DNA of 64,000 nucleotides from Hamiltosporidium tvaerminnensis FI-OER-3-3 (Eukaryota; Fungi; Microsporidia): NCBI GenBank assembly GCA_022605425.2, contig JAKIMF020000001.1, forward strand, positions 434,001-498,000, read 5' to 3'. This document shows, one piece after another, positions 1 through 64,000 of the stretch (position 1 is its first letter; each line of letters begins with the position of its first letter). The notes under the pieces were generated by a model. It saw only the letters and a list, made by a program, of their open reading frames with translations, did not search any database and had not been told where the DNA came from. The position numbers were made by a program, and so were the translations under genes.

Positions 1-1113
1 TGCAAATTTATGGATTGCAAATCATAACATTCAATATTTGGAAAAATAGTGGGAGTAAAAATTTTGTATAGATTATCTGACCCCATTTTATTATATTTTG
101 AATACTGATCAACTTTTCGAAAGATTTTCTGTAAATAGATAAGCATCTTTCTATTTTCATTTGTAATCGAAAATATAATTAAAGGCACAATATATTCTAT
201 TATTGAAGGATCCGTCTGGTTTTTTATTATTTTCATCACCCTTTCTGCAATCTGAACTGAAATTATCCCATTCATTATCTCCCGAATATATGCTTTGAAA
301 ATTGAAGCGTTGTCATGAACTGATAACTCAGTATAATCATATCTCTTTCCTGCAGCTAAAACACCCGGCATAAATTTATAATAGGCATATTTACCAGAAA
401 TTCTAAACAATCCCTCTTTTTTGATCCCTTCATCTAAAATATGGTCACCAACGGTATAAACAAATGTATTTCTTTTTTTATATGATAAGAATCTTTCTTA
501 AACGAAGATCTGAATATATCTGAAATTCTTTCTAAAATATTATCTTTAAAACTGGATCTATATTTACGAAGCTTCTTAAAGCAAAAACAAGCCAATTTTA
601 TTTTTTCTATATGGCTAAGTGAAATCATATTTTATAGTTTCATTTAGCTTTTGTTTCTCTTTTTTCTAATTTCTTGCATGGAATTTCTTTTTTTTGATCT
701 CGAGATGGTTCATTTACCAGCTTTGATTTAAAATAAATTTCATTTATTTTGTATATCATTATAGGAAATTTATATTCCATATGATATTTTAACATCGGGA
801 ATCTCTTATCTTTATGATTCCAAATGTTTATTTCATGTATTTTTACTGCTACATTTTCAAGAAAGTATAAATTTGCTTTTTTTGAATCTTCTTTAGATTT
901 TATACTCTCTTCTTCTTTCTCCTTCAATTTCGAATTTTTAATGATCCTAAATATACTTTTATGTATATTTCCCATATCATTAATATCTTGCTTGCATTCA
1001 TTGATTTTATTTAAGATTCTAATCAGTTCACTCGATTCCAGTCCCTGATTTTTTGTTACTTCTGAAATATTAATTTTTTTAATATTTCCGCTGTTCTTTA
1101 TTTTGCCAATCAT
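1..1113 (-). pseudogene. RhoGAP-domain gene copy 1; frameshifted, and 3' end runs off the window
   Basis: Apparently identical to 12814-13925 except for a 1-bp deletion near 471 and two 1-bp insertions plus substitutions at ~613-645. These split it into ORFs 640..1113 and 434..628. Could be sequencing error. Confidence 0.75.
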
Positions 1114-2589
1114 TTGTTTATTATTGTTTTTTTTATTATATAGATTTCAAATCGAATGTTTGTTTGTAAATCTGCATTGATTCTCTTTATCTTAAACAAA
1201 GTGTATCAAAATGAAAAAAAGGTTATTAATATATCTTTTAATCTTATTTTAATTTCCTTAATGATATTACATCAGATATTAAATTAATTTTTAATAAAAT
1301 TCATCTACCTATTTATTATCATATCTTATATTGTTAACTAAAGATAAAATACTAAACAATTGACTATTTTAAATCATCAATTGAAGATGTTCTTATGTTT
1401 TGTAAGGAAAGAGATTTATTTATCTAAATTATTTTAAAATCTTTTATTCTTTTATCTATTATTTTTTTAAATTAAAAAGTGTATTCGAGATGAGTGATTG
1501 TAAATACCTAAAATTATATATCTTTTCGAATTAGATGGAATTTAATAAAAATTTTAACTTAATAGTACTTTATATCTGATAGAATAGAATTAAAAAAGAA
1601 TTTTACATTTTATTTTAGTATGTAGATATTTTTTACCCTTATCAGCAAGCAAATGGGATTATTTAAGTCCTACATTTTATTTGAATTTATATATTTTAAA
1701 ATTTTTAGCTACTGAATGAGATTATAAGTCCGACTTTTAGAATTAAATTTTAAATATTTTATCAAAAAAATATTTTTTTTCGGATTTCTTAATATTACAA
1801 ATCTGTTATATTAAGTCGCAATCATAGTATAATTTATAAACCGAAAATTTTGTTTTAATCTGCTATATTTATACTCCAATACGTGCCAAAATCTTTGATA
1901 GATTAAAAACACATGTAAATGCAATCGTTTGATGTCTATCAGGCAACAAAGATAACATAGTAAATATATAGCAAAATATATTGCGAAATACTAGTAAACC
2001 ATTCTAGCTTTGCAACAGAATTTTTTGGTATCATACGAGAATAAAACATAATTAGATGTTAAGAATAATATTATATAGGAGATATATCTCATAATAGCAT
2101 TCTATACATTAAAGTATTATTTTAATTTAATATAAATGAAATTAAGAAATTTTTTTGTTTAAGATTTATTCTTATATAGTTTAAACTAGGAATAAAATTC
2201 AAGATTAGACCTGTTATCATATTTATTTAGAAAAATCTTCTTAATACGAAAACTTAATTCTATTATTTTGATCTTTAAGTTACTTGGTTAGTATTTAGAA
2301 CTTTAAATAAAAAATAGGGACAAAAGGTATACGAATTAAATGCCAAGGTAATCATACAGGCATCATTTATTAGATAAGATTAAAATTAAATTATCGAATA
2401 AAATTAAGATTGAATTTATAAGAAATTTATTAGAATGAATTAAATTAATGTGAAATTATATTAGGATGGAAGATAAGATTTTAATTTTTAGGGAATTAAA
2501 ATTAAATTAAAATACATTTAAAGAAGAAGGTGTTGTAGAATAAACTGTTTTACTTATCTAATAGTATATATCTAAGTTAAATTTTTTAT

Positions 2590-2735
2590 ATTTAATAAAA
2601 TTCTGGGTTAAAATATTCTTACCATTTTTATATATTTTCTTCCACCTCTTTTAACTTTAAAAATCGTTTATAAGATTCAAGGTTAAAAATTTTTTACCTT
2701 TTTATATATTTTCTTCCACCTCTTTTAAATTTAAA
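2590..2735 (-). repeat. Two tandem ~70-bp relics of the non-LTR element 3' terminus inside module U
   Basis: tttaataaaattctgggttaaaatatt...ttttcttccacctcttttaac matches the element end at 57404-57466. Repeated twice and present in all four U copies. Confidence 0.7.
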
Positions 2736-3130
2736 AAAAATCCAAAAGTATTTGGTTTTAGCTTCGTATAAATATTTAAAATAACACATTTTTTAAAAAA
2801 ATAATAGAATTACAAAAAAAGATTCGAATGAATATTTAAAGAAAATATAAAAGTAAAACCTTTGCCTATTCAAATCAAATAAATACAAGAAATAAAAATG
2901 AAATAATTAAACCTTGGACTAAATTCTAAATTCAATTAAATAATAATCTCCAAATTTTAAGAAACAGCAATAAAAAAACACTAAATTTAAAATTTAGAAT
3001 TTAGAATTCATGAAACGAAAAAATCTATTATAGATATAAACAACCCAAATTAAGAAATAATTAAAATATTTCTAATTCATTTCTCTTATTGAAATCTAAA
3101 ATTTTTTTTAAAAAACCAATTAATTCTATT

Positions 3131-3367
3131 CATAGACTGATTATTATTCTTAAATTTCCTAAACTTTTATTTGCTTAGAATTTGAATTTTTTATATTTTT
3201 TAATCAATTATTTCATAGACTAATCGTTATTCTTAAGTTTCTTAAACTTTTATTTTCTTATTATTTGAGTTGTTTACATTTTTTAATCAATTATTTCATA
3301 GACTAATCGTTGTTCTTAAGTTTCCTAAACTTTTAAATTCTTATAATTTGAGTTGTTTATATTTTTT
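3131..3367. repeat. 83-bp tandem repeat, about 3 units
   Basis: catagact recurs at 3131, 3214 and 3297 (period 83). Only 2 units in the U copy at ~41562-41715. Confidence 0.85.
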
Positions 3368-3376
3368 CCTTCTACC

Positions 3377-5082
3377 TTGAGTGCTATGACAGACGAGGCA
3401 AAGTAATTTTTAGAGGTGATTGGCTTAGAGATTAACAAAGAGAAGTCAGCCACAAATGATAAGTATAGTGAAGATACTGCTACCTTCTAGAAAGTGTTAG
3501 TGTTTTTAAATATTTAGGAATTATAGAAGATAGCAGAAGAATTCCAACACGTAGCTCATTTGAAGAATTACAAAGCGAACTTTTATCAAGAATTGAAAGA
3601 CTTTCTCACACAAGATTAAATGCAAAAAATTTATTTTCTGCAATCAATCAACATGCGATATCGTTAATCAACTATCACATAGGAGTACTTCGACTTGAAC
3701 CGGCTGACTTCTCTAAGATAGATGATGCAGTTCGTTCGGTGTTGGTAAACAATAAGATACATCGTCTTGTAAAGAGCGTTTGTATCTTACTAGAACAGAA
3801 CTTGGAAGAGGCCTACATAGTGTTGAGTTGCGAAGCGAACATATGCTTCTGCAACTCTTGGATGTTCTTGAAAAAAGTAAAGAAAATTCAACTAGACGAG
3901 CAGAAATCCTTAAAGTGGAGAATAATAATAAAACCAATCTCTCACTCATAAAAGGCTTCTAAAAAGTAAAGTACAGGTTCGTAGAAGAAGTCACTAAGAA
4001 AAGTTTAGAAGAAGCTTAACTTGCAAAACTATACAACGAAATAGAAAAACGAAAACTTCATTCAAAGTTATATAATGCAAGGAAAAATGAGCTTGTAAGT
4101 GTTAGTGACTCTGCAAGATGGTTAAAGAGAGGGAATATTAGGCCACGAAACGAAGCTGTGTTTTCCTATATCCAGGACAGAAATTTATTATGGGGATCAG
4201 ATGGTATGTGTCAACACTGTAATTAATTTGGTAAGACTGTAGATCATCTAGCAACTCGATGTGAAAAAATGCTAGGTCATGACTACACCAGACGGCATAA
4301 TGAAGTGGTTTGATGCAGACACTTATTTCTTCTAAATAGATATAAGTTTAAGTCCTCAAAACGAATTTGGAGTCACTCAGTTTAAGAAATTCTTGATAAT
4401 GAGTATGCAGAGATAAGAGTGGACACCAGAATTTAAATTGATGTTAAAATTTAGAGTAACAGACCCGACATATTTATTTTAGATAAGAAGAAGAATAAGA
4501 TAACACTCATTGAAGTAGGAATCACTTCCCAAGATTGACTTAAAATAGTTGAAACTGAAAAACTTAGGAAGTATGACTTTCTAGCCAATAAGCTGGGTCT
4601 TATTTACAAATGTAGTTAAGAGATAATCCCTTATGTGATGACCTGGGACGGTATTGTAACAAAATACCATAAATCTCATCTTAAAAGACTAGAAATACAC
4701 ATGAATGTAGAGGCATACATTCAGTCTATAGAGCTTAAGAAGACAGTCAAAACAATTTCCTTTAATCGACGAAGAGGACTTGAGTCAGGACTAAATGCCG
4801 AAGAGAGCTGGGAGAGAGCGTCAATATGTGTTATTATGAGAGCAAAGATGCATGAGGAATTAAAACCTTATTTAAAAGAAGAGAAGAGAGAGGAAGATGG
4901 TGCAAAAAAATTTAAACCAAAAAATAAAGCACCCTTTATTCCACAAGGAAGAACCACTTTAGAGGAACCGACCAATAACATAAATAAAGAGTCGGATATC
5001 GAAGAAGAGACAAAATGGTTGAAGAAGTGGAAGAAAACATATAAAAATCGTAAAAATATTTTAACCCAGAATTTTATTAAAT
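3377..5082 (+). mobile_element. 5'-truncated RLE-type non-LTR retrotransposon fragment R+1 (RT thumb, CCHC finger, RLE nuclease); degenerate
   Basis: Homologous to the reverse complement of 57405-59122. Shows KYLGIIEDS, CQHC..H..C, RHNE and RPDI motifs, with several stops. Confidence 0.9.
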
Positions 5083-7989
5083 AAAACTCATATGATATCT
5101 TTCTAAAAATATAAAAAAGAATATTTTGATATTAATGTATGATATATTGAATAATCACAATAGAAAACCTCCAAAATATAAGTTAAAGAAATTAATATAT
5201 CAGAATTTTGTATAATACGTGATGTGTTGGAGTTAAATCTAATATACGCTATTTTGAGTATATTAGAGACAAAGAACGAATTAAAAAATCTCAAAAGGGT
5301 ATATTTTCACAAAGAAAACTATTTTTTTGGTTTGAAGACGATTTTAAATAATTTAGTTGTCGATTTAAGCAAAATTTGGATGTTACCAGACAAAATGAGT
5401 TCTTAAACATCATAAAAGTTTTTGTTTTATCAGAATATCTAGGTTTAATGATTAATAAGGTATTTCTAATTTGACAAATAGTGTGTGCTGTCTGCTAATT
5501 ATAAATTTATATTAAGGCTATTTCAAAATATTATTATATTTTTGAAAATTAAAAATTTTGTTTCCTCTAAAAGCATACTAATCTTCTAGTAGCCGGCATA
5601 ACACAAATTAATTGGAAAGATTTCGGGTTTGAATACCGATTTTTACACTGTTACCTTTAAATTACAAATATTTACGCCAAAAAAACAATCTATTTGTCAC
5701 AAGAGACATTAGTAAATACCTATATCACATGGCAAACCAATACTATATTTGTATACTGTTTTCATTCCTGAGAAAAATTAATCAATAAAGAAAAACTAAA
5801 ATAAACTTAGAACTTTAAAAAGAAAATTACAAATTTTTATAGCATTAAAAGTGCCTCTTAAAATGATGAATATTTTTCGGTCTCACGGAAACTGAAATAA
5901 ATAATTATCATCAACATATTTTATTCATCCCAAAGCTAAATAAAACAGAAAAGAAATGATTATCGAGGTATCGAAACAATATTAGAGTTTGTTGGTGGTT
6001 ACAAACATTTTGAATAAATTGAATGTCTCAAAGTAAAACCGAGAGAAATTAATCTAAAGCTATTAAAAGGACACTTAAAGTAAAGATTTAAACGTTTAAT
6101 GATACATAGTTGAATGTATCAAATTTATTTTACCAATCAAATTTTAGGTAAATATTATTCATTTTTCTTATAGAGTATTTGTAGCCAAACATTTAATTGA
6201 TCTAGATATATGATAAATTATTTTGTGTTCTAGTTATGAACACTATACAAATAGGACTCGAGGTTCCGATAAATCGTTTCTGTCAAAATAAAACCTTAAG
6301 AAATCTTTCAGAATGTTTAATTTGAATATATATGTGATTTTGCAATTCCGTGGTTCTCTGTAAAAAAAATAAATAAATTCTAAGAAATGAAACGATTTGG
6401 AGCAATCTTGCAACAATAATAAACTATTTCTGTGTAAAATTAAAAATAGAAAGAGAGATAAAGAGATGAAACTAAAAAATTCTAAAAAAAAATATCTAGC
6501 GGAGTAGAAAATCGAAAATAAATCAAGCTTTATATCCTAGAAGTAAATGATAATAGGTGTTAATAACACTTACAAAAAGCTGATTAAGAAACCTTGATGT
6601 TAAATATACTAGAATTTTGTTATTATTTAAATAGAATGCCTTTTTGAGAACGAAAAAACTTAAAAACGGCAGAAATTTCGCGTCGCGATCTTAACTACGT
6701 AAAGAAGATCCAAATTAAGAAATAAAATTTGTTTTTCTGCGCATCTAATGCTTATAAATACAAATGATCAAAGAATTTAAACGTCATATGAGCTATTCAG
6801 TTCAAAAGTTCGCCAAAAAAAGCGAAACTAAAAATAAATTTAGATAAAAGATATCAAATATCAAGTTAAAATTTACTTATGGTTCTGTATTGAATAGAAA
6901 TTATAGAGAAAGATCTATTTCAGAAATATTTTTTTTGCTTCAAACTGGACATGCGATAGAATAAATTTAACTTTATTTTTGTTATAAGTAAAGTATTTCT
7001 TGTATATTAGAACAGAGTTTGACACCATTACAGAGTATTTGTTCATTATTTGTTTCTAGACATCATAATATGTATACAATATTAAGTTTTGCATCCGAAT
7101 CAAAAATAGGACACGTGAACAGCCAATATTAGTTTAAGAGATAGTCAATTTTTGCTTTGATAGAAGAATAAAAGAAGTATAAAGATAGAATTCAGATAGA
7201 TTACAAAAGTTCGTACTTATTCTTTGTAATCGAGAGGAAACATAGATCAAAGCCATATCTTATTATACTGACGTACCTGAGAAGATATATATGTTTCGTT
7301 AAGTAAAAAAAGATTCAAAAACCATTTGAACTCTTTTTGTGTGCAAAATTCGAAAATAAAGCGTCGAATGTAATAACGAAGAAAATGTTGGAACATAATA
7401 ATTCTAGGAATAAATAAATCGGAATGGAATCGGTAATCATCATAAAAAACTTATGAATAAAATATAATTTAATTTTTATATTTTTGATTTCTACAAATCT
7501 AATTTAATATTTATTTTTCCAAAAAGGTAAAATAAATTTTTAAACCACAATACAATCAGTTTTTTTACAATATTTTTCTTTTATAATATTGTAAAAAGGA
7601 AATGGCTAGTTATAGACCCAAGATGCATGTAAAAGCATTTGGAACTAAAACTACGCATTTTTTTCCTACTATTTTGTTAGTACTGAAGACCGTCAATTAT
7701 TATCAAATAAATTATTTACATTTGTCATAGTACTAAAATCATTATTCGTAGGTTTTCCAAAAGTAAGTTGTGTGAAAATATTCAATTTATATGTAATAAT
7801 TTGAAAATTCGATTTTATTTGTATATTGACTTAGTTAAGAGCTATGGTTTTTTTTATACCAAATCATTCTTTATTTAAAACAACATATTTGAAAGATTTT
7901 CTTAATTATAGTAACTTAAAATTGCAATGAATATGTGTGTGTTTGAGTTGTTTTAAACAAAATATAAATATAGCTTTAATAAAAGCTAT

Positions 7990-8620
7990 TTAAAAAATTC
8001 TTTCAAGGATTTGGAAATAATTATACGGAGTTAAAATTAACAGTTCAACCCATTTTTTTGAAATTAAAAAATAGATCAGATAAATTCATTTTTTTTTATA
8101 TTATAAGATAAACCAAAATACCTGTCTTTTATTTATTATTAAATAAATAACATTACTCTTGGGCGCATATATCTGTTACCGTACTTTTATTTTGAATTTA
8201 TCATATAAGGAATATTTTGTCCATCATTTACAAAAATTAGATTAAGACAATAAAATATATGATAAAAAATACAAAAAAATAAACGCAATTTAAAAACAAC
8301 GGGAATAATATTATTTGATTAAATAGATTCTTTGTTCTGTCTTCAGATATAAATTTTGTATTCCTAGAGCTCTTCAATAAAGAATTTAAAAGTGTCGAAT
8401 TAATTCTCTTTTAAATAATCCAGCTTCTTCTATATAAGCAATTTATTTTGTTTCTTTGTGCCTATAGTTTACAATTAAGAATTGTAGAATATATACATCT
8501 TTTTCTGGATTAAACTATATACAATTTTACGAAGCTCCGCATTTTCAATATTCTCAAAACCTAAGCCTTTTGGTTCTTCATATAAATTCTTGTAGACCAA
8601 AAAGAGTGATATACGGCTCT
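7990..8620 (-). mobile_element. Possible highly decayed IS630/Tc1/mariner (DDE_3) transposase relic; also in S2 and S3
   Basis: Minus-strand translation (cleanest in S2/S3) gives ..LRKIVYNLIQKK..KLLYIEEAGLF.. (cf. YIDExGF). About 135 codons later it gives TPYNYF..E.IF (cf. PPYSPxLNPIE). Confidence 0.35.
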
Positions 8621-9711
8621 ATACTATTATCTCTTGAATAATGTATATTCTGTATTAATTTTGAATTAAATTATATAACTGATTCTTTTTCTAGTATTTT
8701 AAATATTTCTTCATTAATATTATTGAAATTGACTACAATGAAATATCCATATACCTCGAAAAATCAATGCCTGCATAGGTAACATAATTACTAGTCGTCT
8801 TCATAATGTTTATATTAAAATATACATTATTTTAAATTTCTCATCTTTTTCTTTTCGACAAGATAATTCTTTTGCGATTGTTCTTACGACTATTTACTAA
8901 TTAAGGCAACCTGTCCAGGATTTCCAGGATGTTTCAGACTTTTATTTACAACTTGATATAATGCAAACATAGAAATTCTGTAATATAAGAAAATAAAATT
9001 CGTGATATTTATCGCTTTTTAAAATCTAGGAGCATTTTTATGGTTGAATAATTGCTTTAGAGGGGATATAATGTTTTCACTGTTTCAATTTTCAATACAA
9101 ATAAAAAAAGAAACTTTAAAACAAATAGAAAAATTTAGAAACTATTGATATCTGTCATTTTCATTTCCATATTTCTTTGATCAAATCAATCCAATTGTAC
9201 TATAGTTTAGGAATATCTTAAAATATGTGCATTATTCACAAAACGACTTAATAATTCATATTTTTTGCAAGTGAAAAAATTTAAAATGTATTTTTTCTTT
9301 TTCTTTTAAATTCGATAATGCGAGTTTAAAGGTGTTCATACATGCCTTCATTCCTTTTTGATTGCGTGGGAAGTGTATCAAAAAGTGCATGTTTCTTTAT
9401 AAAATTTTAATCCGGTAACAGCCTCTGTAATATTTTTTTCTTTATTTTTAAGAAATTTTTACTTTTGTTAATTTTAAGTTTTTAATTTAGTTAAAATTTA
9501 CATTTTTACTGAAATGATAACAAAGATGTGCATTATTTCATTCTGATAATTATATTTATAACTTTCAATAATACATTATCGCCTCAATCCTTCTCACAAA
9601 ACCATATAAATAAGAAAAATAATGAAGTTAAACGCAAAGTTCTGTAGAAAATAAAAAAAACTTATGAATTTTGTATATAAAAAATATTTTTTCTTTAAAA
9701 AAAAGATGTAT

Positions 9712-9945
9712 AAGTGGAGAAAGAATAATCTCATTAAAAACTATCGCTTGGAAATGTGTGTATAAAATTTGTGTGAAAATCATTGCTTCCATTGAGGTGG
9801 GATATAAAACACCCCTGATCTATAGGCCAATTCCCTGTAATCCCGAGTTACAATAGACAAAAAAAACAAATGGAAAACTTTCATTTGTTCATATTCGACG
9901 CCAAGAGGTAAAAACAGAATGGAATAATTGAGTAAGTAAGTCTAA
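9712..9945. repeat. Unidentified dispersed degenerate repeat
   Basis: Aligns by eye to 45521-45745 (same strand) and, inverted, to ~10735-10900 and ~50890-51005. Confidence 0.65.
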
Positions 9946-10054
9946 AAATTTTCAAAATTGCTTCTTTTCGAACAAACAACACTCGAATTTCTACGTAGAA
10001 TAAAAATTTTTCCTTCTTATTTCTTATAAATTTATAAATAATACAATTAATAAA

Positions 10055-10625
10055 ACCGATAATGAAGTTTTGGATGCCAATATTTATACTTAACAAGTAT
10101 CTAAACATTCAAATCCAAAAAAAGATTAAATATCACACAGTTCAAGAACTTTCTGAAAATAATGATCAGAAATAAAACTAGAACTGAGGTATAAAGCTTA
10201 TTACAATATTATCAAAATAGACAAGATATATTCATGATGTAAAAGAAATTAAATATGATTACACTTATCTAGGGTGTAAACACGAACAAGATTCGCTTCA
10301 AAGAATGTAGACCAACAAACTTTAGACATACAAATTACTTCTGTGTGTTTTATTCTGTTTATAAAATTATTAGAAAAAAATTTGTTATTTCTTAGTTTCG
10401 GATTATACATGACAAAATACCATAAGATATATCATGAAAATTCTAAATACTCATAGAATTAGAAACACGCATGTAATCAACAATACACAAAAAGGCAGTC
10501 GAAACAATTTCTTTTCAATAACCAAGAGAATTCGAGTCAGGACCAAATGGCAAAGAGATTTGAAAGAAAGTACCATAAGTATTTTACAAGGAAGAGAGAT
10601 CCCAAGGAAACAATACGCTTTTTAA
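10055..10625 (+). mobile_element. Old, diverged relic of the same non-LTR family (RLE region); also ~22868-23440 and ~35680-36250
   Basis: cacagttcaagaa, caagattcgcttcaaa, gacaaaataccataag, cagtcgaaacaatttc and gagtcaggaccaaatg match the element's RLE/C-terminal region in order. Confidence 0.7.
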
Positions 10626-11077
10626 GCTTAGCTCCATTGGGTATTGTGACTTTAAACAATAAAAAACAAAAAAAAATCCACTCCTTATTTTGAATTAAGA
10701 TGCCAATATCAGAGATTCGAACAAAATAAAACTTACCTAATTATTCCTTTTAATCTGTTATTACTCGGTATTATAGAGAATTGAACTATAGATCCGGTGT
10801 AGTTTATATCCTACCAAAATGGCAACAATAAATTTCACAACAACTTCAAATAATCATTACCAAGCAGATGGTTTTTAATGTGCTTATCTTACCTCTTTTT
10901 ATAAACAAAAAACAAGAATAAAATTTAGAAGAAGAAAATTAAATATTTAAAATGATGGAAGGTTATTCAAAAAATAAAAAAAAATTTAAGTTTAAAAATC
11001 GTATATAAAATTATGAGTTAAAATATTTTTACCATTTTTTATATTTTCTTCACCTCTTTTAACTTTAAAAATCGTTT

Positions 11078-12642
11078 ATAATATTGTGAGTTAAAATATT
11101 TTTACGATTTTTATATGTTTTCTTCATCTTCTTCACGCATTTTGTCTCTTCTTCGATATCCGACTCTTTATTTATGTTATTGGTCGGTTCCTCTAAAGTG
11201 GTTCTTCCTTGTGGAATAAAGGGTGCTTTATTTTTTGGTTTAAATTTTTTTGCACCATCTTCCTCTCTCTTCTCTTCTTTTAAATAAGGTTTTAATTCCT
11301 CATGCATCTTTGCTCTCATAATAACACATATTGACGCTCTCTCCCAGCTCTCTTCGGCATTTAGTCCTGACTCAAGTCCTCTTCGTCGATTAAAGGAAAT
11401 TGTTTTGACTGTCTTCTTAAGCTCTATAGACTGAATGTATGCCTCTACATTCATGTGTATTTCTAGTCTTTTAAGATGAGATTTATGGTATTTTGTTACA
11501 ATACCGTCCCAGGTCATCACATAAGGGATTATCTCTTAACTACATTTGTAAATAAGACCCAGCTTATTGGCTAGAAAGTCATACTTCCTAAGTTTTTCAG
11601 TTTCAACTATTTTAAGTCAATCTTGGGAAGTGATTCCTACTTCAATGAGTGTTATCTTATTCTTCTTCTTATCTAAAATAAATATGTCGGGTCTGTTATT
11701 CTGAATTTTAACATCAGTTTAAATTCTGGTGTCCACTCTTATCTCTGCATACTCATTATCAAGAATTTCTTGAACTGAGTGACTCCTTATTCGTTTTGAA
11801 GACTTAAACTTATATCTATTTAGAAGAAGTAGGTGTAGGCATCTAACCAATTCATTATGCCGTTCTGTGTAGTCATGACCTAGCATTTTTTCACATCGAG
11901 CTGCTAGATGATCTACAGTCTTACCAGACTTCCCACAATGTTGACACACACCATCTGCTCCCCAGAATACATTTCTATCCTGGATATAGCAGAACACAGC
12001 TTCATTTCGTGGCCTAATATTTCCTCTCTTTAGCTATCTTGGAGAGTCACTAACACTCACAAGCTCATTTTTTCTTGCATTATATAACTTTGAATGAAGT
12101 TTTCGTTTTTCTATTTCGTTATATAGTTTTGCAAGTTAAGCTTCTTCTAAACTTTTCTTAGTGACTTCTTCTACGAACCTGTACTTTACTTTTAAGAAGC
12201 CTTTTATGAGTGAGAGATTGGTTTTATTATTATTCTCCACTTTAAGGATTTCTGCTCGTCTAGTTGAATTTTCTTTACTTTTTTCAAGAACATCCAAGAG
12301 TTGCAGAAGCATATGTTTCTTCGCAACCCAAAACTATTTAGGCCTCTTCAATGTTATGTTCTAGGAAGATACAAACGCTCTTTACAGCTTCGCTAAAGAT
12401 GTATCTTCTTCTTCACCAACACCGAACGAACTGCATCATCTATCTTAGAGAAGTCAGCCGGTTCAAGTCGAAGTACTCCTATGTGATAGTTGATTAACGA
12501 TATCGCATGTTGATTGATTGATTGCAGAAAATAAATTTTTTGCATTTAATCTTGTGTGAGAAAGTCTTTCAATTCTTGATAAAAGTTCGCTTTGTAATTC
12601 TTCAAATGAGCTACGTGTTGGGATTCCTCTGCTATCTTCTAT
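11078..12642 (-). mobile_element. 5'-truncated non-LTR fragment R-1
   Basis: ORFs 11065..11520 and 11719..11997 (CQHC..DHLAARC, RHNE). Starts ~80 bp downstream of the RhoGAP stop. Confidence 0.9.
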
Positions 12643-12719
12643 TTTAAATAATTTTAAAAATATATTCAAATATAGTTAAAAAATAAAATTAAAACAATAA
12701 AAATCGAAAATAAAAGGAT

Positions 12720-13925
12720 TTATTGATTATTAGCTGCCGAAAGTGCTTCTTCATACAAAAAACAAGGGATTTCTGATAAATTTGACTCAAAAATTCTTTT
12801 TACAATCTTAATTTGCAAATTTATGGATTGCAAATCATAACATTCAATATTTGGAAAAATAGTGGGAGTAAAAATTTTGTATAGATTATCTGACCCCATT
12901 TTATTATATTTTGAATACTGATCAACTTTTCGAAAGATTTTCTGTAAATAGATAAGCATCTTTCTATTTTCATTTGTAATCGAAAATATAATTAAAGGCA
13001 CAATATATTCTATTATTGAAGGATCCGTCTGGTTTTTTATTATTTTCATCACCCTTTCTGCAATCTGAACTGAAATTATCCCATTCATTATCTCCCGAAT
13101 ATATGCTTTGAAAATTGAAGCGTTGTCATGAACTGATAACTCAGTATAATCATATCTCTTTCCTGCAGCTAAAACACCCGGCATAAATTTATAATAGGCA
13201 TATTTACCAGAAATTCTAAACAATCCCTCTTTTTTGATCCCTTCATCTAAAATATGGTCACCAACGGTATAAACAAATGTATTTGCTTTTTTTATATGAT
13301 AAGAATCTTTCTTAAACGAAGATCTGAATATATCTGAAATTCTTTCTAAAATATTATCTTTAAAACTGGATCTATATTTACGAAGCTTCTTAAAGCAAAA
13401 ACAAGCCAATTTTATTTTTTCTATATCACTAAGTGAATCATATTTTAAAGTATCTTTAGCTTTTGTTTCTCTTTTTTCTAATTTCTTGCATGGAATTTCT
13501 TTTTTTTGATCTCGAGATGGTTCATTTACCAGCTTTGATTTAAAATAAATTTCATTTATTTTGTATATCATTATAGGAAATTTATATTCCATATGATATT
13601 TTAACATCGGGAATCTCTTATCTTTATGATTCCAAATGTTTATTTCATGTATTTTTACTGCTACATTTTCAAGAAAGTATAAATTTGCTTTTTTTGAATC
13701 TTCTTTAGATTTTATACTCTCTTCTTCTTTCTCCTTCAATTTCGAATTTTTAATGATCCTAAATATACTTTTATGTATATTTCCCATATCATTAATATCT
13801 TGCTTGCATTCATTGATTTTATTTAAGATTCTAATCAGTTCACTCGATTCCAGTCCCTGATTTTTTGTTACTTCTGAAATATTAATTTTTTTAATATTTC
13901 CGCTGTTCTTTATTTTGCCAATCAT
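12720..13925 (-). CDS. RhoGAP-domain protein, copy 2 (401 aa)
   Basis: EGLFRISG with the arginine finger, VHDNASIFKAYIREI, and NKMGSDNLYKIFTPTIF are RhoGAP signature blocks. Lys/Glu-rich N-terminal half. Confidence 0.88.
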   Translation of the reverse strand: MIGKIKNSGNIKKINISEVTKNQGLESSELIRILNKINECKQDINDMGNIHKSIFRIIKNSKLKEKEEESIKSKEDSKKANLYFLENVAVKIHEINIWNHKDKRFPMLKYHMEYKFPIMIYKINEIYFKSKLVNEPSRDQKKEIPCKKLEKRETKAKDTLKYDSLSDIEKIKLACFCFKKLRKYRSSFKDNILERISDIFRSSFKKDSYHIKKANTFVYTVGDHILDEGIKKEGLFRISGKYAYYKFMPGVLAAGKRYDYTELSVHDNASIFKAYIREIMNGIISVQIAERVMKIIKNQTDPSIIEYIVPLIIFSITNENRKMLIYLQKIFRKVDQYSKYNKMGSDNLYKIFTPTIFPNIECYDLQSINLQIKIVKRIFESNLSEIPCFLYEEALSAANNQ

Positions 13926-16188
13926 TTGTTTATTATTGTTTTTTTTATTATATAGATTTCAAATCGAATGTTTGTTTGTAAATCTGCATTGATTCTCTTT
14001 ATCTTAAACAAAGTGTATCAAAATGAAAAAAAGGTTATTAATATATCTTTTAATCTTATTTTAATTTCCTTAATGATATTACATCAGATATTAAATTAAT
14101 TTTTAATAAAATTCATCTACCTATTTATTATCATATCTTATATTGTTAACTAAAGATAAAATACTAAACAATTGACTATTTTAAATCATCAATTGAAGAT
14201 GTTCTTATGTTTTGTAAGGAAAGAGATTTATTTATCTAAATTATTTTAAAATCTTTTATTCTTTTATCTATTATTTTTTTAAATTAAAAAGTGTATTCGA
14301 GATGAGTGATTGTAAATACCTAAAATTATATATCTTTTCGAATTAGATGGAATTTAATAAAAATTTTAACTTAATAGTACTTTATATCTGATAGAATAGA
14401 ATTAAAAAAGAATTTTACATTTTATTTTAGTATGTAGATATTTTTTACCCTTATCAGCAAGCAAATGGGATTATTTAAGTCCTACATTTTATTTGAATTT
14501 ATATATTTTAAAATTTTTAGCTACTGAATGAGATTATAAGTCCGACTTTTAGAATTAAATTTTAAATATTTTATCAAAAAAATATTTTTTTTCGGATTTC
14601 TTAATATTACAAATCTGTTATATTAAGTCGCAATCATAGTATAATTTATAAACCGAAAATTTTGTTTTAATCTGCTATATTTATACTCCAATACGTGCCA
14701 AAATCTTTGATAGATTAAAAACACATGTAAATGCAATCGTTTGATGTCTATCAGGCAACAAAGATAACATAGTAAATATATAGCAAAATATATTGCGAAA
14801 TACTAGTAAACCATTCTAGCTTTGCAACAGAATTTTTTGGTATCATACGAGAATAAAACATAATTAGATGTTAAGAATAATATTATATAGGAGATATATC
14901 TCATAATAGCATTCTATACATTAAAGTATTATTTTAATTTAATATAAATGAAATTAAGAAATTTTTTTGTTTAAGATTTATTCTTATATAGTTTAAACTA
15001 GGAATAAAATTCAAGATTAGACCTGTTATCATATTTATTTAGAAAAATCTTCTTAATACGAAAACTTAATTCTATTATTTTGATCTTTAAGTTACTTGGT
15101 TAGTATTTAGAACTTTAAATAAAAAATAGGGACAAAAGGTATACGAATTAAATGCCAAGGTAATCATACAGGCATCATTTATTAGATAAGATTAAAATTA
15201 AATTATCGAATAAAATTAAGATTGAATTTATAAGAAATTTATTAGAATGAATTAAATTAATGTGAAATTATATTAGGATGGAAGATAAGATTTTAATTTT
15301 TAGGGAATTAAAATTAAATTAAAATACATTTAAAGAAGAAGGTGTTGTAGAATAAACTGTTTTACTTATCTAATAGTATATATCTAAGTTAAATTTTTTA
15401 TATTTAATAAAATTCTGGGTTAAAATATTCTTACCATTTTTATATATTTTCTTCCACCTCTTTTAACTTTAAAAATCGTTTATAAGATTCAAGGTTAAAA
15501 ATTTTTTACCTTTTTATATATTTTCTTCCACCTCTTTTAAATTTAAAAAAAATCCAAAAGTATTTGGTTTTAGCTTCGTATAAATATTTAAAATAACACA
15601 TTTTTTAAAAAAATAATAGAATTACAAAAAAAGATTCGAATGAATATTTAAAGAAAATATAAAAGTAAAACCTTTGCCTATTCAAATCAAATAAATACAA
15701 GAAATAAAAATGAAATAATTAAACCTTGGACTAAATTCTAAATTCAATTAAATAATAATCTCCAAATTTTAAGAAACAGCAATAAAAAAACACTAAATTT
15801 AAAATTTAGAATTTAGAATTCATGAAACGAAAAAATCTATTATAGATATAAACAACCCAAATTAAGAAATAATTAAAATATTTCTAATTCATTTCTCTTA
15901 TTGAAATCTAAAATTTTTTTTAAAAAACCAATTAATTCTATTCATAGACTGATTATTATTCTTAAATTTCCTAAACTTTTATTTGCTTAGAATTTGAATT
16001 TTTTATATTTTTTAATCAATTATTTCATAGACTAATCGTTATTCTTAAGTTTCTTAAACTTTTATTTTCTTATTATTTGAGTTGTTTACATTTTTTAATC
16101 AATTATTTCATAGACTAATCGTTGTTCTTAAGTTTCCTAAACTTTTAAATTCTTATAATTTGAGTTGTTTATATTTTTTCCTTCTACC
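13926..16188. repeat. Module U copy 2
   Basis: Copy of 1114-3376 at offset 12812. Confidence 0.9.
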
Positions 16189-17896
16189 TTGAGTGCTATG
16201 ACAGACGAGGCAAAGTAATTTTTAGAGGTGATTGGCTTAGAGATTAACAAAGAGAAGTCAGCCACAAATGATAAGTATAGTGAAGATACTGCTACCTTCT
16301 AGAAAGTGTTAGTGTTTTTAAATATTTAGGAATTATAGAAGATAGCAGAAGAATTCCAACACGTAGCTCATTTGAAGAATTACAAAGCGAACTTTTATCA
16401 AGAATTGAAAGACTTTCTCACACAAGATTAAATGCAAAAAATTTATTTTCTGCAATCAATCAACATGCGATATCGTTAATCAACTATCACATAGGAGTAC
16501 TTCGACTTGAACCGGCTGACTTCTCTAAGATAGATGATGCAGTTCGTTCGGTGTTGGTAAACAATAAGATACATCGTCTTGTAAAGAGCGTTTGTATCTT
16601 ACTAGAACAGAACTTGGAAGAGGCCTACATAGTGTTGAGTTGCGAAGCGAACATATGCTTCTGCAACTCTTGGATGTTCTTGAAAAAAGTAAAGAAAATT
16701 CAACTAGACGAGCAGAAATCCTTAAAGTGGAGAATAATAATAAAACCAATCTCTCACTCATAAAAGGCTTCTAAAAAGTAAAGTACAGGTTCGTAGAAGA
16801 AGTCACTAAGAAAAGTTTAGAAGAAGCTTAACTTGCAAAACTATACAACGAAATAGAAAAACGAAAACTTCATTCAAAGTTATATAATGCAAGGAAAAAT
16901 GAGCTTGTAAGTGTTAGTGACTCTGCAAGATGGTTAAAGAGAGGGAATATTAGGCCACGAAACGAAGCTGTGTTTTCCTATATCCAGGACAGAAATTTAT
17001 TATGGGGATCAGATGGTATGTGTCAACACTGTAATTAATTTGGTAAGACTGTAGATCATCTAGCAACTCGATGTGAAAAAATGCTAGGTCATGACTACAC
17101 CAGACGGCATAATGAAGTGGTTTGATGCAGACACTTATTTCTTCTAAATAGATATAAGTTTAAGTCCTCAAAACGAATTTGGAGTCACTCAGTTTAAGAA
17201 ATTCTTGATAATGAGTATGCAGAGATAAGAGTGGACACCAGAATTTAAATTGATGTTAAAATTTAGAGTAACAGACCCGACATATTTATTTTAGATAAGA
17301 AGAAGAATAAGATAACACTTATTGAAGTAGGAATCACTTCTCAAGATTCACTTCAAATAGTTGAAACTGAAAAACTTAGGAAGTATGACTTTCTAGCCAA
17401 TGAGCTGGGTCTTATTTACAAATGTAGTTAAGAGATAATCCCTTATGTGATGACCTGGGACGGTATTGTAACAAAATACCATAAATCTCATCTTAAAAGA
17501 CTAGAAATACACATGAATGTAGAGGCATACATTCAGTCTATAGTACTTAAGAAAACAGTCGAAACAATTTCCTTTGATCGACGAAGAGGACTTGAGTCAA
17601 GACTAAATGCCGAAGAGAGCTGGGAGAGAGCGTCAATGGGTGCTATTATGAGATCAGAGATGCATGAGGAATTAAAACCTTATTTAAAAGAAGAGAAGAG
17701 AGAGGAAGATGGTTTAAAAAATTTTAAACTAAAAAATAAAGCACCCTTTATTTCACAAGGAGGAACCACTTTAGAGGAACCGACCAATAACATAAATGAA
17801 GAGTCGAATTTGGAAGAAGAGACAGAAGTGGTTAAGGAGGTAGAAGAAAACATGTGACAAATGGTAAAAATATTTTAACCCAGAATTTTATTAAAT
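16189..17896 (+). mobile_element. Non-LTR fragment R+2
   Basis: Same 5' junction (ccttctacc|ttgagtgctatg) as R+1. ORF 17447..17857. Confidence 0.9.
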
Positions 17897-20800
17897 AAAA
17901 CTCATATGATATCTTTCTAAAAATATAAAAAAGAATATTTTGATATTAATGTATGATATATTGAATAATCACAATAGAAAACCTCCAAAATATAAGTTAA
18001 AGAAATTAATATATCAGAATTTTGTATAATACGTGATGTGTTGGAGTTAAATCTAATATACGCTATTTTGAGTATATTAGAGACAAAGAACGAATTAAAA
18101 AATCTCAAAAGGGTATATTTTCACAAAGAAAACTATTTTTTTGGTTTGAAGACGATTTTAAATAATTTAGTTGTCGATTTAAGCAAAATTTGGATGTTAC
18201 CAGACAAAATGAGTTCTTAAACATCATAAAAGTTTTTGTTTTGTCAGAATATCTAGGTTTAATGATTAATAAGGTATTTCTAATTTGACAAATAGTGTGT
18301 GCTGTCTGCTAATTATAAATTTATATTAAGGCTATTTCAAAATATTATTATATTTTTGAAAATTAAAAATTTTGTTTCCTCTAAAAGCATACTAATCTTC
18401 TAGTAGCCGGCATAACACAAATTAATTGGAAAGATTTCGGGTTTGAATACCGATTTTTACACTGTTACCTTTAAATTACAAATATTTACGCCAAAAAAAC
18501 AATCTATTTGTCACAAGAGACATTAGTAAATACCTATATCACATGGCAAACCAATACTATATTTGTATACTGTTTTCATTCCTGAGAAAAATTAATCAAT
18601 AAAGAAAAACTAAAATAAACTTAGAACTTTAAAAAGAAAATTACAAATTTTTATAGCATTAAAAGTGCCTCTTAAAATGATGAATATTTTTCGGTCTCAC
18701 GGAAACTGAAATAAATAATTATCATCAACATATTTTATTCATCCCAAAGCTAAATAAAACAGAAAAGAAATGATTATCGAGGTATCGAAACAATATTAGA
18801 GTTTGTTGGTGGTTACAAACATTTTGAATAAATTGAATGTCTCAAAGTAAAACCGAGAGAAATTAATCTAAAGCTATTAAAAGGACACTTAAAGTAAAGA
18901 TTTAAACGTTTAATGATACATAGTTGAATGTATCAAATTTATTTTACCAATCAAATTTTAGGTAAATATTATTCATTTTTCTTATAGAGTATTTGTAGCC
19001 AAACATTTAATTGATCTAGATATATGATAAATTATTTTGTGTTCTAGTTATGAACACTATACAAATAGAACTCGAGGTTCCGATAAATCGTTTCTGTCAA
19101 AATAAAACCTTAAGAAATCTTTCAGAATGTTTAATTTGAATATATATGTGATTTTGCAATTCCGTGGTTCTCTGTAAAAAAAATAAATAAATTCTGAGAA
19201 ATGAAACGATTTGGAGCAATCTTGCAATTATAATTAACTATTTCTGTGTAAAATTAAAAATAGAAAGAGAGATAAAGAGATGAAGATTAAAAAATTCATA
19301 AAAAAATATCTAGCGGATAGAAAATCGAAAATAAATCAAGCTTTATATCCTAGAAGTAAATGATAATAGGTGTTAATAACACTTACAAAAAGCTGATTAA
19401 GAAACCTTGATGTTAAATATACTAGAATTTTGTTATTATTTAAATAGAATGCCTTTTTGAGAACGAAAAAACTTAAAAACGGCAGAAATTTTGCGTCGCG
19501 ATCTTAACTACGTAAAGTAGATCCAAATTAAGAAATAAAATTTGTTTTTCTACGCATCTAAGGCTTATAAATACAAATGATCAAAGAATTTAAACGTCAT
19601 ATGAGCTATTCAGTTCAAAAGTTCGCCAAAAAAAGCGAAACTAAAAATAAATTTAGATAAAAGATATCAAATATCAAGTTAAAATTTACTTATTGTTCTG
19701 TATTGAATAGAAATTATAGAGAAAGATCTATTTCAGAAATATTTTTTTTGCTTCAAACTGGACATGCGATAGAATAAATTTAACTTTATTTTTGTTATAA
19801 GTAAAGTATTTCTTGTATATTAGAACAGAGTTTGACATCATTACAGAGTATTTGTTCATTATTTGTTTCTAGACATCATAATATGTATACAATATTAAGT
19901 TTTGCATCCGAATCAAAAATAGGACATGTGAACAGCCAATATTAGTTTAAGAGATAGTCAATTTTTGCTTTGATAGAAGAATAAAAGGAGTATAAAGATA
20001 GAATTCAGATAGATTACAAAAGTTCGTACTTATTCTTTGTAATCGAGAGGAGACATAGATCAAAGCCATATCTCATTATACTGACGTACCTGAGAAGATA
20101 TATATGTTTCGTTAAGTAAAAAAAGATTCAAAAACCATTTGAATTTTTTTGTGTGCAAAATTCGAAAATAAAGCGTCGAATGTAATAACGAAGAAAATGT
20201 TGGAACGTAATAATTCTAGGAATAAATAAATCGGAATGGAATCGGTAATCATCATAAAAAACTTATTAATAAAATATAATTTAATTTTTATATTTTTGAT
20301 TTCTACAAATCTAATTTAATATTTATTTTACCAAAAAGGTAAAATAAATTTTTAAACCACAATACCATCAGTTTTTTTACAATATTTTTCTTTTATAATA
20401 TTGTAAAAAGGAAATGGCTAGTTATAGACCCAAGATGCATGTAAAAGCATTTGGAACTAAAACTACGCATTTTTTTCCTAGTATTTTGTTAGTACTGAAG
20501 ACCGTCAATTATTATCAAATAAATTATTTACATTTGTCATAGTACTAAAATCATTATTCGTAGGTTTTCCAGAAGTAAGTTGTGTGAAAATATTCAATTT
20601 ATATGTAATAATTTGAAAATTCGATTTTATTTGTATATTGACTTAGTTAAGAGCTATGGTTTTTTTTATACCAAATCATTCTTTATTTAAAACAACATAT
20701 TTGAAAGATTTTCTTAATTATAGTAACTTAAAATTGCAATGAATATGTGTGTGTTTGAGTTGTTTTAAACAAAATATAAATATAGCTTTAATAAAAGCTA

Positions 20801-23800
20801 TTTAAAAAATTCTTTCAAGGATTTGGAAATAATTATACGGAGTTAAAATTAACAGTTCAACCCATTTTTTTGAAATTAAAAAATAGATCAGATAAATTCA
20901 TTTTTTTTTATATTATAAGATAAACCAAAATACCTGTCTTTTATTTATTATTAAATAAATAATATTACTCTTGGGCGGATATATCTGTTACCGTACTTTT
21001 ATTTTGAATTTATCATATAAGGAATATTTTGTATATCATTTACAAAAATTACATTAAGACAATAAAATTTATGATAAAAAATACAAAAAAATAAACGCAA
21101 TTTAAAAACAACGGGAATAATATTATTTGATTAAATAGATTCTTTGTTCTGTCTTCAGATATAAATTTTGTATTCCTAGAGCTCTTCGATAAAGAATTTA
21201 AAAGTGTCGAATTAATTCTCTTTTAAATAATCCAGCTTCTTCTATATAAAGCAATTTATTTTGTTTCTTTGTGCCTATAGTTTACATTGAAGAATTGTAG
21301 AATATATACATCTTTTTCTGGATTAAATTATAGACAATTTTACGAAGCTCAGCATTTTCAATATTCTCAAAACCTAAGCCTTTTGGTTCTTCATATAAAT
21401 TCTTGTAGACCAAAAAGAGTGATATACGGCTCTATACTATTATCTCTTGAATAATGTATATTCTGTATTAATTTTGAATTAATTATATAACTGATTCCTT
21501 TTCTAGTATTTTAAATACTTCTTCATTAATATTATTGAAATTGACTACAATGAAATATCCATATACCGCGAAAAATCAATGCCTGCATAGGTAACATAAT
21601 TACTAGTCGTCTTCATAATGTTTATATTAAAATATACATTATTAGAAATTTCTCATCTGTTTCTTTTCGACAAGATAATTCTTTTGCGATTGTTCTTACG
21701 ACTATTTACTAATTAAGGCAACCTGTCCAGGATTTCCAGGATGTTTCAGACTTTTATTTACAAACTTGATATAATGCAAACATAGAAATTCTGTAATATA
21801 AGAAAATAAAATTCGTGATATTTATCGCTTTTTAAAATCTAGGAGCATTTTTATGGTTGAATAATTGCTTTAGAGTGGATATAATGTTTTCACTGTTTCA
21901 ATTTTCAATACAAATAAAAAAAGAAACTTTAAAACAAATAGAAAAATTTAGAAACTATTGATATCTGTCATTTTCATTTCCATATTTCTTTGATCAAATC
22001 AATCCAATTGTACTATAGTTTAGGAATATCTTAAAATATGTGAATTATTCACAAAACGACTTAATAATTCATATTTTTTGCAAGTGAAAAAATTTAAAAT
22101 ATATTTTTTCTTTTTCTTTTAAATTCGATAATGCGAGTTTAAAGGTGTTCATACATGCCTTCATTCCTTTTTGATTGCGTGGGAAGTGTATCAAAAAGTG
22201 CATGTTTCTTTATAAAATTTTAATCCGGTAACAGCCTCTGTAATATTTTTTTCTTTATTTTTAAGAAATTTTTACTTTTGTTAATTTTAAGTTTTTAATT
22301 TAGTTAAAATTTACATTTTTACTGAAATGATAACCAAGATGTGCATTATTTCATTCTGATAATTATATTTATAACTTTCAATAGTACATTATCGCCTCAA
22401 TCCTTCTCACAAAACCATATAAATAAGAAAAATAATGAAGTTATACGCAAAGTTCTTAAAAATAAAAAAAAACTTATGAATTTTGTATATAAAAAATATT
22501 TTTTCTTTAAAAAAAAGATGTATAAGTGGAGAAAGAATAATCTCATTTTAAACTATCGCTTGGAAATGTGTGTATAAAATTTGTGTGAAAATCATTGCTT
22601 CCATTGAGGTGGGATATAAAACACGCCTGATCTATAGGCCAATTCCCTGTAATCCCGAGTTACATTAGACAAAAAAAACAAATGGAAAACTTTCATTTGT
22701 TCATATTCGACACTAAGAGGTAAAAACAGAATGGAATAATTGAGAAATTAAGTCTAAAAATTTTAAAAATTGCTTCTTTTCGAACAAACAACAACCGAAT
22801 TTCAACGTAGAATAAAAAATTTTCCTTCTTATTTCTTATAAATTTATGATATAATACAATTAATAAAACCGATAATGAAGTTTTGGATGCCAATATTTAT
22901 ACTTAACAAGTATCTAAACATTCAAATCCAAAAAAAGATTAAATATCACACAGTTCAAGAACTTTCTGAAAATAATGATCAGAAATAAAACTAGAACTGA
23001 GGTATAAAGCTTATTACAATATTTTCAAAATAGACAAGATATATTCATGATGTAAAATAAATTAAATATGATTACACATATCTAGGGTGTAAACACGAAC
23101 AAGGTTCGCTTCAAAGAATGTAGACCAACAAACTTAAGACATACAAATTACTTCTGTTTGGTTTATACTGTTTATATAATTTTTAGAAAAAAATTTGTTA
23201 TTTCTTAGTTTCGGATTATACAGTGGCAAAATACTATAAGATATATCTTGAAAATTCTAAATACTCATAGAATTAGAAACACGCATGTAATCAACAATAC
23301 ACTAAAAAGGCCAGTCGAAACAATTTCTTTTCAATAACCAAGAGAATTCGAGTCAGGACCAAATGGCAAAGAGATTTGAAAGAAAGTACCCTAAGTATTT
23401 TACAAGGAAGAGAGATCCCAAGGAAACAATACCCTTTTAAAGTCTACTCCATTGAGTATTGTGACTTTAAACAAGTAAAAACAAAAAAAAAATCCAATCC
23501 TTATTTTGAATTAAGATGCCAATATCAGAGATTCGAACAAAATAAAACTTACCTAATTATTCCTTTTAATCTGTTATAACTCGGTATTATAGAGAATTGA
23601 ACTATAGATCCGGTGTAGTTTATATCCTACCAAAATGGCAACAATGAATTTCACAACAACTTCAAATAATCATTACCAAGCAGATGGTTTTTAATGTGCT
23701 TATCGTACCTCTTTTTATAAACAAAAAACAAGAATAAGTTTAAAAGAAGAAAATTAAATATTTAAAATGATGGAATGTTATTCGAAATTTAAAAAAAAAA

Positions 23801-23805
23801 TTAAG
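17897..23805. repeat. Spacer module S copy 2
   Basis: Near-identical to S1 and S3. Confidence 0.9.
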
Positions 23806-23894
23806 TTTAAAAATCGTATATAAAATTATGAGTTAGAATATTTTTACCATTTTTATATATTTTCTTCCACCTCTTTTAACTTTAAAAATCGTTA

Positions 23895-25597
23895 ATAATA
23901 TTGTGAGTTAAAATATTTTTACGATTTTTATATGTTTTCTTCCACCTCTTCAACCATTTTGTCTCTTCTTCGATATCCGACTCTTTATTTATGTTATTGG
24001 TCGGTTCCTCTAAAGTGGTTCTTCCTTGTGGAATAAAGGGTGCTTTATTTTTTGGTTTAAATTTTTTTGCACCATCTTCCTCTCTCTTCTCTTCTTTTAA
24101 ATAAGGTTTTAATTCCTCATGCATCTTTGCTCTCATGATAACACCCATTGACGCTCCTCCCAGCTCTCTTCGGCATTTAGTCCTGACTCAAGTCCTCTTC
24201 GTCGATCAAAGGAAATTGTTTCGACTGTTTTCTTGAGTACTATAGACTGAATATATGCCTCAACATTCATGGGTATTTCTAGTCTTTTAAAATGATATTT
24301 ATGGTATTTTGTCACAATACCGTCCCAGGTCATCACATAAGGGATTATCTCTTAACTACATTTGTAAATAAGACCCGGCTCATTGGCTAGAAAGTCATAC
24401 TTCCTAAGTTTTTCAGTTTCAACTATTTTAAGTAAATCTTGGGAAGTGATTCCTGCTTCAATGAGTATTATCTTATTCTTCTTCTTTTCTAAAATAAATA
24501 TTTCGGGTCTGTTATTCCGAATTTTAACATCAGTTTAAATTCTGGTGTCCACTCTTATCTCTGCATACTCATTATCAAGAATTTCTTGAACTGAGTGACT
24601 CCTTATTCGTTTTGAAGACTTAAACTTATATCTATTTAGAAGAAGTAGGTGTAGGCATTTAACCAATTCATTATGCCGTTCTGTGTAGTCATGACCTAGC
24701 ATTTTTTCACATCGAGTTGCTAGATGATCTACCGTCTTACCAAATTTATTACAGTGTTGGCACATACCATCTGATCCCCATAATAAATTTCTATCCTGGA
24801 TATAGCAGAACACAGCTTCGTTTCGTGGCCTATTATTCCCTCTTTTTAACCATCTTGAAAAGTCACTAAGACTTACAAGCTCATTTTTCCTTGCATTATA
24901 TAACTTTGAATGAAGTTTTCGTTTTTCTATTTCGTTATATAGTTTTGCAAGTTAAGCTTCTTCTAAAATTTTCTTAGTGACTTCTTCTACCAACCTGTAC
25001 TTTACTTTTAAAAAGCCTTTTATTAGTGCAAGATGGGTTTTGTTATTATTTTCCACCCTTGAGATTGCTGCTCGTCTGATTGATATTTCTTAACTTTTTT
25101 CAAGACAATCCAAGAGTTGCAGAAGCATATGTTCGCTTTGCAACCCAAAACTATTTAGGTCTCTTCCAAGTTCTGTTCGTGTAAGATACAAACGCTCTTT
25201 ACAAGACGATGTATCTTATTGTTTACCAACACCGAACGAACTGCATCATCTATCTTAGAGAAGTCAGCCAGTTCAAGTCGAAGTACTCCATGTGATAGTT
25301 GATTAACGATATCGCATGTTGATTGATTAATTGCAGAAAATAAATTTTTAAAGTTTAATCAGGTATGACAAAGTCTTTCAATTCTTGATAAAAGTTTGCT
25401 CTGTACTTCTTCAAATAAGCTACGTGTTGTAATTCTTCTGCTATCTTCTATAATTCCTAAATATTTAAAAACACTAACACTTTCTAGAAGGTAGCAGTAT
25501 CTTCACTATACTTATCATTTGTGGCTGAATTCTCTTTGTTAATCTCTAAGCCAATCCCCTCTAAAAATTCCTTTGCCTCGTCTGTCATAGCACTCAA
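23895..25597 (-). mobile_element. Recombinant non-LTR fragment (R- type 3' flank, R+ type 5' junction)
   Basis: The 3' end abuts the end of S, as R-1 does. The 5' end is joined to module U (cactcaa|ggtagaagg), as R+ is. Confidence 0.88.
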
Positions 25598-27860
25598 GGT
25601 AGAAGGAAAAAATATAAACAACTCAAATTATAAGAATTTAAAAGTTTAGGAAACTTAAGAACAACGATTAGTCTATGAAATAATTGATTAAAAAATGTAA
25701 ACAACTCAAATAATAAGAAAATAAAAGTTTAAGAAACTTAAGAATAACGATTAGTCTATGAAATAATTGATTAAAAAATATAAAAAATTCAAATTTTAAG
25801 AAAATAAAAGTTTAGGAAATTTAAGAATAATAATCAGTCTATGGATAGAATTAATTGGTTTTTTAAAAAAAATTATAGATATAAATAAGAGAAATGAATT
25901 AGAAATATTTTTATTATTTCTTAATTTGGGTTGTTTATATCTATAATAGATTTTTTCGTTTCATGAATTCTAAATTCTAAATTTTAAATTTAGTGTTTTT
26001 TTATTGCTGTTTCTTAAAATTTGGAGATTATTATTTAATTGAATTTAGAATTTAGTCGAAGGTTTAATTATTTCATTTTTATTTCTTGTATTTATTTGAT
26101 TTGAATAGGCAAAGGTTTTACTTTTATATTTTCTTTAAATATTCATTCGAATCTTTTTTTGTAATTCTATTATTTTTTTAAAAAATGTGTTATTTTAAAT
26201 ATTTATACGAAGCTAAAACCAAAGACTTTTGGATTTTTTTTAAATTTAAAAGAGGTGGAAGAAAATATATAAAAAGGTAAAAAATTTTTAACCTTGAATC
26301 TTATAAACGATTTTTAAATTTAAATGAGGTGGAAGAAAATATATAAAAATGGTAAAAATATTTTAACTCATAATTTTATTAAATATAAAAAATTATACTT
26401 AGATATTTACTATTAGATAAGTAAAACAGTTTATTCTACAACACCTTCTTCTTTAAATGTATTTTAATTTAATTTTAATTCCCTAAAAATTAAAATCTTA
26501 TATTCCATCCTAATATAATTTCACATTAATTTAATTCATTCTAATAAATTTCTTATAAATTCAATCTTAATTTTATTCGATGATTTAATTTTAATCTTAT
26601 CTAATAAATGATGCCTGTATGATCGTTTGGCATTTAATTCGTATACTTTTGTCCCTATTTTTTATTTAAAGTTCTAAATACTAACCAAGTAACTTAAAGA
26701 TCAAAATAATAGAATTAAGTTTTCGTATTAAGAAGATTTTTCTAAATAAATATGATAACAGGTCTAATCTTGAATTTTATTCCTAGTTTAAACTATATAA
26801 GAATAAATCTTAAACAAAAAAATTTCTTAATTTCATTTATATTAAATTAAAATAATACTTTAATGTATAGAATGCTATTATGAGATATATCTCCTATATA
26901 ATATTATTCTTAACATCTAATTATGTTTTATTCTCGTATGTTACCAAAAAATTCTGTTGCAAAGCTAGAATGGTTTACTAGTATTTCGCAATATATTTTG
27001 CTATATATTTACTATGTTATTCTTTGTTGCCTGATAGACATCAAACGATTGCATTTACATGTGTTTTTAATCTATCAAAGATTTTGGCACGTATTGGAGT
27101 ATAAATATAGCAGATTAAAACAAAATTTTCGGTTTATAAATTATACTATGATTGCTACTTAGTATAACAGATGTGTTATAGTGAGAAATCCGAAAAAAAA
27201 TATTTTTTTGATAAAATATTTAAAATTTAATTCTAAAAGTCGGACTTATAATCTCATTCAGTAGCTAAAAATTTTAAAATATATAAATTCAAATAAAATG
27301 TAGGACTTAAATAATCTCATTTGCTTGCTGATAAGGGTAAAAAAATATCTACATACTAAAATAAAATGTAAAATTCTTTTTTAATTCTATTCTATCAGAT
27401 ATAAAGTACTATTAAGTTAAAATTTTTATTAAATTCCATCTAATTCGAAAAGATATATAATTTTAGGTATTTACAATCACTCATCTCGAATACACTTTTT
27501 AATTTAAAAAAATAATAGATAAAAGAATAAAAGATTTTAAAATAATTTAGATAAATAAATCTCTTTTCTTACAAAACGAAAGAACATCTTCAATTGATGA
27601 TTTAAAATAGTCAATTGTTTAGTATTTTATCTTTAGTTAACAATATAAGATATGATAATAAATAGGTAGATGAATTTTATTAAAAATTAATTTAATATCT
27701 GATGTAATATCATTAAGGAAATTAAAATAAGATTAAAAGATATATTAATAACCTTTTTTTCATTTTGATACACTTTGTTTAAGATAAAGAGAATCAATGC
27801 AGATTTACAAACAAACATTCGATTTGAAATCTATATAATAAAAAAAACAATAATAAACAA
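25598..27860. repeat. Module U copy 3, inverted
   Basis: Reverse complement of 1114-3376 with scattered SNPs. Confidence 0.9.
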
Positions 27861-29066
27861 ATGATTGGCAAAATAAAGAACAGCGGAAATATTAAAAAAA
27901 TTAATATTTCAGAAGTAACAAAAAATCAGGGACTGGAATCGAGTGAACTGATTGGAATCTTAAATAAAATCAATGAATGCAAGCAAGATATTAATGATAT
28001 GGGAAATATACATAAAAGTATATTTAGAATTATTAAAAATTCGAAATTCAAGGAGAAAGAAGAAGAGAGTATAAAATCTAAAGAAGATTTAAAAAAAGCA
28101 AATTTATCCTTTCTTGAAAATGTAGCAGTAAAAATACATGAAATAAACATTTGGAATCATAAAGATAAGAGATTCCCGATGTTAAAATATCATATGGAAT
28201 ATAAATTTCCTATAATGATATACAAAATAAATGAAATTTATTTTAAATCAAAGCTGGTAAATGAACCATCTCGAGATCAAAAAAAAGAAATTCCATGCAA
28301 GAAATTAGAAAAAAAAGAAACAAAAGCTAAAGATACTTTAAAATATGATTCACTTAGTGATATAGAAAAAATAAAATTGGCTTGTTTTTGCTTTAAGAAG
28401 CTTCGTAAATATAGATCCAGTTTTAAAGATAATATTTTAGAAAGAATTTCAGATATATTCAGATCTTCGTTTAAGAAAGATTCTTATCATATAAAAAAAG
28501 CAAATACATTTGTTTATACCGTTGGTGACCATATTTTAGATGAAGGGATCAAAAAAGAGGGATTGTTTAGAATTTCTGGTAAATATGCCTATTATAAATT
28601 TATGCCGGGTGTTTTAGCTGCAGGAAAGAGATATGATTATACTGAGTTATCAGTTCATGACAACGCTTCAATTTTCAAAGCATATATTCGCGAGATAATG
28701 AATGGGATAATTTCAGTTCAGATTGCAGAAAGGGTGATGAAAATAATAAAAAACCAGACGGATCCTTCAATAATAGAATATATTGTGCCTTTAATAATAT
28801 TTTCGATTACAAATGAAAATAGAAAGATGCTTATCTATTTGCAGAAAATCTTTCGAAAAGTTGATCAGTATTCAAAATATAATAAAATGGGGTCAGATAA
28901 TCTATACAAAATTTTTACTCCCACTATTTTTCCAAATATTGAATGTTATGATTTGCAATCCATAAATTTGCAAATTGAGATTGTAAAAAGAATTTTTGAG
29001 TCAAATTTATCAGAAATCCCTTGTTTTTTGTATGAAGAAGCACTTTCGGCAGCTAATAATCAATAA
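27861..29066 (+). CDS. RhoGAP-domain protein, copy 3 (401 aa, inverted orientation)
   Basis: Intact ORF; 6 aa differences from copy 2. Confidence 0.88.
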   Translation: MIGKIKNSGNIKKINISEVTKNQGLESSELIGILNKINECKQDINDMGNIHKSIFRIIKNSKFKEKEEESIKSKEDLKKANLSFLENVAVKIHEINIWNHKDKRFPMLKYHMEYKFPIMIYKINEIYFKSKLVNEPSRDQKKEIPCKKLEKKETKAKDTLKYDSLSDIEKIKLACFCFKKLRKYRSSFKDNILERISDIFRSSFKKDSYHIKKANTFVYTVGDHILDEGIKKEGLFRISGKYAYYKFMPGVLAAGKRYDYTELSVHDNASIFKAYIREIMNGIISVQIAERVMKIIKNQTDPSIIEYIVPLIIFSITNENRKMLIYLQKIFRKVDQYSKYNKMGSDNLYKIFTPTIFPNIECYDLQSINLQIEIVKRIFESNLSEIPCFLYEEALSAANNQ

Positions 29067-29143
29067 ATCCTTTTATTTTCGATTTTTATTGTTTTAATTT
29101 TATTTTTTAACTATATTTGAATATATTTTTAAAATTATTTAAA

Positions 29144-30705
29144 ATAGAAGATAGCAGAGGAATCCCAACACGTAGCTCATTTGAAGAATTACAAAGCGAA
29201 CTTTTATCAAGAATTGAAAGACTTTGTCATACCTGATTAAACTTTAAAAATTTATTTTCTGCAATCAATCAACATGCGATATCGTTAATCAACTATCACA
29301 TAGGAGTACTTCGACTTGAACCGGCTGACTTCTCTAAGATAGATGATGCAGTTCGTTCGGTGTTGGTAAACAATAAGATACATCGTCTTGTAAAGAGCGT
29401 TTGTATCTTACACGAACAGAACTTGGAAGAGACCTAAATAGTTTTGGGTTGCAAAGCGAACATATGCTTCTGCAGTTCTTGGATTGTCTTGAAAAAAGTA
29501 AAGAAATATCAATCAGACGAGCAGCAATCTCAAGGGTGGAAAATAAAAATAAAACCCATCTTGCACTAATAAAAGGCTTTTTAAAAGTAAAGTACAGGTT
29601 GGTAGAAGAAGTCACTAAGAAAAGTTTAGAAGAAGCTTAACTTGCAAAACTATATAACGAAATAGAAAAACGAAAACTTCATTCAAAGTTATATAATGCA
29701 AGGAAAAATGAGCTTGTAAGTCTTAGTGACTCTTCAAGATGGTTAAAAAGAGGAAATAATAGGCCACGAAACGAAGCTGTGTTTTGCTATATCCAGGATA
29801 GAAATTTATTATGGGGATCAGATGGTATGTGCCAACACTGTAATAAATTTGGTAAGACGGTAGATCATCTAGCAACTCGATGTGAAAAAATGCTAGGTCA
29901 TGACTACACCAGACGGCATAATGAATTGGTTAGATGCCTACACCTACTTCTTCTAAATAGATATAAGTTTAAGTCTTCAAAACGAATAAGGAGCCACTCA
30001 GTTCAAGAAATTCTTGATAATGAGTATGCAGAGATAAGAGTGGACACCAGAATTAAAACTGATGTTAAAATTCGGAATAACAGACCCGACATATTTATTT
30101 TAGATAAGAAGAAGAATAAGATAACACTCATTGAAGTAGGAATCACTTCCCAAGATTGACCTAAAATAGTTGAAACTGAAAAACTTAGGAAGTATGACTT
30201 TCTAGCCAATGAGCTTGGTCTTATTTACAAATGTAGTTAAGAGATAATCCCTTATGTGATGACCTAGGACGGTATTGTGACAAAATACCATAAATATCAT
30301 CTTAAAAGACTAGAAATACCCATGAATGTTGAGGCATATATTCAGTCTATAGTACTTAAGAAAACAGTCGAAACAATTTCCTTTGATCGACGAAGAGGAC
30401 TTGAGTCAGGACTAAATGCCGAAGAGAGCTGGGAGAGAGCGTCAATGGGTGTTATTATGAGATCAGAGATGCATGAGGAATTAAAACCTTATTTAAAAGA
30501 AGAGAAGAGAGAGGAAGATGGTTTAAAAAATTTTAAACTAAAAAATAAAGCACCCTTTATTTCACAAGGAGGAACCACTTTAGAGGAACCGACCAATAAC
30601 ATAAATGAAGAGTCGAATTTGGAAGAAGAGACAGAAGTGGTTAAGGAGGTAGAAGAAAACATGTGACAAATGGTAAAAATATTTTAACCCAGAATTTTAT
30701 TAAAT
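29144..30705 (+). mobile_element. Recombinant non-LTR fragment (R- type 5' junction, R+ type 3' flank)
   Basis: Begins ~80 bp after the RhoGAP stop (aaa|atagaagatagc) and ends at the start of S. ORF 29779..30159 has CCHC, RHN and RPDI. Confidence 0.88.
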
Positions 30706-33700
30706 AAAACTCATATGATATCTTTCTAAAAATATAAAAAAGAATATTTTGATATTAATGTATGATATATTGAATAATCACAATAGAAAACCTCCAAAAT
30801 ATAAGTTAAAGAAATTAATATATCAGAATTTTGTATAATACGTGATGTGTTGGAGTTAAATCTAATATACGCTATTTTGAGTATATTAGAGACAAAGAAC
30901 GAATTAAAAAATCTCAAAAGGGTATATTTTCACAAAGAAAACTATTTTTTTGGTTTGAATACGATTTTAAATAATTTATTTGTCGATTTAAGCAAAATTT
31001 GGATGTTACCAGACAAAATGAGTTCTTAAACATCATAAAAGTTTTTGTTTTGTCAGAATATCTAGGTTTAATGATTAATAAGGTATTTCTAATTTGAAAA
31101 ATAGTGTGTGCTGTTTGCTAATTATAAATTTATATTAAGGCTATTTCAAAATATTATTATATTTTTGAAAATTAAAAATTATGTTTACTCTAAAAGGATA
31201 CTAATCTTATAGTAGCCGGCATAACACAAATTAATTGGAAAGATTTCGGGTTTGAATACCGATTTTTACACTGTTACCTTTAAATTACAAATATTTACGC
31301 CAAAAAAACAATCTATTTGTCACAAGAGACATTAGTAAATACCTATATCACATGGCAAACCAATACTATATTTGTATACTGTTTTCATTCCTGAGAAAAA
31401 TTAATCAATAAAGAAAAACTAAAATAAACTTAGAACTTTAAAAAGAAAATTACAAATTTTTATAGCATTAAAAGTGCCTCTAAAAATGATGAATATTTTT
31501 TGGTCTCACGGAAACTGAAATAAATAATGCTCATCAACATATTTTATTCATCTGTAGAGCTAAATAAAACAGAAAAGAAATGATTATCGAGGTATCGAAA
31601 CGATTTTAGAGTTTGTTGGTGGTTACAAACATTTTGAATAAATTGAATGTCTCAAAGTAAAACCGAGAGAAATTAATCTAAAGCTATTAAAAGGACACTT
31701 AAAGTAAAGATTTAAACGTTTAATGATACATAGTTGAATGTATCAAATTTATTTTACCAATCAAATTTTAGGTAAATATTATTCATTTTTCTTATAGAGT
31801 ATTTGTAGCCAAACATTTAATTGATCTAGATATATGATAAATTATTTTGTGTTCTAGTTATGAACACTATACAAATAGGACTCGAGGTTCCGATAAATCG
31901 TTTCTGTCAAAATAAAACCTTAAGAAATCTTTCAGAATGTTTAATTTGAATATATATGTGATTTTGCAATTCCGTGGTTCTCTGTAAAAAAAATAAATAA
32001 ATTCTAAGAAATGAAACGATTTGGAGCAATCTTGCAACAATAATAAACTATTTCTGTGTAAAATTAAAAATAGAAAGAGAGATAAAGAGATGAAGATTAA
32101 AAAATTCATAAAAAAATATCTAGCGGATAGAAAATCGAAAATAAATCAAGCTTTATATCCTAGAAGTAAATGATAATAGGTGTTAATAACACTTACAAAA
32201 AGCTGATTAAGAAACCTTGATGTTAAATATACTAGAATTTTGTTATTATTTAAATAGAATGCCTTTTTGAGAACGAAAAAACTTAAAAACGGCAGAAATT
32301 TTGCGTCGCGATCTTAACTACGTAAAGTAGATCCAAATTAAGAAATAAAATTTGTTTTTCTGCGCATCTAATGCTTATAAATACAAATGATCAAAGAATT
32401 TAAACGTCCTATGAGCTATTCAGTTCAAAAGTTCGCCAAAAAAAGCGAAACTAAAAATAAATTTAGATAAAAGATATCAAATATCAAGTTAAAATTTACT
32501 TATGGTTCTGTATTGAATAGAAATTATAGAGAAAGATCTATTTCAGAAATATTTTTTTTGCTTCAAACTGGACATGCGATAGAATAAATTTAACTTTATT
32601 TTTGTTATAAGTAAAGTATTTCTTGTATATTAGAACAGAGTTTGACATCATTACAGAGTATTTGTTCATTATTTGTTTCTAGACATCATAATATGTATAC
32701 AATATTAAGTTTTGCATCCGAATCAAAAATAGGACACGTGAACAGCCAATATTAGTTTAAGAGATAGTCAATTTTTGCTTTGATAGAAGAATAAAAGAAG
32801 TATAAAGATAGAATTCAGATAGATTACAAAAGTTCGTACTTATTCTTTGTAATCGAGAGGAAACATAGATCAAAGCCATATCTTATTATACTGACGTACC
32901 TGAGAAGATATATATGTTTCGTTAAGTAAAAAAAGATTCAAAAACCATTTGAACTCTTTTTGTGTGCAAAATTCGAAAATAAAGCGTCGAATGTAATAAC
33001 GAAGAAAATGTTGGAACGTAATAATTCTAGGAATAAATAAATCGGAATGGAATCGGTAATCATCATAAAAAACTTATGAATAAAATATAATTTAATTTTT
33101 ATATTTTTGATTTCTACAAATCTAATTTAATATTTATTTTTCCAAAAAGGTAAAATAAATTTTTAAACCACAATACAATCAGTTTTTTTACAATATTTTT
33201 CTTTTATAATATTGTAAAAAGGAAATGGCTAGTTATAGACCCAAGATGCATGTAAAAGCATTTGGAACTAAAACTACGCATTTTTTTCCTACTATTTTGT
33301 TAGTACTGAAGACCGTCAATTATTATCAAATAAATTATTTACATTTGTCATAGTACTAAAATCATTATTCGTAGGTTTTCCAGAAGTAAGTTGTGTGAAA
33401 ATATTCAATTTATATGTAATAATTTGAAAATTCGATTTTATTTGTATATTGACTTAGTTAAGAGCTATGGTTTTTTTTATACCAAATCATTCTTTATTTA
33501 AAACAACATATTTGAAAGATTTTCTTAATTATAGTAACTTAAAATTGCAATGAATATGTGTGTGTTTGAGTTGTTTTAAACAAAATATAAATATAGCTTT
33601 AATAAAAGCTATTTAAAAAATTCTTTCAAGGATTTGGAAATAATTATACGGAGTTAAAATTAACAGTTCAACCCATTTTTTTGAAATTAAAAAATAGATC

Positions 33701-36610
33701 AGATAAATTCATTTTTTTTTATATTATAAGATAAACCAAAATACCTGTCTTTTATTTATTATTAAATAAATAATATTACTCTTGGGCGGATATATCTGTT
33801 ACCGTACTTTTATTTTGAATTTATCATATAAGGAATATTTTGTATATCATTTACAAAAATTACATTAAGACAATAAAATTTATGATAAAAAATACAAAAA
33901 AATAAACGCAATTTAAAAACAACGGGAATAATATTATTTGATTAAATAGATTCTTTGTTCTGTCTTCAGATATAAATTTTGTATTCCTAGAGCTCTTCAA
34001 TAAAGAATTTAAAAGTGTCGAATTAATTCTCTTTTAAATAATCCAGCTTCTTCTATATAAAGCAATTTATTTTGTTTCTTTGTGCCTATAGTTTACATTG
34101 AAGAATTGTAGAATATATACATCTTTTTCTGGATTAAATTATAGACAATTTTACGAAGCTCAGCATTTTCAATATTCTCAAAACCTAAGCCTTTTGGTTC
34201 TTCATATAAATTCTTGTAGACCAAAAAGAGTGATATACGGCTCTATACTATTATCTCTTGAATAATGTATATTCTGTATTAATTTTGAATTAATTATATA
34301 ACTGATTCCTTTTCTAGTATTTTAAATACTTCTTCATTAATATTATTGAAATTGACTACAATGAAATATCCATATACCGCGAAAAATCAATGCCTGCATA
34401 GGTAACATAATTACTAGTCGTCTTCATAATGTTTATATTAAAATATACATTATTAGAAATTTCTCATCTGTTTCTTTTCGACAAGATAATTCTTTTGCGA
34501 TTGTTCTTACAACTATTTACTAATTAAGGCAACCTGTCCAGGATTTCCAGGATGTTTCAGACTTTTATTTACAAACTTGATATAATGCAAACATAGAAAT
34601 TCTGTAATATAAGAAAATAAAATTCGTGATATTTATCGCTTTTTAAAATCTAGGAGCATTTTTATGGTTGAATAATTGCTTTAGAGTGGATATAATGTTT
34701 TCACTGTTTCAATTTTCAATACAAATAAAAAAAGAAACTTTAAAACAAATTGAAAAATTTAGAAACTATTCATATCTGTCATTTTCATTTCCATATTTCT
34801 TTGATCAAATCAATCCAATTGTACTATAGTTTAGGAATATCTTAAAATATGTGAATTATTCACAAAACGACTTAATAATTCATATTTTTTGCAAGTGAAA
34901 AAATTTAAAATATATTTTTTCTTTTTCTTTTAAATTCGATAATGCGAGTTTACAAGGTGTTCATACATGCCTTCATTCCTTTTTGATTGCGTGGGAAGTG
35001 TATCAAAAAGTGCATGTTTCTTCTAAAATTTTAAATCGGTAACAGCCTCTGAAATATTTTTTTATTTATTTTTAAGAAATTTGTTCTTTTATTAACTTTA
35101 AGTTTTTAATTTAGTTAAAATTTACATTTTTACTGAAATGATAGCCAAGATGTGCATTGTTTCATTCTGATAATCATTTTTATCACTTTCAAAAATAAAT
35201 TATCGCCTCAATCCTTCTCACAAAACCATATAAATAAGAAAAATAATGAACTTATACGCAAAGTTCTGTAGAAAATAAAAAAAACTTATGAATTTTGTAT
35301 ATAAAAAATATTTTTTCTTTAAAAAAAAGATGTATAAGTGGAGAAAGAATAATCTCATTAAAAACTATCGCTTGGAAATGTGTGTATAAAATTTGTGTGA
35401 AAATCATTGCTTCCATTGAGGTGGGATATAAAACACCCCTGATCTATAGGCCAATTCCCTGTAATCCCGAGTTACAATAGACAAAAAAAACAAATGGAAA
35501 ACTTTCATTTGTTCATATTCGACGCCAAGAGGTAAAAACAGAATGGAATAATTGAGTAAGTAAGTCTAAAAATTTTCAAAATTGCTTCTTTTCGAACAAA
35601 CAACACTCGAATTTCTACGTAGAATAAAAATTTTTCCTTCTTATTTCTTATAAATTTATAAATAATACAATTAATAAAACCGATAATGAAGTTTTGGATG
35701 CCAATATTTATACTTAACAAGTATTTAAACATTCAAATCCAAAAAAAGATTAAATATCACACAGTTCAAGAACTTTCTGAAAATAATGATCAGAAATAAA
35801 ACTAGAACTGAGGTATAAAGCTTATTACAATATTTTCAAAATAGACAAGATATATTCATGATGTAAAAGAAATTAAATATGATTACACTTATCTAGGGTG
35901 TAAACACGAACAAGATTCGCTTCAAAGAATGTAGACCAACAAACTTTAGACATACAAATTACTTCTGTGTGTTTTATTCTGTTTATAAAATTATTAGAAA
36001 AAAATTTGTTATTTCTTAGTTTCGGATTATACATGACAAAATACCATAAGATATATCATGAAAATTCTAAATACTCATAGAATTAGAAACACGCATGTAA
36101 TCAACAATACACAAAAAGGCAGTCGAAACAATTTCTTTTCAATAACCAAGAGAATTCGAGTCAGGACCAAATGGCAAAGAGATTTGAAAGAAAGTACCAT
36201 AAGTATTTTACAAGGAAGAGAGATCCCAAGGAAACAATACGCTTTTAAAGTCTACTCCATTGAGTATTGTGACTTTAAACAAGTAAAAACAAAAAAAAAT
36301 CCAATCCTTATTTTGAATTAAGATGCCAATATCAGAGATTCGAACAAAATAAACTTACCTAATTATTCCTTTTAATCTGTTATTACTCGGTATTATAGAG
36401 AATTGAACTATAGATCCGGTGTAGTTTATATCCTACCAAAATGGCAACAATAAATTTCACAACAACTTCAAATAATCATTACCAAGCAGATGGTTTTTAA
36501 TGTGCATATCCTACCTCTTTTTATAAACAAAAAACAAGAATAAAATTTAGAAGAAGAAAATTAAATATTTAAAATGATGGAAGGTTATTCAAAAAATAAA
36601 AAAAAAATTT
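30706..36610. repeat. Spacer module S copy 3
   Basis: Near-identical to S1 and S2. Confidence 0.9.
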
Positions 36611-36699
36611 AAGTTTAAAAATCGTATATAAATTATGAGTTAAAATATTTTTACCATTTTTTATATTTTCTTCACCTCTTTTAACTTTAAAAATCGTTT

Positions 36700-38255
36700 A
36701 TAATATTGTGAGTTAAAATATTTTTACGATTTTTATATGTTTTCTTCTACCTCTTCAACCATTTTGTCGCTTCTTCGATATCCGACTCTTTATTTATGTT
36801 ATTGGTCGGTTCCTCTAAAGTGGTTCTTCCTTGTGGAATAAAGGGTGCTTTATTTTTTGGTTTAAATTTTTTTGCACCATCTTCCTCTCTCTTCTCTTCT
36901 TTTAAATAAGGTTTTAATTCCTCATGCATCTTTGCTCTCATAATAACACCCATTGACGCTCCTCCCAGCTCTCTTCGGCATTTAGTCCTGACTCAAGTCC
37001 TCTTCGTCGATCAAAGGAAATTGTTTCGACTGTTTTCTTAAGTACTATAGACTGAATATATGCCTCACAATTCATGTGTATTTCTAGTCTTTTAAGATGA
37101 GATTTATGGTATTTTGTTACAATACCGTCCCAGGTCATCACATAAGGGATTATCTCTTAACTACATTTGTAAATAAGACCCAGCTTATTGGCTAGAAAGT
37201 CATACTTCCTAAGTTTTTCAGTTTCAACTATTTTAAGTCAATCTTGGGAAGTGATTCCTACTTCAATGAGTGTTATCTTATTCTTCTTCTTATCTAAAAT
37301 AAATATGTCGGGTCTGTTATTCTGAATTTTAACATCAGTTTAAATTCTGGTGTCCACTCTTATCTCTGCATACTCATTATCAAGAATTTCTTGAACTGAG
37401 TGACTCCTAATTTGTTTTCAGGACTTAAACTTATATCTATTTAGAAGAAGTAGATGTAGGCATCTAACCAATTCATTATGCCGTTCTGTGTAGTCATGAC
37501 CTAGCATTTTTTCACATCGAGTTGCTAGATGATCTACCGTCTTACCAAATTTATTACAGTGTTGGCACATACCATCTGATCCCCATAATAAATTTCTATC
37601 CTGGATATAGCAGAACACAGCTTCGTTTCGTGGCCTATTATTCCCTCTTTTTAACCATCTTGAAAAGTCACTAAGACTTACAAGCTCATTTTTCCTTGCA
37701 TTATATAACTTTGAATGAAGTTTTCGTTTTACTATTTCGTTATATAGTTTTGCAAGTTAAGCTTCTTCTAAACTTTTCTTAGTGACTTCTTCTACCAACC
37801 TGTACTTTACTTTTAAAAAGCCTTTTATTAGTGCAAGATGGGTTTTATTATTATTTTCCACCCTTGAGATTGCTGCTCGTCTGATTGATATTTCTTTACT
37901 TTTTTCAAGACAATCCAAGAGTTGCAGAAGCATATGTTCGCTTTGCAACCCAAAACTATTTAGGTCTCTTCCAAGTTCTGTTCGTGTAAGATACAAACGC
38001 TCTTTACAAGACGATGTATCTTATTGTTTACCAACACCGAACGAACTGCATCATCTAACTTAGAGAAGTCAGCCGGTTCAAGTCGAAGTACTCCTATGTG
38101 ATAGTTGATTAACGATATCGCATGTTGATTGATTGATTGCAGAAAATAAATTTTTTGCATTTAATCTAGTGTGACAAAGTCTTTCAACTCTTGATATAAG
38201 TTTGCTTTGTACTTCTTCAAATAAGCTACGTGTTGGAATTCCTATGTTATCTTCT
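36700..38255 (-). mobile_element. Non-LTR fragment R-3
   Basis: Same junctions as R-1. ORFs 36938..37141, 37418..37618 and 37757..37996. Confidence 0.9.
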
Positions 38256-38334
38256 TTTTTAAATAATTTCAAAAATATATTCAAATATATTTTAAAAATA
38301 AAATTAAAACAATAAAAATCGAAAATTAAAGGAT

Positions 38335-39540
38335 TTATTGATTATTAGCTGCCGAAAGTGCTTCTTCATACAAAAAACAAGGGATTTCTGATAAATTTGA
38401 CTCAAAAATTCTTTTTACAATCTCAATTTGCAAATTTATGGATTGCAAATCATAACATTCAATATTTGGAAAAATAGTGGGAGTAAAAATTTTGTATAGA
38501 TTATCTGACCCCATTTTATTATATTTTGAATACTGATCAACTTTTCGAAAGATTTTCTGCAAATAGATAAGCATCTTTCTATTTTCATTTGTAATCGAAA
38601 ATATTATTAAAGGCACAATATATTCTATTATTGAAGGATCCGTCTGGTTTTTTATTATTTTCATCACCCTTTCTGCAATCTGAACTGAAATTATCCCATT
38701 CATTATCTCCCGAATATATGCTTTGAAAATTGAAGCGTTGTCATGAACAGATAACTCAGTATAATCATATCTCTTTCCTGCAGCTAAAACACCCGGCATA
38801 AATTTATAATAGGCATATTTACCGGAAATTCTAAACAATCCCTCTTTTTTAATTCCTTCATCTAAAATATGGTCACCAACGGTATAAACAAATGTATTTG
38901 CTTTTTTTATATGATAAGAATCTTTCTTAAACGAAGATCTGAATATATCTGAAATTCTTTCTAAAATATTATCTTTAAAACCGGATCTATATTTACGAAG
39001 CTTCTTAAAGCAAAAACAAGCCAATTTTATTTTTTCTATATCACTAAGTGAATCATATTTTAAAGTATCTTTAGCTTTTGTTTCTTTTTTTTCTAATTTC
39101 TTGCATGGAATTTCTTTTTTTTGATCTCGAGATGGTTCATTTACCAGCTTTGATTTAAAATAAATTTCATTTATTTTGTATATCATTATAGGAAATTTAT
39201 ATTCCATATGATATTTTAACATCAGGAATCTCTTATCTTTATGATTCCAAATGTTTATTTCATGTATTTTTACTGCTACATTTTCAAGAAAGGATAAATT
39301 TGCTTTCTTTAAATCTTCTTTAGTTTTAATACTCTTTTCTTCTTTCTCCTTCAATTTCGAATTTTTGATGATTTTAAATATACTTTTATGTATATTTCCC
39401 ATATCATCACTATCTTGCTTGCATTCATCGATTTTATTTAAGATTCCAATCAGTTCACTCGATTCCAGTCCCTGATTTTTTGTTACTTCTGAAATATTAA
39501 TTTTTTTAATATTTCCGCTGTTCTTTATTTTGCCAATCAT
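38335..39540 (-). CDS. RhoGAP-domain protein, copy 4 (401 aa; probable ancestral position, divergent from COPB)
   Basis: Intact ORF; the most diverged copy. Confidence 0.88.
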   Translation of the reverse strand: MIGKIKNSGNIKKINISEVTKNQGLESSELIGILNKIDECKQDSDDMGNIHKSIFKIIKNSKLKEKEEKSIKTKEDLKKANLSFLENVAVKIHEINIWNHKDKRFLMLKYHMEYKFPIMIYKINEIYFKSKLVNEPSRDQKKEIPCKKLEKKETKAKDTLKYDSLSDIEKIKLACFCFKKLRKYRSGFKDNILERISDIFRSSFKKDSYHIKKANTFVYTVGDHILDEGIKKEGLFRISGKYAYYKFMPGVLAAGKRYDYTELSVHDNASIFKAYIREIMNGIISVQIAERVMKIIKNQTDPSIIEYIVPLIIFSITNENRKMLIYLQKIFRKVDQYSKYNKMGSDNLYKIFTPTIFPNIECYDLQSINLQIEIVKRIFESNLSEIPCFLYEEALSAANNQ

Positions 39541-41725
39541 TTGTTTATTATTGTTTTTTTTATTATATAGATTTCAAATCGAGTGTTTGTTTGTAAATCT
39601 GCATTGATTCTCTTTATCTTAAACAAAGTGTATCAAAATGAAAAAAAGGTTATTAATATATCTTTTAATCTTATTTTAATTTCCTTAGTGATATTACATC
39701 AGATATTAAATTAATTTTTAATAAAATTCATCTACCTATTTATTATCATATCTTATATTGTTAACTAAAGATAAAATACTAAACAATTGACTATTTTAAA
39801 TCATCAATTGAAGATGTTCTTTCGTTTTGTAAGAAAAGAGATTTATTTAATCTAAATTATTTTAAAATCATTTATTCTTTTATCTATTATTTTTTTAAAT
39901 TAAAAAGTGTATTCAGGCAGAGTGATTGTAAATACCTAAAATTATATATCTTTTCGAATTAGACGGAATTTAATAAAAATATCGACTTAATAGTACTTTA
40001 TATCTGATAGAATAGGATTAAAAAAAGAATTTTACATTTTATTTTAGTATGTAGGTATTTTTTTACCCTTATCAGCAAGCAAATGGGATTATTTAAGTCC
40101 TACATTTTATTTGAATTTATATATTTTAAAATTTTTAGCTACTGAATGAGATTATAAGTCCGACTTTTAGAATTAAATTTTAAATATTTTATCAAAAAAA
40201 TATTTTTTTTCGGATTTCTTAATATAACAAATCTGTTATATTAAGTAGCAATCATAGTATAATTTATAAACCGAAAATTTTGTTTTAATCTTTTTTATTT
40301 ATACTCGAATACGTGCCAAAATCTTTGATAGATTAAAAACACATGTAAATGCAATCGTTTGATTTCTATCAGACAACAAAGATAACATAGTAAATTAATA
40401 GCAAAATATATTGCGAAATACTAGTAAACCATTCTAGCTTTGCAACAGAATTTTTTGGTAACATACGGGAATAAAACATAATTAGATGTTAAGAATAATA
40501 TTATATAGGAGATATATCTCATAATAGCATTCTATACATTAAAGTATTATTTTAATTTTATATAAATGAAATTAAGAAATTTTTTTGTTTAAGATTTATT
40601 CTTATATAGTTTAAACTAGGAATAAAATTCAAGATTAGACCTGTTATCATATTTATTTAGAAAAATCTTCTTAATACAAAAACTTAATTCTATTGTTTTG
40701 ATCTTTAAGTACTTGGTTAGTATTTAGAACTTGTATATATAAATTAGGAACCAAAGGTATACGAATTAAATGCAAAAACGATCATACAGGCATCATTTTA
40801 TTAGATAAGATTAAAATTAAATCATCGAATAAAATTAAGATTGAATTTATAAGAAATTTATTAGAATGAATTAAATAAATGTGAAATTATATTAGGATGG
40901 AATATAAGATTTTAATTTTTAGGGAATTAAAATTAAATTAAAATACATTTAAAGAAGAAGGTGTTGTAGAATAAACTGTTTTACTTATCTAATAGTATAT
41001 ATCTAAGTTAAATTTTTTATATTTAATAAAATTCTGGGTTAAAATATTCTTACCATTTTTATATATTTTCTTCCACCTCTTTTAACTTTAAAAATCGTTT
41101 ATAAGATTCAAGGTTAAAAATTTTTTACCTTTTTATATATTTTCTTCCACCTCTTTTAAATTTAAAAAAAATCCAAAAGTATTTGGTTTTAGCTTCGTAT
41201 AAATATTTAAAATAACACATTTTTTAAAAAAATAATAGAATTACAAAAAAAGATTCGAATGAATATTTAAAGAAAATATAAAAGTAAAACCTTTGCCTAT
41301 TCAAATCAAATAAATACAAGAAATAAAAATGAAATAATTAAACCTTGGACTAAATTCTAAATTCAATTAAATAATAATCTCCAAATTTTAAGAAACAGCA
41401 ATAAAAAAACACTAAATTTAAAATTTAGAATTTAGAATTCATGAAACGAAAAAATCCATTATAGATATAAACAACCCAAATTAAGAAATAATTAAAATAT
41501 TTCTAATTCATTTCTCTTATTGAAATCTAAAATTTTTTTTAAAAAACCAATTAATTCTATTCATAGACTGATTATTATTCTTAAATTTCCTAAACTTTTA
41601 TTTGCTTAGAATTTGAATTTTTTATATTTTTTAATCAATTATTTCATAGACTAATCGTTATTCTTAAGTTTCTTAAACTTTTATTTTCATATTATTTGAG
41701 TTGTTTATATTTTTTCCTTCTACCT
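39541..41725. repeat. Module U copy 4 (native RhoGAP-COPB intergenic region)
   Basis: Homology to the other U copies stops at ccttctacct (41725); unique sequence follows. Confidence 0.9.
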
Positions 41726-41784
41726 ATAATTTTATTTTAATTAAAAGTTTTTAAATTTTAAAAAAAAATATTACAAAAAAAAAT

Positions 41785-41797
41785 AGAAACAACCCTT
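41785..41797 (+). promoter_or_regulatory. Microsporidian-type CCC motif preceded by an A/T-rich tract
   Basis: aaCCCttATG directly before COPB. Similar CCC at 48228-30 (U3), 48594-96 (TFIIF) and 61448-50 (TYW2-like). Confidence 0.6.
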
Positions 41798-44341
41798 ATG
41801 ACTCTTACATCCATTTACATAAACTTTCCTTCGTATCCATTGAGTCTAAGAAAAGATTTAGCACGTCAACTTCAATCTTCTACTGTTGAAGACAATATAC
41901 GAGCACTTGAGACAATAATTATTCTTGCATCTCAAAACCAGGATTTTACAGATCATTTGAATTTAATATCTAGGCTTATGTCTGTAACACAAAACAAAGT
42001 ACTTAAGTCACTTTTTTACAAATTTCTTATAATGACTCCTAAAACAGATTCAGATGGAAGAATACTTGGAGAGTTTCTTATAATAACAAATCAAATTCGA
42101 AAGGATTTGACACATCCAAATGAATATTTAAGATCAAAAGTTTTACAGTTTATTGCCACATTAAATAGTTTCGAATTGGTTGAAAATTTTATTAAACCGA
42201 TCCAACAAAATTTCTTACATCAACATTTTTGTGTTCGAAGAAATGCTTATTTTTGTATTACCGAACTGTATAAAAAGTTTGGAGATACGATTCCAAATGT
42301 TCCTCAACAGTTGTATGACTGCTTGGTGACAGAAACTGATCCTAATTGTCTTAAACAATTATATTCTTCACTTCTTATTCTTGATGCGGATTTATTGTCT
42401 AGTTTTATGAAAAAACAAGATTTTTTTTCTCTTCCACCTGAATTGTTGGAAATTATTATTGAAAAAAATAATGATTTGGATTTTATTTCTAAATTTTTAA
42501 ATCATAGCGAACCTACGGTTTCTTATTGTTCTGCTTTAAAAATTATTTCTCTTACAAATTATTGTGTAAAGAAAGATTTTAATCTTATTTTAAAGTGCAT
42601 AGATGTTTTGATTCCTTATTTGTCTGATCAGGATTTTAAATTTACAACTCTTCGTATCATTTCAAATGTAAATGCTGATTTATCGAGTTTTGTTTCTAAA
42701 GTTATGGAATTTATAGATTCAACTGATATTATTTTTAGTGCAGAAATTTTAAATTTTGTATTTAAATATTCGACCGCATCAAATTTTTCAGGAGTTTCAG
42801 ATAATTTGATAAAAAATTTTAATCATTCGAAAAAATCTGAATTTATAATTTTTTTAATAGAAAATATGACAAGGATGCTCAAAGTATCTGGAACAACATC
42901 TGCTTTGTTTTTGGAGATTGCCTGTACATCTCTTAAGTCTGAAAATCCCGGTCTAAGTCATGCTGCTTTGTCTCTTCTCAAAGTACATCTGAAAAATAAT
43001 TTTTCACCAAAAATTCTTAATTTTCTTGTTTATGCACTGAAAGATTTTAAATTTGGTAAAATTATACGACAATGTACGGATATAATTTTAGAATTTGGAG
43101 AAGTAGAAGATTATAAAAAAATGATTGAAATATTATATTCTGGTATAAATTTCTACAAAAACAAAAAGAAGCAACAAACTACAGCCGATAAAAACAATAC
43201 AAGTGATACTTATTCTCTAATAACTCCTAATAGTACTTCAAGGTCTCCTATTCTCTTTACCTTGGACAATCCAGCTGTTCCTTTTTTAGGACCGTTTTTT
43301 TCACTTTCAATAGCAAGAATGTACATTAAAATTAAAAATAATTTAAATGAAAATCAAAAAAATGAAATAAAAACCAAAACTTTGGCTTTGCTTTTAGAAT
43401 TTATGAAAATGGGAGAAAAAGAAAATTTGATGGATTTAAGTGGAAGATACATAATTACTGAATGTATTCGTACGGTTATAAACGAATATAATGTTGAAAA
43501 AAGTATAATCAGCGATAATAAAGTGGTTCAAAAATTTAACGTTTTGGCGCCTATAAAATTTAATATTTCAAAAATCTCATCTGACGATTTAATTCAGCCA
43601 AAAACGGATATTTCTATGTCTTCTGATCTTTTAGATTATGTTTTTCAACTCACGGGTTTTTCTGATCCGGTTTATTGCGAAGCGAACATAAAAATTTCAC
43701 GTTTGGATATTTCACTTGACATTCTTGTTGTCAACCAGACTACAACAATTCTACAAAATTGTAATTTTGATTTTGTTACAAGTACTAACATTACTCAAAA
43801 TTTTATATCTGCACCTTTCAATTTACCAGAAATGAGTGTAAAAAACATTCTTTGTTCATTTAAAATTCATGAAAGTTTAAATTGTTCTATTTCTGGAACT
43901 TTTTCATTTTCATATTCTGGAATGAATAGAGAATGTGGTAGTGAAAGTATTTTAAATTTAAGTGAAATTAAATTCAATGTAAGTGATTTTCTTTTAGAAA
44001 AAAGTATTTCTGAGGATGAGTTTAGAGAAAAATGGACAAAATTAGAATGGGAAAATACGTATTGTCTTAAGTTTAGAAGTAATATGGATATAAACGAAAT
44101 TGTGGAGAGAATAAGAAATAAAATTAAAGGTAAAATTGTTTCTTCGGTTGGTCATAACAAATGCATGGCTTATAATATTGTGTGTGGAACATGGAAAGGT
44201 ACGTTGATTTTGTTGAATATTGGTATTTATGTTGAAAATGGTGTTGGATTTGAATGTAGAATAAGAAGTTGTAGAGAAGATGTTGTTAAAAGTCTTAGTT
44301 CTGTTGTTGGTGAGTGTTTGAAAGATTTGAAAGAAAAGTGA
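41798..44341 (+). CDS. COPB1: Coatomer subunit beta (beta-COP / Sec26)
   Basis: IRKDLTHPNEYLR, HFCVRRNAY, QLTGFSDPVYCEA, DILVVNQT and FREKWTKLEWEN are beta-COP motifs; 847 aa. Confidence 0.95.
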   Translation: MTLTSIYINFPSYPLSLRKDLARQLQSSTVEDNIRALETIIILASQNQDFTDHLNLISRLMSVTQNKVLKSLFYKFLIMTPKTDSDGRILGEFLIITNQIRKDLTHPNEYLRSKVLQFIATLNSFELVENFIKPIQQNFLHQHFCVRRNAYFCITELYKKFGDTIPNVPQQLYDCLVTETDPNCLKQLYSSLLILDADLLSSFMKKQDFFSLPPELLEIIIEKNNDLDFISKFLNHSEPTVSYCSALKIISLTNYCVKKDFNLILKCIDVLIPYLSDQDFKFTTLRIISNVNADLSSFVSKVMEFIDSTDIIFSAEILNFVFKYSTASNFSGVSDNLIKNFNHSKKSEFIIFLIENMTRMLKVSGTTSALFLEIACTSLKSENPGLSHAALSLLKVHLKNNFSPKILNFLVYALKDFKFGKIIRQCTDIILEFGEVEDYKKMIEILYSGINFYKNKKKQQTTADKNNTSDTYSLITPNSTSRSPILFTLDNPAVPFLGPFFSLSIARMYIKIKNNLNENQKNEIKTKTLALLLEFMKMGEKENLMDLSGRYIITECIRTVINEYNVEKSIISDNKVVQKFNVLAPIKFNISKISSDDLIQPKTDISMSSDLLDYVFQLTGFSDPVYCEANIKISRLDISLDILVVNQTTTILQNCNFDFVTSTNITQNFISAPFNLPEMSVKNILCSFKIHESLNCSISGTFSFSYSGMNRECGSESILNLSEIKFNVSDFLLEKSISEDEFREKWTKLEWENTYCLKFRSNMDINEIVERIRNKIKGKIVSSVGHNKCMAYNIVCGTWKGTLILLNIGIYVENGVGFECRIRSCREDVVKSLSSVVGECLKDLKEK

Positions 44342-44494
44342 AATTAAAAAAATGTGTTTTCTTCTTTTTCAATTTTCGGATTATTATTATTTTAAAAATT
44401 CGTTGTTTATTCCTTCTAAAAACCTCGAAGTTTTTTCTTTAAATTTTCGGATTATTATTTATTTTAAAAAAACCTTAAAGGTTTTTGAAAGACA

Positions 44495-44950
44495 AATATT
44501 TACAAATACTTAGGAATAATAGATGATAGCAAAACAAAACGCATTCAATTAAAAATTTTGAAAGATTTTTCTTACTAAAATTTAAAAAACTTTGTCTAAT
44601 AAATTCAATGTGGTTTGTCTTTTTTTTAGATTTTATACATTTTATATATTTAGATAACTAAAACTTTACTATCAAGCTCATTGCTTACAATTTCTTTGTG
44701 TTTTATTCAAAGGGAACAAGGTTTCTAACAAACAAGCTTATTCATGGAAAATTTAGAGAGTCTCTAATTTAATTATATGTGGGTACCAACGGAAAATACA
44801 TATCTTATTTAATATAAAAGCAAATTTTAGTTTGTAACTTAGTAATTTCTAAATATAAACAGAGGATAAGAAATCTTAAATAAGAAAAATGATAAAAGAC
44901 ACAACTTTGCTTTCAAAAGGATGATCAACTATTTAAATATATAAAATTTC
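44495..44950 (+). mobile_element. Highly decayed relic of the non-LTR family (RT thumb region)
   Basis: tacaaatacttaggaataatagatgatagc translates as YKYLGIIDDS (element: KYLGIIEDS). Downstream similarity is weak. Confidence 0.45.
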
Positions 44951-45520
44951 AATGTATTTTTACCTACCAATGTGATTAGAAAGATTTTACCAAGATATGA
45001 ATGTATATTGTGTCGATTGTATATCTAGGTTTGTAGATAAATGTTTGTATGTAAAGTTTTTGATTGTATATTTGATATATTCTGGAAGATATAAATTCAA
45101 TATTTTATTTTAAGAACTGAACTATAAAAAAAGTAAGATTTAAGGATATTGAAGAATAAGAACAGTGCAACTCTAACAAAGTTTAAAATAAAAATCAACC
45201 AAATAATTTTTTTGACTTAAAGTAAACATAAATATATATCAGCGTACTAAAATTTATTTATAAATTAATAAACGCCAGGAAAATAATGAAATTTTTTATT
45301 TAATTATGAGAAGATACTTTGATTTGGTTATAGCAGTGATCAAGATAAATTAATTTAGTCTCAAAATCTATTTTTATCTAAATATGTATGAACTGATTTT
45401 CTAAACGATATATATACCTTGATTTCATAATAATACGAATATATATGTAAAAATAAAACTTTATACTACAATTTTTAAAAAAATTTAAATTACGTTTTAA
45501 ACATGGTTTATAATTTTAAG

Positions 45521-45745
45521 ATGGAGAGAAGATAACCCCATTAAAGACTATCTGATTGGTAATGAGTGCGTAGAATTGGTTGTAAAATCCATTATTGCTA
45601 TTTTTATAGGGATATAAACCACACCGAATCTATACCCCAATCTTCTTTAATCCATATTGACAACTGATTAAAATAAACAAATGGGAACCTTTCATTTTTT
45701 TATCTTCGACCCCGCAGAAGTAAAAGAGGAACGGAATAAGTAAGA
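45521..45745. repeat. Unidentified dispersed repeat (homolog of 9712-9945)
   Basis: Colinear blocks: cattaaa.acta, gggatataaa, aaacaaatgg.aac.tttcattt, ttcgac.cc, ggaataa. Confidence 0.65.
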
Positions 45746-45994
45746 AAGTTATAATTTTGAAAGCCTTTAAAATTGTTTTGTGATTTAATGTAGAAATTAC
45801 AGCTTATTATACATTAAATATTAGGCTTCTCAGATAGAAAGAATAAAAATTTTCACATGAAAATTTATTTTTTTAAGAAAAAAATGGTACTTACGATTAC
45901 AAGTTGTCAAAGCCACAATGAACCTACCCTTATGGGGAATCGAAATCTTTTGATTGGTTTTATTTCATGTATAGCACATATTTTTTAAAAATAG

Positions 45995-46690
45995 AGTTGT
46001 TATATTGTTTTCATGACATTAAGACGTTTTGCGTTTAATGCAGATACCCTATTTTTCGACACCCTATTTCATTCCCCACTATATATCATCGCAAAGCTTT
46101 CCATCATCACGTGTGTAGAAACTATTAAATAATCGAAGAAGTTACTCGTAGTTCGGTAATGTCTGTTACCTGGTGTGTGATCGCCGGTAGAAGTACTTTT
46201 AGGTTCACACAGGAACAGCAATATTTATATATATTTTACATTTACCGAACCGAATAGACTTCTAGCTAAGATATATTGCGAAGACTTACATAGAATCCAC
46301 CTAGCAGTTCCGCGTCATACAAAAATACGTAACCTGCTATTTAGCCTTCTTGGCCTTAATATCGTTATACGTTTTTCTTAGTATCCCAGAAGCCGATCCT
46401 ACTATCATAATTAACACGTCTAGATTTTGTTGCTTTACAGGCGATTACTTAACTCTTCAGTCTTGGCTTACAATTATGTTACATAAAAAAATACGAAATA
46501 TGTTTGTAGAAAAAGCTTCATCATTTCTTGGTTCTTTTTCTTTATACAAATTCGCATGCAAAAAGAGATCATATGCTGTTTTTTCATCCTTCGAAGCCCA
46601 AACAAGGATTTCGTGACAAATTTCACTTGATTATGGCTAGCAGATACCTTATGGTTTTTTTTATCATTTCGCTTCAGCTTGAATAAAATA
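45995..46690. repeat. Degenerate ~0.7-kb repeat, paralog of 50312-51005
   Basis: Shared blocks: tgttatat..atgacattaa, acttctagctaaga, gactta, cacctag, taacctgct, gttacataaaaaa, tttgtagaaaaag. Confidence 0.7.
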
Positions 46691-48230
46691 ATAAGTGTAA
46701 ACATATATTAAAAAAGATTAATCAAGATTATTTGGCATAAAACCATGGTTGTTCATGTTTACGAAATTAGTTTTTTTATAACTTTCTTCTTTCTCTATAA
46801 CTATCTATCGATCGGTAAATATGTTTTATATTATATTTAACTATTTGTTAAGCTCTTGGAACCGATCTTTATCTTAAATTGAAAAAAAACCCAAATAAAA
46901 AAATTAGTCGATTACAAATTTGAAGTTCGAGGTATTAGCTATAGTTTCCTATTATTCTCAATAAAATTTTTATGATCTCATCTGATCTTTTTCTGCATAA
47001 TTTTTGGGTCTTTCATATCGCATTTTTAAATTTTTTTTTAATTTAGAATTCTCTTTTTCTATTCTATTTACTTTCAATTTTTCCACGGTTCACCTCAGCA
47101 TTTTATATTTAGTCTGTTCACTTTCTACCTATTTTTACTCAATTCTGTCTTCTTCATAGAAAGAAATTTATTCATGTGAAGTGTTATATTTGCCTAAAAA
47201 AGCTGCTCCTATTCAAATATCTGTATATTTTATTTAATATGTTGTATAACTTCCTAGTAATTTTTATTAAAAATCTTTTAATTTAATCAGGTACTAACTT
47301 CCACAAAGCTATTCAATCAATAATTGTTTCATGCAATTATTATTGAAGAATTTAAGTAAATTCACATAAGAACGGCAAAAAAGCATCAATCTTATCATAC
47401 AATTTTTTATGTAACTGTAAATTCTTTGAAAAGAAATCAGAACAAATGGATTCAAATTTTTTTAAGTGTAAAAATTAAAAAAAAACTTATTTTGCTATTT
47501 AGTCAACACAATACAATTTATATATAAATTTATGAATTTTATTTCAAATATTTTTTTGAACCAATATAATCTTTAAAAGTCTTCCATGTTCTACTTGGGC
47601 TCACTATTATTGCTGTGTAAGATTTATGAACAAATCAAAATAGTCATATCTTAATTGCGGCATTCATATCCGTATCTTGTAATGTTTTTACCAATTAAAC
47701 ATTTCGAAGTGAGTGTTCGATTCAGGACATTACTGAATTTCTTTGATCTTTTTTTTCCTGCCTTAGGGTATAGTTTTTGCATTCGAAAATTCATAATTTA
47801 TGTGGTAGTATTAATGGAATAATTGTCATTTATAAATGCGATAAATTTTGAGTTTTGCTTCTCTCTGTTTTCTTTATGAGATCTTGTACGCTGTTTCAAA
47901 CTCTTAGTTAAAATTCTCAAAAATCTACTTCCCTTCGATAACTATTAAATATTTTTTTTGTTGCTAACGTAATTACAAGACTAATTTTTAGATTCAAAAA
48001 AGATAATGTGAGCTTTTCAATTTCAAATCTTTTAGTACAAAATAAAATTAATATATAACTATACAAACACACAATTATCAAACAATATATTTATATATAA
48101 GAATCGGCTCATTTTTTAATCTTAAATAAATTTTAAATTTTTCTAAATTTCATAATCTACCGTTATTTATATAAAACCACATTTCTATTTTAATTAAAAA
48201 AAAATATAAAAATCCAAAAAAACCAAACCC

Positions 48231-48413
48231 TTGCGTCATACTATTCAGAATCGTTTGTATAGTAGGTTCGCATTCCAAATCACATGATTTGCAGCACATA
48301 CGACTAGGATGACGAAAGATGACCACATCACCTTCACGGAATAAAGAGTGTAAAACTCTGTTGATGAAGTGGTTGATTCATTTCAATTGGTGGTGTGGTT
48401 TTCTGACTAGTCT
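48231..48413 (+). ncRNA. U3: U3 box C/D snoRNA (~180 nt)
   Basis: Box A'/A gtcatactattcagaatcgtttgtatag. Terminal stem gactag (48302-07) / ctagtc (48407-12) encloses box C' gatga and box D ctga. Box B agagtg (48345), box C tgatga (48362). Inner stem gaccacatcacc / ggtggtgtggtt. Confidence 0.88.
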
Positions 48414-48601
48414 CATATTCTAAATATATTTGTCTTCTTTTTTCCTCCTTCTATTTTTACTAAAGAATTCTTTTCTTCTTTATATATATATTCTATCTCT
48501 TCTCCTTTTCTTTTCTATTTTTCTTTCTTATAAAATTTTATTTTATTTTTCAAAATATTCCTTTCTTTAGTTTTTCTTTTTATTTATAGTCTTCCCTTTA
48601 A

Positions 48602-49306
48602 ATGCGTTTAGAAACTAAGAATAGTGAAATTACAGTTTGGTTAGTAAAAGTACCAAATTTTTTAGCGGAACGATTACATGAATTGGAAGGTGATATTGAC
48701 ATAGGAGAACTAGAAATTACTTCAGCGACTGAAAACGAACCTGCTTCTGTTAACATTAAATTTTCAGAAAAAGTGTGCGGTTCCGGTTTTCCGACCTTGT
48801 TTCATCTCGATCGTAGTGAAGTAGATAAGCAAATGTATATGTTAAAGAGTGAAAAGGATACATCGGGAATTGAAGGCAAAGTAACAACAGAATGTTTTGT
48901 GAGACCAGTTATAAATGAAGAATATATTTTATATCGAAAAACCAGAAATGAAATTACAAGTGGTCCTAAAAGAATGACACAAGTGATCGATTTTAATAAA
49001 GATGGTAGGATTGGAGAACGTATAGGATCTATTAGTGAACTAGAAACAATGGCAAGAAAACGTAAGAAAATGTTGATGGATAAGAAAAGAGAGAGACTGG
49101 ATAAGAGTCATGTCATGGATATGTTATTTAATGCATTTGAAAAACATAAATTCTGGACGGTTAAGGATTTAGCAGATTTTACTGGACAACCAGTTGCCTA
49201 TATTCAAGAACTTATTTCTGAAATCGGTATGTTAAATAAGAAAGATCATAAAAATACTTATGAACTAAAACCTGAATATTCTTATGGCAGAGATGAAAGT
49301 CAATAG
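48602..49306 (+). CDS. TFG2: Transcription initiation factor TFIIF beta subunit (RAP30 / Tfg2)
   Basis: N-terminal VWLVKVPNFL and C-terminal winged helix LFNAFEKHKFWTVKDLADFTGQPVAYIQELISEIG..YELKPEY. Confidence 0.93.
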   Translation: MRLETKNSEITVWLVKVPNFLAERLHELEGDIDIGELEITSATENEPASVNIKFSEKVCGSGFPTLFHLDRSEVDKQMYMLKSEKDTSGIEGKVTTECFVRPVINEEYILYRKTRNEITSGPKRMTQVIDFNKDGRIGERIGSISELETMARKRKKMLMDKKRERLDKSHVMDMLFNAFEKHKFWTVKDLADFTGQPVAYIQELISEIGMLNKKDHKNTYELKPEYSYGRDESQ

Positions 49307-50235
49307 ATTTATTTGGTTTGATAAATTTATTAATTTTTTTGGATATAAACAGGTATTCTTGATGATTGTATTTTATTCGTTTTGTTTTATATTTTTTAAA
49401 AAAATTCCTGTAAAAATTGTATTTCTATTGTTTTATATTCAAATTTTAAAGTTATTCAAAAATAACTTTAATGTATGTCTTTTATTCGATAATTTATTAT
49501 TTTTTCTATCAGTCTTTGTTTCAGTCTTTTCCTTTGCTTGTTTAAATCAATCGTTCTTTATATTCTTTTCGTGCAATTGCAGAATTTTTATTACATTTTT
49601 ATTTCAGCCATTTATCAACATGTTGGGGTCAAATATTTAGGTATTTCGTTACTTAAACTCTCTTTATCATTAGCGCGATTTCGTTGTTTATATATTTTCG
49701 TTGTATACATTACATTTTTAGATGCATTTATAAGTCCCAACAAAATTCATCTTTATCTCCGATTTTCTGTTTTAAATCGACGAACAGGAAATGAATTTTT
49801 TCGAGTCTACTGCCTCACCCTACCTATTCTTATTGGTAAATTTTGTAAATTATAAGGTATTTTATTTTATTATGTTGAAATATTTTTCTTGGACATTACA
49901 TGTTAAATTATATTTCCTTATATTTATTAATGAGATTTAAATTTATTTGCAAATATGTAGTATTTGTAGGTTCAACTTTTAACATTGTGAAACGAGTACT
50001 ATGAAATAGCTCCTACGCAAATAATCACAAGAATTTCTTTTATGTTCCAAAGTTCTTTGACTAATTATCTGAACTTTGAAATCGGTCTTTCTCAAAATTA
50101 AACTTTCATTTCTGCCTACATATTCTGATGAAATTCTTGAACCAAGTGACTTTTGATTTCTTTCCAACAGTTAGCTTAGTTTATTATGTCCTAACGAAAC
50201 TGAACCTATCATAAATAGCGCGAATTATAGTTGTA

Positions 50236-53005
50236 TACAGTATGTAAAAAAAAATCCGGACACTTATGTTTTAAGTTTATTTAAAACTATCACATCTTTT
50301 AGAACAGTAACAAGTGTTATATTTGTTTTTATGACATTAACGCATTCTAGGTTTAACATAAATAATTACTACCCCAACACTCCACTGGTACCCCCTGCGA
50401 TACCTACATTCCCAAGACTTTCTCTACCAGGTGTTTAGAACTTAATTAATAGGCGAGGCAGTTGCCGATGTTCGTTAATGTTCGTTTCATGGTGTTTGAT
50501 CGAAGGTCGAAAACCACCCGAGGCACCCCCAAGACTATTTAGTATTCCCTCTTACTCTACACTTTCTGAACCCAATAAACTTCTAGCTAAGAATCATTTC
50601 AGAGACTTATATGAAGTTCACCTAGACAATGCAATGCCATACCAACAGGTTTAACCTGCTTCTTAGCTCTCCCGGGCTTTAATAGTTTTTATTTTTATAT
50701 CTCTCAGGCTCTAAGTCTTACAACCCGAGTGAGCAAGGCCAGGTTTCCATGCTTTTACATGGCCATTGCCTACATGTTCAGCAGCGGTCTGCAATCAAGT
50801 TACATAAAAAACTATAAATAAATTTGTAGAAAAAGTTTCGCTTCTCTTGTTTTTCTCCTCCTCATACAAACTCCATGGAACAACCAAAGACGTAGTGTGG
50901 TTTTATTACTATAAAAAAGTCTAAACAATGACCTTCACACAAGTTTCGCATACTCATTGCCAAGCAGAAAGTTTTTTTATTTGGTCATCTTTCCTCCACC
51001 TGTTTGATCATAAATAATGTTTATTGGATTAAAATCTTGGGAATAAAAGATATTTCTATCTTTTAAATACCTTCTTCCACCTTTTTATAATTTTAGTCGT
51101 TTTTTTTAGAAATCCGAATTTCAATTACGTTTATTTTCGGAGCAGCCACCGGCACTAGATCATATATTTTATGGTGCGAATTACTGGATTATAATTTTTA
51201 AGGCCATCTTGCACATTTTTCACTTGCTTTGAATAGTTTTTTTTAAAAAAAAATTTTAGTTTCTTTTAATACCACAATATATTTTTTTAAAGCCTTTGTC
51301 CACGTAATGTTCGCACTCAATTCCTCATCTTCGACAGCTCATGTATGTAAGACTATAGACGGAATACATGTCTCTATGTTTATAGATTTTTGTAGTCTTA
51401 TCGGATCATCTTATCGTATTTTGATTTGACTCATCCAATGTATTATCCAATAAGAAAACATAGATAAGCTAAATTCAAAAATAAGATCAAATTCTTTTGT
51501 TTATACCCCATGCTCAAATCTTCCTAAATTTCTCTATTTCAACTATTATATTTTAATCTTAAATGAGATTCAAACTTCAGGGATGTTATTTTTTTCAGCC
51601 TTTTGCCCAAAAGACATCTATTAATATATGATTTCGGATTTAAAATCGGTTTCTTATTTTTAGTCTATCCACTGCATAATATTTATCAGAAATTTATTGA
51701 ACAGAATAATTCCGAATGCATTTTGAAAGCCCAAATCCATATCTCCTATTGTCTTAAAAAATTATTAACCTATAAAAAGCATTATTTTAAGATGTTTAAG
51801 ATGTATAATACGAGTAATTTTAGCCATATTTTAACGCTCATTATATACAATATTGTCGATATAAAACAATATGATTGAATTTACAACCGTATGTTCAAAA
51901 TTTCGGTCATCTATTTAATATTTACTATACCCTCTATAAAACGTAAAATACATAAGATTCCTTTATTCATAGAAATAACAAGTTTTTGCATAAGAGCAGT
52001 AGGGATTCAATTCCGAATTCTGATTATTTTTTGTTAGGCCTCATTTTTATGTTTAAAGTTAAATTGCACAATTCTTTTTTCTTATGCGCCCAAAGATGTT
52101 CTATTGAGTTGAAGTATGGTTATTTTTGAGACCGGGGAAGTATTCCAATATTTTTTCTTTGAAAATATCTCACAACCACTCGTGATTTATGTTTAAATTC
52201 ATTATCTTGCTGTAAAATATACTCATCTAAGCCTATTTTTCTAGCAAATAATTCTAAATTCTTTGCAAAAATGCAGAAATTTGGGGGTATTTCTATCGTC
52301 TTATCATGAATTCTAAATTTCAAAAATCTTGATAAGAACATATATTCCAACCCATAAAATTTCCACCATTAGTTTAAAATTTGGTTTTATATAGTTAGAT
52401 TTAGGCCTTTACTGTGTTGCTCCATACATAAACTACCATTTTACCAATCAAGCTGAATTTGTGTTTCTCCACTAAATATTTGTACTTTTACAATTTTCAT
52501 TGGAAATTGGAAAAATTAATTCGGAAATTTCAAATCCGGAACCATATTTTTTGGTGAAAGCAAAAGTCTTTCAGCAAGTTAAATAGCTTAATATCGACTG
52601 TATTTAACTGATTAAATATAATCTGGACAGCACTATTGTAATTACACAACGTATTCATTCTTTAGCGATTTCTACTGGTAAAATTTTAGGATTTTTCCTT
52701 CTAAAATCTGAAATTTTTTAGTCATGATAATATACAAAAAAAGGGTTCGTTAAATCATGCTTATGATTTGTATCTTTTCCATACTTTTGTAAGTATAATA
52801 GACTTTAGACCTTGCTAATTGAAGCAATTCAGAAATTTTTCTTGTTAAATAACTTTTTAGACCTAACTCGAATATTACATTTTCCTTATCTGACTATATA
52901 TAATCAGTTAAAGGGGGATTATAACTCAAAATTTATAATTAACGGATCTTTGACGCAGAATATTTAATAGTTTTTAGGTGTCCGGGATTTTTTTTTGGCA
53001 TTTTA
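50236..53005 (-). mobile_element. Decayed Tc1-like DNA transposon with candidate terminal inverted repeats
   Basis: Minus strand ~52085-52480 reads IFSGET.., GGNFMGW, ILQQDNEFKHKS and PYFNSIEHLW. TA-CAGT..aaaaaaaaatccggacac (50236-63) is inverted to gtgtccgggattttttttt (52978-96). The transposase core is well supported; the boundaries less so. Confidence 0.6.
50312..51005. repeat. Degenerate ~0.7-kb repeat, paralog of 45995-46690
   Basis: See 45995-46690. Plus-frame remnants EPNKLLAK vs EPNRLLAK. Confidence 0.7.
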
Positions 53006-53094
53006 GAAAGATATATGTAAATGTAGAATTAGAAATTATAATCAAATTCATCAAAAAACAATCAATATCGCTAATTTATATATAAGATGTATTT

Positions 53095-53480
53095 TAAATA
53101 TAAATATGAATGCAGAGGCATACATTCGCTCGATATTACTAAATAAAACCCTCAAATTAATTTCTTTTGATCGAAGAAGAGAACCCGAGTCCGAACCAAA
53201 TTGCGAAAATATTTGTAGAGAAGGGGAAAGAATGCCTCCATACAAAGCGGAAAACCCTGAGAAACAATGAATTCATGGATTTAGCTGATAAATAGAAAGA
53301 TGGTGATAAACAAGAAAATAAAAAATGGCACATCCTATTTTCGAGTGCAGAATCGCACCAGGAAAAGTGAGAATAAATATAAATAAATTTTCGCACATAG
53401 ATGAAGGAATTAAAGTGATTGAGAAGGTAAAGAAATGTATTTAAGAGTAAAAAATATTTTAACATAAAAATTTATAAATT
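53095..53480 (+). mobile_element. Old 3'-terminal relic of the non-LTR family
   Basis: atgaatgcagaggcatacattc..ttcttttgatcgaagaagag..aaaaatattttaac matches MNVEAYIQ..SFDRRRG and the element 3' end. Confidence 0.7.
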
Positions 53481-53545
53481 AATACAGCTAAAGACTCTAA
53501 TTAAAAATTAAACCTACTCAAAAAAATATACTAATAATAAAAACT

Positions 53546-56068
53546 TTAACTAACACAAACAGACAAATTATCAACTATTGATATATAATAATTTTGAAAT
53601 GCTTTGCCCAAAATACTTTGTATGGTATACGGTAAAGGCTGTATATATACGATTTCAATACGTAAGATTTTTCGATAGATAACATTGCTTATTTGCAAAT
53701 TTTCAACAGTTTCTTCGAATTTTTCACAGACAAGTCTGAATTTTGCTAGCCCGGGAAAGGAAATTAATTTAAAAAAGACAAGGATATTAATTTCTAGAGT
53801 TTCAACACAAAAAAAGTTCAACCTTTCTTTGAAATTGGCATCTTGCAAAATTTCTAAATATTCCGAAACGCTCGAGACTTTTTTTAAATCGATATACAGG
53901 CATTTGAGCGATTTACACTCACAAAGTTTTTTAAAATCCTTTATCGGTACATTAACACTTGATAAATCCAGATGAATCAAGGAATCAAGCATATCATCGT
54001 CGAAAATTTCAATTAAGGCACCATTTTGCAGATTCGCACCTGAAAGATCAAGTTTAGTCAAGTTATAAAACCTTGCAACGAAGTTATCTGAATTTAAACC
54101 AATTTTGTTGCCCGAAACCTTTAAATGCTCTACGGTTTTAAACAATGACATTTCATCTAATCCTTTAACAGAATGAGGGAGACTATTCGCCACATTCAAC
54201 CGCGCAATTCTTTTAAAACCTCTCAGTAAGTTCAAAATTTCAATTGAAAGAGTATTTTCACTTATATCAAGGGACGTTACTGTATCTAAGAAGTTACTTA
54301 AACCGAAAAAGAATTTTAATAGGTCCTCGGAAGGAGCTTGAGACAAAACTAGGCATTCGGTAGATTCAGATGACTTTGCAAGGTGATTAATGAATCTATT
54401 AGAACTGCAGTTATTTATTTTTAAAGAGAGCCATTTTATATTCGCACCAGAAAAAGTCTCTTTAGAACGTGCTCTTGGTATTAATTCGAAGGAACTGATA
54501 TCTAAATATTTAATATTCTGTGACTTCAATAAAAATCTCACTAATTCCCCCGGAAGCTTACTGCATGAGATATCAAGAGAAGTTAGAGATGTTAAAATTT
54601 TATAATTTTTTAGGTTATTGTATATTGTATCATGATTAAAATCACTTTCGACTCCACAATTGTTTAAATTCAAGGTTTTAAGGCCCAAATGTAAAATAGC
54701 CGCCATGTCTTTATCGCACAAAGTTATTTCTTTTAATTTCAAAAATTCTAACGTGGTGATTCTCCAAATCAGACTTGAAATTACATGGGGTTTTAGACCC
54801 GAACACTCTGATATTTCAAAATACTTTAAATGTTTGCCTTTAAAAATAGAAACAAATGATTCAAAAGCAGGCAGCATATTCGTAAACTTTAAAAATGAAA
54901 TACGTTCTAAATTACTTGGACTTAGTAACTCGAAAAATGTAGAAGATACAAGATTTGGCTGTTTTCTTTCAATATCAATAAGTTTTTTTGTGCCAAAATC
55001 ACAAAGGCAGGGTATTTTGATTGCCACATATGTCATTTCGATTTTATTAAATGAAAATCCTGTAGATTCAATAGAGTATAGAAGCCAGTTAAAAATACGA
55101 AGTTGCTCCCTATTAAATTTTTTAACTATATATTCCACAATGTATTCTGATATATTCACATTGATAGGGCTCATAGTGTCAATATACCTAAATCCTCGAT
55201 CAAAAAGTTGATCGTTTTTTTTAAATAATGAAAGACATGAAAGATCTTTATGCAAACACGCATCTAAAGAGTCATCTAAAGCCAAGAAAAAATACATTAA
55301 AGAATGATTTCTTTGTTTCAAATATTTTTTTTTGTATTCATTGGGGTCTGACATTATTTTAAAGCAATCCATACCTAGTAAACCTTTGTTTAAAAGACAA
55401 AGATATAACTGATTTAAATATTTACTGCTAATTGGATCTAAAACTTCAATAATACCTAAAAATTTGTAAAACAGTTTATATGGCAAACTATGCAAACATA
55501 TTTCCTCCTGTTGTATTAAATATTTTACAAAAACACGAAACTCGTGATGTTTTACTTTTAAATAATCTTCCAATATGAAAGGACGATCGTCCAAATTTAC
55601 AAACGTGAAATTGTTTAAGACACGGAATTTAACGCTCCATTTTGTAGAATAGTCACTTTCAAAATTATTTAATGGCTCATGGAGATACAGGCAAATTCCT
55701 AAGGAGCAATGAAAATCATTCTTAGTATAGAAATTGCTTGTATGGGTGTTTTTGTTGTCGAAATGGTGTGTCCCTGAACAGAATTCGAATTTGTTGCCAT
55801 CCTGAGAAGATAACCAATATTTAACAGTGTTCAATTCTCTTTTCTCAAAAAATTTATTTCTCCAACAATCGTTTAAGAGTGCAAATTGTAGTAAACTTGA
55901 ACCCGAGACCGAAGCACAGCTATTTGTTTGTAAAAACAAAACACCTATTATATAAGTTACAATATAAATTCCTTGGATCCGGGTTTTAAAACATTTTCGC
56001 ATTTCTAAATATATGTTTTTATTACAGTTAAATAATGAAACTATGCTCAAAGCTAATACTGAATACAT
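53546..56068 (-). CDS. Leucine-rich repeat protein with hydrophobic N-terminus (putatively secreted), 840 aa
   Basis: Repeated LxxLxLsxN units (LKTLNLNNC, LTSLDISCS, VTSLDISEN, LTKLDLSGA, LIHLDLSSV). Hydrophobic stretch IYIVTYIIGVLFL..SCA; the true start may be Met23. Confidence 0.85.
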   Translation of the reverse strand: MYSVLALSIVSLFNCNKNIYLEMRKCFKTRIQGIYIVTYIIGVLFLQTNSCASVSGSSLLQFALLNDCWRNKFFEKRELNTVKYWLSSQDGNKFEFCSGTHHFDNKNTHTSNFYTKNDFHCSLGICLYLHEPLNNFESDYSTKWSVKFRVLNNFTFVNLDDRPFILEDYLKVKHHEFRVFVKYLIQQEEICLHSLPYKLFYKFLGIIEVLDPISSKYLNQLYLCLLNKGLLGMDCFKIMSDPNEYKKKYLKQRNHSLMYFFLALDDSLDACLHKDLSCLSLFKKNDQLFDRGFRYIDTMSPINVNISEYIVEYIVKKFNREQLRIFNWLLYSIESTGFSFNKIEMTYVAIKIPCLCDFGTKKLIDIERKQPNLVSSTFFELLSPSNLERISFLKFTNMLPAFESFVSIFKGKHLKYFEISECSGLKPHVISSLIWRITTLEFLKLKEITLCDKDMAAILHLGLKTLNLNNCGVESDFNHDTIYNNLKNYKILTSLTSLDISCSKLPGELVRFLLKSQNIKYLDISSFELIPRARSKETFSGANIKWLSLKINNCSSNRFINHLAKSSESTECLVLSQAPSEDLLKFFFGLSNFLDTVTSLDISENTLSIEILNLLRGFKRIARLNVANSLPHSVKGLDEMSLFKTVEHLKVSGNKIGLNSDNFVARFYNLTKLDLSGANLQNGALIEIFDDDMLDSLIHLDLSSVNVPIKDFKKLCECKSLKCLYIDLKKVSSVSEYLEILQDANFKERLNFFCVETLEINILVFFKLISFPGLAKFRLVCEKFEETVENLQISNVIYRKILRIEIVYIQPLPYTIQSILGKAFQNYYISIVDNLSVCVS

Positions 56069-57404
56069 GTAGGCTTCATTTTTTTTATTATTAAATACAT
56101 TCTTTGAGTGTTTTATCTAGTTTTAGATACGAAAAAAATAGTTTTTAGATTAATAAATAATTTATTATTAGAAAAAGCGACCGCGAAACTTATAGAACAG
56201 TCTTAGAAGTGTTTAATTAATAAATAATTTACATACTATACTACATATATTTTATTGCGTAAAAGAACAACTTTTTTATTATAGTCGAGTGTAGTGTACA
56301 AAAGACAACAATTATCTCGAAATGAATTTCAAAGTCAAGAATTTAACTAATATTACGTTTATTTATGGTCAAATTTGATATAAAGAAATCTATATTGTGC
56401 GACATAGGTTCAAATGTTCTAAATAATTTTTTTAATAAAACGAAATGCTGATTTAATTTAATATTTAGAGAGTTTTAGGTTTTTATATTACCTAGCCACT
56501 ACTTTTTAAGATAAAATACTTTGCTTGTTTTCATAATATTTCCAATGTTCTCTATCGAGAATTTAAAGGCACTAATAATTATCTCAGTACAATAAGCAAG
56601 TTATTTCTTGATTCTATAATCAAAAATAGTACTAAAATTTTCTTATAAGACAAAGTTTCTAAAAGACGAATTTATGGAAATAATTGGAATGTTATTTAGA
56701 CCGTTAGTGGAAAATTTTATTAGAAAGACATTTTTTCAAATAAAAAAAGAGTTGCACTTCCTCAGAATTGAAAACAATCGTGGTTTATTAGATAAAAAAA
56801 ACAATCACGTAAAAGAAATAGGATATTAATGTTAAATCAAGCTAGAACTTTGAGCGTAAATAGTTCTGAAGAAGGTATACATCTAAATTCAAAAGCCTCA
56901 AAAAATCCAATAACCACTATATATTATATATAGACTAAATTAATTCTAAAAAAATAGAAATTGAATAATAAACCAATATAAAAGTGGAAAACGCATTATA
57001 AATTCTAAATATCTAGCCTTAAAAGTTACCAAGAATTCTATGTAAAAAAATGCAAAAAATAATCTTGAAAACTCAGATCCAATCTTCTATAGCTGTAGAG
57101 CGATGTTTTTTTGATATTGAATACGTTCATTTTTGAGATATTAAAGTAAATTACATAGAGTGTTAACAAGTTTCTGAATATTGAACTTAACAAGAAAGAC
57201 AGGATATTAGTAATTAGAAAATATACACGTTTTAATTATAATTTAAAGTATATCACATTTTATACGCCAAATGTTTTTTTTGTTCAAATAGAATATTTGT
57301 ACAAGAATTCTCTTGGTCAGATATTTTTCATTAAAACTTTGATAGTTAGTTCACCACCCTGCATTAAAATATAAAATCATGAAATTTCACTAAATTTCAT
57401 TAAT

Positions 57405-60400
57405 TTAATAAAATTCTGGGTTAAAATATTTTAACATTTTTATATGTTTTCTTCTACCTCTTTAACAGATTTTGTCGCTTCTTCCAAATCCGACTCTTTA
57501 TTTATGTTATTGGTCAGTTCCTCTAAAGTGGTTCCTCCTTGTGAAATAAAGGGTGCTTTATTTTTTGGTTTAAAATTTTTTGAACCATCTTCCTCTCTCT
57601 TCTCTTCTTTTAAAGGGAATGTTGGTTCCTCATGCATCTCTGATCTCATAATAACACCCATTGACGCTCTCTCCCAGCTCTCTTCGGCATTTAGTCCTGA
57701 CTCAAGTCCTCTTCGTCGATCAAAGGAAATTGTTTCGACTGTCTTCTTAAGTACTATAGACTGGATGTATGCCTCTACATTTATGGGTATTTCTAGTCTT
57801 TTAAGATAAGATTTATGGTATTTTGTCACAATACCGTCCCAGGTCATCACATAAGGGATTATCTACAACACTACACCTATAAATAAGACCTAACTCATTA
57901 GCTAGCAAGGTCATACTTTGTAAGTTTTTCAGTTTCAACTATTTGAAGTGAATCTTGGGAAGTGATTCCTACTTCCATGAGTGTTATCTTATTCTTCTTC
58001 CTTATCTAAAATAAATATGTCGGGTCTGTTATTCCGAATTTTAAAATCAGTTTTATTCTGGTGTCCACTCTTATCTCTGCATACTCATTATCAAGAATTT
58101 CTTGAACTGAGTGGCTCCTTAATTCGTTTTGAAGGACTTAAACTTATATCTATTTAGGAGAAAGTAGGTGTAGGCATCTAACCACTTCATTATGCCGTCT
58201 GGTGTAGTCATGACCTAGCATTTTTTCACATCAAGTTGCTAGATGATCTACAGTCTTACTAGATTTTTTGCAGTGTTGGCACATACCATCTGATTCCCCA
58301 TAATAAATTTCTATCCTGGATATAGCAAAACACAGCTTCGTTTCGTGGCCTAATATTCCCTCTCTTACACCATCTTGAAGAGTCACTAACACTTACAAGC
58401 TCATTTTTCCTTGCATTATATAACTTTGAATGAAGTTTTCGTTTTTCTATTTCGTTATATAGTTTTGCAAGTTAAGCTTCTTCTAAACTTTTCTTAGTGA
58501 CTTCTTCTACCAACCTGTAATTTACTTTTAAGAAGCCTTTTATTAGTGCAAGATGGTTTTATTATTATTCTCCACCTTGAGGATTGCTGCTCGTCTAGTT
58601 GATATTTCTTTACTTTTTTTCCAGACAATTTAAGAGTTGCAGAAGCATATGTTCGCTTCGCAACTCAACACTATTTAAGTCTCTTCCAAGTTCTGTTCTA
58701 GGAAGATACAAACGCTCTTTACATCCTGGGCGAAGATGTATCTTATTCTTCACCAACACCGCACGAACTGCATCATATAACTTAGAGAAGTCAGCCGGTT
58801 CAAGTCGAAGGTATCCTATGTGATAGTTGACAAACGATATCGCATGTTGATTGATTGCAGAAAATAAATTTTTTGCATTTAATCTAGTGTGACAAAGTCT
58901 TTCAACTCTTGATATAAGTTTCCTCTGTACTTCTTCTTATGAGCTACGTGTTAGGATTCCTCTGCTATCTTCTATTATTCCTAAATATTTGTCAACACTA
59001 AAACCTTCTAGAAGAGTAGCAGTATCTTCACAACATGTATCATTTGTGGCTGACTTCTCTTTGTTAATCTCTAAGCCAATCACCTCTAAAAATTCCTTTG
59101 CCTCGTCTGTCATAGCACTCAATGTGGAGCTGTCTTTTACAAGGAGCTTTAGATCATCAATAAACAAGAGATGATTAGTAGAATGGGATTCTGCATCTGT
59201 TTGTACTGTCACTTTTGTGTATTTTTCATTAAGCTTTCGGCTTAATGGATCCATACACAACACAAATAACAAAGGTGACAAACTATCTCCTTGTAGAATC
59301 CCTCTATCAATCTTCTTGCTCATGATTTTTATTAGGCTCTACTGATATATCAATTTTCCATTTTGATATAATTACCTTAATAAATTTCAGGATGCAATCA
59401 GGTAAATTAAGGTTTTCTATGCATTGAGTTAAATAAGCATGATCTATTGAATCAGAAGCTTTTTTAACATCAATCCATGTTGCCTTAAGATTGTTTCCGT
59501 ACTCTTTATTTAAGACAATATTCAGTAGAGCCTGCTCTTTCGCTCCCTGCACACCTCTAACTGTTCCCAACTGGTTCTCCGCAAGCAACCCTCGCCTTTC
59601 CACTTCAAGTTGAACGACTTTCGTTACACACTTAGTCGTTAACTTGTAGAGGTTGGACATACTAGTGATTGGCCTGTAGTCAGAGCCTCTTTGTGGACTT
59701 CCTTTCGGTATCAAATACGTAAGCCCGCAGTAGAACCAATCGGCTTGAGTTTTTCCTTCTAAACATATAACTTTCACAATATCATAAATATATTTGTGAA
59801 GAGTTGTAAGTTTCTTAATGAAAAAATTGTAAATACCATCAATTCCAGCAGCTTTCCAATTGGGAAGCCAATTAATGATATTTACAAATTCATCAAGTAA
59901 AGGAAACGTGGTAGGATGATTATCTGATACAAATGGAATCAAATAATTATCATACGTGACTGCGTCATCATTTTTCTTCACATTGTAGACCAAAAACTCA
60001 CAATTTCATCACGGCTAACCACATGCTCGGATTCTACACGCTCAGATAACCCCCGATAAAATTGACCTCGGAAAAGCTCAAACATACGATTCTCTTTTCG
60101 GAATTGCTTCCTTCTTTCATGCATTGTAATTTTTTTCTCGTACACATTCAAAGAATCATTCTTCTTAACTAAAGCCTTAGAAAAATGAGTTACACTGCTC
60201 GGGTTTAAATCAAACTCTCGTATGATTTTCTTAAGGCTTTTCGTTTCCGGAATGGAAAGCTTTTCCTGCTTACGAGCCTTCTCGAGAAGATCTTTGGAAA
60301 GTACTAACTTAGAAATTTTACTTTCTATGTTTTCCTTCCAAGCGGATCTAGGCTTCTCTTTACGTATTGCCTCGTCATAGCATACCTGGGCTGCCTGGAT

Positions 60401-61200
60401 TATCCGTGCCACTGCAGTTATCGTAATCGGCACACAAGAATCAGCATACTCACCGGCTACTAGATTAATAAGGTCCAAAACTTCGCTGGTAACCAATTCA
60501 CTTGGAAGCTTTCGAGTTCGAACCACCACTTTTCCAATTTCCTTCTCCGATATTTCTTTGATTTTACTCAAAAATTTATCTCTCAGGTTTATGTACTTCG
60601 TGGTGTCAGTCAGAGTGCATGGCTCAGTGAGACAAGTGGCGATTCTACGTCGCTCTCCATTCTCTTCTTGCCTTATTTCCCTTTCTGCCCCATTTCGTGC
60701 GAGTTTTTTAAACGCATCAATATCTAGTGTGCAGCTAAATTTCTGATTATAGTACCTCAGAGTAGCGGGCCAGCCATTTCTGGGCATTCTCTCAAACCTC
60801 TTTTGCACTGCTAAAATAGCAGATCTAAGCCATTCCTGCTCTACGACTGTAACAGAGTCAAGTATTGAGTGCAATACCATCAGTCTATTTCCTTCTAGAA
60901 TGGCACCTGTATAAAGGTTTGTCATGCCGTTGGCTGTTTCACACGCAGTGGCATCGGTACCAGAAGACGAGGGTATGGTGTCAACCAAGCAGACTGTACT
61001 AGTCTGGCAACTACTGCTTGGTGCTTGGTGGGTGGTGTTATGGAAGGTCGGTGGGGGTGGAAGTCTCTCGGATAACATTGCTACATCTACATCACACATC
61101 AAAATCTCTCCTGCGCTGTTCTCCAAGTTGTTTACAGCCTTTATTTTTTCATTTCTTAGATTTTCGCTGTCTACTTTTTTCCTTCTACCCATTAGTATGA
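57405..61200 (-). mobile_element. Near-full-length single-ORF RLE-type (R4/NeSL/R2-like) non-LTR retrotransposon; frameshifted
   Basis: Consecutive ORFs 59978..61192, 59307..59993 (KAAGIDGI, YRPI, WIDVKKASDSIDH) and 58937..59323 (GILQGDSLSPLLF, LFIDDLKL, KYLG). Then CCHC, RHN and RPDI..E RLE motifs and ORF 57440..57850. The 5' UTR limit is unknown. Confidence 0.92.
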
Positions 61201-61466
61201 TACGACATTAAATAAAATTATGTGGAAATAAGTTATAAACCGAAGTGTTGTAATGATTTATAAATTGCTGAAGCAAACATGCTAAATTTTGGGCAAAAAT
61301 TGAAAGGGATATAGGCTTATAATAAATATAATGCTTTTTGGCAGACATTATTATAGTTCTGATGTTCCGAAACCTCGAAGTTCGAAATAAAAAAATCATA
61401 AATTTTTCGAACATTCAAATGAATATTATATTGTGAATAATTCTAATCCCTTTTTTCTCCGAAAAA

Positions 61467-62543
61467 ATGTTATTTTTAATTTTAGAAAAATCAGATTACG
61501 CATTTTTTTTGTCAAATTTTAAAGAACTTGCAGTTACAGAAAATTATGATTATATAGAAATAAAAGAATTTGTTAATCCGATAGTTTTAATTGTAAAACA
61601 TAAAATTTCATTGAATATTAAAAATAAATTTGTAAACGACATTTTTATTCTTATAAATATGAAGTATGAAAAGTATAGCAACGCAATTATATTAAAAATA
61701 TTTAACCGAATAAATATATGTGAAGTTAAAAACAAATTCTTAAGAGATATTTTAAATATCGAAAATACTTCAAACGAAAACCATACAACAACAGAAATTG
61801 GTTGTATAAATAATTTGGATTTGCTTGAGAACCCAATATTTATTTTCTTAAAAGAAAATTTTAGTGTTATTCTATTGAAAAGAAATATTAGAAAAAACAT
61901 TAAACGATCACCAGTTCATGAAATTATTTACTCCTCGGTGTCAAAAGAAGAGTTTTATACGTCTGTGAAACAAATGGGTATTATTTTTTATTGGAATCCA
62001 TTTTTTACAATGTTTAGTTCGGGAAACAATACTGAAAGAATAAGAATGAGAAATCAAAGAACAGACAATGAAACAATACTTGATTTATATTGTGGAATAG
62101 GTTATTTTTTAATACCTTTGCTTTTAAATAATCCAAGTAGTAATGGAATTGCATGTGAAATAAACAAATACAGCCAGATTGCTTTAATAAAAAATATTGA
62201 AGTTAATAAACTTCAAAACAGAATTACAATTTGTTGTGGTAATCACAGTTCTTTTATCGATTTATATATAAACAAGTGTGATAGGATTATTATGGGATAT
62301 TTGCCATGCCCTTTTGAGGGTATCAAATATGCAGTGATTGCTTTGAAGAATACCGGTACTATTCATTTTCATAAAGTAATAGAAAAAAATGAAACAGAAA
62401 GTTATTTTTCTAAAATTAAAGATCATCTATTAAAATATTTTGAAGATGTAAAGCTAGAATCTCTAACGAAAGTGAAATCATATTCGGTAAGACAATATCA
62501 TTTCGTCTTTGACATTAAAGTATTAAATAAATTAAAATTTTAA
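61467..62543 (+). CDS. Met-10+ / Trm5-TYW2 family SAM-dependent tRNA modification enzyme, most like TYW2 (Trm12)
   Basis: MFSSGNNTERIRM, ILDLYCGIGYF (SAM motif I), ACEIN, DRIIMGYLP, VKSYSVRQYHFVFD. Confidence 0.8.
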   Translation: MLFLILEKSDYAFFLSNFKELAVTENYDYIEIKEFVNPIVLIVKHKISLNIKNKFVNDIFILINMKYEKYSNAIILKIFNRINICEVKNKFLRDILNIENTSNENHTTTEIGCINNLDLLENPIFIFLKENFSVILLKRNIRKNIKRSPVHEIIYSSVSKEEFYTSVKQMGIIFYWNPFFTMFSSGNNTERIRMRNQRTDNETILDLYCGIGYFLIPLLLNNPSSNGIACEINKYSQIALIKNIEVNKLQNRITICCGNHSSFIDLYINKCDRIIMGYLPCPFEGIKYAVIALKNTGTIHFHKVIEKNETESYFSKIKDHLLKYFEDVKLESLTKVKSYSVRQYHFVFDIKVLNKLKF

Positions 62544-64000
62544 TATATCTTTAAATTTTTAGTAAATATTTAAGAAAAAAAAGTGAAAGAAATCTTAAGT
62601 ACAAAAAGGAAATTTTCTCAAGATTAGTTGTTCATTTGCATGTCTATAACCACATAATTATTTCAAAGACTCATTGCTTTTAAAACATATAAATTATTGT
62701 CATATATTCTTTAAACTGTATTTTTTTAATATTAGTTTAAATTTATTTTTCTTTCGGGTCTAACTTTAAGTTTTCGAGTAAAGTGGTAGTACATTTAAAA
62801 AAGAATAATTCATATATAATCTAACCTAGAATGTTCATGTTTAAGGCTTTACTCTCATAATTCTTGTTACGGACCATTCCTAGTTTTAAATTTAACGATA
62901 TTTTTAAAGTCAGATTTATATAAAGTGCCTTAATGTGAAAAATAAGATTTCGTTAGATTGTAATATAGAGACGTACACCGTTTCCACTATGTAATTCCTG
63001 TAAGAAAATATCATGAACTTTATTGAAAAGAATCTGCGACGTCGAGAATAGAATAAACTTTAAAAGCTTTGAAATCATTGGTATCGTCTTCTTTTCAGAG
63101 AAATAGAGAAGAGTTAACTTAGTTGTTTTTCAGAAGGATGTTTTTGTGAAATATAAAATTAAAAAGCTGATAATTAGCCAACATACTATATTGTCAATAA
63201 ACTAGAAACAAAACTGAATATACTTCGCGTATCACTAAGATAGCGAAAAACCTGGCTAATAACCAGGTAACTTGAATGTGTATCTAACGCTTTTAATAAA
63301 GAAATCTATTTCTAGAGGCGTCGGACCTACAAAATATTTAAGCACGACGTATTTTGTTTTAATGGTAAATATAAAAGTAAAATAGAATAGAAATTGAATA
63401 TAATATGTTTCCTTTGATCAAAGATAAAATTTAATATATAGAGCCAGCCCCCAGTGCCAAACGGCACAAATTAAAAATTAAATTTGATTATAAAGTTTTA
63501 AAGGAGATTTTAACTAATAAATCATAATTTAGATGCAGTTTTTTTAATTATGAACCAATCATTTCTTTTTTTTTTAATTTTATCGGATGTGAATAACAAA
63601 GGCGAAGAGATAAGAAGATATGTTTTAAAATATTCTAACTGGGCCATTTTTTGATCCCGATTTCGATAAAATCAAGAATTAATGATATGACATTTTTTAA
63701 AAAAATACAACATTCTTTTAAAACTGTAGCACACTTTATTTTTTTCTAAAATTAACCGAGATCTAGGTTTATATAAATATCTGATTCCTCGAGACTCATT
63801 GGTTACCTCGAAAAATATCTACAACCCGGAGAATTTCATTTGAAACATGGTTACTTTCTTTACATAAGAAAGGTATATAAAATAATAATTGAGCTAGATA
63901 TCATTAAGATTACAAATTTCTAAAGAAGTATTCTATGCTTATCTGCGAAATTCTTTGGTATAAAACTACAGAAATACTTTCGTTTTTAGCACTAATATAA

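Follow-up and report, generated by a model that had tools for sequence, protein, structure and literature searches.

Inverted segments in a RhoGAP repeat array of Hamiltosporidium tvaerminnensis and their probable origin by recombination between LINE pieces

Introduction

In a repeat array of the microsporidium Hamiltosporidium tvaerminnensis, a RhoGAP gene lies in reversed orientation between two inverted retrotransposon fragments. The initial annotation of the 64,000-nt stretch of DNA analysed here (the window) regarded this arrangement as a candidate flip-flop locus. The locus thus raises the question whether the cassette is still being turned, is turned by a dedicated switch, or was turned in the past by recombination between repeats. 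Inversions by non-allelic homologous recombination (NAHR) between inverted repeats are exemplified by recurrent 'toggling' inversions in humans (e.g. FLNA-EMD) and by Ty-mediated inversions in yeast; long-repeat-mediated inversions reportedly also occur in Candida albicans. Literature searches retrieved nothing specific on microsporidian cases of inversion or transduction, and no paper joining Hamiltosporidium and RhoGAP.

Results

Architecture of the array

The reversed gene belongs to a 12.8-kb repeat array (G000:C12:364424-475725) of about eight units that is split by a 17.5-kb insert. The array extends about 70 kb further upstream of the window and totals about 110 kb. Its components in and around the reversed unit are as follows.

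1-41725, no strand assigned: portion of the array inside the window (repeat finding, self-BLAST, module mapping)
11075-17895: reference block in ancestral orientation, with Rm at 11075-12660, G at 12661-14400, U at 14401-16314 and Rp at 16315-17895 (self-BLAST, module mapping)
17896-23891, + strand: spacer S to the left of the inverted unit, 6.0 kb, orientation kept
30705-36696, + strand: spacer S to the right of the inverted unit, orientation kept (module mapping)

The orientation of the reference block is taken to be ancestral because of the array edges. The amplified segment is composed of spacer S, a LINE 3' piece of 1.58 kb, the RhoGAP ORF and 2 kb of upstream DNA. Every unit-unit junction is exactly filled by a 1.71-kb LINE copy ("R+"), which is missing from both array edges and is oriented opposite to the LINE 3' piece of the amplified segment. 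Successive LINE pieces thus point in opposite directions, and each core and each spacer is enclosed by inverted repeats of 1.58 kb. Spacer S is restricted to the array and contains nothing coding and no ORF of at least 90 aa. An Rfam scan of positions 11000-31000 matched no family.

The inverted unit

23892-25471, - strand: arm R13, a LINE 3' piece whose 3' end is position 23892; recombinant, with an outer block of the S-right-end type and an inner block of the U-side type
25472-25597, - strand: 126 nt of extra LINE sequence, part of the longer junction LINE copy, moving with the U end
25472-29125, no strand assigned: inverted core, with U inverted at 25472-27385 and G inverted at 27386-29125 (repeat finding, self-BLAST, module mapping)
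26323-30704, + strand: composite retroelement in the inverted unit, consisting of a LINE 3'-end relic of about 65 nt, about 1 kb, the RhoGAP ORF, 17 nt and LINE nt 2218-3794 (= arm R14)
27861-29066, + strand: RhoGAP ORF, intact, 401 aa, PF00620, arginine-finger motif FRISG present
29126-30704, + strand: arm R14, a LINE 3' piece whose 3' end is position 30704; recombinant, with an inner block of the G-side type and an outer block of the S-left-end type
57400-61193, - strand: parent LINE, full-length but frameshifted, 3794 nt with RVT_1 pieces; nt 2218-3794 of this copy are the counterpart of the arms

The 3.65-kb RhoGAP core is cleanly inverted at 25472-29125 between two inverted LINE pieces of about 1.58 kb. 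In self-BLAST, the block 11075-17894 aligned in reverse with 30704-23892 (95.6% over 6835 nt), in agreement with repeat finding. The junctions showed neither gain nor loss, the 6821-nt block matching the 6813-nt inverted block end-to-end. An inverted match of 3.65 kb at 98-99% identity would not arise by chance. On the R13 side, 23892-25597 aligned with the LINE at 57405-59122. The spacers flanking the unit are co-linear (16315-25449 with 29126-38255, and 1-12660 with 12814-25471; self-BLAST), and module mapping placed both flanking copies of S on the + strand. The inversion of a RhoGAP cassette between inverted retrotransposon repeats of about 1.5 kb, with spacers of unchanged orientation, as described in the initial annotation, was thus confirmed by self-BLAST, repeat finding and module mapping, and the repeats proved to be inverted LINE 3' pieces.

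The RhoGAP ORF matched PF00620 with an E value of 5e-22 (Pfam). It is located on the - strand in other units of the window (12720-13925 and 38335-39540), and the ORF of the composite has a dN/dS of 0.2-0.4. The gene is intact and appears to be selectively maintained. An exact-protein look-up of the RhoGAP of unit 3 gave no match on record.

Haplotypes and mosaicism of the arms

One outer haplotype is common to all seven arms adjoining the right end of S, and the other to all five arms that fully adjoin the left S end. Likewise, one inner haplotype is present in all eight arms adjoining G and the other in all six arms adjoining the U end. In each of the 14 array arms tested, outer blocks track the S ends and inner blocks track G or U. 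Arm ends hence match the adjoining DNA, as expected from exchange inside the arms, and the end haplotypes of R13 and R14 agree with the description of outer flanks that are unchanged and inner junctions that are exchanged.

When compared in inverted orientation, R13 and R14 reach 95.6% similarity over 1587 nt, rising to 98% in the central 1133 nt; they differ at about 29 columns within 270-1419, versus 26 within the first 250 columns. R11 and R12 are only 93% alike. By the Hudson-Kaplan bound, at least 31 recombination events are required in the 1.6-kb arms, i.e. 19 per kb, versus 4.3 per kb in S and 5.7 per kb in the cores, and R09 and R10 have in common a stretch of about 0.5 kb that is non-reciprocal. 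The arms are densely mosaic and contain tracts of gene conversion. As the arm centres are homogenised, the mapping of the crossover by diagnostic SNPs, which had been proposed as a check, was run and left the exchange point unmappable. Set against its nearest unrecombined relatives, R13 appears to switch at a different point from R14, so that a single simple reciprocal crossover is not demonstrated. What stands of the view that the unit is the exact product of one crossover is the inversion with its exchanged ends; the exactness does not, the centres being homogenised and mosaic and the switch points different.

Repeated inversions across the array

Module mapping over C12:364-476 kb gave the orientations -,+,-,+,+,+,-,+ for the cores and +,-,-,+,+,+,+ for the spacers; three of eight cores and two of seven spacers are flipped. 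The nearest relative of inverted core c7 is upright core c2 (27 differences, 0.7%), while 66 differences separate it from inverted core c1. Similarly, inverted spacer s3 is nearest to upright spacer s7 (32 differences). Private differences number 27-90 per core. By these distances, the flipped copies are not mutual closest relatives, and the flips would be independent. Since spacer S also flips, the RhoGAP cassette is not special.

A composite retroelement carrying RhoGAP

The arms had been described as dead retrotransposon fragments. Their LINE nature was upheld, but the "R-" arm is the 3' part of a RhoGAP-carrying composite found on at least eight contigs, and so forms the end of a composite retroelement dispersed in the genome rather than a separate dead fragment. 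The composite, of which the genome contains about 18 near-full-length copies, has the order LINE, 1 kb, RhoGAP ORF, LINE 3' piece of 1.58 kb. Its LINE-3'-end/GU and GU/17-nt/LINE-2218 junctions are identical in at least ten loci (on C1, C3, C4, C5, C6, C12, C14 and C15), and the same junctions occur in contigs of the independent draft assembly GCA_004325075.1. In the draft assembly, contigs with related RhoGAPs represent dispersed copies at contig ends, none of them with spacer S, and are therefore uninformative on array orientation.

The 5' ends of the composite vary, with the upstream LINE starting at nt 142, 246, 264, 294, 2102, 2299, 2839, 3014 or 3165. The 3' end is constant, all copies terminating at the LINE 3' end. 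At the C6 copy, a 12-nt duplication (CTTATTATAACT) surrounds the whole composite and was matched by 0 of 300 shuffles; no significant target-site duplication was found at seven other copies examined. The DNA 3' of LINE and composite copies is unrelated and AT-rich. Together, the features of these copies argue for the RhoGAP gene plus LINE tail being a composite retroelement spread by LINE retrotransposition.

Three other interpretations of the element were considered: (i) a separate site-specific LINE insertion next to every RhoGAP copy, on its upstream side, in place of one composite, judged unlikely because the 3' flanks are unrelated and the composite as a whole lies within one target-site duplication; (ii) identity of RhoGAP with ORF1 of the LINE, rejected as RhoGAP has no similarity to the N-terminal 404 aa of the LINE; (iii) an IS-flanked composite transposon, a likeness drawn in the initial annotation that did not hold, the arms being 5'-truncated, decayed LINE 3' parts with a longest ORF of 151 aa.

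In LINE-1 3' transduction and LINE gene mobilisation, DNA that lies downstream of a LINE but is foreign to it is likewise copied along to new sites, with variable 5' truncation and a target-site duplication. The Hamiltosporidium element differs in that its cargo is a complete, selected 401-codon gene and that a second LINE 3' part (nt 2218-3794) after the cargo gives the composite its 3' end; the cargo is therefore internal rather than terminal.

Recombination genes

No match to the tyrosine or serine recombinase families (PF00589, PF00239) was found in the 21.6-Mb genome, which contains three genes of the Rad51 family. A Pfam scan covering 12 ORFs of the window, with some 18 shorter ones (91-183 aa) outside its scope, detected only RhoGAP, coatomer beta, TFIIF beta, TRM5, LRR and RT domains. 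The absence of an encoded recombinase noted from the window was thus borne out in the ORFs scanned and extends to these two families in the genome.

Discussion

The arrangement is probably best explained by repeated and presumably neutral homologous recombination in the past between inverted LINE pieces. General recombination of the Rad51 type between inverted LINE arms would have inverted segments of the array several times, and the unit at 23892-30704 would be one product of such arm-to-arm exchange. The inversions would then be past, most likely neutral rearrangements, and not a programmed or regulatory switch. We infer that the flips were made by recombination in the cell rather than by the assembler, that they are fixed, and that they do not affect expression, neutrality being read from the anatomy only. 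The RhoGAP ORF moves as one with about 2-2.2 kb of upstream DNA and with the adjoining inner arm sequence immediately downstream of the ORF. Because gene and upstream DNA move jointly, an expression switch is unlikely, and so is a functional flip-flop.

The locus shares with NAHR inversions the kilobase inverted homologous arms, breakpoints within arms, absence of sequence gain or loss, arms left chimeric, inter-arm gene conversion and lack of a dedicated recombinase. It differs in that the arms are LINE pieces in a tandem array, with about 15 consecutive invertible segments of which several are flipped. NAHR inversions may moreover be polymorphic among individuals, whereas one orientation per position is observed in the Hamiltosporidium array.

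It is rather unlikely that flipping is ongoing, i.e. that homologous recombination still acts at a measurable rate, that both orientations are present in cells or isolates and that the assembly represents one isomer. At least five flipped segments across the array, the close relationship of flipped and upright copies (0.7% between c7 and c2), homogenised arm centres with gene-conversion tracts between the arms of one unit, and the presence of Rad51 genes are compatible with such activity, but no position has been observed in more than one orientation, similarity between the arms of several units is only 93% (R11 vs R12), which lowers recombination rates, and 27-90 private differences per core are also compatible with older events. 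Plastid genomes, herpesvirus genomes and the yeast 2-micron plasmid likewise contain both orientations between inverted repeats and form sets of isomers. There, however, isomers are equimolar within one population, in contrast to the single orientation per position in the array, and the 2-micron plasmid has the FLP recombinase, whereas the Hamiltosporidium genome had no match to the two recombinase families. A live toggle with about 15 LINE-bracketed segments still flipping, many isomers per clonal line and a composite still retrotransposing is an unlikely extension of this scenario; a transposon would then be the vehicle of gene-family expansion in a microsporidian.

Very unlikely is an error by the assembler, or in assembly merging and manual curation, that misread the inverted repeat of a truly upright unit. 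A NextDenovo ONT assembly was merged with a Canu PacBio assembly by quickmerge and manual curation, the PacBio read N50 of 1.54 kb is below arm length, and the authors report that large tandem repeats hampered assembly (PMC10542269). A mis-join within an arm would yield the same exchanged arm ends as a real crossover, so that arm-end patterns cannot separate the two. Contigs from public runs (Logan; four runs from four studies; 23000-27000 at 99% likeness) were 60-220 nt long, none of them bridging an arm. Short-read polishing was used in the assembly (PMC10542269) and could have created part of the SNP mosaic in a multi-copy array. Against an artefact, the ONT read N50 of 32.7 kb exceeds two array units, corresponding to 2.5 (PMC10542269), the 2.68-Mb contig C12 is uninterrupted across the array, and five flipped segments with their own private variants and differently mosaic arms would demand five separate errors.

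A programmed switch of the shufflon or phase-variation type, with a site-specific recombinase regulating RhoGAP, is close to refuted: it has in its favour the overall look of both orientations between inverted repeats, but neither recombinase family was found in the genome, the arms are decayed LINE pieces of 1.58 kb and not short sites, the gene moves with its own upstream DNA, and the non-coding spacer is flipped as often as the gene. Bacterial shufflons and phase-variation elements (Rci, Hin, FimB/E) resemble the array in that adjacent segments are independently inverted between repeats; of their short specific sites, adjacent site-specific recombinase and changed gene/promoter linkage, none of the three was found in the RhoGAP array.

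Past homologous recombination between LINE arms opens no new mechanism, the inversion being a textbook outcome of exchange between transposon copies in opposite orientation. Caution is needed with assemblies and SNP calls in the array region. One LINE family appears to have carried RhoGAP to about 18 places, filled the junctions of the array and supplied the arms for inversion and gene conversion. The locus provides a concrete example of transposons shaping genome expansion and gene-family growth in a large-genome, asexual intracellular microsporidian parasite.

Anatomy of the inverted unit and its array

Window self-comparison and module mapping bore out the core flip between unflipped spacers that the initial annotation had described. 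In the unit at 23892-30704, the 3654-nt core (25472-29125), made up of the RhoGAP-bearing piece (G) and the DNA upstream of RhoGAP (U), is inverted between two LINE 3' pieces ("arms"), and the spacers on both sides are unflipped. The claimed swap of junctions was also recovered, the left arm R13 being M-type outside and p-type inside, and the right arm R14 p-type outside and M-type inside. Judged from the sequence, the inversion in this unit is real and clean, and it is not the only one: the LINE-jointed array holds several.

The genome comprises 21.6 Mb in 17 contigs (~25% G+C). The tandem array has a period of 12.8 kb and is already running at the window start; after fetching of 80 kb upstream and mapping of the modules it was found to occupy C12:364424-475725 (C12, contig JAKIMF020000001.1; the window is C12:434001-498000), broken by 17.5 kb of other DNA.

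Features of the array and its surroundings (window positions unless prefixed by a contig)
Array unit: spacer S, 6.0 kb; arm Rm, 1586 nt; G; U, 1.9 kb; arm Rp, 1581 nt
Within G of the upright unit, minus strand: RhoGAP ORF, 401 aa (PF00620, E 3e-22)
27861-29066, plus strand: RhoGAP ORF of the inverted unit
23801-23950, and the equivalent place in each unit: repeat of the LINE 3' end at the right end of S
41798-44341: coatomer-beta gene
61193-57400, minus strand: decayed full-length LINE copy with RVT_1 pieces
C12:358563-362345, minus strand: intact parent-LINE copy with a single ORF, 1260 aa (RVT_1 at residues 509-750), ~2 kb left of the array
C12:390055-407530: array-splitting insert of 17.5 kb with a 306-aa 2OG-Fe(II) oxygenase ORF and a LINE relative (80% diverged) whose 1250-aa frame is open

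The two arms of a unit, Rm and Rp, are 93% alike and run in opposite orientation. As the orientation of the LINE pieces alternates, inverted repeats bracket every core and every spacer, and flips were seen in both kinds of segment: along the array, core orientations run -,+,(gap),-,+,+,+,-,+ and spacer orientations +,-,-,+,+,+,+. No ORF in spacer S reaches 90 aa, and no copy of the spacer was found in the genome outside the array. It carries a ~230-nt repeat twice in opposite orientation (22520-22760 and 23535-23715; S ~4625-4862 and ~5640-5817), which looks like a MITE and occurs at dozens of genome sites with 72-83% identity. The last ~75 nt of S are 89-91% identical to the arm's first ~60 nt plus the junction, so that the LINE 3' end is tandemly duplicated there.

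At the left array edge the first S is preceded by unrelated DNA without a LINE piece; at the right edge the last U extends to ~41725 and is followed by unique DNA ahead of the coatomer-beta gene. All internal junctions consist of the same U end, a ~1.71-kb 5'-truncated LINE copy and the S start (16190-17895 in unit 2, the upright reference). This structure of edges and junctions indicates that the amplified segment was S, Rm, G and U; Rp is read as the filler of the duplication junction, and the upright orientation as the ancestral state. U positions 1530-1779 (15930-16180) hold an 84-nt tandem duplication (88% identity) directly before the junction LINE, and the last array unit terminates within it.

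A composite LINE-RhoGAP element

The arms match a non-LTR retrotransposon (3794 nt; at least 35 copies in the genome) over its nt 2218-3794. The 1260-aa ORF of this element aligns co-linearly with human LINE-1 ORF2p in PDB (E 3e-18), and the span of the LINE match and the position of RVT_1 define the arms as the post-RT part plus the 3' end. Array arms are decayed (longest ORF 151 aa); given the intact ORF beside the array, the parent family may still be active. On contig C4 (480352-526378), four LINE copies at ~14.1-kb intervals hint at a second tandem array with LINE copies in it.

Copies of the core lie dispersed through the genome: G+U positions 1-2803 recur on many contigs with 92-94% identity. 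At ten fetched loci the match begins at the LINE 3' end and continues unbroken across Rm and G to U:1063.

Dispersed composite, sense strand: LINE (variable 5' start) to nt 3794; 1.0 kb of non-LINE DNA; RhoGAP ORF; 17 nt; LINE nt 2218-3794

Copies differ in where the upstream LINE begins (nt 142, 246, 264, 294, 2102, 2299, 2839 or 3165) and in their 3' flanks, which are unrelated; both internal junctions are identical throughout. On contig C6, a target-site duplication of 12 nt encloses the entire composite (0 of 300 shuffles gave a match); seven other composite copies showed no significant duplication. The same junctions lie beside unique genes in contigs of the independent short-read assembly GCA_004325075.1, one of which has an additional LINE truncation point at nt 3014. 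By its constant junctions, variable 5' ends and unrelated flanks, the composite behaves as one LINE-mobilised retroelement, with the RhoGAP cassette as its mobile cargo. The earlier view of the arms as dead retro fragments needs changing for Rm, which is the composite's tail and not an independent insertion. In the array-unit form the upstream LINE 3' end is reduced to ~65 nt.

About 18 near-full-length RhoGAP copies (at least 89% amino-acid identity) were found in the genome, plus a few broken array copies; 16 of the ~18 lack an internal stop. The gene is intact in five of eight array copies, including the inverted one, and in nine of 13 dispersed copies examined, with dN/dS of 0.22 among array and 0.42 among dispersed copies. 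FRISG, the motif at the arginine finger, and DNLYKIFTP, that at the conserved Asn, are present. NCBI lists proteins that match the window's RhoGAP exactly or almost exactly under Hamiltosporidium tvaerminnensis; ordinary RhoGAP paralogues are just 30-39% identical, and H. magnivora has a partial relative. Three of the eight array copies carry 1-nt frameshifts (window -93 to 1113; C12:421083; C12:410591), which may be homopolymer errors of the ONT-based assembly and not real pseudogenes.

Evidence for exchange within the arms

Alignment of 17 arm copies in one orientation gave identities of 88-98%, compared to 97.6-99.5% for S copies and 97.5-99.9% for cores; the arms are thus far more diverse. 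They were typed at 123 sites at which Rm and Rp of unit 2 differ. In the outer block (columns 1-~250), all seven arms adjoining the right end of S have one state and the five arms fully adjoining its left end the alternative; arm R10 keeps the latter at the outermost five sites only. The inner block (last ~40 columns) has one state in 8/8 arms beside G and the other in 6/6 beside the U end. These states are independent of segment orientation, and the stretch of the arms between the two end blocks is mosaic. Within columns 270-1419, ~29 columns distinguish R13 from R14, compared to 26 within the first 250, and arms R09 and R10 share a common state across ~0.5 kb, a non-reciprocal tract. The Hudson-Kaplan minimum was 31 recombination events in the arms (19 per kb), with 4.3 per kb in S and 5.7 per kb in cores. 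Relative to the nearest unrecombined arms (R15, R08), apparent switch points lie at ~column 1500 in R13 and diffusely in columns 400-1200 in R14. Because the arms are mosaic and these points do not coincide, the "exact product of one crossover" proposed initially cannot be demonstrated; a crossover accompanied by gene conversion fits the pattern.

The published near-chromosome assembly was built from ONT reads (N50 32.7 kb) and PacBio CLR reads (N50 1.54 kb) with Illumina polishing, two assemblies being merged by quickmerge and curated manually (PMC10542269). A mis-join made by the assembler within an arm would yield an identical arm-end pattern. It is unlikely: the ONT read N50 covers 2.5 units, and one error would be required for each of the five flipped segments, which are differently mosaic. 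Logan contigs and short-read runs at 99% likeness covered all bins of 23000-27000 in pieces of 60-220 nt; with arm centres common to several arms, no short sequence is diagnostic of the inverted state. The SNP mosaics may contain some noise from short-read polishing, as the region is multi-copy.

Inverted core c7, that of the unit studied here, differs at 27 positions from upright c2 and at 66 from inverted c1; for inverted spacer s3 the closest copy is upright s7 (32 differences; 117 from inverted s2). Flipped copies thus do not form a clade, which favours, though not firmly, several separate inversions, inter-unit gene conversion blurring the trees. The 'inverted' core c3 (C12:405689-413439) consists of a near-full-length LINE followed by U(1063..1), G and an arm, an arrangement corresponding to the dispersed form of the composite with the LINE joined at U:1063. 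Its core sequence is nonetheless array-type (~97.5%); the unit may have arisen, for example, by recombination within the 65-nt LINE relic.

Mechanism and significance

In agreement with the claimed absence of a recombinase, no Phage_integrase or Resolvase family match was found anywhere in the genome, and control genomes did give matches. Three Rad51-family genes are present. Two equal-scoring Rad51 matches on contig C1 (1488211-1488942 and 1502204-1502935), 14 kb apart in opposite orientation, suggest another recent inverted duplication. General homologous recombination across inverted repeats is an established mechanism and is sufficient here. The core would have been inverted by such recombination between the 1.58-kb repeats, and ordinary exchange between inverted LINE pieces probably explains the inversion best. 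The RhoGAP ORF, ~2.2 kb upstream and the adjoining inner arm part travel as a single piece and the spacers lack coding content, which makes a regulatory role unlikely; nothing in the sequence points to a programmed switch. The value added by this analysis lies in the anatomy: a selected, LINE-borne RhoGAP gene, a duplication junction filled by a LINE, and arms that record much exchange.
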